DNA of 40,143 bases. Origin: a virus. The notes beneath the pieces are model-generated. The model searched no databases and had not been told where the DNA came from. It saw only the letters and a program-made list of their open reading frames with translations. Below are positions 1 to 40,143 of this stretch, one piece after another. A program made the position numbers and the translations under genes. Positions within the stretch are counted from its first letter, which is position 1; every line of letters starts with the position of its first letter. Where the stretch lies: positions 1 to 40,143 of the IMG/VR virus record IMGVR_UViG_3300027850_000001; one strand, written 5' to 3'.

Positions 1-127
1 AAAGACAACGTTCTCGATAACATAGATGTCAAGCAACTTGCTGAACTATATTTCAGAATATCGAAAGAGATAGCTGACTTCCAAGGTGAACTTTGGTGGT
101 CGTCCATCAAAATAATACCAACACGTA
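1..127. repeat. Terminal direct repeat, identical to 40017..40143. Most likely the assembly overlap of a circular or circularly permuted genome.
   Basis: Read directly: aaagacaacgttctcgataac...ataataccaacacgta occurs at both window ends. A 127-bp length is typical of a k-mer overlap. Confidence 0.95.
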
Positions 128-567
128 TTGCGAACTATTTCAGCGAGATGTGGTTTGGGTTTGTCATGATGTTACAACCTGTGAAGGTTATGTTCGTCAG
201 GTTTGCCGAACTGTTGTCAAACACTTTTCAACCCATTGTCGACGCCCTTCAAAACTTGACTGGTATGGGAAAACCACAAGCGGTCATAGCCGGGGTAGGC
301 GGTGAGGCAGTTCAAAATAGTAACCCAATAGTTCAAGGGCTTCAAGGTGCGGCTGATGCAACAGGTGGTTTGTTCAACAAAGTTTTCAACCGTGATGTCA
401 AACCATTGAAACAGCCTCCTAACAAAACCGAGAATAAGAAAGTAGCCTTCGCCCCAGTCGTGAATATAAATGCTACAACCAACTCAAGCGCGGGAGACAT
501 TGCATCGATGGTGTCAGATAGTCTTAACAACGCCTTTAACGAATATAGTAACGGACTGTTAACATAA
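1..567 (+). CDS. Tail tape measure protein, C-terminal part (continuation of 38790..40143 across the contig junction).
   Basis: Frame 1 is open from base 1 and is in frame with ATG 38790 once the 127-bp overlap is collapsed (...GELWWSSIKIIPTRIANYFSEMWFGF...). The joined protein is 597 aa. It lies between the tail chaperone and the baseplate genes. Stop TAA 565-567 overlaps the next ATG (TAATG). Confidence 0.7.
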   Translation, partial: KDNVLDNIDVKQLAELYFRISKEIADFQGELWWSSIKIIPTRIANYFSEMWFGFVMMLQPVKVMFVRFAELLSNTFQPIVDALQNLTGMGKPQAVIAGVGGEAVQNSNPIVQGLQGAADATGGLFNKVFNRDVKPLKQPPNKTENKKVAFAPVVNINATTNSSAGDIASMVSDSLNNAFNEYSNGLLT

Positions 568-1277
568 TGTATAACGCCAGACTAAGCAAGTTACAACGTC
601 TAGAAGTATCCCCAGTTTGGGCAACATTGAAGCGGTTAGATGGTGAAGGCGAATATGTCTTCCTTATCAACCCTTCAGTTTTTTCCGTTAGCGTTGCGAC
701 AGTAGTCAACACTTTCACCGTGTTAGGTCAGGGTAAAGCGAACATAAAACCTCAAACACAAAACACGTCTTTCAACTTGCCACTACTTCTAGCGACACCT
801 GGGAACGATAGAGACTTTTCGGATGACATAGCCTTACTAACAACTCTTAGTAAGTTGAAGCCCAATATGACGTTGCCAAGGTTGTCTTTCACTTACGGTT
901 CCTTTGAAGAACCCCTTTGCGTCATAAGTGCTTTTTCCTATTCAGTGCTTCAGTGGCGTGAAGGAAAACCAACTAGTGTGACGGGCGGGCTAACCATAGT
1001 CGGTTTTCAAGATGTCGACAAACCCGAACTGTTCAAAGAAGATGTTCCGGCTAAACCAAAAATAGCTTTATCGGCGCGGGAGCAAACTCGGTTAGCCGAA
1101 ATAATACGCGGTTTAGAGAGACGTGAAAAGTGGAACGATATTCGTATTGAAGGTGAAGGCATAACAGGTATCAACCGGGTTACGAAAAAGAGAGAGAAGA
1201 TAGCAAGCTTCAAAGACACTATTCGCATCGATGGTATGGTACAGTCATCAGTCGCACCGTTACCTACTACGCCTTAA
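567..1277 (+). CDS. Baseplate/tail-tip protein of unassigned function, in the position occupied by tube-initiator or Mu gp43-type proteins.
   Basis: 236-aa ORF translationally coupled to the tape measure stop. The call is from synteny only; I recognised no motif. Confidence 0.5.
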   Translation: MYNARLSKLQRLEVSPVWATLKRLDGEGEYVFLINPSVFSVSVATVVNTFTVLGQGKANIKPQTQNTSFNLPLLLATPGNDRDFSDDIALLTTLSKLKPNMTLPRLSFTYGSFEEPLCVISAFSYSVLQWREGKPTSVTGGLTIVGFQDVDKPELFKEDVPAKPKIALSAREQTRLAEIIRGLERREKWNDIRIEGEGITGINRVTKKREKIASFKDTIRIDGMVQSSVAPLPTTP

Positions 1278-1316
1278 ACAGGTTAGGGTTAGTAAACCAA
1301 AGCTAACCCAAACAAA

Positions 1317-1799
1317 ATGGCTCATAAACTATTCGATAGTATTTTGGCGGCGCAACGTGATGTGACTGAAGGAAAAGCACTTGGTCTGGAACTGGCAATA
1401 GTAACCGCGAATAATGACCCATTACAACTAAACCGTATTAAGGTCACGACTGCCGCGCGGGGTGCTTTGAGTGAGACTGACTGGTTATATAACATCAGCT
1501 TGGCAAGTGGCTATAGTGTGACAAAGCCAACTATAGGTAGTACTGTCGTCATAGGTTATTTGGATGCTAACCCTCACACTCCGGTTTACCTTGGAACACT
1601 TCACAACCAACTGAACCCGCCTAACCCCGGCTTCACTGTCATACTTGATAACGAACAACCTACCGAGACTTTCCGCGTCCAGTGCGGTTCAATGACCCTA
1701 ACCGTCGATAGTACTGGTGTTCGCATCAATGGCAAGTTGGTAGCTGTTGTCGGAAGTATAGATAGTAGGTCTGACACTATTGTTACGGCAAACCAGTAA
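1317..1799 (+). CDS. Baseplate central spike/plug protein, P2 gpV-like.
   Basis: 160 aa. The OB-fold-type stretch GSTVVIGYLDANPHTPVYLGTLHN resembles the gpV/VgrG core. Position is between the tape measure and gpW/gpJ-like genes. Confidence 0.6.
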   Translation: MAHKLFDSILAAQRDVTEGKALGLELAIVTANNDPLQLNRIKVTTAARGALSETDWLYNISLASGYSVTKPTIGSTVVIGYLDANPHTPVYLGTLHNQLNPPNPGFTVILDNEQPTETFRVQCGSMTLTVDSTGVRINGKLVAVVGSIDSRSDTIVTANQ

Positions 1800-1804
1800 T
1801 AGTG

Positions 1805-1813
1805 TGTTATACT
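1805..1813 (+). promoter_or_regulatory. Extended -10 promoter TGTTATACT for the 1845..2147 gene.
   Basis: Same TGTTAnnAT class as the minus-strand early promoters, followed by a purine-rich leader AAAAGAAGAAACACACAAGGG and the ATG at 1845. Confidence 0.5.
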
Positions 1814-1844
1814 AAAAGAAGAAACACACAAGGGACTGAAAAAT

Positions 1845-2147
1845 ATGACACGACCAACTATTGTTTGTCTTTGCGGGTCAACCAAGTTCAAGACAACCTT
1901 TGAACAGGCTAACCGTGACGAAACATTACTTGGAAAGATAGTAGTCGGTGTTGCCGTCTTTGGACATATTGACGGCGTTGACCCGGAGGCTAAACTACTT
2001 CTAGACGAACTTCACTTTCATAAGATAGACTTGGCAGATGAGATACTGGTACTAAATGTCGGAGGGTACATAGGGTTTAGTACGGCGCGGGAAATAGCCT
2101 ACGCCACTTCAAAGTCAAAGGTCATCAGATATCTTGAAGCCATTTAG
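1845..2147 (+). CDS. Moron-like small protein, possibly of the nucleoside 2-deoxyribosyltransferase-like (Rossmann-type) family.
   Basis: 100 aa. It has N-terminal IVCLCGSTKF and C-terminal KIDLADEILVLNVGGYIGFSTAREIAYA. From memory these resemble a small family widespread in phages. The gene has its own promoter and terminator inside the baseplate operon. Confidence 0.45.
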   Translation: MTRPTIVCLCGSTKFKTTFEQANRDETLLGKIVVGVAVFGHIDGVDPEAKLLLDELHFHKIDLADEILVLNVGGYIGFSTAREIAYATSKSKVIRYLEAI

Positions 2148-2169
2148 TTTTCAAACCATAGAACATATT

Positions 2170-2200
2170 AAAGATAGCAAACTGAACGCTATCTTTTTTT
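2170..2200 (+). terminator. Rho-independent terminator.
   Basis: Stem AGATAGC (2172-2178) pairs with GCTATCT (2188-2194), extendable by two A-T pairs, with a 9-nt loop. A run of seven T follows (2194-2200) and directly abuts ATG 2201. Confidence 0.7.
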
Positions 2201-2521
2201 ATGCTTTACAAATATCCTATTGAAGCAAAGGGCGGTGACATCGTATTGCATGATGACTATAACACTGCCATCCAAGATGCTATTCGACACTGCCTTATGA
2301 CCGAGTTAGAAGAACGTGTCCTACGCCCCGAATATGGTTTAGCCGATGTTCTTTTCGCAGGTAGTAACCTGACTGACCTAAGCACTTTGGTTAGGAAAAC
2401 ACTTGACATAGGTCTGAATGGGTTCAACGTTATTTACAGTGCTACCGTCACTTTCAATGAGGATGGACGGTTAGACGTGGTTGTTTTGTTTGACGATAAT
2501 AAGGTGGTAATAACTGTATGA
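2201..2521 (+). CDS. Baseplate wedge protein, gpW/gp25-like.
   Basis: 106 aa. DAIRHCLMTELEERVLRPEYGLADVLFAG matches the gp25/GpW signature (..L.T..GER...P.YG). ATGA overlap with the next gene. Confidence 0.7.
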   Translation: MLYKYPIEAKGGDIVLHDDYNTAIQDAIRHCLMTELEERVLRPEYGLADVLFAGSNLTDLSTLVRKTLDIGLNGFNVIYSATVTFNEDGRLDVVVLFDDNKVVITV

Positions 2522-3660
2522 CTATTCCAAAGCTAGTACTTGACCCGCGCAATGATGAAGAACTTTTAGAACAGGCTTACCTCCGGGTTAGTAACGCCAG
2601 TGCCGGAACCTTGAACGCGAGTCAGCCGGGGTCAGCCCTGATGGCACTCTTAGAAGGTCAAACATATCTTACGGCGGAACTGCTTTGGTATGTCAACCTA
2701 CTGCCTGAAGCGTTGGCTATCGAAGTGATGCGACTAACCGGAGTGGAACGTGTTTTGTCAACCGTTGCGACAGGTTCTTTTCTCGTAACTTTGTCGACAG
2801 TCTTAGGTTCATCTTTTGTTCTTTCTGAAGGAACTATCTTAGGTAGTTATGTCACAACTGAGACGATGGTTATCAGTGCTGGTGGGGTTAGCGCGTCAGT
2901 TGCCATTGCCGCCTTACAACCGGGTAGTCAGGGTAATGCCGTAGCTTACAGTATAAACCTGGGAGCCGTGACAACATACGTCCAAGCTGTCTTCAATGAT
3001 GAGGCGATAACAGGCGGTTCAGATCTGGAAACACTTGAAGACTATTTAGTTCGGGTTCAGGCAAGCCTACGCATTAGAGACACCTTAGTCACGGAAGAAG
3101 ACTATACGTCAGCCGCAACAACTTTAGCCGGAGGAACCGGGATAGCTGTCTCAACTTGTTTCCCGCTTATTGCCGCCAATAGGAGTACTAAAGAAGTTGG
3201 TAACGCCCATGTGTTTGTTGCCTACAAAGACTTGACTATTCCGTCTGAAGTTTCCCTTTACAACATTCAGACCTTGCTTCAAGAGAGGTGTTATATTGCG
3301 TCTTCAGTTTGGGTTAGTGCGGCAACATATCTTGCCATCGAACTTGACATAGTAGTGCAAACCGCGTCTTTACAAGAAAGTATCGCCGATAATGTTTTCG
3401 ACGCTTTGAAGGTTTACATAGCACCTGGCGAATATGAAATAGGGTCAACACTTGCCATCAATGAACTGGAATATATTACACGGACAGTGACAGGTGTTAA
3501 CCGCGTTACGTCACTTTTCTTGAATAGTGGTGCGTTGAACCTGGGGATGCCGTCTTTTTATTCCTATCCAAAACTAGACGGACTGACCATCACTTTAGTC
3601 GATAATATAGGGCGTAGTGTGACCTATTACCGTGGGTTAGGTGACGGTGATACCGTTTAG
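2518..3660 (+). CDS. Baseplate protein, gpJ-like.
   Basis: 380 aa, immediately after and translationally coupled to the gpW-like gene. Size and position are typical of Baseplate_J proteins. Confidence 0.65.
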   Translation: MTIPKLVLDPRNDEELLEQAYLRVSNASAGTLNASQPGSALMALLEGQTYLTAELLWYVNLLPEALAIEVMRLTGVERVLSTVATGSFLVTLSTVLGSSFVLSEGTILGSYVTTETMVISAGGVSASVAIAALQPGSQGNAVAYSINLGAVTTYVQAVFNDEAITGGSDLETLEDYLVRVQASLRIRDTLVTEEDYTSAATTLAGGTGIAVSTCFPLIAANRSTKEVGNAHVFVAYKDLTIPSEVSLYNIQTLLQERCYIASSVWVSAATYLAIELDIVVQTASLQESIADNVFDALKVYIAPGEYEIGSTLAINELEYITRTVTGVNRVTSLFLNSGALNLGMPSFYSYPKLDGLTITLVDNIGRSVTYYRGLGDGDTV

Positions 3661-4025
3661 TCATCTCCTAAGTTGTCATATCGGTGAGGGCTACGATAAA
3701 CACTTTCAGACTTAGTATGACTGCTAGCCTCATCTACCTTTACCAATATCTCTTTGATAAGCTTGTTATTTTCCGTCGAAGTTTCTTTGACGACATCTAA
3801 CAGGCTTATCTGTTTTCTAACATACTCGGTGAAGTAAGTCGAGAATGCCTCCCGCGCTTTAGCCGTTGCTATCCATACTACAACACCTGCGAGTACTATC
3901 GCCCAAAGTCCACTTTTTATTTCTGTCGCAACATCACCGAAAGATGGAGTACCTTGGTTTGAAGAAGGTACTACCACCCTTTGTTCCGTTGCCACATTAG
4001 ACACCTCCGAGATATGATGTGTCAT
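3657..4025 (-). CDS. Small single-pass membrane protein, last gene of the minus-strand fibre operon.
   Basis: 122 aa with one hydrophobic helix (SGLWAIVLAGVVVWIATA) and a charged C-terminal half. Its stop overlaps the stop of the convergent gpJ-like gene. Confidence 0.5.
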   Translation of the reverse strand: MTHHISEVSNVATEQRVVVPSSNQGTPSFGDVATEIKSGLWAIVLAGVVVWIATAKAREAFSTYFTEYVRKQISLLDVVKETSTENNKLIKEILVKVDEASSHTKSESVYRSPHRYDNLGDD

Positions 4026-4061
4026 GTAACATTTAGCCTGACTTGGATATATCTAACCTGT

Positions 4062-4505
4062 TTAAGGCGTAGGGTTATTCTCTAACTCTTGAGTCACCCT
4101 CATTGCAATAAGGGCGTCACGAATATCGTCAACCTGATAACCCGCGCCTCCGGTGTAACCAACGTTCTCCATGTAGGCGGCAAACTTGGCTAAAGCTATC
4201 AAGGCGGCTTTGGTCTGGTTGAAGTTTGCTATATGCTCACAGTACTGAATGAACCGGAGTCCGTTAGGAATAAATGGCGGGACATAAGGTTTGACCTTTG
4301 CTTCAGTCACCTGATGTGTAAAGTTCCAGTTGAATATAAAGTCAGGGTTTACGAGAACTGTCCCGTCTAAGGCGTAGGCTTGGAAAAAGTTCGCAGGCTT
4401 GTCAGCTAGTAAACCAACTGCTACGCCTTCAAGAGTGTAGACATAAACTTCAAACTCTTCTATCACATAAGAAAAAAAGTACCGAGTGTAACCGACTATT
4501 TCCAC
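4062..4505 (-). CDS. Hypothetical protein, possible tail-fibre assembly or accessory protein.
   Basis: 147-aa ORF directly downstream of the two fibre genes. The call is from position only. Confidence 0.4.
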   Translation of the reverse strand: MEIVGYTRYFFSYVIEEFEVYVYTLEGVAVGLLADKPANFFQAYALDGTVLVNPDFIFNWNFTHQVTEAKVKPYVPPFIPNGLRFIQYCEHIANFNQTKAALIALAKFAAYMENVGYTGGAGYQVDDIRDALIAMRVTQELENNPTP

Positions 4506-4514
4506 GAAACATCC

Positions 4515-5951
4515 TTACCCAATGGGTATAAAGTTTAATGTGATAAGACGTCCAACAGTGCTTTGACCACGGACATAGGTTAGGTTAGGAACCGTACCAG
4601 TAACTGTGATACCAGCACTAGCACCTGCGAAAGAACCGCCTGATGGTGGTGTGTACCAGTTAGGCATCGTCCAAGTGTTTGTACCAGCAGCAGTACCTCC
4701 GGCGGGTGTTCCACTGAAGCCACCTTGTAAGTCGATAGTTGCTCCGGTTGTGTTTATTGATGGCGCTCCCAATACGATAAAACCACCGGAACCGCCAAAG
4801 CCGCCGCCTATCAAACCGACAGATGTTCCTAAGCCATTTGAGATAGCAGCACCACCTTGACCACCTTGAACCGATAAAATAGTTGCGCCACCTAATGTAA
4901 TGGATATGGTACTTGATAGTCGGATAAGACCGCCTGACCCCGCGCCACTTCCGGATACTAAACAGTTTGCACCACCGCCAGCACCTGACACCGGGTTCTT
5001 TGCCGCGTTAGCACCGCCAATATCACCGTTACCACCTTGCGCGAAAATGACACCTGTTACGGTAATAGTGCCAGCCGCGTCTATCCAAAGACAACCGCCG
5101 CCACCGCCACCTGGTGCTGACCAAAACCAACTTGCTCCGGGTGCATAAGCGATACAACCATTACCACCTGTTCCAAAGGGTTGAGCGCTATAAGGATAAG
5201 CCGCGCCAGATGTTCCTAAGCCTTGACCCGCACCAGCCGATAAGACAGTGCCCGCGCCGATATCATAAGCCAAAGGCGCACAACCTCTCGCAGCCGGAGT
5301 AACAGTTATTTGACCTGATATGTCAACGTTACCCGAACATATAATACGGGCAAAGGCGGAAACAGTAACTAACACTCCACTTGGTACTGTGAAGTTGCGG
5401 TAGTAGTATTCGCCGTCTGCCAAGGTTATCCCGTTAGTTGCCGTAAAGTCAGTTGTCGATGAACCTCCGAAAGTTCGGATAACATTAGCCTGTGGTTGAA
5501 CTTGTCTATGACCTACGTCACGCAAGTCGGTGACAGATGATATGATGCCACCTGATGCAATAACAAAAGCTATCAGGCGTCTCACAACAGGTGGTGTTGT
5601 TCCAGATGTGATAACACCTAAGCTATCGGCAAAGATGAAAGTACTAGCGTTATTCGGAACGACGATGTTTTGTGTTGGCTTCAATAGGTTCACTCCGGTA
5701 GGTAGTACCAAAGTACCCGCCGCGATATTGACGGTCAAACCTGAAACTACTGTCGGAAGAAAAGCGTCTGCAATATTGCCAACTCTAGCTTTGATGTTGC
5801 CCGCCACATTAGAAAGACTATCATCTGTCAACCTTGCCTTATGACCTAGATAAGACGTCTGGTCATCAAACACTTGGTTGAAGGCTAGGGTAGCAAGGTC
5901 AGCGATAAAATAGTCACCATCAGTAAAGGGCGTATTTGGATATAAAACCAT
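4515..5951 (-). CDS. Glycine-rich tail fibre / receptor-binding-like protein.
   Basis: 478 aa. The C-terminal two thirds are rich in Gly repeats (GGGGGCLWIDAAGTITVTG, GGNGDIGG, GGSGGFIVLG). It follows the collar-domain fibre gene. Confidence 0.55.
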   Translation of the reverse strand: MVLYPNTPFTDGDYFIADLATLAFNQVFDDQTSYLGHKARLTDDSLSNVAGNIKARVGNIADAFLPTVVSGLTVNIAAGTLVLPTGVNLLKPTQNIVVPNNASTFIFADSLGVITSGTTPPVVRRLIAFVIASGGIISSVTDLRDVGHRQVQPQANVIRTFGGSSTTDFTATNGITLADGEYYYRNFTVPSGVLVTVSAFARIICSGNVDISGQITVTPAARGCAPLAYDIGAGTVLSAGAGQGLGTSGAAYPYSAQPFGTGGNGCIAYAPGASWFWSAPGGGGGGCLWIDAAGTITVTGVIFAQGGNGDIGGANAAKNPVSGAGGGANCLVSGSGAGSGGLIRLSSTISITLGGATILSVQGGQGGAAISNGLGTSVGLIGGGFGGSGGFIVLGAPSINTTGATIDLQGGFSGTPAGGTAAGTNTWTMPNWYTPPSGGSFAGASAGITVTGTVPNLTYVRGQSTVGRLITLNFIPIG

Positions 5952-5990
5952 GACAACCTACTCTTTTGTTTTCTGCTGACCTTACTCTGT

Positions 5991-7400
5991 TTAACCCGTG
6001 TACATTATGTAGTTTAATGACAAATACGTGTTATTCATGTTAAACGCGGTTCCACTACCTTGAGAGTTTATACCGTGGGTGTGACTGTTATAACGGCTAG
6101 TACCACCCGCCGTTGTTACACGTCCTACGCCTTGTGTTGCTACACCTACCCCAGTATAGTTCCAAGCCACGTCATCTGATGCCACTTCGTTAGGTGTTAT
6201 TGTTGCGCCACCGTGGTTATGTGCTGGCATGTTTGCTACTGATAGTGTTGTTGTTGGAGAACCGCCACTAGTCCCTACGCTAAGTACTGTTGTGTTTCTC
6301 GCAGCAGCACCCGTAAAGGCGGAAGTATCAGGTTGAAAAATAACCCTACCCCTAAGGTCTGGCACTCGGAAGTTAGTAGCATCTTCACCACCGGAACTGA
6401 TATTATATTGCGTTCCGATAACCCCGAACAAAGCTAGAAAAGATGTCCGAACTAAAAGACGTCCGTCACAAATACACCATCCAGTCGGAGCGACACCACC
6501 CGCGTAAGCTATGATGGAACCGACTTGAATAGCTGCTAACCTGATACCCGCCACTTCACTTTGGACAAAGGCAGTGGTCGCTATTGATGTCGTGTTGTTA
6601 CCAGCCACCGGGTTAGTATTCAAAGACGCGGTTGTTAAGGTAGCTCCGGTTAAAGGTGCATACCCCGCCAGTTCCGCCTTAGTTGCCAATAGTTCGACGA
6701 TGTTACGGACTGCATTCCGACTTGGTGCGTCTAGTTCTCCTAACCAGTTTGTCGCATTGTAAACCAAGTCATTACCGGAAGTGCCTGTACCTGTTGCACC
6801 CCGCGCACCCATTGGAAACCAGACGGTTACATCAGTTGTCAAAACACCTACCACTTGAACCGGGCTTTTATTTAGGAAAGATGACCCATCCAAAGTTACC
6901 AAGTCACCCCTTATGTAAGCTGTCAATGGGTTGAAAACACCTTTAACATTGAACAGGTTTTGTCGGAGGATAAACCAGAAACTGTCATTGTAAAATAGCC
7001 TACGCGCTAAAGCGACAAAAGACGCGTCACTGTTATCTTCAAAAATACCGTTAGTCGCACTCAGACTGTCTAAGGTTATTGTGACAATACTAGCCGGAAC
7101 TATCGACGTGAAAGTGTTCAACGTTACCAACTGCGTGTAAGCTGGCGTGGGAGGCGTTGTTGTGTTGTCGATAGGGATATCGGTACTTTCTACCACTTCA
7201 AAGATGTAAGGTACGTTCACCCCGTCTGTAGCCGCCAAGGTCATCGAAACGTTACCAGACACTAAGTCATATTTTTGGACTGATGGCAATAGCATTAAGT
7301 CGTCGACAACTGTTGCGCGTGACAAGGTAACGTTTATGTAACCGACAACCGGGATGTTACCCGCTTTTCTGATAGAAGCTGAAACTGTTGTGTTTGGCAT
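5991..7400 (-). CDS. Tail fibre protein with a phage tail-collar-type C-terminal domain.
   Basis: 469 aa with WCICDGRLL...FLALFGVIGTQYN...FRVPDLRGRV, the pattern of the phage tail collar domain. It directly follows the gpI-like gene. Confidence 0.7.
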   Translation of the reverse strand: MPNTTVSASIRKAGNIPVVGYINVTLSRATVVDDLMLLPSVQKYDLVSGNVSMTLAATDGVNVPYIFEVVESTDIPIDNTTTPPTPAYTQLVTLNTFTSIVPASIVTITLDSLSATNGIFEDNSDASFVALARRLFYNDSFWFILRQNLFNVKGVFNPLTAYIRGDLVTLDGSSFLNKSPVQVVGVLTTDVTVWFPMGARGATGTGTSGNDLVYNATNWLGELDAPSRNAVRNIVELLATKAELAGYAPLTGATLTTASLNTNPVAGNNTTSIATTAFVQSEVAGIRLAAIQVGSIIAYAGGVAPTGWCICDGRLLVRTSFLALFGVIGTQYNISSGGEDATNFRVPDLRGRVIFQPDTSAFTGAAARNTTVLSVGTSGGSPTTTLSVANMPAHNHGGATITPNEVASDDVAWNYTGVGVATQGVGRVTTAGGTSRYNSHTHGINSQGSGTAFNMNNTYLSLNYIMYTG

Positions 7401-7401
7401 A

Positions 7402-7971
7402 TTAATAGAATACAGGTTCTCCTAAAACCGAATAACCAAGAATAAAGGCGTTATAGCAAACCTTACTTTCGACGACTGTCGGACTGAAGTTCTTTATCGT
7501 TCTTTCAGCTTCACGCCATTGTGTCGAAACACGGGCGTATGTTATAGGAAGTCGGATATAATATTTCAGGCTTTTCTTTGAGAACAAACCAGGGATGACA
7601 AAGGGTATCGTTAAGTTGGTTTGCATCCACATGTCATATTGGATAGCATGAAAACCTAACACTTTCCGAATAGTTGCTTCAGTACCTTTGTTCCGCCATA
7701 AAGAATGTGCCTCTGTGATAAAGGCACGCTTCACACCTACTGACCAACTGTTATCCCAATACGCACCACTAAAACCGACTAGGTAAGCTAGATAGTCTAA
7801 ATAGCTATTCGGAGCCGTCGACGGTGTTAGGTTTGCTGTCATCGACTGTAACAAGGTAGCCAAGTCACTATAGTCTTTGTCGACTGAAGCACATAAAGCT
7901 ATTACAGTCTCGTTAGTCTGATAACCCTCATAAGGTAGCTTTTCCAATAATGGGTTTGAAGAGTACGGCAT
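7402..7971 (-). CDS. Baseplate/tail protein, P2 gpI-like.
   Basis: 189 aa. YLDYLAYLVGFSGAYWDNSWSVGVKRAFITEAHSLWRNKGTEATIRKVL resembles the gpI signature (LA...W....KR......L.R.KGT). It precedes the fibre genes as in P2, but on the strand opposite to gpJ. Confidence 0.6.
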   Translation of the reverse strand: MPYSSNPLLEKLPYEGYQTNETVIALCASVDKDYSDLATLLQSMTANLTPSTAPNSYLDYLAYLVGFSGAYWDNSWSVGVKRAFITEAHSLWRNKGTEATIRKVLGFHAIQYDMWMQTNLTIPFVIPGLFSKKSLKYYIRLPITYARVSTQWREAERTIKNFSPTVVESKVCYNAFILGYSVLGEPVFY

Positions 7972-8009
7972 AGTCCTATTTTTGTGTTGCTAACCATACT
8001 CTGTCGTTT

Positions 8010-9272
8010 TCAAAGCGTAGGCTTTTTCCGGGCAATGGCATATCGGATAGCATCTGTCATGTGGTCTTTTTGACCCGGTGCTATGACCTGTGTTACCGTT
8101 CCATCCCGCGCCGTAGCGTAACGATATGCTAGCAACTCGCTATAGGCTTCTTTCCCGGCATAGGACTTGAACCCCGGCAAGCTGGCAACTGTCGTCGAGA
8201 TGATAAACCGCTTTTGATATATCAAACTGTGAACCTGGGATATACCTTCTGCAATGGGGTTGTAACCTGCGATCGCAGGAACGTCAGCACGCATCTGTAA
8301 TATTTGGCTAGGTCTACTAGGGTCACAAAAGAATGCCTTAGGGTGGTAACGGTTATTCAAAGCCCTGACAACTTGCATGAAGTCTTCAAACAAGATAGGC
8401 TTTTCAGTCTGGTTATACCACCCATTCACGAGAACATATTGTTCCTCACCTTCAACATTCTTATGGACGCCGAAAACCACTACTGCCGGGTTTATGTCAC
8501 CAAAGTCACAACCCGCAATATAGTGCGAATATTCGATAGCATCCCCGCCCGGTAGTAGGTTGTCTTCTTCCAGTTCCGTGTAAACCCTACCTTGGAACTC
8601 GATAAAGGAGGCGCACATCTCTTGCTGAAATGTTCTAGGAGGCATAGTCTTTTGCATCCTCTCTATTTCACTCCGACTGATGTGAGGGTTGTCAGCAGTT
8701 GTTTGCGTGAAAGACTTCCATGCTTTGTCTTCCAGTTCCCTCATAAAAGCGTGGTAAAGGATGTTCAACTTACCCTTTGGCGTACCAGTCAGCATTAGGG
8801 TACTGTAAGGTGTATCAGCCATTGCGGGCATGATAACATCGTCTAGCACTGACGCATTGAAGTCTTGATATTCGTCACCACTGAAATAGTATATTCTTTG
8901 ACCACGTAACCCATCGCCATTGCTATCGTTAGCACCCACTATCTGAATGGATGGTTTTCCATATTTCGGAACTAACAACATCTGGGAACGGTTGATGTAT
9001 TCAAAGTGGTCTTTGAAGGTTGTCGTAGCTAAAGACAGTAAAGGCTTCCATAATATCTTCCGGGCTTGCACTGCCGTCGGTAAGGCTCCTAACACCATCT
9101 CCGGTGAAACAGGGTCAACCTTACCCTTGAAGCCTAGTGACTTAAGAATAAGGTTATATGTTACTGACCTACTTTTGCCCCACCTCCTACCCATCACTGC
9201 TACTTTATAACGGTGTGGGTCAGTTAGTAGGGTCATCTGCCCGGCATGTAGTGGTACTAATATTTCAGGCAT
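8010..9272 (-). CDS. Terminase large subunit.
   Basis: 420 aa. Walker A-like VMGRRWGKSRS, MLTGTPKG, and C-terminal nuclease-type acidic motifs (GCDFGDINPAVVV, KDHMTDAIRYA). Confidence 0.8.
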   Translation of the reverse strand: MPEILVPLHAGQMTLLTDPHRYKVAVMGRRWGKSRSVTYNLILKSLGFKGKVDPVSPEMVLGALPTAVQARKILWKPLLSLATTTFKDHFEYINRSQMLLVPKYGKPSIQIVGANDSNGDGLRGQRIYYFSGDEYQDFNASVLDDVIMPAMADTPYSTLMLTGTPKGKLNILYHAFMRELEDKAWKSFTQTTADNPHISRSEIERMQKTMPPRTFQQEMCASFIEFQGRVYTELEEDNLLPGGDAIEYSHYIAGCDFGDINPAVVVFGVHKNVEGEEQYVLVNGWYNQTEKPILFEDFMQVVRALNNRYHPKAFFCDPSRPSQILQMRADVPAIAGYNPIAEGISQVHSLIYQKRFIISTTVASLPGFKSYAGKEAYSELLAYRYATARDGTVTQVIAPGQKDHMTDAIRYAIARKKPTL

Positions 9273-9462
9273 ATTTCCAATAGGATAAGGGACTAGTTAA
9301 ACCTTTCCTCTCAACTTCCCACAGAGTCAAGGACGGCTTAAGATAGTCTGCTTTGCCTAGTGGCTTTTTGGAATGTCTTCAGATCTGAGTTCCCGCAAAC
9401 CCATCACCTCAAACATGGTGTTCTTTTCCCTATCCCGCAATAGTTCTTTTCCCACTTCCTTT

Positions 9463-9468
9463 ATTCTA
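9463..9468 (-). promoter_or_regulatory. Candidate -10 element TAGAAT for the terminase/fibre operon. No good -35 or TG extension.
   Basis: The minus strand reads AAAGTAGAATAAAGGAAG, the same TAGAAT-AAAGG context as promoter 16883..16911. It lies about 190 nt upstream of ATG 9272. Confidence 0.35.
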
Positions 9469-9540
9469 CTTTGTTTACAAGAATGTTGCATCCGTATTTA
9501 GAATATTTCTTTAGGTATAAAAACTACTAAGAGTTAGAAT

Positions 9541-9573
9541 AGCAATAAAAAGCCCTACCAGACTGGTAAGGCT
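9541..9573 (-). terminator. Rho-independent terminator after 9598..9798.
   Basis: Hairpin 9551..9573 (AGCCCTACCA-GAC-TGGTAAGGCT, 9 bp with one mismatch). On the minus strand it is followed by TTTTTATTG. Confidence 0.6.
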
Positions 9574-9597
9574 ATATCTTTTTCTAGGTTTGTTCTT

Positions 9598-9798
9598 TTA
9601 GCCAAAGGCAGTGACGTCACCGTACTTGTTAACGTAAACCCGGTTCACCCGGAGTTCGCCAGCTAGGACGTATTCTCTCGAAGAGACGAAATAGTAGCCC
9701 CTCTCAAACATTTGACCTTTGATGGAATATTTAGGTTCTTGAGAAGCCTTTAGTTCTAAAGCAACTAACTGACCGGAGGAAAATGTTCTATGTAACAT
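9598..9798 (-). CDS. Hypothetical protein.
   Basis: 66-aa ORF between two terminator-like hairpins. No motif recognised. Confidence 0.4.
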   Translation of the reverse strand: MLHRTFSSGQLVALELKASQEPKYSIKGQMFERGYYFVSSREYVLAGELRVNRVYVNKYGDVTAFG

Positions 9799-9829
9799 GA
9801 CCTTTACCTTTAATGGGTTCTACTGGGAT

Positions 9830-9859
9830 AAAGTCCCATACCTTGCGATAGGGGACTTT
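9830..9859 (-). terminator. Hairpin downstream of small paralog A.
   Basis: AAAGTCCC (9830-9837) pairs with GGGACTTT (9852-9859), with a 14-nt loop. T-rich flank. Confidence 0.4.
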
Positions 9860-9877
9860 TATTGGGTTTAGTGAAGC

Positions 9878-10048
9878 TTAGATGGAATATAGGAACATGA
9901 TGCGACCTGACTTGAATGTAACTTCTAAGATAGTTTCAACAGGCTGGTCTATGTCATGGACGTCTGTGAACTTAACGCCTGTTTCCTTCAAGGTATATGT
10001 TTCAGAGTTGTCGTCATAAACTAAAGCGGTGCGTAGTACTTGTGTCAT
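9878..10048 (-). CDS. 56-aa early protein, paralog A (below the ORF-track cutoff).
   Basis: Hand translation: MTQVLRTALVYDDNSETYTLKETGVKFTDVHDIDQPVETILEVTFKSGRIMFLYSI. It has RBS AAAGGA, its own near-consensus promoter, and 48 of 56 residues identical to 10241..10411. Confidence 0.65.
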   Translation of the reverse strand: MTQVLRTALVYDDNSETYTLKETGVKFTDVHDIDQPVETILEVTFKSGRIMFLYSI

Positions 10049-10090
10049 GGTGAATGTCCTTTGGGTTGTTTGTTTTCTCTCTACCCTTTA

Positions 10091-10119
10091 ATACTAACTG
10101 ACCTTTCTAAAAAGTGCAA
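10091..10119 (-). promoter_or_regulatory. Sigma70-type promoter TTGCAC-N17-TAGTAT.
   Basis: On the minus strand: -35 at 10114-10119, -10 at 10091-10096, then the conserved TAAAGGGTAGAGAGAAAACAAAC leader. Confidence 0.6.
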
Positions 10120-10195
10120 TAGCTATTTCCAAAGTTCAGTACATCTCTTTTCACTGTAACAAACTATACCTACCCTTAGGAAAGTTAGAATAGTA

Positions 10196-10223
10196 ATAAA
10201 AAAAGCCCTCACCATTGAGGACT
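10196..10223 (-). terminator. Rho-independent terminator after small paralog B.
   Basis: Minus-strand RNA GUCCUCA-AUGG-UGAGGGC (7 bp including one G-U), followed by UUUUUUUAUU. Confidence 0.6.
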
Positions 10224-10240
10224 CTTTAGGACTGACTAAC

Positions 10241-10411
10241 TTAGATGGAATAAAGGAACATAATGCGTCCAGACTTGAAGGTAACTTCTAAGCGTGTTTC
10301 AACTGGTAAGTCGATGTCGTGAACGTCTGAGAACTGAACTCCGGTAGCCTTCAAGGTGTATGTTTCGGAGTTGTCATCGTAGGTTAAAGCGGAACGAAGT
10401 ACTTGTAACAT
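10241..10411 (-). CDS. 56-aa early protein, paralog B (below the ORF-track cutoff).
   Basis: Hand translation: MLQVLRSALTYDDNSETYTLKATGVQFSDVHDIDLPVETRLEVTFKSGRIMFLYSI. Same leader and RBS as paralog A. Confidence 0.65.
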   Translation of the reverse strand: MLQVLRSALTYDDNSETYTLKATGVQFSDVHDIDLPVETRLEVTFKSGRIMFLYSI

Positions 10412-10453
10412 GGTGAATGTCCTTTAGGCGGTTTGTTTTCTCTCTACCCCTAA

Positions 10454-10482
10454 ATACTAACTAACATTCTTTTTTCTGTCAA
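10454..10482 (-). promoter_or_regulatory. Consensus sigma70-type promoter TTGACA-N17-TAGTAT.
   Basis: -35 at 10477-10482, exact 17-nt spacer, -10 at 10454-10459, then the TTAGGGGTAGAGAGAAAACAAACC leader. Confidence 0.7.
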
Positions 10483-10550
10483 GTACTTTTTCAATAGTTC
10501 AGTGTTTCTCTCTTTTTGGTAACAACCTATACCGCCTCTCAGTAACCTAG

Positions 10551-10850
10551 AATGGTGAAAAGTGGTTAGCGGCGTGAGGATGCCCTTGAAGGCTCATTAG
10601 TAAGCTAAATGACCTATTGGGTTCCCTCCCTATTTAGGAGGCTGTCACGCGCGGGCTGTAATGACCAAAACTCGTTAAAAGTGAAAAGAAAAGCGCAATG
10701 GTGAAAAGCAGAATGGTGAAATGTCTAAAATGACTAAAATGTCGAAAATGTCGAAAATGTACATAATGACTATAATGTTCAAAATGACTATAATGTACAT
10801 AATATACATAATGTACATAATGTTCAAAATGTCTCGAAGTGGTGAAAAAG
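10551..10850. repeat. Four dispersed copies of an AATGGTGAAAAG-like 12-mer (iteron-like).
   Basis: Copies: aatggtgaaaag 10551-10562, aatggtgaaaag 10697-10708, aatggtgaaatg 10712-10723, aagtggtgaaaaag 10837-10850. A related aaaagtgaaaag lies at 10677-10688. They flank the 9-bp array. Confidence 0.7.
10721..10837. repeat. Tandem array of thirteen 9-bp units, consensus ATGTNCAWA, AT-rich.
   Basis: Read directly: atgtctaaa atgactaaa atgtcgaaa atgtcgaaa atgtacata atgactata atgttcaaa atgactata atgtacata atatacata atgtacata atgttcaaa atgtctcga. Confidence 0.9.
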
Positions 10851-10911
10851 TACGAATAGCAAAAAAGAAGGCTTCTTAGCCCTCTCTTTTATTTAGCCCT
10901 CTCAGAATGCC

Positions 10912-12201
10912 TTAGAAAGGTTCATCGTCATCGTCTTCGACTAAAGCTTCAGCTATCACTTCGCGGCGGTACAGTTGGTCATCGTGGTCGTCTCTATCAA
11001 CTTCTTTCTCAAGGCTGTCAACTGTTGGAGGTGTAGGGATGATGTTAAGGTAGCTGTTGCCATTGTACTGTAAGGCGTTCCCTGGCATGTAAATAACGCC
11101 TTGAATCCGAAAACATTGAACTGTCATGTTGTAATAGTTGTTAGCCACATAATGACCAAGGTTCAGATCGTAATAAAGGTTGAACCGACTTTGGACAAAA
11201 CCTTCACTGTCTAATGTGAAATAGCGTAAAGTACTTCTGTCTTCAAAGTCTAAATGCTGTAAGGCTACGAAGTCGAAGTTTGAGAAGAACCCTTCTATCT
11301 CGGAGATGTCACCTCCTAAATAGGCTTCAACTTCATACTTGTCAAAAGACTGTAATGGCAAGTACTGGCAACTTCTAAAGTGTTGGGTGTAGCTTTGCAT
11401 TAAACACAACGCATTGTACTGTCTAGCAGTCGTAGGAGTGTAGTAAAGCTTGGTTGAACCCTTTATGACCTGTTGACCCGCTTGCTCGCTGTAGCGCCTT
11501 ACGAATAGGTCTAGAGACATCTCCGAATAGTCACCTTTATAAACGCAGTCTTTGGGTGACTTAATGGCTAGTGTTTCGACTACCACTTGGTCGCACCCTT
11601 TAAGGATGTCCGAGAGAAAAGTAACTATTTCACATTTAGGACTCGGATCTGGTTTTCTTACGGCGGCTACGTCATAACCCGGTTCAAGCACCACTCTCTT
11701 TTCGGTTAGACCTTCTAGCACTTTGTTTAGCTTTGTCATAGCTAGACGTCCTTTGAGAGTGCTTACTTTCTTAACAATGGACTCCGGCTTACTAAATAGA
11801 AACAAGACTGAAGGATGTCTGCCACTTTGGAATAGGTTGTGAAAGACGTGAGTGACAAGACTGGAAAGACAAGCTACAGTCCTTGGTACTACTGGTGTTA
11901 CCGATATTGCTACGTCTTTGTGAATGTAAAAGATGTGGACACCATCAACCATTGTCTCTTGTGAGTTGTTGTTTCTATAGGTGTAATAGGAGGTTACTAC
12001 TAGGTGGTTTTTGAACTTGTAAGCTACACTTTCCAAGCCTGTGAAAATGTGTGAACCGGAACCTATACACCAAACACTTCCAGATGTGTTCAGAGTGACC
12101 TTCTTACCATTCAACATTATTTCATCTATCAAAGCTTCTTTAATGTAAGAAGAGTCGGTTAAGAAGGCATCTAGGGAGTAGTCGTAGTTGTAGTCTAGCA
12201 T
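10912..12201 (-). CDS. Early protein of unknown function, large paralog 1, with an SSB-tip-like acidic C-terminus.
   Basis: 429 aa with a consensus promoter. It is paralogous to 12289..13428 (for example VTFLSDILKGC / VKFLIEVLKGC, and YYTPTTARQYNALCLMQSYTQHFRSCQY / FYFPETKEQYIAFILMMSYTTKFNSCMY). The protein ends ...ALVEDDDDEPF. Confidence 0.7.
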   Translation of the reverse strand: MLDYNYDYSLDAFLTDSSYIKEALIDEIMLNGKKVTLNTSGSVWCIGSGSHIFTGLESVAYKFKNHLVVTSYYTYRNNNSQETMVDGVHIFYIHKDVAISVTPVVPRTVACLSSLVTHVFHNLFQSGRHPSVLFLFSKPESIVKKVSTLKGRLAMTKLNKVLEGLTEKRVVLEPGYDVAAVRKPDPSPKCEIVTFLSDILKGCDQVVVETLAIKSPKDCVYKGDYSEMSLDLFVRRYSEQAGQQVIKGSTKLYYTPTTARQYNALCLMQSYTQHFRSCQYLPLQSFDKYEVEAYLGGDISEIEGFFSNFDFVALQHLDFEDRSTLRYFTLDSEGFVQSRFNLYYDLNLGHYVANNYYNMTVQCFRIQGVIYMPGNALQYNGNSYLNIIPTPPTVDSLEKEVDRDDHDDQLYRREVIAEALVEDDDDEPF

Positions 12202-12254
12202 GGTCTAATATCCTTTGTTGGGGTTGAGAGGTAAGCTGTTTTGCCTACCCCTAA

Positions 12255-12283
12255 ATACTAACTAACTATTTTCCCTTTGTCAA
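12255..12283 (-). promoter_or_regulatory. Consensus promoter TTGACA-N17-TAGTAT.
   Basis: -35 at 12278-12283, -10 at 12255-12260, then a TTAGGGGTAGG leader. Confidence 0.7.
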
Positions 12284-12288
12284 GGGGT

Positions 12289-13428
12289 TTAGCAATAAAT
12301 ATATTGCGATAGTCTAGCAGGTTCATTCATGTAAGCCCTACCTGCGTAACAGACTGTCCCAGGTTCACCATTAGAACCGTCTATTAACATACCACCTACC
12401 TTTATGTCAAGTTGGGACATATTATAGCTATTCGAGACTTTATAGCCTTTGTCAGTCATAAAGACAGTGAAGCGCTTTTCGACTAACCCGTCATCTCCTA
12501 ACTGGAAGAAAGGCATGATAGACCCCTTTAGGAAGTCATCCACACTCCATAAACTATAGATGCCGCCACTACAGTCCAAGTTTCTCGGAGGGGTCAAGGA
12601 CTTCACTGTAAGCAACGCTTTAGCGCGCTTTAGTGTGATGTCATGCGTAAACATATACATGCAGCTATTGAACTTAGTCGTATAGGACATCATCAAAATG
12701 AAGGCAATGTACTGCTCTTTAGTTTCGGGAAAGTAGAATGTTTCCACTTCACGAATGGGCATTAACTTTTGTAACGAAAGAGTAGCACTTAACCACTCAG
12801 TTCCATTCCGAACATTCCGACTATAGCTAGACGTCTCAGAAGGTACTGGCAAGGTTGAAGGTTTGTGAATAGCCCTATGACTCGCAGTAGTTGTCGGACA
12901 TCCCTTTAGCACTTCGATAAGAAACTTCACCGCTTCAGTCTTTTCAACTTTCTTAGGTGGCTTTTTAGGTAAAGGTACTTCCATATTCTTTAGAAGGAAG
13001 TTAGTGTCAAGTAAAGGGTTAAGTGCTATCAGGTCAAGATAGTCCGCCTTGAATGAGGTTACACCCATCTTTTTCAAGACTGTCTTATATTTGGCACTGG
13101 CAATGTAAAAAGCCTTATTGGTTATGTTATAGAAGGTTGAACCCGCGTAATGTAGGCAAGAAAAGAGACATAGTGAGGGTGACTCGAAAACCAAGAACTT
13201 ACCAACTTTAGAACATTTTAGAACGTCTAGACAGTCAGCACCTTTATATAAATAGTCAAAGGTTATAAGAACTGTCTCATCATCTTCAACTATTGTCAGT
13301 TTTAATGGCTCAACATCACCTTCTCTATTGATAAGTATTTTGCGAGCGCCTGTGCATGCTATATAAGATAACCCTATGTAACCGAGTTGCACTTCGTTGC
13401 CGTTGTAAACAGTGGTTGTCGTCTTCAT
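12289..13428 (-). CDS. Early protein of unknown function, large paralog 2.
   Basis: 379 aa with its own consensus promoter. It shares blocks with 10912..12201 but lacks the acidic tail (ends ...RLSQYIYC). Confidence 0.7.
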   Translation of the reverse strand: MKTTTTVYNGNEVQLGYIGLSYIACTGARKILINREGDVEPLKLTIVEDDETVLITFDYLYKGADCLDVLKCSKVGKFLVFESPSLCLFSCLHYAGSTFYNITNKAFYIASAKYKTVLKKMGVTSFKADYLDLIALNPLLDTNFLLKNMEVPLPKKPPKKVEKTEAVKFLIEVLKGCPTTTASHRAIHKPSTLPVPSETSSYSRNVRNGTEWLSATLSLQKLMPIREVETFYFPETKEQYIAFILMMSYTTKFNSCMYMFTHDITLKRAKALLTVKSLTPPRNLDCSGGIYSLWSVDDFLKGSIMPFFQLGDDGLVEKRFTVFMTDKGYKVSNSYNMSQLDIKVGGMLIDGSNGEPGTVCYAGRAYMNEPARLSQYIYC

Positions 13429-13480
13429 AAATGTCCTTTGTAACAGAGTAGTGTTAGGTGGCTTTTCTCTCCACCCCTAA

Positions 13481-13509
13481 ATACTAGCAAGGACTGTTTA
13501 AACTGTCAA
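13481..13509 (-). promoter_or_regulatory. Consensus promoter TTGACA-N17-TAGTAT.
   Basis: -35 at 13504-13509, -10 at 13481-13486, then a TTAGGGGTGGAGAGAAAAG leader. The -35 lies 8 nt from the divergent ATG 13518. Confidence 0.7.
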
Positions 13510-13517
13510 CACTGAAT

Positions 13518-15800
13518 ATGAATGTACCAAATATTACAGTCAGAATGACCGGGCTACCCTACGTGTTCTCAAGTATACTAAGTGGGTCAATAACGCTTGC
13601 GGCTAATGAAGGTGGTACTACCCTATCCCTAAGGTTGTCAGATGTAACCCATAAGATAGCTAACGACTTGATAAAGCACTCGATGGCTTCAGGTGGTATT
13701 CAAGGTTTACCACAACCGGAGCCACCTTCTTTAGTCGGAGCTAACGCGCCAGCTATTGACCAAGCAGTGAAGGACATACCTAACGATCCGGGAAAACAGT
13801 ACAGCTATTCTTTGCAATGGGCAAGCATCAAACTTGCAATAGTGAAAGAATGTCTCAGATCCGGGTTAAACCTCCCAGACCAAATAGCCTATGTTTTGGC
13901 AACGGCTGACGGGGAAAGTGGTAAGGCACGGGACATGATAGAAGTCTGGGGTAACAGTGCCGCGCAACAGTCTTATCAAGGTAGGTTAGGTAACACAAGC
14001 CCTGGTGACGGTTACACTTTCCGTGGTCGTGGACTATCCCAAACAACTGGCAAAGAACGGTATGTTTATTGGAGTAAGATATTAGGTGTCGACTTAGTAA
14101 AGAACCCCGATATTATGGCGCAACTACCTGTAGCTATTCCGGTTTTAGTTCAAGGGATGCGAGATGGCGGCTTCACTGGACGTAAGTTGTCAAGATATAT
14201 CAATGAACAGGGAACCGACTTTTATAACGCTAGGCGGGTTATAAACGGGATAGTACCAGCACAGATGCCAACATATAACAACGCGTTTAAGCGCTACCAA
14301 ACTGAAGTTCCGGCTTTGATAGCTCAAGCAGTTGCTGCACTGTCAGCCGAAAAGAAGCCTAAAGAAGCACCTACCCTACTCGTAAAGTCGACTAAGGTTG
14401 ACGCCGTGCCAACTACTGTTTCATCTGTTACGCAGGCTATAACACCACTTGCTATTCCACCTGTTAAAGGAAACATGCTGATAGTTCAGTGGGAAACTAT
14501 CGAGATGACCTTCTTTCATACAGGGACTGAAGTCGACAATGGTGGTGTGACGACCATAACAGGTCAAGGTTTGCGTTGGGTTATGAACCGGAGGAAAAGA
14601 ACAAAAGCTATTTCCGGTTTGACATTTTCAGCACTTGCCGAAAGAGTAGGACGCACTCACGGCATTGAAGTCCGATATAAAGCAGCTTACGATCCGAGCT
14701 TTATTGTCGTCGAACAAACTGGCATCTCCGACTATGCACTCCTAAAACGTGAAGCAAGTAGGGCTGGTCTGTTCATCTCGGAAGAACCTGGCGCTATTCT
14801 TATCCAGTCACTTTCTCAGATCCGAGACACTTCTATCGTTTTGGAAATAGGTAAGAACCTTGTAAAGTGGTCTGTGAAAGATAAAGCTATTGACAGTTCG
14901 GACACCTATGAACAACCTGATAGTCTTCTAACTGGTGAAGTGAAAGGTGCTATTGACCCCTTAACAGGTAAGGTCATTCAGAAAGTGCCAGACGTTGACC
15001 CGGCTAAAGACTCTAAGGACGCAACTGGTACTACGCCATCAAAAGCTCCGATCGGAGGAACACTACTCCCTGGTCAAGAAATAATAGCTTTGCAGCAAGT
15101 TCAAAGGACTAAGAGAGTTAAAGGCTTACCCTCACAGTTCACCGTAGTTACAGATGATACTATGCTGACTTTGACCCCTTTATCGGCACTTAGAACTAAA
15201 GGTATCTCAGAGTACTTAGACCGTGTTTGGCTCATAAACAAAGTAACCCATGTAACTGACGGTACTACTACAATAGAGTGTTTTAGCCCTGTGGAAATAT
15301 TAGACATCTCGACTCCTACTGTTCAACCAACTACCCCTACCATTAACCTCCTAAATGACGCTACACCTGGTTTGTTCATTGTTCCATGCAATGGGTCAGT
15401 TACATCACTTGTAGGGCGTCGAGTCGCTCCTACGGCTGGTGCTTCAACCCAACATAACGGAACTGATATTGGCGCTGCACGCGGAACACCTATCATTGCC
15501 AGCCAAAGCGGTGTTGTCACTATTGCGGCTACCCAAAGGGGTTATGGTCAGGTTGTTTACATCCAACATGCTAACGACTTTGAAACACGTTACGCGCACT
15601 TACAGTCCTTTAACACACAAGTAAACGCCACCGTTGCTAAGGGTGACGTTATAGGTTATATGGGTAGTACTGGTGTCGGAACTGGCGTCCACTTACATTT
15701 TGAAGTGAGAAAGAAGGGTAGCGCTTTGACCCCTGTTCAATATGGCTTACCATCCATCTCTAAGATAGGTGGTAAGGCTGTTCAAGGCGCTGTGAACTAG
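13518..15800 (+). CDS. Baseplate hub (P2 gpD-like) protein carrying two muralytic domains: a GH19-type lysozyme/chitinase-like domain and an M23 peptidase.
   Basis: 760 aa. N-terminal PNITVRMTGLPYVFSSILSGSITLAANEGGTTLSLRLSD and central ISDYALLKREASRAGLFI resemble gpD (late control D). YTFRGRGLSQTTGKERY is a GH19-type catalytic motif. HNGTDIGAARGTPI...GSTGVGTGVHLHFEVR gives the M23 HxxxD/HxH motifs. Confidence 0.7.
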   Translation: MNVPNITVRMTGLPYVFSSILSGSITLAANEGGTTLSLRLSDVTHKIANDLIKHSMASGGIQGLPQPEPPSLVGANAPAIDQAVKDIPNDPGKQYSYSLQWASIKLAIVKECLRSGLNLPDQIAYVLATADGESGKARDMIEVWGNSAAQQSYQGRLGNTSPGDGYTFRGRGLSQTTGKERYVYWSKILGVDLVKNPDIMAQLPVAIPVLVQGMRDGGFTGRKLSRYINEQGTDFYNARRVINGIVPAQMPTYNNAFKRYQTEVPALIAQAVAALSAEKKPKEAPTLLVKSTKVDAVPTTVSSVTQAITPLAIPPVKGNMLIVQWETIEMTFFHTGTEVDNGGVTTITGQGLRWVMNRRKRTKAISGLTFSALAERVGRTHGIEVRYKAAYDPSFIVVEQTGISDYALLKREASRAGLFISEEPGAILIQSLSQIRDTSIVLEIGKNLVKWSVKDKAIDSSDTYEQPDSLLTGEVKGAIDPLTGKVIQKVPDVDPAKDSKDATGTTPSKAPIGGTLLPGQEIIALQQVQRTKRVKGLPSQFTVVTDDTMLTLTPLSALRTKGISEYLDRVWLINKVTHVTDGTTTIECFSPVEILDISTPTVQPTTPTINLLNDATPGLFIVPCNGSVTSLVGRRVAPTAGASTQHNGTDIGAARGTPIIASQSGVVTIAATQRGYGQVVYIQHANDFETRYAHLQSFNTQVNATVAKGDVIGYMGSTGVGTGVHLHFEVRKKGSALTPVQYGLPSISKIGGKAVQGAVN

Positions 15801-16034
15801 TTAGTCCTCATCATCCTCCGGAAGTACTGGTAGCATTGCAAAACAGGTGTTACCATTACATCCACTTTCTGAGAAGTCAGGGTTATCAAGGTCTTCATCG
15901 TCGATGTCTAAGACGTAACCTTCTAGGAGATGTGCTGCAAAGTCTTCAACTGTATTGAAGCCACTGTCGATGCTATCGTAAACTAAACCAAGTACTATTT
16001 CACTTTCGAGTTCTATTGTCATCTTTAGTAACAT
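15801..16034 (-). CDS. Small acidic protein.
   Basis: I prefer ATG 16034 (MLLKMTIELE..., 77 aa), which is preceded by GGAGATAAAGG just after the kinase stop, over the track start at 16082. The protein is Asp/Glu-rich and ends LPEDDED. Confidence 0.5.
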   Translation of the reverse strand: MLLKMTIELESEIVLGLVYDSIDSGFNTVEDFAAHLLEGYVLDIDDEDLDNPDFSESGCNGNTCFAMLPVLPEDDED

Positions 16035-16047
16035 AACCTTTATCTCC

Positions 16048-16626
16048 CTATTTAATAAAGTTGGTGATGGCTGGTAAAGCAACTGTCGTTATCAAGTCGA
16101 TGTAGTCGTCGTAAGTGCTGTCGTTATTTAGGATGACCTTATTGATGAACTTCGCGCCGTTAGCTGCTAGGTGGATGTCTGACTCTAGTTCAGTCCCACG
16201 ACCAGTTATGACGATGTTAAGTATGTCTTCCTGTGGGAACCTATTTAGGACTAAGGCGGCTTCATTAGGAGCGCGTAGGTCAGTCATCACAAAAGCTTTT
16301 AAACCTTGCCAAGATGCTTCAACCGCGCCTAACGATAAACCATGTGGGTGAATGGACTTCCAAACTTTGAAGGCATTTACCATCACGTCTAGATAGGTGT
16401 ATGCCATTGTGATGCCAGTTACGATATCGACGACGCGGTTGTTACGCGCTTCACTATCTAGAAAACCAACTGGCAATGACATGAATGTTTCAAAGGCACG
16501 CTTCATAGGTGCGGCAAACTTAACGACTGGTAAACCAGTTAGGTCTGCTAAGGTGTCTTTACCACTGCGAGATAAACCGCTAACGATAATGACCTTGGCA
16601 GTATTTTCTAAAGTTTTGAGTAACAT
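16048..16626 (-). CDS. Deoxynucleoside monophosphate kinase, T4 gp1-like.
   Basis: 192 aa. The P-loop IIVSGLSRSGKDTLADL resembles T4 gp1 LSGVKRSGKDT. VKFAAPMKRAF and TDLRAPNEAA resemble gp1 blocks. Confidence 0.65.
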   Translation of the reverse strand: MLLKTLENTAKVIIVSGLSRSGKDTLADLTGLPVVKFAAPMKRAFETFMSLPVGFLDSEARNNRVVDIVTGITMAYTYLDVMVNAFKVWKSIHPHGLSLGAVEASWQGLKAFVMTDLRAPNEAALVLNRFPQEDILNIVITGRGTELESDIHLAANGAKFINKVILNNDSTYDDYIDLITTVALPAITNFIK

Positions 16627-16630
16627 ATTT

Positions 16631-16852
16631 TTAGGCTCTTAGGAATGTAGAAGGGTTAACGTTGTAAGTAGCAAAACTAGGTAAGATGCAAGCAGGACAT
16701 AATAGGCTATCATATTCGTACCAAACTAGGGTTGTATGTCGAAGTAGACTTTCTGACCATGTAACTAACTCGGAAGGTTTTTTAGGTGTACCTTGAAACT
16801 TTCTCGGAGGAGTAGCAGTTTGAGCCATCTTTGGCGGTGCGGTCTGTAACAT
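16631..16852 (-). CDS. Hypothetical protein.
   Basis: 73-aa ORF about 25 nt downstream of the expected start site of promoter 16883..16911. Its leader is (GA)n-rich. Confidence 0.45.
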   Translation of the reverse strand: MLQTAPPKMAQTATPPRKFQGTPKKPSELVTWSESLLRHTTLVWYEYDSLLCPACILPSFATYNVNPSTFLRA

Positions 16853-16859
16853 CTTTTCT

Positions 16860-16872
16860 TCTCTCTCTCTCT
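16860..16872. repeat. (TC)6 microsatellite, (GA)6 on the coding strand, in the leader of 16631..16852.
   Basis: Read directly: tctctctctctct. Confidence 0.8.
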
Positions 16873-16882
16873 TTCTTCCTTT

Positions 16883-16911
16883 ATTCTAACACACTTTCAA
16901 CCGTTTACCAA
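16883..16911 (-). promoter_or_regulatory. Promoter TTGGTA-N17-TAGAAT with a TGT extension.
   Basis: The minus strand reads TTGGTAAACGGTTGAAAGTGTGTTAGAATAAAGGAAG. Confidence 0.55.
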
Positions 16912-16969
16912 AAAGACATAAAAGTACATAACATTCTTTTTCTTAGTACTAATGTACCATTCTAGGATG

Positions 16970-16997
16970 ACCGGGAGAGGGTCTGTTTTCTCCCGGT
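16970..16997 (-). terminator. Strong hairpin downstream of the polymerase gene. No U-tract.
   Basis: ACCGGGAGA (16970-16978) pairs with TCTCCCGGT (16989-16997): 9 bp with a 10-nt loop. Confidence 0.4.
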
Positions 16998-17014
16998 GGT
17001 ACGTTCTTACCTTC

Positions 17015-19549
17015 TTAAAATGGTACTTCTATCTCACCTGGGGTTAATGTGTAACCGTAAGGTAGTAAAGCATCTTGACTTGGTGTAATGGCTTCTGCAT
17101 TGTCAGCGCCATTTTCACTCGGATCTGGAAAAGACACCTTACGCCAAACATGGTCTACATCTACCCCTGAAAACCAAGCACAGGCTTGAGGTATTCCATC
17201 TAAACCAAAGGCTTCAATGTAGATAGCCCTTGTGTAAAGGTGAGCTAGTTGTAAGGCGTAACCAGCAGCGCCAACTTGACTATCGGGTACTAAATAACGA
17301 ACTTCGTCATGGATAGGCATTAGGAGCTTACCATTCACATTAAGTTTCTTGAAGAAGTAGTGACAAAGGGTAAGAAGTATGTCACGCATGTCAACACCAC
17401 TGGACTGAATGCACCAGTTTATCTTTGTTGTCATGAAGTCTTTACCGGAAGTGGAAAGTGATAGTGATAGTGCAGCGCCTAGTACAGGTGTTCTAGGTAT
17501 AGCATTAGCGACTAAACGTTCCATGTAGTTGAAACTTTCAGATCCTAAGCCGTCTACCCATTTACCATTCCGTTTAACACCCTTTACCATTCTGATAAGG
17601 TAGTCAGTCTTTTCTTGAACTTCCCTATCGGTAAAGGCTGCATTAGACTTTCTGATGTAAGCGAACACGCCTTTGGAACCTAAGCCATAAAGCATTCCAT
17701 AAAAGATGTTCTTGGCTAGGGTGCGACCTATTCCGGCTAAGAGCGAGATGACGCTGTGAACATCTGTCTTCTGACTCTTAATGCCAACTAGCATTGTTAA
17801 GCCAAAGGATGAGGAACCGCAATAACCCATTAATGTGTCAGAAAATAGTGAGGCTATCCACGCTTCCTGTCCGTCAATATCAGCGCCAACTATCTTGAAT
17901 CCGAGAGGCGCTTCTATCATTGTCTTCAGTTCAGTACCTATTCTACCTTTCTTGGCATTAGGTGCGCACTGCCAAGTTGAGTCAGCAGCGCGGCGTGAGA
18001 CAGTACCAGTCGGAACGATAGCAGGTGTACAAACTGGGAACCCTTCTGGACTTTCCGTTCTAATGGCGGCAACTCGACTTCTCAAGCCTGTCCAGTTTAC
18101 GCAGGTTATGACCTTGGCAACTGTCTCACGAAGTAAAGGGTTAGTACTGTCAAGGATGCCAGCATCAAACCAGCCCGCCTTTGCTAGCTTCTCTGAGAAT
18201 AAGAATGACAAAGCCTTGTCAGCGTCCTCAAAGTTGTCTAAGAAGGCTTCAGTCGTTCTCCACCCTTCACAAGGCTTACCACCTTCAGTCTTTAAGGTAG
18301 GGTGTTTTTCCCAGTACAAGGGTAAACCTTTATAGGTCATGCTTAGTACTGCTACGGCTATCCTAGATGCCATTGTGACGTCTTCCGCCTTAATAGTCCT
18401 AAGCCATTTAGGTTGACCTTTAGTCTTTCCTGATAAACCCCTAGTCCAGTCTAGCCATTGTAAATGTTGGGGAATGTCTTCGTCAGCTATGAAGCCATAT
18501 TCGGATCTGAAGTTCTCATAAGCTAACCTAATGTCCTCAAGCACAGAAGCCATTGTCTCGTTATAAACCGCTTCTGCCTTGTCGTAGTAGCCTGGGAACC
18601 TTGTAGCCGATAAAGGTAGCCAACACTGCCCTAGCAACATCTGACCACTGAATGAAGCCTTAGATGGTTGAGCCATCTTTAACTCCGGATAGACGTGAGA
18701 GAACACTTCATGAGTTGCCATTACGTCGTCCAGACAGTAAGGCAGTACTTGTGGCATGTAACCCCACATCTGCTTAGGGTTCATCGTAACAAGGCTGTCA
18801 CGGGTTGTCTTGGTAAGGGTCTTCTTGGTGTAAAAGTTGTAAACTGCTGCTAGCCCTTTGGACGATGTTTCTTCACTCCAAGCCGAATAGTACTCCGACT
18901 TAAAAGCTCCGATCTGTTGGTTTGACATTCCGCGGACTGCAATAAAAGCACCCATTGTGTCGAAGTAATAGTTCGAGTCATCTGACCTATAGGACTCGCT
19001 GAAATAGCTCCGATCGTAAGGTACGTTATGACCAACTATGACTTGGTTGTCTCCTATGCTGACTGTTGTCACTAGGTCAGAATGTGAAGCCCATTGCCAA
19101 ACATACCAGCCTTTGTCAAGTACATAGCAAACACAAGTGGTAGGATACCAGTGTGTACCATTCTGAACTGTTTCAAAGTCAGCTACCATTGTTGAACCGT
19201 TAGCAGGCTTTTGACAGTGTTGCCAAGTCTTGCCCGTCCATCTCATCCATCCACTTTGGTTACAAGGGATGTTTTGTGGCGGCTTGGCAAGGGTGACAGT
19301 ACTCAACCTATCTAAACGTGCCAGGTAGTCATCTGCTACGGCTGACGCGTCTTCTAGGAGGTCTGAAGCTAAACCACAGAAAGAAGGTAGGGGAAGTTCG
19401 ACATTGGCACTAACGTCAGTTGCGTCTTGTAAGCCTGACGCAAGCCAGTTAGCTTGCATCTCCCGAACTTCTCTATTGGATGGTAAGTTAGGAACACGTC
19501 CTAACACTTGCAGGTGGAGTTGGTCTGATAATAACTTTACTTTGGTCAT
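17015..19549 (-). CDS. Family A DNA polymerase with a 3'-5' exonuclease domain.
   Basis: 844 aa. Exo motifs VADFETV, GHNVPYDRSYF, YCLDDVMATHEVF. Pol motif A VGADIDGQEAW, motif B RTLAKNIFYGMLYG, motif C PIHDEVRY. The start is uncertain, because the first 62 nt overlap the upstream ORF. Confidence 0.9.
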   Translation of the reverse strand: MTKVKLLSDQLHLQVLGRVPNLPSNREVREMQANWLASGLQDATDVSANVELPLPSFCGLASDLLEDASAVADDYLARLDRLSTVTLAKPPQNIPCNQSGWMRWTGKTWQHCQKPANGSTMVADFETVQNGTHWYPTTCVCYVLDKGWYVWQWASHSDLVTTVSIGDNQVIVGHNVPYDRSYFSESYRSDDSNYYFDTMGAFIAVRGMSNQQIGAFKSEYYSAWSEETSSKGLAAVYNFYTKKTLTKTTRDSLVTMNPKQMWGYMPQVLPYCLDDVMATHEVFSHVYPELKMAQPSKASFSGQMLLGQCWLPLSATRFPGYYDKAEAVYNETMASVLEDIRLAYENFRSEYGFIADEDIPQHLQWLDWTRGLSGKTKGQPKWLRTIKAEDVTMASRIAVAVLSMTYKGLPLYWEKHPTLKTEGGKPCEGWRTTEAFLDNFEDADKALSFLFSEKLAKAGWFDAGILDSTNPLLRETVAKVITCVNWTGLRSRVAAIRTESPEGFPVCTPAIVPTGTVSRRAADSTWQCAPNAKKGRIGTELKTMIEAPLGFKIVGADIDGQEAWIASLFSDTLMGYCGSSSFGLTMLVGIKSQKTDVHSVISLLAGIGRTLAKNIFYGMLYGLGSKGVFAYIRKSNAAFTDREVQEKTDYLIRMVKGVKRNGKWVDGLGSESFNYMERLVANAIPRTPVLGAALSLSLSTSGKDFMTTKINWCIQSSGVDMRDILLTLCHYFFKKLNVNGKLLMPIHDEVRYLVPDSQVGAAGYALQLAHLYTRAIYIEAFGLDGIPQACAWFSGVDVDHVWRKVSFPDPSENGADNAEAITPSQDALLPYGYTLTPGEIEVPF

Positions 19550-20150
19550 GGTGGTTATATTCTACTTGGTGAACGTCTGTTGTATTTAGGTAGCCACATA
19601 TAGCATCACTGTACCTGGCTGACTTACTTATAGCATCTCTGATAGCTGCTGTCAAGGGTCTTTTTCTCAACCATCCGAAAGTCTTAATAGAGTGTAACAC
19701 AGCTACCTTTGTCATCACCCTAACCTTAGTCCCTTGTAAGATGGCATAGATGGGACAAACTCCGGTGTTAAACCAGCCTACTGGTAGCCATCTTTCGTCA
19801 TCTGTCCTTAGGTCGTTAACCCCTGTTGGGTTCTCTTGCTGATAAAGTTCAAACCCGATATTCTTATACTTACAACCACTTTCTTGTCTTTTAATACTAA
19901 GTGGATATATTCCGGGAGTGACACCTATCTCTTCCCACTGCGAGCCAACTGTTATCCAACAGTCGATATCTTGCATGATGTTCTCATACTTTGAACTATC
20001 TTCCGTTGGGATGCCTAGTTCTTCTAAGAGTTGTCTGACGGTTCTTTCGCCAGCTAAACCCATTCCTAATGATGTTCCGTAATAAGACATGATGTTAAAT
20101 GTTAAAGAAGGTTTGACATTGAGGGGTTTGTTCTTTGGGTTCTCTTTCAT
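19488..20150 (-). CDS. Hypothetical protein, possible PD-(D/E)xK-type nuclease.
   Basis: 220-aa ORF. The true start may be MSYYG at 20090, 4 nt after the stop of the small upstream ORF. QDIDCW ... LSIKRQE is weakly reminiscent of a D...(D/E/S)xK nuclease core. Confidence 0.45.
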   Translation of the reverse strand: MKENPKNKPLNVKPSLTFNIMSYYGTSLGMGLAGERTVRQLLEELGIPTEDSSKYENIMQDIDCWITVGSQWEEIGVTPGIYPLSIKRQESGCKYKNIGFELYQQENPTGVNDLRTDDERWLPVGWFNTGVCPIYAILQGTKVRVMTKVAVLHSIKTFGWLRKRPLTAAIRDAISKSARYSDAICGYLNTTDVHQVEYNHHDQSKVIIRPTPPASVRTCS

Positions 20151-20244
20151 TATAACCCCTCACGGCGGATATGAATGTTAAGAAAGATAAACCTATCATC
20201 ACACCGTAAACTACGGTAAGGGTTGTAAAGTCTGTATGTTTCAT
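20095..20244 (-). CDS. 49-aa membrane protein candidate (below the ORF-track cutoff).
   Basis: Hand translation: MKHTDFTTLTVVYGVMIGLSFLTFISAVRGYNEREPKEQTPQCQTFFNI. It has one hydrophobic helix and starts about 15 nt after the expected start site of promoter 20263..20291. Confidence 0.4.
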   Translation of the reverse strand: MKHTDFTTLTVVYGVMIGLSFLTFISAVRGYNEREPKEQTPQCQTFFNI

Positions 20245-20262
20245 TCTCTCTGGTGTTCTTTT

Positions 20263-20291
20263 ATCTTAGCGAAGACTCAACAGGATGTCAA
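20263..20291 (-). promoter_or_regulatory. Consensus promoter TTGACA-N17-TAAGAT.
   Basis: -35 at 20286-20291, -10 at 20263-20268, then an AAAAGAACACCAGAGAGA leader. Confidence 0.7.
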
Positions 20292-20304
20292 GTCTTTTTT
20301 CAAA

Positions 20305-20616
20305 CTAGTTTAGAGATGCTTTTTGAAGTATTTCTTTCAAGGGTGAAGAGACTACAGTCCGTACTAGTAAACGGAAGTCAGCCAAACTAAGGTAAGATGT
20401 TGGTTTGTTTTCGCCGGGTAGTACTGTGTAAAGGAAAGAGTGAACGTCAGTCTTATGAACTATTCGCATTACACGGGCTATATCTCTCTTACCTAGAAAA
20501 CAGATGGGAGCATAGAAGCATAAAGCACTTGTCGTTACGCCCTGCGAGCCATCTGATAAGGTTATGACGTTGATGTCTAATGTGTGATGGTAAACATTTT
20601 TAAGACAGGCTAACAT
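20305..20616 (-). CDS. Hypothetical protein, distant member of the small early paralog family.
   Basis: 103 aa with its own consensus promoter. The C-terminal SYLSLADFRLLVRTV resembles NVISLTDFNLVLIRL of 26510..27172. Confidence 0.5.
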   Translation of the reverse strand: MLACLKNVYHHTLDINVITLSDGSQGVTTSALCFYAPICFLGKRDIARVMRIVHKTDVHSFLYTVLPGENKPTSYLSLADFRLLVRTVVSSPLKEILQKASLN

Positions 20617-20647
20617 AGGTAGGAGACTCTTTTTCTGATGTCTCTTT

Positions 20648-20676
20648 ATCCTAGCTAACCTGTCTTAGTTTGTCAA
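20648..20676 (-). promoter_or_regulatory. Consensus promoter TTGACA-N17-TAGGAT.
   Basis: -35 at 20671-20676, -10 at 20648-20653. Confidence 0.7.
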
Positions 20677-20689
20677 GCCATTTTCAGAC

Positions 20690-22414
20690 TTATTTAAGAA
20701 GTATTTCAAGGCTGTCTTCTAACTGCCTACTAACCACCTTCTTTTCGTCATCAGTCCAAGCGGAATATTCATGCATTTTGGCAACAAACTCTTCAGGACA
20801 TATCTGACTGTAATAGGCGCTTACAGATCCGGGATATTTGTAACCATCAGAACTGTGAATAAGTTGCGAAACTTTGTTAAACATACTCTGGGGTGACTCT
20901 GAGTCTATCGAGCGTATTAGTTCATGAATAGACCGCTTAATGGTCTTTGTATTACTCGCTGTAACACCTTTAGGGAAGAAGTCACTATCACGCCCTATTC
21001 CAGAGACAGTGGCTGCAATAGTTGCTAGTAAGTACTGGGAGCCATATTCCGATAGTAAGGTTCTTACCTTGTCTTCTTTTTCTTCAACAGACATATATTT
21101 ATCGATAGCGACTCCAAAGGCTACTAGATGTGCCGTAGCAGTACACATATCTTTCAGGCTAGTTAAGCCTGGTCTAACAGCGTAACTTAGTCTTAAGGAC
21201 TCATAAGTGGCATGAAGAGTGTTAGCGTCCATGTGTTCTTTGAACATCTCTTGGCTCTTCACTAGGAGGTGCATCATTAAGGCTTCAAGCGTTACCTCAT
21301 GTTTAGCTGCAAGGGCATACCATTGAGAGTATAAAGTCTTTTGTTCGCCTTTACTTAATGCCCATGTACTCTTGGTAGATAGGACGTTAGCCCGTGAAAT
21401 ATGTCCTGCATCAGCGCCAATATATTGCGCTTGCTTATTGTAGTTAGTACACCCTATGATGACTGCTGTTGTCTTAACACCACACTGCATGTCCTGTCCT
21501 TTATCTTCTGTCGTCATTAAACCACCGCTAGCTATTATCTTGACAGATGCATTCTTCATGAAAGAGTGTTGAACATCACTATTGAAGTCGTCTCTTAGTG
21601 CGAAGTCAGCAGTAGCGGGTTTACCCCAGTTGAACTTACTAGACATCTCAGTAGGTAAGTCTTGACAAACATAACCTAAGGATGACACTACTTTTTCCAA
21701 TAGCTGAATGAAGAAGCTCTTACCCATCCCAGCTATATCGGAATGTAGTAAGCACCATCCACGCCATCTATGGTCTATAACCCTACCATCTAAGGTTACT
21801 TGACCCTTAGCACCCCATAAACCACGACCTAACATCATCATAAGCATGGTAGCTTCAGCGTCAGGTAGGACGTGTAATAGCTCCATAACATCCAAGTCTC
21901 TCAGATGTTCCGGAACAAACTGAAATAGGGGTAACACTTTATTACCGTAACCAGTACCACCTTGCGTGTCTAAAACGCGGCTATCAACCTCATCCGAGCT
22001 TTTAGCAACGCTATTCATTGCGTTACCATTAGTAGTGTTCTCGAACAAAGATGTGTAAGCTTTAATAGCCTTATCCATCCAAGTCTTTGAACGGTTCTGA
22101 CCTTGCTCGTAACGCACCCAACTTAATATCATCTTTCTCAATGCAGATGTATTAGTGACGGTCTTTATAAGGCGTCTTGAGTTGCTAACATTACAACCAT
22201 CTATCCGTATGTAGTCAGTAAGATAGAAAGACCAGCCGCAATACTTACCTAATGGATCGGGAGCCATTAAATATCCTCTCGGTTCCATATAAGCCACTAG
22301 GTCTGCCAGTACCTCATCAAAAGCAATAAAAGTACCTGTCTCTTCACCGCCATGTTCTGCTTCATGTTCAGCTTTACCATTCATGTCAGCAGGGTCATGT
22401 GTTTTCATAGTCAT
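20690..22414 (-). CDS. Replicative NTPase/helicase of the P4/D5 (SF3) type, possibly a primase-helicase.
   Basis: 574 aa. The P-loop context WRGWCLLHSDIAGMGKSFFIQLLEKV is typical of the phage/plasmid primase P4-family C-terminal domain. It lies in the replication module. Confidence 0.6.
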   Translation of the reverse strand: MTMKTHDPADMNGKAEHEAEHGGEETGTFIAFDEVLADLVAYMEPRGYLMAPDPLGKYCGWSFYLTDYIRIDGCNVSNSRRLIKTVTNTSALRKMILSWVRYEQGQNRSKTWMDKAIKAYTSLFENTTNGNAMNSVAKSSDEVDSRVLDTQGGTGYGNKVLPLFQFVPEHLRDLDVMELLHVLPDAEATMLMMMLGRGLWGAKGQVTLDGRVIDHRWRGWCLLHSDIAGMGKSFFIQLLEKVVSSLGYVCQDLPTEMSSKFNWGKPATADFALRDDFNSDVQHSFMKNASVKIIASGGLMTTEDKGQDMQCGVKTTAVIIGCTNYNKQAQYIGADAGHISRANVLSTKSTWALSKGEQKTLYSQWYALAAKHEVTLEALMMHLLVKSQEMFKEHMDANTLHATYESLRLSYAVRPGLTSLKDMCTATAHLVAFGVAIDKYMSVEEKEDKVRTLLSEYGSQYLLATIAATVSGIGRDSDFFPKGVTASNTKTIKRSIHELIRSIDSESPQSMFNKVSQLIHSSDGYKYPGSVSAYYSQICPEEFVAKMHEYSAWTDDEKKVVSRQLEDSLEILLK

Positions 22415-22501
22415 AGTCGTCAGTCCTTTATGTTTAGTGCGCGGGGTGTATTGGAAAGAGTGAGGCGGCGAAAGGGCTAGATGTCTAACCCCTTGCCTTA
22501 T

Positions 22502-22530
22502 ATCTTACTAGAAGTCGACGTCGTTGTCAA
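22502..22530 (-). promoter_or_regulatory. Consensus promoter TTGACA-N17-TAAGAT, embedded in the 3' end of the upstream gene.
   Basis: -35 at 22525-22530, -10 at 22502-22507, directly adjacent to the stop codon at 22508-22510. Confidence 0.65.
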
Positions 22531-23401
22531 GGTCTAAAAGTGAAGAAGGAATAGTAGGTTCCACAGCTAGGGTTACAACTTCAAAAGAGTAGGCACTGAA
22601 GTCGATAGCTCCTATGTTAGAAGTCGAGATGTAAACAACGTCACGGTACTGTGTTTCACGACCGTCAGCACCCTTCATAACCTTAATGTCACCTAGTTCA
22701 AGGTTCCAAGGGGTAGCAGCGCTGATGTTGTCATAACCTAATGCATTTAGCTTTTGAGCCACTTTGTTAGGTGCGGAATACCAGCCATGACCTTCAATGT
22801 TGACTTCAAACTTTTGAGCGCCTTGAAAACCAACAACTTCTTTAGCGCCGATAATATTGTAAACGCCGGGTTGAAGTTCCTTAATGTTGCTAGAGTTTGA
22901 GAAGCCTGTGGATAACGCTTCTGCCAGCTTACCTTTAGAATGTAAAGTGCGGGCGGAAGTGCGGTTCAAAGTAGGTTTGTAGTCTTTGTTGGCACGTAAT
23001 GGGATGGAAATAATATCGATATCGCCATCAACACCTTCTAAGTCATATTCGATGTTTACGTACTTTTCGCCAGTGAAAGTAGGTGTGTGAGCGATGTCGG
23101 TCAAAGCTAGTACCAACTTACCCCAGACTAAGGATGCAACACCCGCCACATTCTTAACGCAAGGATAGTAAACTGATAGCTTGCCGTTAGCATCTTTAGC
23201 ATAGTCAACGACATTCTTGACTTCATTCAGGTCAATACCTAAGAAGGTAGCAACACGGTTGAAGTGGTTATGAATGGAAGCGTCAACTGCAAGGATAGGA
23301 TGTGAAAGGGCAATGGAACCTTTAGAACCGTTAGGGATGTTAACAGAAGCTTTGTTAAGAACGTCAGCAACAATAACGGGAACTAGGTTTAAGTTAGCCA
23401 T
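22508..23401 (-). CDS. Putative single-stranded DNA-binding protein with an acidic C-terminal tail ending in Phe.
   Basis: I prefer ATG 23401 (MANLNLVPVIV..., 297 aa), because the longer track ORF starts at a GTG inside the promoter. The gene lies between the exonuclease and the helicase and ends ...SSLLDLDNDVDF, like the T7 gp2.5-type tail. The function is inferred, not motif-proven. Confidence 0.45.
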   Translation of the reverse strand: MANLNLVPVIVADVLNKASVNIPNGSKGSIALSHPILAVDASIHNHFNRVATFLGIDLNEVKNVVDYAKDANGKLSVYYPCVKNVAGVASLVWGKLVLALTDIAHTPTFTGEKYVNIEYDLEGVDGDIDIISIPLRANKDYKPTLNRTSARTLHSKGKLAEALSTGFSNSSNIKELQPGVYNIIGAKEVVGFQGAQKFEVNIEGHGWYSAPNKVAQKLNALGYDNISAATPWNLELGDIKVMKGADGRETQYRDVVYISTSNIGAIDFSAYSFEVVTLAVEPTIPSSLLDLDNDVDF

Positions 23402-23473
23402 ATTTAGAGTCTCTCTTTTTCTTTGTGAGTGTGTTTGGTGTGGAGTGTGTCTCTCTCTGTCCTCCACTTCTTA

Positions 23474-23482
23474 ATAATAACA
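23474..23482 (-). promoter_or_regulatory. Extended -10 promoter TGTTATTAT.
   Basis: The minus strand reads CCTTGTTATTATTAAGAAGTGGAGG. Confidence 0.45.
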
Positions 23483-23508
23483 AGGTTCTGAATAAAGCGC
23501 TTGCGTAT

Positions 23509-23772
23509 TTAGAAACTTTCTTTTCGTATCAAGCGATACATCGTTCTTCCTCTCAGAAATATAGGAAGTCGTTCTCCAACATGTAGGAGGCAACTTGAAA
23601 CATGGTTAAAGAGATAGTAACCATCCATCCCGTCAACAGCAAGGTAAGCGTGCCAAGAGTTAATAAGTTCATAGTCTTCATTTTTCCAGTCCTCATTATC
23701 TTTGTTTCTCATGTTGGCGGCTATTATGGAGTAGCCTTCAAAGTAGATAAAGCTGTAAGTATCGTTATGCAT
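23509..23772 (-). CDS. Hypothetical protein.
   Basis: 87-aa ORF directly after the exonuclease gene. Confidence 0.5.
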   Translation of the reverse strand: MHNDTYSFIYFEGYSIIAANMRNKDNEDWKNEDYELINSWHAYLAVDGMDGYYLFNHVSSCLLHVGERLPIFLRGRTMYRLIRKESF

Positions 23773-23780
23773 AAAGGCTC

Positions 23781-24773
23781 CTACGCTGCGTTAGCAATGA
23801 ATGGACGAATACCAAGTGCGCGAAGTTTCAACAGGTATGAGGCTGCTGTAACACCTAATGTAGCGTTATCGACGTCACCAGTCAGCAATGGCAAGTAGGT
23901 TGACCTAACCCGTGGTTGTAACCATAGTTTATGTTCAGTAGGAGGGTTCAACAGGTCAATAACCTCAATAGGACTGAAGATAGGCAACTTGTCAGATGCA
24001 TCCCCTACCTTTGCTTTATAGTCCCAAATATCTCTTGGAGTTTCAAAGGTAGTACCAAGTCTAGCTTGCGACCACTGGTTTACAGTTGTCAAGGACGCCC
24101 TAACTCTTGGCTCATAAGTTGCCAAGTTAAACCAGCCTACTGAGTCACTAACAAGACCTAACCAGTCAGTGTCGATAGTTAGCAGCCAAACATAGTCGAT
24201 GCCGTCCATGAGTGCTACAACGCAGGCGGCAACATCATCTGCTTCATAACCTTTAACACCTAGAAAAGTCCACCCATTCTTGTCAACACTTTCTCGCATT
24301 ACGATCCGTAGTAAGCTTTGAAAAGCACTAACCTGTTTACGACCACCTTTATAACAGATAGGCTTCACTTCTCTAGGCTTAGTTGGCTTACGACCTTTAT
24401 ATGTGTCATCAGTCGCTTTAAGTTCAACATGTCCTGCAACTCTTAAGTCGTAGTCGGTATGGATACGACTAACCCTAGCTTCTTCTATTTCAGGAAGGGT
24501 AACATAAGAATGTCTCCAATACTGACCATCTCTCTTGTTGTCACTGACAAACACTAGTTGGTACTTTGAAGGGCGGTTCTCACCCATGAAAACTAAGGAT
24601 GCCAAGTACTGCATTTGACCTTCAACTATGTCAGTCAGTACTGCTTTTTGACCAACTTCCGGCAGTGCTTGGAATGCAGGTGTGGTCATCAAAGGGTTCA
24701 GACTATCTTCCATTGCAAAGGCAAGAACCGAAAAGTCTAGAACTACTTTAGTTGTCATAAGTGAAAACCTCAC
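23781..24773 (-). CDS. 5'-3' exonuclease / flap endonuclease.
   Basis: 330 aa. The VKGYEADDVAACVVA motif is characteristic of the 5'-3' exonuclease (PIN-like FEN) family. Confidence 0.7.
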   Translation of the reverse strand: MRFSLMTTKVVLDFSVLAFAMEDSLNPLMTTPAFQALPEVGQKAVLTDIVEGQMQYLASLVFMGENRPSKYQLVFVSDNKRDGQYWRHSYVTLPEIEEARVSRIHTDYDLRVAGHVELKATDDTYKGRKPTKPREVKPICYKGGRKQVSAFQSLLRIVMRESVDKNGWTFLGVKGYEADDVAACVVALMDGIDYVWLLTIDTDWLGLVSDSVGWFNLATYEPRVRASLTTVNQWSQARLGTTFETPRDIWDYKAKVGDASDKLPIFSPIEVIDLLNPPTEHKLWLQPRVRSTYLPLLTGDVDNATLGVTAASYLLKLRALGIRPFIANAA

Positions 24774-25053
24774 ATTTTACTTCTTTACATTGCATCTGAT
24801 GTTGGGTTAGGTAGTAACCAGGGAACCCTTTAGCCTTCTCTTCCGAGTAAAGCTTACCTAACCTCTCCATCGCCTTGACAACATCTGAAAATATCTCATC
24901 GACGATAGTGGTTTGTGTTTCGGCTTCATTATGGTAAAGGGTGTTCCAAAAGTGGAGACTAACCCTAAAACCTTCAGGAACGGGCATACATTCAAAGCAA
25001 TAGATACCACCGACTATTACTTTTGTTATCCGTTCCATTCCGGGAATGTTCAT
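24748..25053 (-). CDS. Hypothetical protein.
   Basis: 101-aa ORF that overlaps the exonuclease start by 26 nt. Confidence 0.5.
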   Translation of the reverse strand: MNIPGMERITKVIVGGIYCFECMPVPEGFRVSLHFWNTLYHNEAETQTTIVDEIFSDVVKAMERLGKLYSEEKAKGFPGYYLTQHQMQCKEVKCEVFTYDN

Positions 25054-25054
25054 A

Positions 25055-25252
25055 TTAGAACCCTATCACGATGTCGAGCGCTTTTTCGAGATATGTCAAG
25101 TCTGCGAAAATGTCATCCATGTTTGCAACGGGATAGATGCCTGTTGCTTCAATGTAGAGTTCGTAAGTGACCCTTTGAATAGCTGTAAGGTACTTGGCTA
25201 TCAGGGTGTTATTTAGACCGTATTCGACATAAAGGAGGCTGCGTAATAACAT
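25055..25252 (-). CDS. Hypothetical protein.
   Basis: 65-aa ORF preceded by GAAGGAAAAG. Confidence 0.5.
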   Translation of the reverse strand: MLLRSLLYVEYGLNNTLIAKYLTAIQRVTYELYIEATGIYPVANMDDIFADLTYLEKALDIVIGF

Positions 25253-25284
25253 AATATTCTTTTCCTTCTAGGTTACTAGGGTGA

Positions 25285-25461
25285 CTATATTTTGTAAAGG
25301 TAAGTAGGGCTAGCGGAAGTAGACTTGATAGTGCGTGCATCTAAAGGACGGAAGAACTCGTTAGGAAAACCAGCTATTCCAAAGCTTGTCTTTCCTTTGA
25401 TGGTCACTTGGTAAGATGTACCGTGGATGTCTTGAACTAAGTCGTTTACTTGGATGTCCAT
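25285..25461 (-). CDS. 58-aa hypothetical protein (below the ORF-track cutoff).
   Basis: Hand translation: MDIQVNDLVQDIHGTSYQVTIKGKTSFGIAGFPNEFFRPLDARTIKSTSASPTYLYKI. It is the first ORF after promoter 25497..25505, with leader AAAGAAGAAAGAAAAGAGAAAGGAACAAAACAAA. Confidence 0.5.
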   Translation of the reverse strand: MDIQVNDLVQDIHGTSYQVTIKGKTSFGIAGFPNEFFRPLDARTIKSTSASPTYLYKI

Positions 25462-25496
25462 TTTGTTTTGTTCCTTTCTCTTTTCTTTCTTCTTTT

Positions 25497-25505
25497 ATTA
25501 TAACA
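25497..25505 (-). promoter_or_regulatory. Extended -10 promoter TGTTATAAT.
   Basis: The minus strand reads CCTTGTTATAATAAAAGAAG. Confidence 0.6.
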
Positions 25506-25546
25506 AGGAAAACCGCGCTTGAACCGAAACTTGAAAGATATTTGTG

Positions 25547-25744
25547 TTAAGTAATGTTAAGCTTGTTAGTTAAGTAGGTCATGTCAGACTTGGTGATGCA
25601 TAACACTTGACCACCGTCTGTAGTTGGTAAGGCGTGAACCTTAACCTCAAAGAAGTCTAACACCTCCCAGGTGAGAGAGAAGCACTTTACAACTTCTCCC
25701 AGGGGTACTAACTCTTCAGATCCGAAATAGTACTGTTTAGTCAT
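25547..25744 (-). CDS. Small early protein, paralog family member 3.
   Basis: 65 aa. Its pattern LVPLGEVVKCF...VHAL.T.DGGQVLCITKSDMTYL parallels the two upstream paralogs. Confidence 0.5.
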   Translation of the reverse strand: MTKQYYFGSEELVPLGEVVKCFSLTWEVLDFFEVKVHALPTTDGGQVLCITKSDMTYLTNKLNIT

Positions 25745-25751
25745 ATCTCCC

Positions 25752-26021
25752 TTAAGTTAAACCGTCTTCTTTGAACCGTTCCATTATTAGATGTGAAATG
25801 CGAAGTAGGTCATTATACTGGATGCAACTGTGTTCTACGGCATAACTATCGGTAATAAGGTGTAAGGCTATCTTAAGTTCTTTCAGGAATGATAAGGTGT
25901 CAGACAACCCATACAACCGATAGACGTCGACAACAGGGGTGAAGGTGTTCTTACCTTTAGTTGTGAACACTCTGAAGCTATTAGTGGACAAAGCAACTGT
26001 TTTCTCTCTGGTAGCCAACAT
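25752..26021 (-). CDS. Small early protein, paralog family member 2.
   Basis: 89 aa. FRVFTTKGKNTFTPVVDVYRLY...LHLITDSYAVEHSCIQYNDLLRISHLIM aligns with 26051..26422. Confidence 0.55.
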   Translation of the reverse strand: MLATREKTVALSTNSFRVFTTKGKNTFTPVVDVYRLYGLSDTLSFLKELKIALHLITDSYAVEHSCIQYNDLLRISHLIMERFKEDGLT

Positions 26022-26050
26022 ATCTTTTCTCCTATTTGTATTACGGAATG

Positions 26051-26422
26051 TTAAGAGTGGTACATGATGCCTTCACTATAGATGCATCGATACTTTTTTG
26101 TTTCAGTCGGAGCGTCTACTATTTCTTCCGCGATAAGCTTTACCATTGTGTCTTCATAGTCACTAGCCATTAGGGTGCTGGCAATAGCTAACATGTCATA
26201 GTAGGTAACGCAAACATGTTCCCCTTCAATAATGTCCGTAACAGTGTGAAGGGTGGTTTTATGATAGTCCATTAAAGACCAAGTGACGGCAACTGTGAAA
26301 AGCTTATTCAGATCCGCGATAGGTACATATACTTCTGTACTACTATCGGCGAACAGTCTAAAACCACGACCACTTGAGAAAGTAACCTTTGTTAGGTTTG
26401 TAGCGAACATCGTATATTTCAT
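26051..26422 (-). CDS. Small early protein, paralog family member 1 (possible Bro-N/KilA-N-like DNA-binding fold).
   Basis: 123 aa. FRLFADSSTEVYVPIADLNKLF...LHTVTDIIEGEHVCVTYYDMLAIASTLM. Confidence 0.55.
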   Translation of the reverse strand: MKYTMFATNLTKVTFSSGRGFRLFADSSTEVYVPIADLNKLFTVAVTWSLMDYHKTTLHTVTDIIEGEHVCVTYYDMLAIASTLMASDYEDTMVKLIAEEIVDAPTETKKYRCIYSEGIMYHS

Positions 26423-26460
26423 TTTAGTTTCTTTTTCTTTTGTTTCTTTCTGACTTCTTC

Positions 26461-26469
26461 ATTGTAACA
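26461..26469 (-). promoter_or_regulatory. Extended -10 promoter TGTTACAAT.
   Basis: The minus strand reads CGTGTTACAATGAAGAAG, immediately after hairpin 26470..26499. Confidence 0.55.
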
Positions 26470-26499
26470 CGAGAGAACTAGTATGACCCGGTTCTCTCG
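26470..26499 (-). terminator. Hairpin downstream of 26510..27172.
   Basis: CGAGAGAAC (26470-26478) pairs with GTTCTCTCG (26491-26499): 9 bp. There is no clear U-tract. Confidence 0.4.
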
Positions 26500-26509
26500 T
26501 TAAGAGATG

Positions 26510-27172
26510 TTAAGCTGCTGTGAGATAAACCATAGCTTCAATATGTGTTTTCCCAACTTCTCTTAGGAGGTCATACTTTGCGTCTGCCAAGTTCAAAATA
26601 TGTAACTCTTTTGAGGTGTAAAGGTTGACCGACTTTATTTCAAGGTTGATAGCGGTTTTGAACTGGTTACGACGTCTACCAAACTGCCAGCCTTCAAGAC
26701 AACCGTCAACGTCAGCCCAATATGCAAACTGTTTGGAATAGGAGTCACGGTGACATTGACGATAGGTTAACCAGTCTTGTCTTTCTTCCGCTTCAAACTT
26801 GACACCAAAGGCATCTGAAAATAGTTGGTGTAAAGATAATGCCGATAATGTTTCTAAGAGTTTAAACGCGGCTTCATTACCTGCTGCTGTTAGGCGTATT
26901 AGGACTAGGTTGAAGTCCGTAAGAGATATCACATTCATAAGTGTGTTATCTAACTCAGTAGCGAGTTTGTGTGGACGAAAAGCCGCTCCCAGTATACGTT
27001 TCAGGCTTTGTGAGGCATGGTTTTGTGTGGACGAAAACGCGAGTAATGTATTAGCTTGGCTTATGGATATAGCATAAGAACCGTCTGGTAACATCAGACC
27101 TTCAAGTTCCATGTCAGCACCTATCTTAACGGTGGTAACAACTGCTTTGGAAGTCTTGGTAACGTCTGTCAT
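26510..27172 (-). CDS. Hypothetical DNA-binding/antirepressor-like protein. Its N-terminal domain is related to the small paralog family.
   Basis: 220 aa. GSYAISISQANTLL...NVISLTDFNLVLIRL resembles the family motif. The functional label is tentative. Confidence 0.45.
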   Translation of the reverse strand: MTDVTKTSKAVVTTVKIGADMELEGLMLPDGSYAISISQANTLLAFSSTQNHASQSLKRILGAAFRPHKLATELDNTLMNVISLTDFNLVLIRLTAAGNEAAFKLLETLSALSLHQLFSDAFGVKFEAEERQDWLTYRQCHRDSYSKQFAYWADVDGCLEGWQFGRRRNQFKTAINLEIKSVNLYTSKELHILNLADAKYDLLREVGKTHIEAMVYLTAA

Positions 27173-27208
27173 GTGGTTTGTTCCTTTGTCTCTTTTCTTT
27201 CTTCTTTT

Positions 27209-27237
27209 ATAGTAACTAAACCTTTAGGTAAATGCAA
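27209..27237 (-). promoter_or_regulatory. Promoter TTGCAT-N17-TACTAT.
   Basis: -35 at 27232-27237, -10 at 27209-27214, then an AAAAGAAGAAAGAAAAGAGA leader. Confidence 0.55.
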
Positions 27238-27257
27238 CAGATATTTACTGAACTTTT

Positions 27258-27533
27258 TCATGTCTCTTTTATATCGGGTAGGTTCCTAAGTACGTTAAGG
27301 CTAAACCATTCACCATGCATCCGATAGGAGCTATACATCTTATGAAGGCTAGCTTCTTTTTTGAAGGCAAGGGCGCGGGAAGAAAACGGAATGGTGTGAA
27401 CTATTTCTAACTTGCCACCGTTACCAGTTTGCAAAGCCTTAACCCGCTTGGCAACATTTTTTGCTATTCCGACTTTCACTCTCAAGCCGTCAGTAATGTA
27501 ATAAACATAGCATACAGGTACATCATGTATCAT
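27258..27533 (-). CDS. T5orf172 / MUG113-type (GIY-YIG-like) domain protein.
   Basis: 91 aa. YVYYITDGLRVKVGIAKNVAKRVKALQTGNGGKLEIV...HGEWFSL fits the T5orf172 pattern (Y.Y....KIG.T.....R...LQTGN...L...EWF). Confidence 0.6.
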   Translation of the reverse strand: MIHDVPVCYVYYITDGLRVKVGIAKNVAKRVKALQTGNGGKLEIVHTIPFSSRALAFKKEASLHKMYSSYRMHGEWFSLNVLRNLPDIKET

Positions 27534-27701
27534 TTATTTTAGACCTATTTTAGGGTTGAGTAACGGGATATCCTTACATGGTAAGGCTTTGACGGTTTTG
27601 TGTCTTTATTCTGAGTAACGAAACTACTTAGGGCTAGAAGGCATGAAAAAGCCTCTCACAATGATATGTATCAGAATGGGAGGCTAAGGTCGTCATGAGG
27701 C

Positions 27702-28169
27702 TTACAGACCTGTTTCACGGGTATTAACCATTGCGAAGTAAAGATGACTGGTTAGAAGGTCAGCAAGTTGAATAAACCAGGGTAATAAAGGAAAAGTGCT
27801 ATTCGGATCTGGGGTTGTAGGGTCATCGTAAGTTAGGCAGTCGATGGCGTATGTAAAGTCAAGCATACGTTGTTTGCTATAGGTGTTGTCTTGGCGATAG
27901 GAAGACAACCATTCATTACCTTGCTTGAAGGCTATCTCTTTTATGTCTTCCAAAGAGTAACCGTCACGCAATAGTGAACGTGATAGGCTGTTAGCTTTAC
28001 GACTGCAACAGTCTTTGCCAAAGTGTTGCTTCAGTCTGGAATGTAACATATTATGGGTCATGCCGTAACGTGGTGCTAATGTTCTAAGGCTGTAACCCAT
28101 CAACCAAAATAGACGTGCTTCAGATGCTTCTAATAAAGACAAAATAGGAGTAGCCTTTAGTGGGGACAT
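27702..28169 (-). CDS. Helix-turn-helix DNA-binding protein. It could be a regulator, and a small-terminase-like role is not excluded.
   Basis: 155 aa. It has an N-terminal HTH-like stretch GYSLRTLAPRYGMTHNMLHSRLKQ. Confidence 0.5.
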   Translation of the reverse strand: MSPLKATPILSLLEASEARLFWLMGYSLRTLAPRYGMTHNMLHSRLKQHFGKDCCSRKANSLSRSLLRDGYSLEDIKEIAFKQGNEWLSSYRQDNTYSKQRMLDFTYAIDCLTYDDPTTPDPNSTFPLLPWFIQLADLLTSHLYFAMVNTRETGL

Positions 28170-28172
28170 ATT

Positions 28173-28394
28173 ATGTTTTCCTTTGAGTTGTTTTATGTTG
28201 TTGACGGTAAGAAGTCTTTTTACGCGGGTGAGAATGCCTTTGGTTTTTGGTTTATCAACTTGGTTGACCGAACTAAGAGTGTAGTACTGTTAGCCGATAA
28301 GGATACCGTAAAGGTATATGTTGAACCTACCGATAGCATTCCCTCCTTACCTTCTATTATAACACCAAAAGCAGGTAAAAAGCATGTTGACTGA
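28173..28394 (+). CDS. Doubtful hypothetical protein.
   Basis: 73-aa ORF whose ATG is 3 nt from the divergent ATG of 27702..28169. It is crossed antisense by promoter 28356..28364. No RBS or promoter seen. Confidence 0.3.
   Translation: MFSFELFYVVDGKKSFYAGENAFGFWFINLVDRTKSVVLLADKDTVKVYVEPTDSIPSLPSIITPKAGKKHVD
28356..28364 (-). promoter_or_regulatory. Extended -10 promoter TGTTATAAT, driving 27702..28169 through a ~180-nt leader.
   Basis: The minus strand reads GGTGTTATAATAGAAGGTAAGGAGGG. Confidence 0.55.
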
Positions 28395-28569
28395 GAAATA
28401 TGTTGCAACAGTTGCGCGGGTTTGCGTGACAATAACAGCGATAGTGGCAACGACGGTCGTGACAGTAATAAAACCAGATGTTGCGCCAGTGTTCACTAGT
28501 GTTGCGGTAGGTGCTATATCGGGCTTCTTTGCCATCTCTCGGAACAATGATAATAACAAGTCGGAGTAA
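28384..28569 (+). CDS. Holin-like small membrane protein.
   Basis: 61 aa with two hydrophobic helices (VARVCVTITAIVATTVVTVI and VFTSVAVGAISGFFAI) and a polar/charged C-terminus SRNNDNNKSE. Confidence 0.45.
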   Translation: MLTEKYVATVARVCVTITAIVATTVVTVIKPDVAPVFTSVAVGAISGFFAISRNNDNNKSE

Positions 28570-28572
28570 CCT

Positions 28573-28929
28573 ATGTCTTTATTCAAGTCAATAACGGGTG
28601 TTGCGCAACAGGCTTTGGGAAAGACAAAAGACTTTCGGAAGATATTGGACGCCGCACCTGGTTTGTCTTCTTTCACGTTCCCGCCGCAAGTAACCCTTGG
28701 TTTGACCATTGCTAACAAGTTAGGGTTAGGCTTACCTACTACGCCGGAGCAAGCTATTACACGTATTCTAGGTAGTACTAAAGGCATCGACAACATACTA
28801 GGTACGTTAAAGAATACAACCGCACAAGTAGAAGGCTTTTTAGGGCAAGGAATAGTCAAGATAGGTGGTATCGAACAAAAAGCAGATAGCGTCCAGAAAG
28901 TCTTGAATAGTATCGAGTGGTTACAGTAG
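28573..28929 (+). CDS. Hypothetical protein, second gene of the plus-strand island.
   Basis: 118 aa, with GGAG 8 nt upstream of the ATG. Its composition is more protein-like than that of the antisense 170-aa ORF. Confidence 0.55.
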   Translation: MSLFKSITGVAQQALGKTKDFRKILDAAPGLSSFTFPPQVTLGLTIANKLGLGLPTTPEQAITRILGSTKGIDNILGTLKNTTAQVEGFLGQGIVKIGGIEQKADSVQKVLNSIEWLQ

Positions 28930-28938
28930 ACACAACAA

Positions 28939-28962
28939 AAGCCTACTTTTTAGGGTAGGCTT
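28939..28962. terminator. Hairpin usable in both directions. It has a better U-tract on the minus strand.
   Basis: AAGCCTAC (28939-28946) pairs with GTAGGCTT (28955-28962). The minus-strand RNA continues UUUGUUGUG. Confidence 0.6.
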
Positions 28963-29006
28963 CAGAAGCTGTCAGAAGAAGGTGTTATCTCAGTGAAGTG
29001 ACGATA

Positions 29007-29015
29007 AGTATAACA
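29007..29015 (-). promoter_or_regulatory. Extended -10 promoter-like TGTTATACT inside the ncRNA locus, about 70 nt upstream of the terminator.
   Basis: The minus strand reads CATTGTTATACTTATCG. The 9-mer is identical to the one at 1805..1813. Confidence 0.4.
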
Positions 29016-29575
29016 ATGAAGCTATTCCTTATATAGTGTCAAGACCCGCCTTAGTTTTAACTGTTTCCAGTCCTTCAAGCAAACAAGTTGACATGAGAAC
29101 CTAGTAGACATCCAGACCTAAGCGCCAGCTAATAGGTTAAGACGTCTATTCGGTTTTTTTCCCTAGCTATCGAAGTATTTAGACTTACTTGTAGTGCGGG
29201 CTACTTGGCTAACACTACCGATAGCATCAGGGTTAGGCGTCGAGTACTTTTCTGAACTTTGGTATCCATCTTGTCTCAGTCTTCAACCCGGTAGCGCTTT
29301 GGACGCTGGCGCTATAATGACCGTAGTCACTAGTTTAATAACGCTACCGAATATCCCACTGAAACAACCTTCAACCTTAGTCCTTACTAAGTACCGTCAA
29401 CCTAACAATGTGAGAGAGAAGTATTTACTAGGACACGGAATGGACTTACGCGCTCTCATACACTCTACGTGCTGAATATTTGCACTGCGTTCCGTATTAG
29501 TTGGTTTATCTTCCGGGAACTGCCCTTAGGTGTTCTGCCTTGACTTCCCCGCTCTTCTCTTTCCCTCACTTCTAT

Positions 29576-29584
29576 ATAATAACA
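29576..29584 (-). promoter_or_regulatory. Extended -10 promoter TGTTATTAT for the ORF-free unit.
   Basis: The minus strand reads CTTTGTTATTATATAGAAGTGAGGGAAAGAGAAGAG. The purine-rich leader resembles the other early units, but no start codon follows. Confidence 0.5.
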
Positions 29585-29632
29585 AAGACTGTCTGAAAAT
29601 GCAAGGGCTTTTTGAAGCTTTTGTACTGAACT

Positions 29633-30493
29633 TTAATGAACATCATTAGGGTATAAAAAGCACGCGTATTCCAAGATGTTATCACATACTAAAACCGAGA
29701 ATGGAACATCTATAGGTGTACCAGGCGTCTGTAATATTTTTTGGACTTCACTTTCTAAAGTTAAGAGCTTGGCTTTTGGTAAAGTTTCTATTCGGTCTAA
29801 AAGTGCGACCATCTTACGCATCCTATCAGTAGTAGGTGTAGGTAGTGTATGTAACCTGGTGAGCCATCTTGGACTATTAAAGACGACAGGTTTTAGACTC
29901 CATATCATGACCCATTTTCCACAATAAAACGTCTTCTTTAGTACAGCTTCTTCAGGGTACGCCGCAACTTCAGGGGTCATAGGTATAACAGGTAGTTCAG
30001 GTTTTGGCTCTTTAACTGGTGTAATAACTTCAGTAGGTACTAATACTTCCTTAACGACTTCGACACTTTCCGAAACTTGACCTGTTTTAGGTTTACCGTT
30101 TTCAAAACGGAGAACCCTAGCTTTTTTAGCTTTTTCGGATCTGATGGTTTTTAGTCTTAGCTTCTCTTTATCACTAGCAGCTTTACGACCAGCCCTTGAT
30201 AGTTCCCAAAGTGTCCTTTGGTTTAGCTCTTCAAACTCAACGTCAGTCAAGGCATATTCATTATATATAGTGTCAGGTTTAATGAAACTATAGTCTGGAA
30301 CGACCTTGTAATAGTCCTTATGTAGCTTCACATAGCTTTGAATAGCCCTTCTGATAAGCTCGGAGTCAGACATATCCATAGCAATAGCAAGGGAATGAAA
30401 CGTCATGTGATGTGCGCTATTGATATTAAATGATACAGTGTGACTAGGCATCCGTTTATTTCTTGGTCTGAACTCGGTAGTTTCGTCAGTCAT
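29633..30493 (-). CDS. Ribbon-helix-helix (CopG/Arc-type) DNA-binding protein with a long C-terminal extension. First gene of the minus arm.
   Basis: 286 aa. The N-terminal HTVSFNINSAHHMTFHSLAIAMDMSDSELIRRAIQSYV fits a strand-helix-helix RHH layout. It lies next to the divergent promoter region. Confidence 0.55.
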   Translation of the reverse strand: MTDETTEFRPRNKRMPSHTVSFNINSAHHMTFHSLAIAMDMSDSELIRRAIQSYVKLHKDYYKVVPDYSFIKPDTIYNEYALTDVEFEELNQRTLWELSRAGRKAASDKEKLRLKTIRSEKAKKARVLRFENGKPKTGQVSESVEVVKEVLVPTEVITPVKEPKPELPVIPMTPEVAAYPEEAVLKKTFYCGKWVMIWSLKPVVFNSPRWLTRLHTLPTPTTDRMRKMVALLDRIETLPKAKLLTLESEVQKILQTPGTPIDVPFSVLVCDNILEYACFLYPNDVH

Positions 30494-30513
30494 AACTATC
30501 CCTGTTTTTCTTT

Positions 30514-30522
30514 ACTATAACA
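30514..30522 (-). promoter_or_regulatory. Extended -10 promoter TGTTATAGT for the RHH gene.
   Basis: The minus strand reads CTTGTGTTATAGTAAAGAAAAACAGGGATAGTTATG. Confidence 0.55.
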
Positions 30523-30538
30523 CAAGATCCGAAAAGTG

Positions 30539-30547
30539 TGTTAAGAT
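30539..30547 (+). promoter_or_regulatory. Extended -10 promoter TGTTAAGAT, rightward and divergent from 30514..30522.
   Basis: The plus strand reads AAAGTGTGTTAAGATAGAGATATG. Confidence 0.5.
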
Positions 30548-30585
30548 AGAGATATGAAAAAGATAGCACGGTCACGGGTAAGGTT

Positions 30586-30723
30586 ATGGCTCAAACACCT
30601 GAAGAGAGACAAGCTGAAAAAGATGCACGCCTCTCCGAGTTGGCTAGAATGAAAGAAGAGACAAGGCTGCTGGCGGAAGAGTACGCCGCCTTAAGAAAAG
30701 CCCTAAGGGACTCGATGAAATAA
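30586..30723 (+). CDS. 45-aa coiled-coil-like leader peptide candidate (below the ORF-track cutoff).
   Basis: Hand translation: MAQTPEERQAEKDARLSELARMKEETRLLAEEYAALRKALRDSMK. TAAGG lies upstream. An alternative 32-codon ORF starts at 30554 in another frame. Confidence 0.4.
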   Translation: MAQTPEERQAEKDARLSELARMKEETRLLAEEYAALRKALRDSMK

Positions 30724-30728
30724 CACAG

Positions 30729-30765
30729 AATAGGTATAGCACATTAAGGCTATGCCTATTTTATT
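30729..30765 (+). terminator. Strong rho-independent terminator immediately before the first late gene.
   Basis: AATAGGTATAGC (30729-30740) pairs with GCTATGCCTATT (30749-30760): 12 bp including one G-U, with an 8-nt loop. TTTTATT follows and abuts ATG 30766. Confidence 0.7.
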
Positions 30766-31077
30766 ATGAGGGAAAAACAGAGATATACTAGGCTACTTGA
30801 CAAACTAGGTTCTTTCCGTGCTGACATAGAAGATATCTTAACGCAGGCAGAAGCCGTTTATCAGGCATGCCAAGTTGATGGTTATTTGACTCAGAAAGTG
30901 GCGGGAAAAGACGCTATCGACTTATTGGAACGTTTACCGTCAGTGGCAATACAAGCGGTTACGTTGAAGCTAGCGGCTGTCAAGTGGATAACGGAACAGG
31001 CTGCATTAGAAGATAGCATCGAGACGGATGACGATGCAACTGTCATTAAGGTTGTTTTCTCGGAGGTTAAGGAATGA
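30766..31077 (+). CDS. Hypothetical protein upstream of the portal gene, possible small terminase subunit.
   Basis: 103 aa with an ATGA overlap with the portal gene. The call is from position only. Confidence 0.4.
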   Translation: MREKQRYTRLLDKLGSFRADIEDILTQAEAVYQACQVDGYLTQKVAGKDAIDLLERLPSVAIQAVTLKLAAVKWITEQAALEDSIETDDDATVIKVVFSEVKE

Positions 31078-32570
31078 AAATGGAGTTACAAGAAAACCTA
31101 CTTTACACTATTTTGCAACGGACGCATGAGGACTATGACTTCTATGCTAGTACTTGGAAAACGATATCGGAGTTACGTGACGGCGCTCCTAGCATCCTAA
31201 GGAACATCGAATACTATCTCCCTATGAAGCCTGACGAAACACGGAGGGACTATCAAAGCAGAATGAAGCGGTTTAGTTACACGCCTATCTTTAGTACTGC
31301 CATAAAGGATACAGCAGCCAAGCTAGCAGCGTCACCACTATACGTCAACACGCAAGGTGATATCGATACAGTCTTTGACTATATTAGGGGTCATAACGAC
31401 GCTAGGGGAACCCGTGACGAAAGAACACTAGTTCAAGATATCTTTCTTGAGATGTTGTATTACGGCAAAGTTTACATTGTGGCGGATAGGAGACAACCCG
31501 AACAGACACCACGTAGTAAGGCGGAAGAGACTGCTTTAGCTATGCCTTATTTGAACATACTACCCGTGACAAGTGTTGTCGACTGGAATAGGGATGACGA
31601 CTGGTTTAAGGTGCGGGAAATAGTGGCTGAAAGAACACCTATAGCTTTAGACTATAAAGTTCGATACACGTACTATATGCCGGGACAAACCGTAGTATAT
31701 GAAGCTCCGGTTCAGTTGAAAAATGGCGAAGTCTGGAAAGTATGGAACGGTTCCAAGTTTATGTTGCCAAACACGCCAGGTCTAAGCTTGCCTATGACAG
31801 TGTTCCCTCATAATGCAGCTAACAGTCTTGTAACAGTTGGCGAACTGCCAGCCGAACTATGGGTAGGTTGTATGTGTTATTTGAAGCAAATACAACACAT
31901 GAATATCGAGTCAAGTTGGGGTGATAGTGGTGTTTTGGCTGGGACTATCCAAAGGGTGTTTACGCCGTCACCACCTGTTGCTAACGATAACCCCTCATAC
32001 TTGCAGGAAGAACCGGAGTATGATAAGGTGTTACTCGGAAACAGACAAGTTTTAGTGGGTGCATCATTCCAGTTTGTCGAGTCGACAGGGCAAGCTATTC
32101 GGAACCTGACAGACCAACTACGGACTATTGAGGAACAAATAAAAGCTATCGTCTCAATGAGGTTTGCATCGTCTGATACATCAGTACTAGCGCAAAGTGG
32201 TGCTAGCAAGATGGTTGACCAAATACAACTGATAAATACGATGCGAGACTATGGTAACAGGGTACGTCATGTTTATGAAGCCGCACTCCAAAACATAGCT
32301 ATTTTGATGGGACTATCGCCAGACGATATCGTGGTGCAAGGTCTGAATGACTTCAATGTCGACGACATCAAAGAAGAACTACTAAACGCTGTATCAGTAG
32401 ACGGACTTCGCGGTAACATCCCCTTAACAGCCCAAAAACTATTTTGGCAAAAGATATCCAAGATGTTGACCGGGACAGTTTCGACAGTGGATGAGGATAC
32501 GATACGTGATGAGTTAGAAGTGATATTCAACCCGGCAAACAATGTGACACCTGTAGGAGAGGTATTGTAA
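31074..32570 (+). CDS. Portal protein.
   Basis: 498 aa, first large gene of the head module, followed by scaffold-like and capsid-like genes. The call is from size and synteny. Confidence 0.6.
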   Translation: MKMELQENLLYTILQRTHEDYDFYASTWKTISELRDGAPSILRNIEYYLPMKPDETRRDYQSRMKRFSYTPIFSTAIKDTAAKLAASPLYVNTQGDIDTVFDYIRGHNDARGTRDERTLVQDIFLEMLYYGKVYIVADRRQPEQTPRSKAEETALAMPYLNILPVTSVVDWNRDDDWFKVREIVAERTPIALDYKVRYTYYMPGQTVVYEAPVQLKNGEVWKVWNGSKFMLPNTPGLSLPMTVFPHNAANSLVTVGELPAELWVGCMCYLKQIQHMNIESSWGDSGVLAGTIQRVFTPSPPVANDNPSYLQEEPEYDKVLLGNRQVLVGASFQFVESTGQAIRNLTDQLRTIEEQIKAIVSMRFASSDTSVLAQSGASKMVDQIQLINTMRDYGNRVRHVYEAALQNIAILMGLSPDDIVVQGLNDFNVDDIKEELLNAVSVDGLRGNIPLTAQKLFWQKISKMLTGTVSTVDEDTIRDELEVIFNPANNVTPVGEVL

Positions 32571-32824
32571 TGCTTGTAAAGCGTAAACGGCGTAAGGCGT
32601 CATCGAGACGGTTACGTCAGCGCGGCGGGCTATTCGCGGCAACTGGCGCAAGAAAGAGTACTAACAGACGGTTACTTTCTATGGGCATCCGTGCCGGAAG
32701 AAAAGCCACTAGGTTAGGGAAAAGCGCGTTACGGTTAGCTAAAAAACGTCCAAGGTTAGCGGCGGGCTTAGGTTTAGTAAGTGTCGGAGCGTTGGGGATA
32801 GCGGCTAGGAGGTTAGGTCGTTAA
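32570..32824 (+). CDS. Hyper-basic small protein, possible internal/DNA-associated virion protein.
   Basis: 84 aa, about 30 percent Arg+Lys (MLVKRKRRKASSRRLRQRGG...AKKRPRLAAGLGLVSVGALGIAARRLGR). TAATG overlap with the portal stop. Confidence 0.55.
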   Translation: MLVKRKRRKASSRRLRQRGGLFAATGARKSTNRRLLSMGIRAGRKATRLGKSALRLAKKRPRLAAGLGLVSVGALGIAARRLGR

Positions 32825-32865
32825 ACAAAACAAAGTATAGGAAGAACATAACAAGGGTACTAAAA

Positions 32866-33450
32866 ATGGAAGAAAGTCAAGTTCGAGAGTTATTTGCCAG
32901 TTTAATGACTGAACATGCAGCAAGCCTAAAAGCTACCCTTGCCGAACATTCCAAGGTTTTATTGGAAGATGTTTCGAGATACGTCGACGACCGCACTGAA
33001 GCATTGGAGTCACATGTTACAAACCCTGTTGCTGTTCCTACTGATACCGTGGATGATACAAACCCGCTTAGTAAGCGCCTACAACTCCTTGAAACAGAGT
33101 TGGCAACAGAGAAGGCTTCAAAGGCAGTTAGGGAAAAAGAAAACCAGACCCTAGCCTTTAAACAGTCTATCAATGATGAACTAGGTAAAGTGCAAGGTTT
33201 GCAGTATTCCGGTGTAGTACATGAACTACTTTACAACCGTCTGAATGAAGGTTACGAAACAAAAGACAACGCCATCGTAACAAAGAATGGACGAACACTG
33301 TCGGAAGAAGTCACCACTTTTTTGGGAACTGAAGAAGGTAAACATTTTCTCAAACCAGTTCAAGTTACCGCAACTTTAGGCGCAAAGCCACCTCAAGCTA
33401 CAACACGCAGTGAGTCAGCTAAAACTCTGGCGCAAGCTCTACTCGGATAA
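32866..33450 (+). CDS. Scaffolding protein.
   Basis: 194 aa, acidic, with helical/coiled-coil character (LQLLETELATEKASKAVREKENQTLAFKQ). It lies directly upstream of the capsid gene. Confidence 0.55.
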   Translation: MEESQVRELFASLMTEHAASLKATLAEHSKVLLEDVSRYVDDRTEALESHVTNPVAVPTDTVDDTNPLSKRLQLLETELATEKASKAVREKENQTLAFKQSINDELGKVQGLQYSGVVHELLYNRLNEGYETKDNAIVTKNGRTLSEEVTTFLGTEEGKHFLKPVQVTATLGAKPPQATTRSESAKTLAQALLG

Positions 33451-33487
33451 ACACAGTAAAGAAGACACAACCCATTAGGTTACTACT

Positions 33488-34507
33488 ATGCCTTTAACTT
33501 CTATTGAGACTATCGCTAAAGCAGTTGAGCCAGCAGTCGCTAATACGCGCCTCACAGCTATCCCCTTACTTGTGAACCTATACGCCCGGAAAAGCATGCG
33601 TACTAAGTTCGACACCAGTCTTAACTGGAACGTTGACATGGGTGGTGCAGTTGCCGCTATTGAAGCAGTTACAGCTAACGGCTCATTAACCGCAACAGAT
33701 GACGTATTCGCAGCATCACTTCGTATCGGTCGTTACCGTGTGAAACATCAGTTCAACATCTCACGTATCGAGATAGAAGAAGCAGCTACACTTGCCGTTG
33801 AAGAACTAGCTGACTTGTTTGAAAGTCATGTTAAACGTGGTGTTTCTCGCATCCTCCGAACTATCAACCAACTTCTTTTCACTGGCGCGGGTAATGCTGG
33901 CGCGGCTGAAATATCCGGTCTAAGTGTAGTACGTGACAACACAGTATCTTATGCTGGTTTATCTCCCGTAACCTATCCTACTTGGCAAGCTATCCGGAAC
34001 ACAGACGCATCACCCCGTGCTTTGACTTCTAGCCTATTGTTAGACTTTCAACAAGTAGTCCAAGAGCAAGAAAGTTCTTACGACATGATAGTTTGCGCAC
34101 CCGGAATGGGAACCGCTTACACCAAGTTGTTTATCACTGCTGGCGGTGGTTTTGGTCTGACCCCAGATGAAGAAGTCAATGGCTTGACCCGTGTTGAACT
34201 TGGTATGGGTGGACGGTACTATCAAGGTATCCCCATTATTGAAGACCCCATGTGTTCTGCCGGAACCTTATACTTCCTCAATAGCCAAGACTTGAACGTC
34301 TATTCTTTCGCATTGCAACGTAGCGCGTCCAGTGGCGATATGGCAAACACAGCCATCATCAACCCGGAGTCAACCTACGGTATCAACGTTCACATTGCCG
34401 AACTACCTTCTAATAACAGTGCAGTTCGTTCCTTTGAACTTTATGCATTACCACAGTTCCGGGTATTCAACCGGAAGTCAGTTGCATCCCTAGATAGCTT
34501 AACTTAA
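33488..34507 (+). CDS. Major capsid protein.
   Basis: 339 aa. Position after the scaffold-like gene and size are typical of HK97-fold capsid proteins. No motif verified. Confidence 0.6.
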   Translation: MPLTSIETIAKAVEPAVANTRLTAIPLLVNLYARKSMRTKFDTSLNWNVDMGGAVAAIEAVTANGSLTATDDVFAASLRIGRYRVKHQFNISRIEIEEAATLAVEELADLFESHVKRGVSRILRTINQLLFTGAGNAGAAEISGLSVVRDNTVSYAGLSPVTYPTWQAIRNTDASPRALTSSLLLDFQQVVQEQESSYDMIVCAPGMGTAYTKLFITAGGGFGLTPDEEVNGLTRVELGMGGRYYQGIPIIEDPMCSAGTLYFLNSQDLNVYSFALQRSASSGDMANTAIINPESTYGINVHIAELPSNNSAVRSFELYALPQFRVFNRKSVASLDSLT

Positions 34508-34515
34508 GGTTCACA

Positions 34516-34902
34516 ATGGCTACCCCATTATCAATATCTGAAACATTAGGGTACTATGAAGTCATTATGACTCAGTACCCTATTTCTCTAAGTAGAATGG
34601 AGTTCATCGACGCGGCGTTCCTAAAACTTGTGGACGTCGACGTAGCGCTTGCATCCATAGTGACAGATGGTATGACAGAGCAAGTCGGAGATATGAAGCT
34701 AAACTATGGCAAACACGTTGCTATGTTGAAGCTAGAAGGCACTCGACTATTGTCAGCTATTTCCGCCTATTCCGGAATACCGATACGGTTTAATAAGTAC
34801 ACGGGTGCTTTGAACGAACAACTAACGTCAGCCGGGTCATATCCTTATCTCACCGCGCAAAGTCAAGGACACCGCCGATATAATATTCACAGTGACTTTT
34901 AG
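34516..34902 (+). CDS. Head-associated protein (head-tail connector or decoration candidate).
   Basis: 128-aa ORF between the capsid gene and the gp10-like gene. Confidence 0.4.
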   Translation: MATPLSISETLGYYEVIMTQYPISLSRMEFIDAAFLKLVDVDVALASIVTDGMTEQVGDMKLNYGKHVAMLKLEGTRLLSAISAYSGIPIRFNKYTGALNEQLTSAGSYPYLTAQSQGHRRYNIHSDF

Positions 34903-34911
34903 GAGGCTACC

Positions 34912-35400
34912 ATGTCTAAGAGTATTCAGTACTATGGTGAACTGTTTAACAAAGGACAAACCATAACACCTGAAATAAGAAAAGCAATAGATAGCACCAT
35001 ACCTTACGGTGTAGCTTTAATGAAACAAAGAAGCCCTGTAAAGACGGGTGCATTAAAGGCGGGGTGGAAAGGTAGGGCAAAGGGTCAAGGTATTGAATGG
35101 ACGAACGAAGTACCTTACACCATTTATCAAGAAATGGGAACTATACACTTTCCGGCGCGGGCTATGTTGACGTCATCGATGGCTGAAATAACAGCTCACT
35201 TCATGCAGCAACTAAATAGGGCAGTAGGTAAAAAGTTCAACACAAAACAAGGACGTAGCCTAGCCCAAAATGAGAAAAAGTTAGAGAAGGCTGGTGCGCA
35301 ACGGGCGGGTGAGATGACATCATCAGTACCAAAGTTTAGTGCGCCGGGTTACGCGAAACTGACAAGTGGCGGAACTGACATCACAGGTGGTTTTAAATAA
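34912..35400 (+). CDS. HK97 gp10-like head-tail joining protein.
   Basis: 162 aa. KTGALKAGWKG...VPYTIYQEMGTIHFPARAML resembles the HK97 gp10 family pattern (tG.L..s......Ya..vE.Gt....a.pfl). Confidence 0.5.
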   Translation: MSKSIQYYGELFNKGQTITPEIRKAIDSTIPYGVALMKQRSPVKTGALKAGWKGRAKGQGIEWTNEVPYTIYQEMGTIHFPARAMLTSSMAEITAHFMQQLNRAVGKKFNTKQGRSLAQNEKKLEKAGAQRAGEMTSSVPKFSAPGYAKLTSGGTDITGGFK

Positions 35401-35760
35401 ATGACGCTAACAAATAACCTATCAAGTTTGAAGCAAAGGTTGATAGCCAAGATACCTCCTAGCTTAGGGGTTAGGCAGTATCAGACGGTCGTCCTAACTC
35501 ACGGCGTGACAGTTTACACATTCACGGCAAAGGTGACTGAACCTACGCCCCAGATGCTGATAAACTTCCTAGCGTTAGGGGTGACAATAAATGGTGATAA
35601 CCTGATGGTGTCAAGCATCCCGTTGACTGTACCAGTTGCCGCCATAAAGTATGGAAAGATGGTTTTTCAGGATGGTACGAGAGGTGAAAGTAAGTATGTC
35701 GTGACAACTGCCATAGTCGAGAATAGTGCGATAGTAACGTTATTTAGGTCAAGAGTATGA
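35401..35760 (+). CDS. Neck/tail-completion protein candidate.
   Basis: 119-aa ORF contiguous with its neighbours. The call is from position only. Confidence 0.4.
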   Translation: MTLTNNLSSLKQRLIAKIPPSLGVRQYQTVVLTHGVTVYTFTAKVTEPTPQMLINFLALGVTINGDNLMVSSIPLTVPVAAIKYGKMVFQDGTRGESKYVVTTAIVENSAIVTLFRSRV

Positions 35761-36326
35761 AAACATCTTTATGGCGTACAGGCTTAAAAGCGTTCTTAGT
35801 GAAGTACCTGACAGTCTCGACATGGGAACTTGACTACCCATTGCAAGCGGGTGAGACGGTAGGGGTGCTACCTCCGATAACAGATGTCCACATCTATCGG
35901 AACGGTGGTAGTGTCATGCAAAGTGCTACGCAGGTTGTAGAGTTGATAAGTCGTATTGACGGAACCTTAAGGTATGACAACCTACCACTTTCTTTTTATG
36001 AAGGGATACATACTACGGTAGCTTACCGTTTATTAATGGAGTTTGGTGACATAGCTGACATCTTTCAACTTCAGTTGCATGCTAATGACCCGATAGCTAT
36101 TTCGGAGCGGGATGACGCGCGGGGTGACTGGTTTATCAGGGTGCAATGGTCAATGTCAGTTCAGTGGGTAGCGGAACTTGAAGTGGGAACACCAGGTTTA
36201 CCTTACGACTTTACCCAAATATTGGTAGGGATAAAACGCGCGTTACAACCGACAGTACCGGAAGACATCGTAGACCCGGCACGAAACATATTAGATACGA
36301 TACTAACTATTAACAGAGTACCTTAA
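35757..36326 (+). CDS. Neck/tail terminator candidate.
   Basis: 189-aa ORF with an ATGA overlap upstream, directly before the sheath gene. Confidence 0.4.
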   Translation: MKTSLWRTGLKAFLVKYLTVSTWELDYPLQAGETVGVLPPITDVHIYRNGGSVMQSATQVVELISRIDGTLRYDNLPLSFYEGIHTTVAYRLLMEFGDIADIFQLQLHANDPIAISERDDARGDWFIRVQWSMSVQWVAELEVGTPGLPYDFTQILVGIKRALQPTVPEDIVDPARNILDTILTINRVP

Positions 36327-36330
36327 GCCT

Positions 36331-37818
36331 ATGCCTATCTCACTATCGGTTTATAACACTCCCGGCGTTTACGTCGAAGAGAATACCTGGGGTGTGACGC
36401 CAGCGTCTTTGTCAGACCATAGCGCGGTATACCTGTTAGGTTACTCAAGCCAAGTAGACGCACCCAAAAACATCCCTACCTTTGTCCAAAGTTTTGATGA
36501 CTTCGTAAACCGCTTTGGAAGTACTAGTCTTTCCATCCCGGTTGTTAAGGCGTTCTTTGACCAAAGAACCGGAAGTGGTTTATACTTTGTAAACGTTGCT
36601 GCAAGTCCTAGCCGTACTTTAGTTTTCTCACCCCTAACAGTCGATACTGTCTTTTCCATTACGGTCAATGGTTTTGTCCACTCGACAACTGCTATCACTG
36701 GTGACACTGCTTTAACTATCGCAGGTCGTCTAGCCACTTTAGTAAACCAAGGTAGCGCTACCGTTTATTTAGATGGTTTAGTGCTTAAGCACGCAGCAGC
36801 AGATACCTTCTCTTTCACTGCCAACATCACACCAACTATTGTAACCGCGCCAGCGTCACCAGATATTCAAGATGTTCGGTTGACTTTGTTACGCACTTTC
36901 GATGCTGACATGCCTCAAGGTTTTGTCCTAGCTCCGGAGTTCTTCAAGCGCTTTACTTTGAACGCGGAACTGATACTACTTCAAAGTGGTATTGAAGCCC
37001 TTTGCGCTGACCCTGCGTTCTATTGGATAGGTGTTATCGACTGTTCTAACGCAGTAGCCATCTCGACAGATATCGTCCGCGCTAGCCAAACTGAACGTGC
37101 TTTATTTTCCAGTCCTAAAGGACATAGTTCTTACTATGCACCTTATGTAGTAGTCGAACTTGGCGTGACAGTTCCCGCAAGTATTTACGTAGTAGCAACT
37201 GCTTTACGGGCGCAACGTGACAGAGGTTTACAACAACCTCCGGCTGGTAAGAACTATCCTTTACGTGGTGTGACTGCTTTGACAGCCACTATCACAAAGA
37301 CGCAACAAAGTGTTATCAACCCTTTAGGTATCAACGCCCTCCGGTTCTTTCCTAATGTTGGCTTCTGCATTTATGGTGCGCGTACTTTGTCGACTAACCC
37401 TTTCTATCGCTTTTATTTAGTAAGGTTAGTTTTGAACATCCTAGCTGGTACTTTGGAAGTAGCCTACGACAACCTAGTCTTATCAGGTGTCGACGGGTTA
37501 GGTACTACCTTTGCCAACATCAAAGGAACGGGTGTTAGTGTTTGCGAAAGGTTACGAGTTGCGGGCGCGTTATATGGCGCTACACCTGACCTAGCTTATC
37601 GAGTTGTTTGTGACAGTAGTAACAACCTACCACTTGACCTAGAGAACGGTCGAGTTGCGGTCGACGTTATTATCGTGCCAACAGCGACTTTAGAAGTGAT
37701 GGTTGTCAGGATGGCACGCGCCGCTATCGGTTCACCTTTGACCGAAACTGTAACGGGAACTGTAAACACTGCTACGACTTCTATCACCACACCTCAAGTA
37801 TCAATACCTAAAGCATAA
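36331..37818 (+). CDS. Contractile tail sheath protein.
   Basis: 495 aa. The N-terminal YNTPGVYVEE motif is typical of sheath proteins. The tube-sized gene follows. Confidence 0.8.
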   Translation: MPISLSVYNTPGVYVEENTWGVTPASLSDHSAVYLLGYSSQVDAPKNIPTFVQSFDDFVNRFGSTSLSIPVVKAFFDQRTGSGLYFVNVAASPSRTLVFSPLTVDTVFSITVNGFVHSTTAITGDTALTIAGRLATLVNQGSATVYLDGLVLKHAAADTFSFTANITPTIVTAPASPDIQDVRLTLLRTFDADMPQGFVLAPEFFKRFTLNAELILLQSGIEALCADPAFYWIGVIDCSNAVAISTDIVRASQTERALFSSPKGHSSYYAPYVVVELGVTVPASIYVVATALRAQRDRGLQQPPAGKNYPLRGVTALTATITKTQQSVINPLGINALRFFPNVGFCIYGARTLSTNPFYRFYLVRLVLNILAGTLEVAYDNLVLSGVDGLGTTFANIKGTGVSVCERLRVAGALYGATPDLAYRVVCDSSNNLPLDLENGRVAVDVIIVPTATLEVMVVRMARAAIGSPLTETVTGTVNTATTSITTPQVSIPKA

Positions 37819-37826
37819 GGAACTAA

Positions 37827-38288
37827 ATGGCAAACCTTAAACCTATCACGGTTCAAAACTTTATCGTTACGGTTAATGGTGCTACCGGGTTATCCGGTAA
37901 CATCCTGTTTACAAAGGCTAGTGCGCCTTCTTTTTCCAGACCTGAAGTAGCTTACAATGACGGACAAACCGGGCAGACCTTAGCTACCTTTGGGTTCTCT
38001 TCGAGAGAAAAGCTGACCTTATCAAAACCTTATGACCCTGTTCAAGATGAGGCTTTGGAACTATGGGCACAAAAAGAAGTAGAGAACGCTAACGCGGATA
38101 CTGCCTTTACTGTCACGGTTCAACCAGTTACAAGTGACATAGCCGGAACACCTATTGCGTCAGCTAAGGCGCGGGTCTATACGGGGTGTGTTGTGACAAG
38201 ACTGCGAGTTGCGGAAGTGGATAGAACATCGTCTTCACTTGCAATGCTTGAGATAGAAGTGTACTTCCAAAATAGTACAAAACAGTAA
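37827..38288 (+). CDS. Tail tube protein.
   Basis: 153 aa, immediately after the sheath gene and before the chaperone and tape measure genes. Confidence 0.6.
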   Translation: MANLKPITVQNFIVTVNGATGLSGNILFTKASAPSFSRPEVAYNDGQTGQTLATFGFSSREKLTLSKPYDPVQDEALELWAQKEVENANADTAFTVTVQPVTSDIAGTPIASAKARVYTGCVVTRLRVAEVDRTSSSLAMLEIEVYFQNSTKQ

Positions 38289-38320
38289 ACATGGTAAAGG
38301 TGAACCTAACCTGAAAAGCC

Positions 38321-38578
38321 ATGACAAGTAACCTTACCGTAACGCTATCGGATAACCGTATCATCACGCTTGAAGCTCCCAAAGGAAAACACCTGAAACA
38401 TATTGCAGGTTTTGTCACGGCGGGAGATGACCAAATAACAGCGTCATATAAGATGATAAGTATTTTAAGTAGTCCAGTGTTGTCTTTAGAAGAAATAGAC
38501 GAACTAGACTTGGCAGACGCGGTGAGGTTACTAAATGCAGTAGGAACCTTTCAGTCTCTCAACACACCCACATCCTAG
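38321..38578 (+). CDS. Tail assembly chaperone (gpG analogue).
   Basis: 85 aa, between the tube and tape measure genes. It overlaps an out-of-frame extension that ends just before the tape measure ATG. Confidence 0.6.
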   Translation: MTSNLTVTLSDNRIITLEAPKGKHLKHIAGFVTAGDDQITASYKMISILSSPVLSLEEIDELDLADAVRLLNAVGTFQSLNTPTS

Positions 38579-38786
38579 TGGAGAAGCACATCTTTGCCAG
38601 TTCCAATATGAAGGACGTGGCTTCACAAGGCTAGAACTATTACAAGCGGTTATCGCGGCAAGCGGACGTAAGGTGGTAGGTCTAGCTTTGGTGTGGGAAG
38701 ACAGAGAGATATGGCAACTGATAGAACTGATAGAAACGATGTCCGAGTTAGGGCAGTCCGATATAGATGAGGATAACTGGGAGTAA
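38544..38786 (+). CDS. Out-of-frame extension of the chaperone (gpGT analogue), in the +1 (equivalently -2) frame.
   Basis: This frame is open from 38544 to TAA 38784-38786 (EPFSLSTHPHPSGEAHLCQFQYEGRGFTRLELLQAVIAASGRKVVGLALVWEDREIWQLIELIETMSELGQSDIDEDNWE). There is no ATG before 38739. It ends 3 nt before ATG 38790. Confidence 0.5.
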   Translation, partial: EPFSLSTHPHPSGEAHLCQFQYEGRGFTRLELLQAVIAASGRKVVGLALVWEDREIWQLIELIETMSELGQSDIDEDNWE

Positions 38787-38789
38787 AGT

Positions 38790-40143
38790 ATGGTACTACC
38801 TATCGCCGCAATAGTCGGAGGTGTTGCAGCAGCGTCGACAATAGCATCAGGTATTGGCAACATCATCCAAGTAGGCATCGATGTCAAAGACAACTTGACA
38901 CCGACTTTAGAAACGTATGAAGGCAAGATACAGACTTTAGAACAGGTTACGAACAGTTGGTTTAATGGCTTCACGCGGGCTATACCTTCAAACTTGCTAG
39001 ACGGTTTACGTTCAGGTGTCGACTATATTAGAGATGGTTTGTGGTCAGCCGCCCAAATGCAAACTTCTATTATTGCGTCATCGTCCGAACTGGCGGTGAA
39101 CATGAAGATACCTATTGGAGACGCGAGAAAACTGATAGAAAGTAGTCAAGTTGCCATTGCGAATATAGCAGCAGCTTTGCCAGGGGAAACTGCTGGTTAT
39201 GCTAGTATCTACCGGAGTATCGCGGGTTCACTTTCAAAGCAGTTTAGTGGAGATGACTTTACAGCAAAGAGTGAAGAGTTTACAAAACGAATAGGTATTC
39301 TTGCTGCTATTCGCGGGGTTGATATGAACAACGCTGGGAACGCGAGTAACAGGTTCTTGACCGGGACAACTGGTTTTCAAGAGTCGATGGTAGCGGATAT
39401 CTTTCAAAACAACGCAAACCTTCAAAGCAACTTACGTGACCAGCTTGCGAAAAATGGCTTGTCTCCGGAAGACTGGAAAAGCATAACACAGGAAGCGCGA
39501 ACTAAGGTTTACTTGACCGCCTTACAGATGTCAGCGCCAGATAGTTTGATAGCCGAGTTTGAAGGTACTTTCCAAGGTACAGTCGAGACTATCAAGACAA
39601 AGATATTTGACCCGCTAACAGGGTTGTTTGGCATCCTACGCCAAGTTGAAGGTAAAGATAAACGTTCAGTACTCGACGCGGCTAATGGCATCTTGCAAGC
39701 CTTAAAAAGCGTAGGTGACATGTTTGAGAAGTTGGCTGGCGGCTTAGGTGTAAACCTTGACCCACTTTACTATCTGATAGGGTTCTTCGATGAAATAACA
39801 AAGGTGGTCAAAACCATTAGGGCGTCAATGAACAGTGTCGACGCTATTGGGTTCTTGGCTGACTATGTGAACGACCTACCCGGCATGATAGGTAGTTGGG
39901 CGGTGGGTGCTATCAAATATCTTTCCTCATTAGTTGACCGACTATTGGGCGCGGGGTTAAACGGGTCTGAACTTGGCAAAGTGGCTGGGACAGTTATGAA
40001 CATGTTCGAGACTATCAAAGACAACGTTCTCGATAACATAGATGTCAAGCAACTTGCTGAACTATATTTCAGAATATCGAAAGAGATAGCTGACTTCCAA
40101 GGTGAACTTTGGTGGTCGTCCATCAAAATAATACCAACACGTA
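38790..40143 (+). CDS. Tail tape measure protein, N-terminal part (runs off the window and continues at 128..567).
   Basis: ATG at 38790 (MVLPIAAIVGGVAAASTIASGIG...). The frame is open to the window end and in frame with 1..567 after the overlap is collapsed. Confidence 0.7.
   Translation, partial: MVLPIAAIVGGVAAASTIASGIGNIIQVGIDVKDNLTPTLETYEGKIQTLEQVTNSWFNGFTRAIPSNLLDGLRSGVDYIRDGLWSAAQMQTSIIASSSELAVNMKIPIGDARKLIESSQVAIANIAAALPGETAGYASIYRSIAGSLSKQFSGDDFTAKSEEFTKRIGILAAIRGVDMNNAGNASNRFLTGTTGFQESMVADIFQNNANLQSNLRDQLAKNGLSPEDWKSITQEARTKVYLTALQMSAPDSLIAEFEGTFQGTVETIKTKIFDPLTGLFGILRQVEGKDKRSVLDAANGILQALKSVGDMFEKLAGGLGVNLDPLYYLIGFFDEITKVVKTIRASMNSVDAIGFLADYVNDLPGMIGSWAVGAIKYLSSLVDRLLGAGLNGSELGKVAGTVMNMFETIKDNVLDNIDVKQLAELYFRISKEIADFQGELWWSSIKIIPTR
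40017..40143. repeat. Second copy of the 127-bp terminal repeat.
   Basis: Exact match to 1..127. Confidence 0.95.

Follow-up and report, generated by a model that had tools for sequence, protein, structure and literature searches.

A probable new structured noncoding RNA of about 0.64 kb, restricted to a clade of uncultured tailed phages

Structured noncoding RNAs longer than about 300 nt are, to our knowledge, rare in bacteria and phages, and almost every well-studied example that we know of is a ribozyme, a ribonucleoprotein core or, in recent work, a self-assembling RNA cage. 6S RNA is a rod of ~180 nt whose large central bubble imitates an open promoter; ROOL and GOLLD are large ornate RNAs, often carried on phages and prophages. 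Homo-oligomeric cage assembly has been shown by cryo-EM for both ROOL and GOLLD (PMC12286853). The RNA described here resembles those two families as a multi-domain phage noncoding RNA of the 0.5-0.8 kb class, forming an independent unit, with many conserved helices and no associated protein, and differs from them in host range, in environment and in being organized as beads on a string; GOLLD, moreover, often adjoins tRNA genes, and none lie near this RNA. Neither the ROOL (RF03087) nor the GOLLD (RF01998) covariance model gives a match at gathering score or under the looser E<10 cut-off in the window (the whole 40,143 nt stretch of DNA analysed, IMG/VR record IMGVR_UViG_3300027850_000001) or in the related contig L001, and the comparison is offered as an analogy of kind, not of membership.

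CsrB/RsmZ and 6S RNA are similar in proposed mode, that of an abundant, stable, structured RNA titrating a protein, which is what we tentatively propose here; CsrB/RsmZ is similar also in that a module varies in copy number between homologues of the present RNA, and 6S in the length of its rod, the present RNA including one of 175 nt (domain B, Table 1). There is, however, no Rfam match to CsrB, Rsm or 6S. GGA is not enriched (12 occurrences against 11.1 +/- 2.7 expected), which argues against a CsrA sponge of the CsrB/Rsm type, and the rod of domain B is interrupted by several small internal loops and ends in a branched tip, with no single large central bubble, on which grounds 6S RNA is rejected as well. 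UAAGG is mildly enriched in the RNA (5 against 0.9 expected) and is not conserved in L001. The phi29 pRNA and T4 species 1 and 2 are phage-encoded, early-transcribed, stable structured RNAs, as this one is predicted to be, but pRNA, at 174 nt, is part of a packaging motor that has no terminase, whereas the large terminase of this phage is of T4 type, and the T4 species sit in a tRNA cluster that has no counterpart here; neither the pRNA nor the T4 RNAs show sequence or model similarity to the RNA. A published catalogue of candidate structured RNAs mined from the phage contigs of IMG/VR (Fremin, Bhatt and Kyrpides 2023, PMC10690425) draws on the same kind of evidence, conserved intergenic phage sequence with covariation, and shares its data source with two homologous contigs used here. 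Its pipeline accepts only strictly intergenic sequence for which three or more unique regions match (PMC10690425), and most of its entries are short motifs, not 0.6-kb units, whereas the present RNA is represented in IMG/VR by two contigs with identical RNA and has a spurious ORF called inside it.

The locus is a minus-strand transcription unit at 28932-29604 of the window, ~636 nt from promoter to terminator, in the 40 kb molecule of an uncultured tailed phage; the phage is a lytic-looking myovirus. Its own promoter and its own intrinsic terminator, both conserved in relatives, flank a stretch without a conserved ORF, and the transcript is predicted to start at ~29570 and stop at ~28935. A convergent plus-strand cassette (73-, 61- and 118-aa genes; 28173-28929) ends at 28929, and the RNA unit runs toward it. 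The adjoining gene encodes a 286-aa RHH (DNA-binding) protein that is very divergent between lineages (37% aa identity) and diverges together with domain A. PDB sequence searches with the two proteins neighbouring the unit gave no matches. No reverse transcriptase, TnpB/IscB or recombinase gene was found next to the locus by Pfam, PHROG and PADLOC searches of 30 window proteins and neighbours, and in the lack of an adjoining partner enzyme gene retron msr/msd, DRT ncRNA, omega RNA and bridge RNA are all rejected.

Table 1. Predicted elements of the RNA unit in window coordinates (z-scores are relative to shuffled controls)
Element	Position	Strand	Description
-35-like hexamer TTGCAT	29599..29604	-	read from sequence; 17 nt upstream of -10; kept as CCCTTGCA in L001, L009, L010
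Extended -10 promoter TGtTATTAT (TGTTATTAT)	29576..29584	-	predicted start near 29570
Purine-rich 5' leader (GAAGUGAGGGAAAGAGAAGAG)	29548..29572	-	Shine-Dalgarno-like; no conserved start codon downstream
Domain A, variable 5' region	29418..29547	-	68% identity to L001; structure uncertain
Domain B, 175-nt irregular rod	29232..29406	-	closed by GUUAGGU/GCCUAAC; 13-bp stem; cUACGg tip; z -5.4
Domain C, three-way junction	29161..29231	-	7-bp stem around two hairpins, zero junction nucleotides; MFE = centroid, z -3.4
Domain D, 58-nt hairpin	29098..29155	-	z -4.65 (window), -3.84 (L001)
Domain E, multibranch 3' module	28971..29084	-	GNRA hairpin (GAAA/GGAA); compensatory changes in closing helix and inner hairpin
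Intrinsic terminator	28932..28963	-	terminator scan; stem 28963-28938, 9 bp (GC core GCCUAC/GUAGGC), 8-nt loop, then UUUUGUUGUG

The promoter was missed by a simple sigma-70 scan because its -35 hexamer is poor. The original prediction had likened its extended -10 element and purine-rich start to those of other early units of the phage, and the likeness holds, because the motif CTTTGYTATTATWWAGAAGTG and a purine-rich leader recur at 23485-23465, there ahead of a real gene with a leader of ~65 nt; further promoter families in the phage also have purine-rich leaders. A block of ~51 nt around the promoter (29587-29537, CTTTGTTATTATATAGAAGTGAGGGAAAGAGAA) is 100% conserved in relatives. The terminator, first drawn as an 8-bp hairpin with a U-run, is returned by the scan with one pair more; it is invariant across five sequence variants and has its U-run on the minus strand only.

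Folding energy singles out the interior of the unit. The full unit folds with a z-score of -4.9 on the minus strand versus -2.0 on the plus strand, and a 300-nt window over its centre (29101-29400, z -4.7) ranks first among 266 genome windows, whose mean is -0.6. The helices had been held to lie beyond chance, which proves right for the core of domains B to D (z -5.1 against shuffles) but not for domain A (about -0.2) or for domain E taken alone (-0.1 to -0.8). Most of the individual helices proposed at the outset reappear: the three-way junction as both the MFE and the centroid fold of domain C, the 8-bp helix CGGUAGCG/CGCUACCG within the long stem of domain B, and the ACGGAA/UUCCGU and long-range GUUAGG/CCUAAC pairings in both the MFE and the two-sequence consensus. 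The bases of the 6-bp hairpin at 29376-29391, a possible alternative, are taken up by a long-range stem in both the MFE and the consensus fold. A helix closing the 5' end on the 3' end was dropped as a supported feature because it is no better than shuffles except in copy 1 of L001, and the architecture is best described as beads on a string.

All relatives used here come from searches with neighbouring proteins (the 118-aa protein, portal and RHH) and from contig look-ups. The only close relatives among them hold the unit, in about three sequence variants from JGI and ENA metagenomes (lake or polar; 3300007521, 3300022822, 3300023242 and ERZ2731xxxx; carriers L001/L002, L007-L010 and L027), beyond which the neighbour-protein searches yielded no RNA variants. 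DNA-pattern scans returned the two known contigs only from IMG/VR, nothing from representative genomes, and the same two contigs plus two chance matches (L021, L023) from JGI metagenomes; blastn against GenBank phages gave no match, and a portal profile run against genomes and IMG/VR turned up one distant contig, L025, but no prophage relatives. The two IMG/VR contigs carry identical RNA, and, as evidence from independent assemblies, the sequences at both ends of a circular JGI contig are 100% identical. No homologue of the RNA was found by nhmmer, or with a covariance model of domains C and D, in more distant relatives or elsewhere in the window, and in those relatives unrelated small genes occupy the slot; the RNA is absent where the portal is 55-72% identical.

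Between the window and L001, the core (29098-29406) is 91.3% identical, as against a genome mean of 86% and 65-68% for the flanks of the unit; some coding windows equal the core in conservation. Its substitutions preserve helices, in the form of C-G to U-A exchanges and several G-U wobbles valid on the minus strand only, and they retain loop classes, the tip of domain B changing from cUACGg to cUUCGg in relatives and the hairpin loop of domain E from GAAA to GGAA. The 5' strand of domain B (GGUACUUAGUAAGGACUAAGGUUGAAGGUUGUUUCAG) is almost invariant and its 3' strand variable yet wobble-compatible, and an independent MFE of the L001 sequence gives a matching architecture (z -1.07). The stems of domain C are invariant in three variants, with a 3-nt indel falling in a loop, and domain D shows a C-G to U-A double change together with G-U to A-U (pairs 443/478, 444/477). 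Domain E is tandemly duplicated in L001/L002, and an alignment of its four copies contains 5 pairs with double changes. Domain A also shows many double changes in the consensus fold, but its single-sequence folds differ between the two phages.

Rfam 15 finds nothing real at gathering score in the whole window or in the seven related loci searched with it; with the cut-off relaxed to E<10 or E<1, only junk snoRNA and miRNA matches turn up in the locus of the window, in L001 and in a further relative, L005. ARAGORN detects no tRNA or tmRNA in the window, nor are there tRNA genes in the relatives; with no Rfam tRNA or tmRNA match at E<10 in the region either, a tRNA, tmRNA or tRNA-like identity is rejected. 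The same applies to domain C as a tRNA mimic, since a 7-bp stem with two arms is alike in outline only and has no ARAGORN or Rfam support. Group I and group II introns are rejected on the lack of an Rfam match and on the intergenic position of a unit with its own promoter and terminator. The original prediction had recognized no tRNA, tmRNA or group I intron, and its main claim, that of a large structured RNA running from promoter to terminator and belonging to no known family, is supported by the tests run against it, by the covariation check in part.

We regard the locus as a probable new, clade-restricted structured phage noncoding RNA without a known family; that it is a real structured RNA gene we hold to be quite likely. 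The reading as a whole, a stand-alone noncoding RNA gene of ~636 nt that acts as a protein-binding platform, we put at roughly 55%, a compromise between that and the less certain mechanism. Host-type RNA polymerase would start at the extended -10 promoter of the phage early class and stop at the intrinsic terminator, giving a product without a conserved reading frame. This RNA would fold as separate domains, namely a variable domain A, a conserved core of ~310 nt made of the rod with its UNCG tip (B), the three-way junction (C) and the long hairpin (D), and the variable-copy module E. It may then act in trans and as RNA at an early stage of infection, its stable multi-domain fold serving as a platform to bind or sequester a protein, for which a host factor, a defence sensor or a phage protein are candidates. 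We infer a trans-acting platform because constraint on the core extends beyond pairing to the sequence itself, because one module varies in copy number between lineages, and because the unit lies in a variable accessory early slot that holds unrelated small genes in distant relatives. Those unrelated genes also lead us to predict an accessory, host-interaction or counter-defence role, not one in core replication or assembly, and from its absence at 55-72% portal identity the RNA is evidently dispensable for this phage type. As the specific mechanism we favour, tentatively, an early protein-binding scaffold or decoy. The decoy or antiterminator function first suggested for the RNA is a proposal. 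As speculatively, a new class of large multi-domain phage RNAs (~0.64 kb), without relation to ROOL, GOLLD or OLE, could begin with this one, which would work purely as RNA, whether as a decoy for a host defence or RNA-binding factor, a self-assembling particle or a ribozyme, and so stand in for an accessory or counter-defence gene that encodes a protein. Transcribed from an early promoter of its own, a new example of this kind would be a tractable case for finding out what large phage RNAs do.

A mainly local role in cis would make the fold secondary, the unit being a transcriptional buffer, an antisense RNA to the convergent cassette, a long leader left over after the loss of its downstream small ORFs, or a small-RNA precursor. 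The RNA unit does converge on that cassette, from which plus-strand read-through into the RNA region is possible because no plus-strand U-run follows the terminator hairpin. L005 also offers a parallel: its promoter and purine leader are the same and are followed by an ORF-free stretch of ~530 nt, then by four tiny ORFs and a terminator, and its leader ends in a tRNA-like element, a possible processing signal. We nonetheless consider such a role unlikely: the L005 region resembles the RNA neither in sequence nor in model searches, no complementarity longer than 13 nt exists between the RNA and the rest of the phage (which also makes an antisense target inside the phage unlikely), and a buffer or leftover leader would not be expected to hold a 310-nt core at 91% identity with changes that are wobble-compatible or compensatory and with retained tetraloop classes.

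The platform reading must also be set against a non-functional spacer or decaying remnant, in which folding reflects chance and recent ancestry and the compensation is an over-fit to two sequences. Comparative depth is two full-length and two partial variants, too few for an R-scape-type covariation test, and the distribution of the RNA, absent from distant relatives, suits a remnant. RNAalifold returns a consensus of 155-162 pairs with 14-15 double compensations and none broken, though it over-fits on two sequences, and one of 100 column shuffles reached 15 doubles. When the structure is taken from the window only, L001 keeps 27 of 59 changed pairs (null 21 +/- 3) and 9 doubles (null 3.2 +/- 1.7), but the reciprocal test, with a structure from L001 only, is at null level. 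The L001 core takes the same fold but weakly, with a thermodynamically ordinary z of about -1.1, and single-sequence full-length MFE folds of the window and L001 have just 30 pairs in common. The covariation check thus speaks for the original prediction in its structure-compatible changes and consensus energy (-137 against -88 +/- 6 for column shuffles, z -8.5) and not in the reciprocal test or in the 2-3 variants at hand. A spacer or remnant is improbable all the same, since the core has stayed above average coding conservation while the flanks of the unit drifted, the window core is the top folding outlier of the genome, the consensus energy is strand-specific, promoter and terminator are perfectly conserved, and the duplicated module keeps its helices.

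Strand speaks against an element acting as DNA, such as a packaging site, a hot spot of recombination or a replication origin beside its initiator (the RHH protein), whose inverted repeats would be protein-binding sites or cruciforms. The core window by itself folds nearly equally on both strands (z -4.7 and -4.6), the adjoining RHH gene is very divergent, and the region contains the ends of several metagenome contigs. Only on the minus strand, however, are the wobble substitutions and 13 or more invariant G-U pairs valid, and the consensus energy is -99 on the reverse complement against -137; UNCG and GNRA loop classes are features of RNA, and a precise promoter and terminator frame the unit. 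The contig ends lie at differing coordinates, one of them being the arbitrary break of the circular contig (123-nt overlap), and L001 and L002 read through without interruption. We judge a DNA-level element very improbable, the more so as a 9-nt iteron-like array at 10688-10833 is a better origin candidate.

Coding potential is slight throughout. The minus strand has no ORF longer than 34 aa between 28935 and 29572, where the original prediction had read ATG ORFs of about 20-30 codons at most, and the sole longer ORF is a GTG-initiated one of 93 aa on the plus strand (29194-29475). That this ORF (52-93 aa) or the minus-strand micro-ORFs (20-34 aa) make a small protein is hardly credible, for although a 91-aa plus-strand product is annotated in the JGI contig, where gene callers place what we take to be a spurious ORF, and a 59-aa version with the same stop is open in L001, the plus ORF runs opposite to the promoter and terminator, it lacks a conserved start, its frame is shifted between lineages by two indels (1 and 2 nt), the two core substitutions each change an amino acid (V to E, P to Q) with no synonymous-site pattern, and the micro-ORFs are frameshifted or truncated in L001, the 34-aa GTG ORF being 17 aa and frameshifted there. 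Close homologues therefore carry no intact gene, and indels of 1-4 nt are spread across the unit. A pseudogene reading fails too, as tblastn finds no trace in the RNA region of the proteins that distant relatives have in this slot. Elsewhere in the genome, 25053-25752 is occupied by ORFs of 58-65 aa, and a second ORF-free stretch of ~500 bp (10411-10912), which carries the 9-nt tandem-repeat array, exceeds the ~330 bp to which the original prediction had confined all other gaps.

The minus-strand locus that lies between the RHH-domain gene and the convergent cassette constitutes a self-contained transcription unit of early type that lacks a conserved open reading frame, and we put the probability that it is a real structured non-coding RNA gene at roughly 80%. 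Its promoter reads TTGCAT, 17 nt, TG-T-TATTAT, and the block CTTTGTTATTATATAGAAGTGAGGGAAAGAGAA is 100% conserved in relatives. Because a near copy of this block precedes a protein gene with a ~65 nt leader, and purine-rich leaders also accompany other promoter families along the minus strand, the RNA unit uses the normal early-gene front end of the phage; yet no gene comes after it, and no minus-strand ORF between the flanking genes exceeds 34 aa. The unit closes with a 9 bp stem followed by UUUUGUUGUG, invariant in five variants. These features bear out the original prediction of an ORF-free unit running from an extended -10 promoter with a purine-rich leader, as in other early units, to a terminator hairpin and U-run; its accompanying statement that other gaps in the genome are under ~330 bp holds with one exception, ~500 bp of tandem 9 nt repeats at 10411-10912. 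The minus strand also bears two more families of recurring promoter-like elements (TTGACA...TAGTATTTAGGGGTAGAGAGAAAA; GTTATAATAAAAGAAGAAAGAAAAGAGA), a purine-rich leader coming after each, which suggests distinct temporal promoter classes.

The window is a complete phage genome with a unique length of 40,016 nt once its exact 127 nt terminal repeat (1-127, 40017-40143) is counted once, the repeat indicating a circular, k-mer-overlap assembly. The identified genes are those of a contractile-tailed phage. Its closest GenBank phages are cyanophages with only 26-31% portal identity, and no prophage relatives were found among 185,579 representative genomes. JGI contig Ga0105044_10000799 represents the same phage, with a 100% identical RNA region; it is also circular, its 123 nt end overlap falling by chance inside the RNA locus.

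Features of the phage genome and of the RNA unit (window coordinates)
Feature	Coordinates	Strand	Remark
T4-type large terminase	8010-9272		
Family-A DNA polymerase	17015-19549		
Portal	31074-32570		
SU10-like major capsid protein	33488-34507		
Baseplate J			identified gene
5'-3' exonuclease			identified gene
DUF5906-type helicase/primase			identified gene
M23 peptidase			identified gene
RHH-domain gene	29633-30493	minus	286 aa, adjoins RNA unit
Convergent cassette	28173-28929	plus	73, 61 and 118 aa genes, other side of RNA unit
RNA-unit promoter	29604-29576	minus	
Near copy of promoter block	23485-23465		ahead of protein gene
Domain A	29418-29547	minus	
Domain B	29232-29406	minus	core
Domain C	29161-29231	minus	core
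Domain D	29098-29155	minus	core
Module E	28971-29084	minus	
Terminator stem	28963-28938	minus	
Repeated promoter-like elements, both families	10073-10119, 10436-10482, 12237-12283, 13463-13509; also 16863-16890, 25477-25504, 27189-27216	minus	

Relatives were recovered by neighbour-protein searches and contig look-ups. Among close relatives, the RNA is full length in metagenome contigs L001/L012 and L002/L011 (two JGI samples), represented by its 5' part only in L009 and L010 (identical to L001), by its 3' half in L008 (a third variant), and by its 3' end only in L007 and L027 (L027 adding a fourth variant over the final ~60 nt). No further RNA carriers emerged when IMG/VR, JGI metagenomes and representative genomes were scanned with DNA patterns. 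The more distant relatives L005, L015, L016, L018 and L019 (portal 55-72% identical) have no similarity to the RNA in blastn or nhmmer searches or under a C+D covariance model, and their equivalent slot, which lies between an early RHH-type gene and the convergent 118 aa gene, has other contents: in L005 the promoter and leader recur with ~530 nt devoid of ORFs and four tiny ORFs, mostly of membrane type, while L015 and L016 encode unrelated small proteins. The RNA is thus confined to one clade, where it sits in an accessory slot of variable content. In L005 the ORF-free leader ends in a tRNA-like element (10977-11034, minus strand) with acceptor stem, D arm and T arm and without an anticodon arm, scoring 28.8 bits against RF00005 (gathering score 29) and negative by ARAGORN, which may be a processing signal or tRNA mimic.

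Structure beyond chance is present in the window, mainly in the ~310 nt core (domains B-D), the best-folding segment of the genome. In a scan of 300 nt windows on both strands, 29101-29400 ranked first of 266 (z of -4.7 minus and -4.6 plus; genome mean -0.58, sd 1.24). Against shuffled controls domains B, C and D exceed chance with z of -5.4, -3.4 and -4.65, respectively (-5.1 together); corresponding values are about -0.2 for domain A, -0.1 to -0.8 for module E, and -4.9 (minus) and -2.0 (plus strand) for the full unit. Four of the five helix groups originally proposed recur in thermodynamic and comparative folds, the hairpin at 29376-29391 proving to be a competing alternative. In L001 the whole core scores a z of -1.1, and domain B folds independently to the same architecture, but with a z of only -1.07. 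Full-length MFE folds of the window and L001 have just 30 pairs in common, so long-range pairings are unreliable, and in three of the four variants a 5'-3' closing helix did not outperform shuffled controls. Eight nucleotides at the branched tip of domain B (AGCGCCAG, 29313-29320) are perfectly complementary to the apex of domain D (CUGGCGCU, 29121-29128), both strands being invariant in relatives; a tertiary or kissing contact is conceivable here, but ~3 such matches are expected by chance at this RNA length.

Conservation alone is not exceptional: the core is 91.3% identical to L001, compared with a genome mean of 86 +/- 6.5% (120 nt windows) and 87.6% for the portal gene, some coding windows match the best RNA window, and domain A and the 3' part are 68 and 65% identical. 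The informative signal is instead the kind of change, as substitutions in relatives respect the helices. Domain D shows C-G to U-A and G-U to A-U changes; domain B has six one-sided transitions giving G-U wobbles, together with one break, and most by far of these changes fall on its 3' strand (two changes in ~115 nt of 5' strand and tip); its tip is cUACGg in the window and cUUCGg in relatives. A GNRA loop (GAAA/GGAA) is preserved in module E, whose four copies, the two tandem ones of L001/L002 among them, show compensatory changes in the closing helix and the inner hairpin. This tandem duplication (~130 nt, L001 3600-3860, also in L002/L011) comprises copies ~85% identical, both retaining the GNRA and inner hairpins; the module is single-copy in the window, L008 and L027.

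A two-sequence consensus of window and L001 contains 155-162 pairs with 14-15 double changes and none broken. When the consensus was re-predicted on 100 column-shuffled alignments, its energy (-137) stood well below the shuffles (-88 +/- 6; z -8.5), and 14 double changes compared with 5.9 +/- 2.8 (maximum 15). The reverse complement reached only -99; many pairs are G-U, making the signal specific to the minus strand, which matches the promoter and terminator orientation. The window-derived structure kept 27 of 59 changed pairs in L001 (null 21 +/- 3) with 9 doubles (null 3.2 +/- 1.7), while the reciprocal, L001-derived structure scored at null level. All comparative support comes from two to four variants, too few for a formal covariation statistic.

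The unit belongs to no family in Rfam 15, the ROOL and GOLLD covariance models included, and neither tRNA nor tmRNA was found, as the first reading of the sequence had indicated. That reading also suggested a possible new example beside ROOL and GOLLD; these large ornate phage-borne RNAs (PMC12286853) are indeed closest in kind, but the unit matches neither covariance model and has no tRNA neighbour, the only two marks of membership open to comparison. We regard it as a new family of an already recognised kind, the large structured phage ncRNAs of unassigned function. It is unlikely to be in the IMG/VR catalogue of candidate structured phage RNAs, because that catalogue requires three unique loci and strictly intergenic sequence (PMC10690425).

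The original large-ncRNA proposal holds in its essentials, though on a thin base of few variants. We infer that host polymerase would transcribe the RNA early in infection, yielding a stable trans-acting product. A multi-domain platform or decoy that binds protein is a tentative, rather doubtful mode of action, put forward because sequence-level constraint extends beyond pairing (one domain B strand, the junction domains), because module E is duplicated, and because relatives use the slot for small accessory genes. The 3' architecture is modular and changes in copy number. The main rival is a cis, antisense or processing role. The RNA shares no complementarity >13 nt with other parts of the phage and has no enrichment of GGA motifs, nor does the phage encode a reverse transcriptase, an RNA-guided nuclease or any other obvious partner for an RNA.

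A DNA-level role of the locus, as origin or pac site, could account for the several metagenome contigs that end inside it, but is disfavoured because the wobble pairs are strand-specific and the 9 nt repeat array at 10688-10833 is a better origin candidate; the ends also lie at differing coordinates, L001/L002 read through, and one is an arbitrary circular-contig break. A protein-coding reading was rejected, since ORFs of both strands are shortened or frameshifted in L001 (a 93 aa plus-strand ORF is cut to 59 aa with a different start, two indels shift its frame, its conserved part has two substitutions that both alter the amino acid, and minus-strand micro-ORFs are frameshifted or truncated) and slot proteins of distant relatives leave no trace within the RNA region, so that close homologues carry no intact gene of the kind the original prediction had considered.

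Seven contig ends from five assemblies fall within the locus (window ~28975-29320; L007, L008, L009, L010, L024, L026, L027), one pair arising where a circular contig was arbitrarily broken. Those from ENA (MEGAHIT) sit at borders of the near-identical core, which suggests that assembly-graph branching among co-occurring strains with differing flanks is the likely cause. The 9 nt array comprises ~13 tandem units (10688-10836; AAATGTCNA / AATGACTAT, super-periods 18 and 27 nt) within the ~500 bp ORF-free stretch upstream of gene 10912-12201, and looks like an iteron-type candidate replication origin.

Neighbouring genes also vary. The RHH protein is 37% identical (aa) to that of L001 (4420-5280), compared with 85-94% for flanking genes, and adjacent domain A is the most diverged part of the RNA; a determinant of specificity or immunity is one possible explanation, a mosaic produced by recombination another. 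L001-type phages carry an additional 397 aa gene (L001 5402-6595; L009 1351-2544) that the window lacks; it is placed between the RHH gene and the divergent control region, with its own early promoter copy (6671-6651) and 72-76% nucleotide similarity to part of the window helicase/primase gene (21236-21973). A T5orf172/MUG113 (GIY-YIG-related) gene (91 aa, 27258-27533) lies two units downstream of the RNA, in L001 as well. An 83% identical 229 nt direct repeat (9877-10105, 10240-10468) contains paralogous 56 aa minus-strand ORFs (9878-10048, 10241-10411), each preceded by a 47 nt promoter-like motif copy. The 3' tail motif CACUGRRAUAC(N)CCU is conserved in the window (28985-29000) and L001 (~3745-3760 and 3610-3625). 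L001 copy 1 reads ACCUCCUUA, the same sequence as the anti-Shine-Dalgarno 3' end of 16S rRNA; other variants differ by 1-3 nt, and the motif might mask the Shine-Dalgarno-like 5' leader of the RNA.

Follow-up and report, generated by a model that had tools for sequence, protein, structure and literature searches.

A probable intrinsic terminator before the structural operon of an uncultured phage and its possible role in read-through control

The structural genes of an uncultured phage, whose host is probably a cyanobacterium, lie behind a hairpin at 30729-30765 (plus strand) that is very probably a real intrinsic terminator, and which closes a short unit headed by a promoter motif of the early type. 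Coordinates are those of the window, i.e. the whole 40,143-nt stretch of DNA that was analysed. Regulated read-through of the kind known from lambda is our leading reading of this arrangement, albeit a tentative one: host RNA polymerase would start at the early-type promoter at 30537-30547, whose activity and timing are predicted from sequence, on a unit that encodes a 45-aa protein, p45, and possibly a 32-aa basic peptide, and the terminator would form a gate before a 12.9-kb structural operon. Early in infection only a ~210-nt RNA would be made and the structural genes would be silent; for particle production polymerase would have to pass 30729-30765 and also the terminator of an inserted cassette (moron) at 2170-2200, and late in infection a phage factor would render the host polymerase terminator-resistant, as lambda Q does at tR'. 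That the terminator acts as a gate is suggested by its T tract, which runs into the first codon of the operon, together with the lack of a recognisable host-type promoter downstream. A need for read-through in late expression is slightly favoured, and active regulation of that read-through by a factor is plausible but short of an even bet. The preliminary description of this DNA had proposed read-through control, and the anatomy behind it is real and conserved, but a conserved motif, TAGGTATWGMAC, keeps an independent late promoter in contention.

An exact 127-nt overlap between the window ends closes the DNA into a circular unit of 40,016 bp, and in the circularised window the structural arm runs from 30766 across the junction to 3660 (12.9 kb), its intergenic gaps measuring 32-53 nt, in agreement with the long arm with tiny gaps described earlier. 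Pfam and PHROGs annotation assigns portal, capsid, sheath, tube, chaperone, V, W and J proteins to this arm. No tRNAs were found in the window, and an ORF-poor stretch of 703 nt at 28930-29632 shows no similarity to the 700-nt non-coding region upstream of the structural operon of the relative L010. The first gene of the arm (30766-31077, plus strand) overlaps the start of the portal gene at 31074 and encodes a helical protein of 103 aa, to which Pfam and PHROGs profile searches gave no assignment and for which the AlphaFold2 model was poor (pLDDT 51). No Shine-Dalgarno sequence precedes its ATG at 30766, which follows the hairpin stem at a distance of 5 nt. Among GenBank phages, megablast found nothing that matched 29500-32600, and searches of the literature on this phage group returned nothing relevant. 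Relatives are present in a Trichormus MAG and in a Leptolyngbya phage, which makes filamentous cyanobacteria the candidate hosts.

The stem of the hairpin (30729-30740 paired with 30749-30760) comprises 12 bp, or 14 with A.U/G.U extensions, with four G-C pairs and an 8-nt loop, ACAUUAAG, and its tail, UUAUU at 30761-30765, is followed directly by ATG 30766; the U tract of the window, UUUUAUUAU, is interrupted. Its folding energy is -18.2 kcal/mol, compared with a mean of -5.4 for shuffled sequences (z = -6.1), none of the 200 shuffles folding as well. A simple consensus terminator scanner missed it; in a whole-genome scan it ranked second of 71 terminator-like candidates on the plus strand, and its energy and T score match those of the evident gene-end terminators of this phage (10224-10203, 10886-10865, 27685-27650 and 28961-28940). 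The stem is A+U-rich, with loops of 8-11 nt, unlike the phage's other terminators, which are G+C-rich with tetraloops, and these features, taken with the interrupted U tract, mean that termination, predicted to occur at 30761-30765, may be only partial. The earlier account of a 12-bp hairpin and U tract touching the ATG holds, and the structure is retained with its T tract right before the homologous gene in seven distinct sequences.

Comparison of these sequences strengthens the case for a terminator acting as RNA. The T tract ranges from T5 to T8 in the relatives (CCTATTTTATT, CCTTTTTTATT, CCTTTTTATT, CCTTTTTTT and CCTTTTTTTT) and changes only towards more Ts, reaching T7-T8 in L018 and L019. 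Homologs of the 103-aa gene in L008 and L009 also have a hairpin just upstream, such that the window, L008 and L009 display three unrelated stem sequences, each fully paired: all are anchored on an AGG/CCU base, four to five of nine positions differ on both sides, and the core stems of 8-9 bp contain no mismatch in any type. A U.G pair of the window becomes U-A in relatives and in a minus-strand transcript would read as a mismatched C.A, and the fold is weaker on the minus than on the plus strand (-8.8 versus -14.6 kcal/mol), which together argue for a function as plus-strand RNA. The order of promoter, short unit, terminator and long structural operon, the last with no host-type promoter that can be recognised, recurs in three lineages; their portals share 69-72% identity with that of the window. 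No terminator was found at this site in L010, L012 or L013, so the proposed gate would not be essential to this phage family.

Upstream of the unit lie two extended -10 motifs, back to back, as the preliminary description had it. The leftward one, TGTGTTATAGT (30514-30524, minus strand), is placed 20 nt upstream of the ATG (30493) of a gene with a weak ribbon-helix-helix (RHH) match, a motif and position that suggest a promoter, and TGnTAnnnT is retained at this site in L003 and L009. The rightward one, TGTGTTAAGAT (30537-30547, plus strand), reads TGTGTTATATT in relatives. Both belong to the class TGTGTTAnnnT, which is also seen upstream of several early minus-strand genes and at 1803-1813, and L009 carries the same back-to-back pair; in L008 a consensus TTGACA-17-TAATAT takes the same role instead. 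Genome-wide the class is not enriched (55 matches with at most one mismatch versus 58 expected), but, in a genome with only ~10% intergenic DNA, four of the seven exact copies are intergenic and aimed at a gene, namely 1803+, 16883-, 30514- and 30537+. An exact-copy scan of the plus-strand gaps of the window's arm agreed with the earlier statement that no further promoter of either class is present except that of the moron at 1803-1813, and neither class-1 nor class-2 promoters were found in the downstream plus-strand gaps of the window, L008 or L009, although such host-consensus scans are blind to promoters used by a phage-modified polymerase. One promoter-like site lies within the sheath gene (36557-36586) and is not conserved in L008.

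A transcript of the unit itself (30537-30765), if begun near 30554, would reach the T tract after ~210 nt, which corrects the ~190 nt given for it previously, and both of the ORFs ascribed to it, of 45 and 32 codons, are present at 30586-30723 and 30554-30652, respectively. The longer one, judged by its pattern of variation, is a genuine protein gene and more than a leader: in its unique part nine of 11 variable codons are synonymous, as opposed to 1/12 and 0/13 in the other frames, and the charged, helical 45-aa protein that it encodes has a homolog in the more distant L010 (61% over 31 aa, E 1e-11). There the gene lies among the early genes as an ordinary member of them, with its own TTGACA-17-TACAAT promoter. 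The term leader thus applies in so far as this is a short unit before a terminator, but not in the sense of a mere leader. L003 has an in-frame deletion of 22 codons in p45, the 61-aa leader ORF of L009 has an N-terminal TPEERQA in common with it, and the leader cargo as a whole differs among relatives, being 45 aa, 24 aa, 138 aa, or 46 plus 61 aa. The hairpin follows 5 nt past the p45 stop and ~210 nt past the promoter motif, and in every hairpin-bearing relative a translated ORF stands immediately upstream of it.

The 32-codon ORF may also be translated. Its ATG falls 6 nt past the -10 hexamer, so its mRNA may be leaderless, and the deduced peptide, MKKIARSRVRLWLKHLKRDKLKKMHASPSWLE, is rich in Lys and Arg. 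The frame is open in all five close variants, with the stop kept as TGA or TAA, and three of the five variable codons in its unique part are synonymous Arg swaps, compared with 0/6 and 1/6 in the other frames, a small sample. L008 and L009 have no counterpart of this ORF beginning before the small-protein gene. An invariant -10-like AAAGAT at 30559-30564 (~+6 to +11) is inseparable from the coding constraint on this ORF, and the 7-bp inverted repeat TAACACA/TGTGTTA formed by the two promoter motifs is equally accounted for by the divergent promoters. A five-codon mini-ORF from ATG 30752, overlapping ATG 30766 as ATGA, was rejected; it is lost in all relatives through a G to A change.

The second terminator claimed previously, at 2170-2200 and touching ATG 2201, is likewise present (plus strand), with a 9-bp stem, a 9-nt loop and T7 (AAAGATAGC, 9 nt, GCTATCTTT, then T7; dG -12.5, z = -3.7). 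It closes a promoter-gene-terminator cassette at 1803-2200, in which the extended -10 motif TGTGTTATACT (1803-1813, plus strand) appears to serve a 100-aa orphan gene (1845-2147, plus strand) inserted between the V-like and W-like baseplate genes. L009 lacks this gene, and its V-like gene (20575-21048) directly adjoins the W-like one (21048-21383). The position of the terminator implies that the baseplate genes W and J could be transcribed only via read-through. Terminator-like hairpins are also found inside the late arm of L010, at 20046-20065.

The 5' arm of the first hairpin is conserved beyond its pairing. None of the 32 columns of the block 30722-30753 (plus strand), which contains TAGGTATAGCAC at 30731-30742, varies among five close variants, versus 22-26% in the flanking coding sequence, and each locus has a single copy of the 12-nt motif TAGGTATWGMAC, always placed 27-34 nt before the first structural gene, with ~0.01 matches per 21-kb locus expected by chance. 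The motif holds the same place in L010 and L012, neither of which is able to form the hairpin, and L010 also retains AAGGCTATG, the ATG of which is used as a gene start. Since flank and loop are invariant and the motif is kept without a hairpin, selection for sequence-specific recognition is indicated, over and above what the hairpin needs, and late transcripts starting at or after the hairpin become a serious alternative. A late promoter, or some other unique cis site, would then overlap the terminator, with AACACAG..TAGGTATWGMAC read by a phage-directed activator or sigma-like factor; transcripts would begin in or just past the hairpin without its 5' arm, would not be terminated and would have a free ribosome-loading region, relieving the occlusion upstream of an ATG that has no Shine-Dalgarno sequence, and the terminator would serve only to insulate the late promoter from the early leader unit. 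We consider this unlikely, if less so than the other alternatives, because L008 and L009, more closely related and with the hairpin present, have a diverged form of the motif, and because 30725-30756 offers no usable TAnnnT -10 hexamer, so that a non-host specificity must be postulated where Pfam and PHROGs searches recognised no sigma-like or polymerase-like gene. Moreover, TAGGTATWGMAC is absent upstream of the minus-strand late cluster, which has only the shorter, non-enriched GGTATAG, and transcription of W and J past 2170-2200 would be left unexplained. A multi-copy late-promoter motif was considered and discarded, as GGTATAG, TAGGTATAG and AACACAG are not enriched genome-wide and the two additional intergenic copies of GGTATAG are part of one duplicated unit; the motif is retained as a unique element. 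A scan of IMG/VR with AATAGGTATAGMACNNTNA gave 62 matches, the relatives among which were only two contigs already known.

Other readings of the hairpin also have to be weighed against regulated read-through. A passive, leaky terminator would act as a constitutive attenuator that lets through a fixed fraction of polymerases, with timing set at the promoter, one promoter serving both p45 and the structural operon and no factor involved; the A+U-rich stem, large loop and interrupted U tract of the window would suit this, the two plus-strand terminators look to be of a weaker class than the G+C-rich tetraloop ones, a partial stop before W and J would agree with a low virion copy number, and internal terminator-like hairpins are present in the late arm of L010 too. 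It seems improbable nonetheless, given that portal, scaffold, capsid, sheath and tube need high expression, for which a terminator at the operon head is costly unless overcome, and given that the T7-T8 of L018 and L019 points towards efficient termination. The element might instead work through translation or RNA stability, ribosomes that finish p45 hindering the hairpin so that read-through tracks leader translation, or the hairpin mainly occluding the start region of the 103-aa gene or stabilising a processed mRNA end. Such a role would fit the short distance from the p45 stop (30721-30723) to the stem in the window and L003 (5 nt) and in L009 (7 nt), the ORF found directly upstream in all hairpin-bearing relatives, and an ATG without Shine-Dalgarno sequence 5 nt after the stem, but the spacing is not conserved, being 12-18 nt in L002, L018, L019 and L008 (13-nt insertion), no alternative antiterminator pairing is supported, and a conserved, growing T tract is a hallmark of termination and not of translational control; we therefore regard this as distinctly improbable. 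Least credible, and very improbable in our judgement, is a palindrome that works at the DNA level, as a cos/pac packaging or replication site, with an incidental likeness to a terminator. A motif that each genome carries once, where the head-gene module begins, with the 103-aa gene in the position where small terminase genes often sit, would be in keeping with this; however, the U.G pair and one-sided T tract indicate plus-strand RNA, the large terminase is encoded on the opposite strand at a distance of 21 kb, the contig, assembled as a circle, carries no information on ends, and the 103-aa protein has no Pfam or PHROGs assignment.

Regulated read-through would call for a factor. As stated before, no Q- or N-like protein is recognisable: none of the window's proteins was assigned to Q, N or other antiterminator families in Pfam (E <= 0.01, 40 proteins) or PHROGs (E <= 0.01, 30 proteins). 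This is weak counter-evidence, because almost every early gene is an orphan in both databases, and Q families are so dissimilar to one another that a family search could miss a new one. Among the candidates named previously, the product of the divergent 286-aa gene (29633-30493, minus strand), which matches RHH_1 below cutoff at 18.3 bits and phrog_7325 at E 0.001, is a poor one: its conservation stops at close relatives, with no homolog detectable in L008, L009 or L010, and the divergent position is not in every case occupied by its gene. The 155-aa HTH protein fares better in that it is conserved, with 24 representatives found by exhaustive HMMER search, but it looks like a generic homeodomain-like DNA binder; its profile matched only generic HTH domains (HTH_38/23/7, GcrA and SpoIIID N-terminal domains) with no Q or sigma assignment, and its AlphaFold2 model was poor (pLDDT 54). 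A match of a distant member of this family to Phage_antitermQ (E 0.037) was treated as noise, as were the only results of PDB sequence searches with the RHH and HTH proteins, and word-based searches with the 103-aa and 155-aa proteins returned close relatives only. A put-like RNA as in HK022, also suggested, is not supported: no put homolog was found, Rfam gave nothing at gathering thresholds for the whole window or at E <= 1 for 28800-30800, and in an alignment fold of the leader from four sequences, too similar to be decisive, only the terminator was supported by covariation (covariation term +0.38; compensatory changes outside the terminator in 0 of 48 pairs). Literature searches on antitermination in cyanophages found nothing relevant.

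A close parallel is the PR'-qut-tR'/Q arrangement of lambda and of the Q21 and Q82 systems (PMC9388147, PMC6606751), with which this locus shares a probably early-active promoter, a leader of ~200 nt, an intrinsic terminator and a long structural operon with no promoter of its own. As in Q-type layouts, a promoter-proximal terminator stands between the single putative late promoter and the late operon, also in L008 and L009, and in both cases the late operon accommodates foreign promoter-gene-terminator cassettes. Likeness to the logic of Q does not place the system in the Q family: there is no Q homolog, the terminator abuts the first late ATG, the inverted repeat and AAAGAT, which might stand for a Q-binding and a sigma-dependent pause element, are equally well explained otherwise, the host is probably a cyanobacterium, and the gate is missing from more distant relatives. 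The 6S RNA of lambda is non-coding, whereas the leader here encodes a conserved protein.

Morons, the promoter-gene-terminator cassettes of phage late operons (PMC3594210), are matched exactly by 1803-2200, which combines a promoter and a terminator of its own around one orphan gene and is absent from L009. The leader unit at 30537-30765 has the same build and the same styles of promoter and terminator, and its variable cargo, together with the occurrence of p45 elsewhere in L010, fits a moron-like cassette that brought its own terminator. Unlike a moron, it stands at the operon head, separating the sole recognisable promoter from the whole set of structural genes, and lineages with different cargo genes retain the terminator. 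A precedent comes from virulent Pseudomonas phages, in which ONT-cappable-seq located 42 terminators inside 5' UTRs, 81% of which yield a short RNA (<250 nt) or, alternatively, a long transcript by read-through, the mechanism being unknown, with T102 of phiKZ and one upstream of the major head gene of YuA as examples (PMC10914365). Those terminators, too, lie just downstream of promoters and are genus-conserved, with abundant short RNAs and rarer long ones; however, the short RNAs were screened as non-coding whereas the present leader codes for protein, and the phage lineages and hosts are unrelated.

Small phage proteins such as Xp10 p7 and P23-45 gp39 render host RNA polymerase terminator-resistant (PMC6624301, PMC3351154), and a protein of this type, small and beyond recognition by family search in a new lineage, would explain how several intrinsic terminators are passed in the absence of Q- or N-like proteins and of nut/qut sites; since comparisons of sequences and profiles detected no similarity here, the likeness is one of analogy only. 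The put RNA of HK022 requires no protein factor and lies in the leader, as an element here might, but the leader gave no Rfam match even at E <= 1 and no covariation-supported structure besides the terminator. Attenuation of the pyrBI/trp kind offers a translated short ORF that ends beside a terminator before an operon, as here; the differences are the lack of an alternative antiterminator helix, a stop-to-hairpin distance that varies from 5 to 18 nt, and a 'leader peptide' that is a conserved protein with a free-standing gene in L010.

Only for a few model phages is it understood how late genes are controlled in time, and to our knowledge next to nothing is known of this in cyanobacterial phages other than the T4-like and T7-like ones. 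We know of no antitermination characterised in phages of cyanobacteria, nor of a Rho factor in cyanobacteria. More speculatively, and with considerable doubt on our part, the leader-terminator module might be the cis half of an undescribed late antitermination switch in cyanobacterial phages, in which a small phage protein would let the cyanobacterial polymerase pass 30729-30765, 2170-2200 and the terminators before the terminase/tail-fibre cluster; in the boldest version the leader itself would encode that factor, as the 45-aa helical protein or else as the 32-aa Arg/Lys-rich peptide, which would make a self-contained positive-feedback gate. A structural operon behind a conserved terminator, with no recognisable antiterminator, provides a concrete, testable system, and the metagenomic lineages supply natural variants in stems, T-tract lengths and leader cargos as well as hairpin-less relatives. 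Should the terminator merely be leaky, this would be ordinary operon tuning; otherwise, either the orphan early genes conceal a new form of polymerase terminator resistance or the terminator shares its site with a non-canonical late promoter, and both outcomes would extend knowledge of phage transcription in cyanobacteria.

In favour of the read-through reading, the minus-strand late cluster, which carries the terminase and tail-fibre genes, is also preceded by units composed of a promoter, a small ORF and a terminator.

The structural genes of this phage lie behind what is, judged from its sequence, a real and conserved terminator gate. In the divergent region 30494–30585, the extended −10 motifs TGTGTTATAGT (30514–30524, minus strand) and TGTGTTAAGAT (30537–30547, plus strand) point away from each other; the latter is followed on the plus strand by a leader with a 32-codon ORF (30554–30652) and a 45-codon ORF (30586–30723), and then by a hairpin with a UUAUU tail (30729–30760, plus strand) that runs into the ATG at 30766. 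From there the plus-strand structural genes extend across the window junction to 3660, encoding portal (31074–32570), scaffold-like, major capsid, sheath, tube, tail chaperone, tape-measure and V-, W- and J-like baseplate proteins. The sequence features claimed in the preliminary description, namely the divergent motifs, the leader ORFs, this hairpin, a second hairpin and the short gaps, are all present.

The hairpin folds at −18.2 kcal/mol, compared to −5.4 ± 2.1 for shuffled sequences, and ranks second in a whole-genome plus-strand scan for terminator-like sites, while the opposite strand of the region folds at only −8.8 kcal/mol. Relatives at graded distance were reached through homologs of the portal and of the 103-aa product of the first structural gene. 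The hairpin is kept in five distinct close variants (the window, L002-type loci, L003, L018 and L019; ~85% nucleotide identity), among which the only stem change is U.G to U-A, the loop is 3 nt longer in three, and the tail differs in T count alone, up to eight. In the relatives L008 and L009 (portal 72% and 69%), a hairpin and T tract occupy the equivalent position, 5′ of a homologous 101-aa gene, with stem sequences unlike those of the window (AAGGGUAG/CUACCCUU and AAGGAUAGG/CCUAUCCUU); when the stems are aligned at their shared AGG/CCU base, both sides differ at 4–5 of 9 positions, with no mismatch in the core stem. The U.G pair, together with a T tract present on one side only, shows that the constraint acts on the plus-strand RNA, and 30729–30765 is very probably a working intrinsic terminator.

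The leader unit had been described as a short transcript; it does end at this conserved terminator, but it is more than a leader, carrying a genuine protein gene. In the stretch of the 45-codon ORF free of other ORFs, 9 of 11 variable codons are synonymous, versus 1/12 and 0/13 for the two alternative frames. Among the early leftward genes of L010 (portal 56%) is one whose product is homologous to the 45-aa protein (61% over 31 aa, E 1e-11); it has a TTGACA-17-TACAAT promoter of its own and no canonical terminator. An N-terminal TPEERQA is common to the 45-aa protein and a 61-aa leader ORF of L009. The cargo differs between loci: L008 encodes 138 aa of charged, unrelated sequence, L009 encodes 46 + 61 aa, L003 encodes 24 aa through an in-frame loss of 66 nt, and the window, L002, L018 and L019 encode 45–47 aa. 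On sequence comparison, what these loci conserve is an order of elements: promoter, one or more genes for small charged proteins, terminator, structural operon. The L003 deletion (755–762 in that locus, equivalent to window 30653–30718) lies between ATGAAA direct repeats and spares the terminator as well as the 32-codon ORF with its stop codon. Translation of the 32-codon ORF is possible: it is open with its stop kept in all five close variants, and in its unique 5′ part three of five variable codons, a small sample, are synonymous Arg swaps. Since its ATG lies 6 nt past the −10 hexamer, the mRNA may be leaderless; Glu/Lys/Ala-rich sequence read in that frame would, however, be expected to yield a basic peptide as a by-product.

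The extended −10 class shows no overall enrichment in the genome; however, of its seven exact copies, four lie in intergenic DNA (~10% of the genome) and point towards a gene. Looser copies (TGTTATAAT, TGTTACAAT, TGTTATTAT) stand in gaps 5′ of several early genes on the minus strand. The other class, TTGACA-N17-TAnnnT, matches exactly at six sites. Each is on the minus strand, immediately 5′ of a gene of that strand in the 10–22.5 kb interval; five fall in intergenic gaps and the sixth overlaps the GTG start at 22508. The structural-arm gaps are 32–53 nt long, and a search of them for both classes returned only 1803–1813, as the preliminary description had it. That match serves a 100-aa orphan gene (1845–2147, plus strand), which has, besides this TGTGTTATACT motif, a terminator of its own, a 9-bp hairpin (2170–2200, plus strand) whose T7 tract adjoins ATG 2201. 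The gene is absent in L009, where the V-like gene adjoins the W-like gene, and the cassette is a textbook moron (PMC3594210); the leader unit shows the same build. Since the moron T tract adjoins the next ATG, the architecture argues that W and J can be transcribed only by polymerase passing the 2170–2200 terminator. The minus-strand terminase/tail-fibre cluster is likewise preceded by two promoter–56-aa gene–terminator units and one further terminator. The two 56-aa genes (9878–10048 and 10241–10411, minus strand) are tandem orphan paralogs, 86% identical, each with its own TTGACA/TTGCAC promoter and G+C-rich tetraloop terminator (10224–10203, 9856–9833). Late genes are thus repeatedly separated from recognisable promoters by terminators, which is the best argument, an architectural one, for terminator-resistant late transcription. 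L010 has, just 5′ of the tape-measure gene in its late arm, a clean hairpin resembling a terminator, AGATAGCT-ACGG-AGCTATCT followed by TTTT (20046–20065). In the window, the gap between the 236-aa and V-like genes holds a 7-bp hairpin, GGGTTAG..CTAACCC, without a T tract (1278–1316), which may serve in RNA processing or stability.

This layout works like lambda PR′–tR′ (PMC9388147, PMC6606751), and resembles the premature 5′-UTR terminators of virulent Pseudomonas phages, which yield transcripts of two kinds, short and long (PMC10914365). Of the lambda-like read-through control proposed earlier, the conserved gate before the operon stands; the Q protein, the one testable defining feature of the lambda system, was not found. 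No window protein was assigned to Q, N or another antitermination family by Pfam or PHROGs, in line with the earlier statement, although this says little because nearly all early genes are orphans; antiterminators that are small and bind polymerase, Xp10 p7 and P23-45 gp39 among them (PMC6624301, PMC3351154), set a precedent by which an unrecognisable orphan could serve. The divergent 286-aa RHH protein has weak RHH_1 and CopG-like matches, and no homolog of it was found in L008, L009 or L010. In L002 the RHH gene and the leader are separated by an extra, inserted 397-aa gene (2502–3695; also in L004, L005 and L006), whose product is paralogous to the 574-aa DUF5906 primase/helicase-like protein of the window; past it, window homology restarts exactly at 30527, between the two promoter motifs. 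Two control-region genes are conserved more widely than the rest, and neither product has an assignment. They encode the 155-aa HTH protein (27702–28169, minus strand), found in L008, L009, L010 and the Trichormus locus L022, and a 118-aa protein (28573–28929, plus strand) found in these and in L024. The HTH family is small (about 24 representatives), each member with a homeodomain-like HTH at the N terminus and a hydrophobic helix at the C terminus; its profile gave no specific assignment and the AF2 model is poor. Rfam returned no match for the leader RNA, in which the terminator is the only fold that covariation supports. An ORF-poor stretch of 703 nt downstream of the RHH gene (28930–29632), presumably the ncRNA candidate noted earlier, is 80–82% conserved in close relatives and flanked by terminator-like hairpins (28961–28940, minus strand; 29105–29148, plus strand); it has no Rfam match, and no similarity to a 700-nt non-coding region of L010 was found.

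Regulated read-through is, tentatively, the leading hypothesis for how polymerase passes the gate. Its main rival, a late promoter overlapping the terminator, is a doubtful but serious one, given conservation beyond the needs of the hairpin. All 32 nt of 30722–30753 are invariant across the five close variants, including flank and loop positions free of hairpin constraint, while 22–26% of the flanking coding columns vary. The 12-mer TAGGTATWGMAC occurs once per locus, always just 5′ of the first structural gene, and also in L010 and L012 (portal 56–57%), where the terminator cannot form; L010 retains AAGGCTATG, whose ATG serves as its start codon. On this conservation the sequence is older than the hairpin and has a function of its own; it could be a late-promoter or activator site, a 5′-UTR element or a unique DNA site. 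Against an overlapping promoter, the motif region lacks a usable host-type −10 hexamer and the motif has diverged in L008 and L009. Passive leakiness of the terminator ranks next and is unlikely; the phage's other terminators are short and G+C-rich with tetraloops, and since this one differs in style it may be weaker than they are, or be recognised by something. A translation-linked mechanism is improbable, and a site acting at the DNA level, last in order, highly so. L010, which is without leader cassette and terminator, has its ~700-nt non-coding region (8977–9670) directly 5′ of the structural operon.

An exact 127-nt overlap between the window ends (1–127 and 40017–40143) makes the window a circular 40,016-bp assembly, with the tape-measure gene spanning the junction. 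Its gene content is that of a contractile-tailed phage; the genes of the minus strand encode a large terminase, tail fibres, a family A DNA polymerase with a mitochondrial-type exonuclease domain, the DUF5906 protein, a 5′-3′ exonuclease and many orphans. No close DNA match was found among GenBank phages. The host is likely a cyanobacterium, because the closest named portal relatives belong to Leptolyngbya phage Lbo402-yong5 (31%) and Microcystis phage Mic1 (26%), and a Trichormus sp. MAG scaffold carries a 36% relative. Two big orphans (10912–12201, 429 aa, and 12289–13428, 379 aa; minus strand) are distantly paralogous (27% identity across 210 aa, E 2e-14), and a TTGACA-type promoter stands upstream of each. 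About 12 copies of a roughly 9-nt repeat (AATGTACAT and variants; 10719–10833), within a 500-nt non-coding stretch, look iteron-like, and in L012 GTGTACAA repeats (9860–9965) lie immediately upstream of the portal gene.
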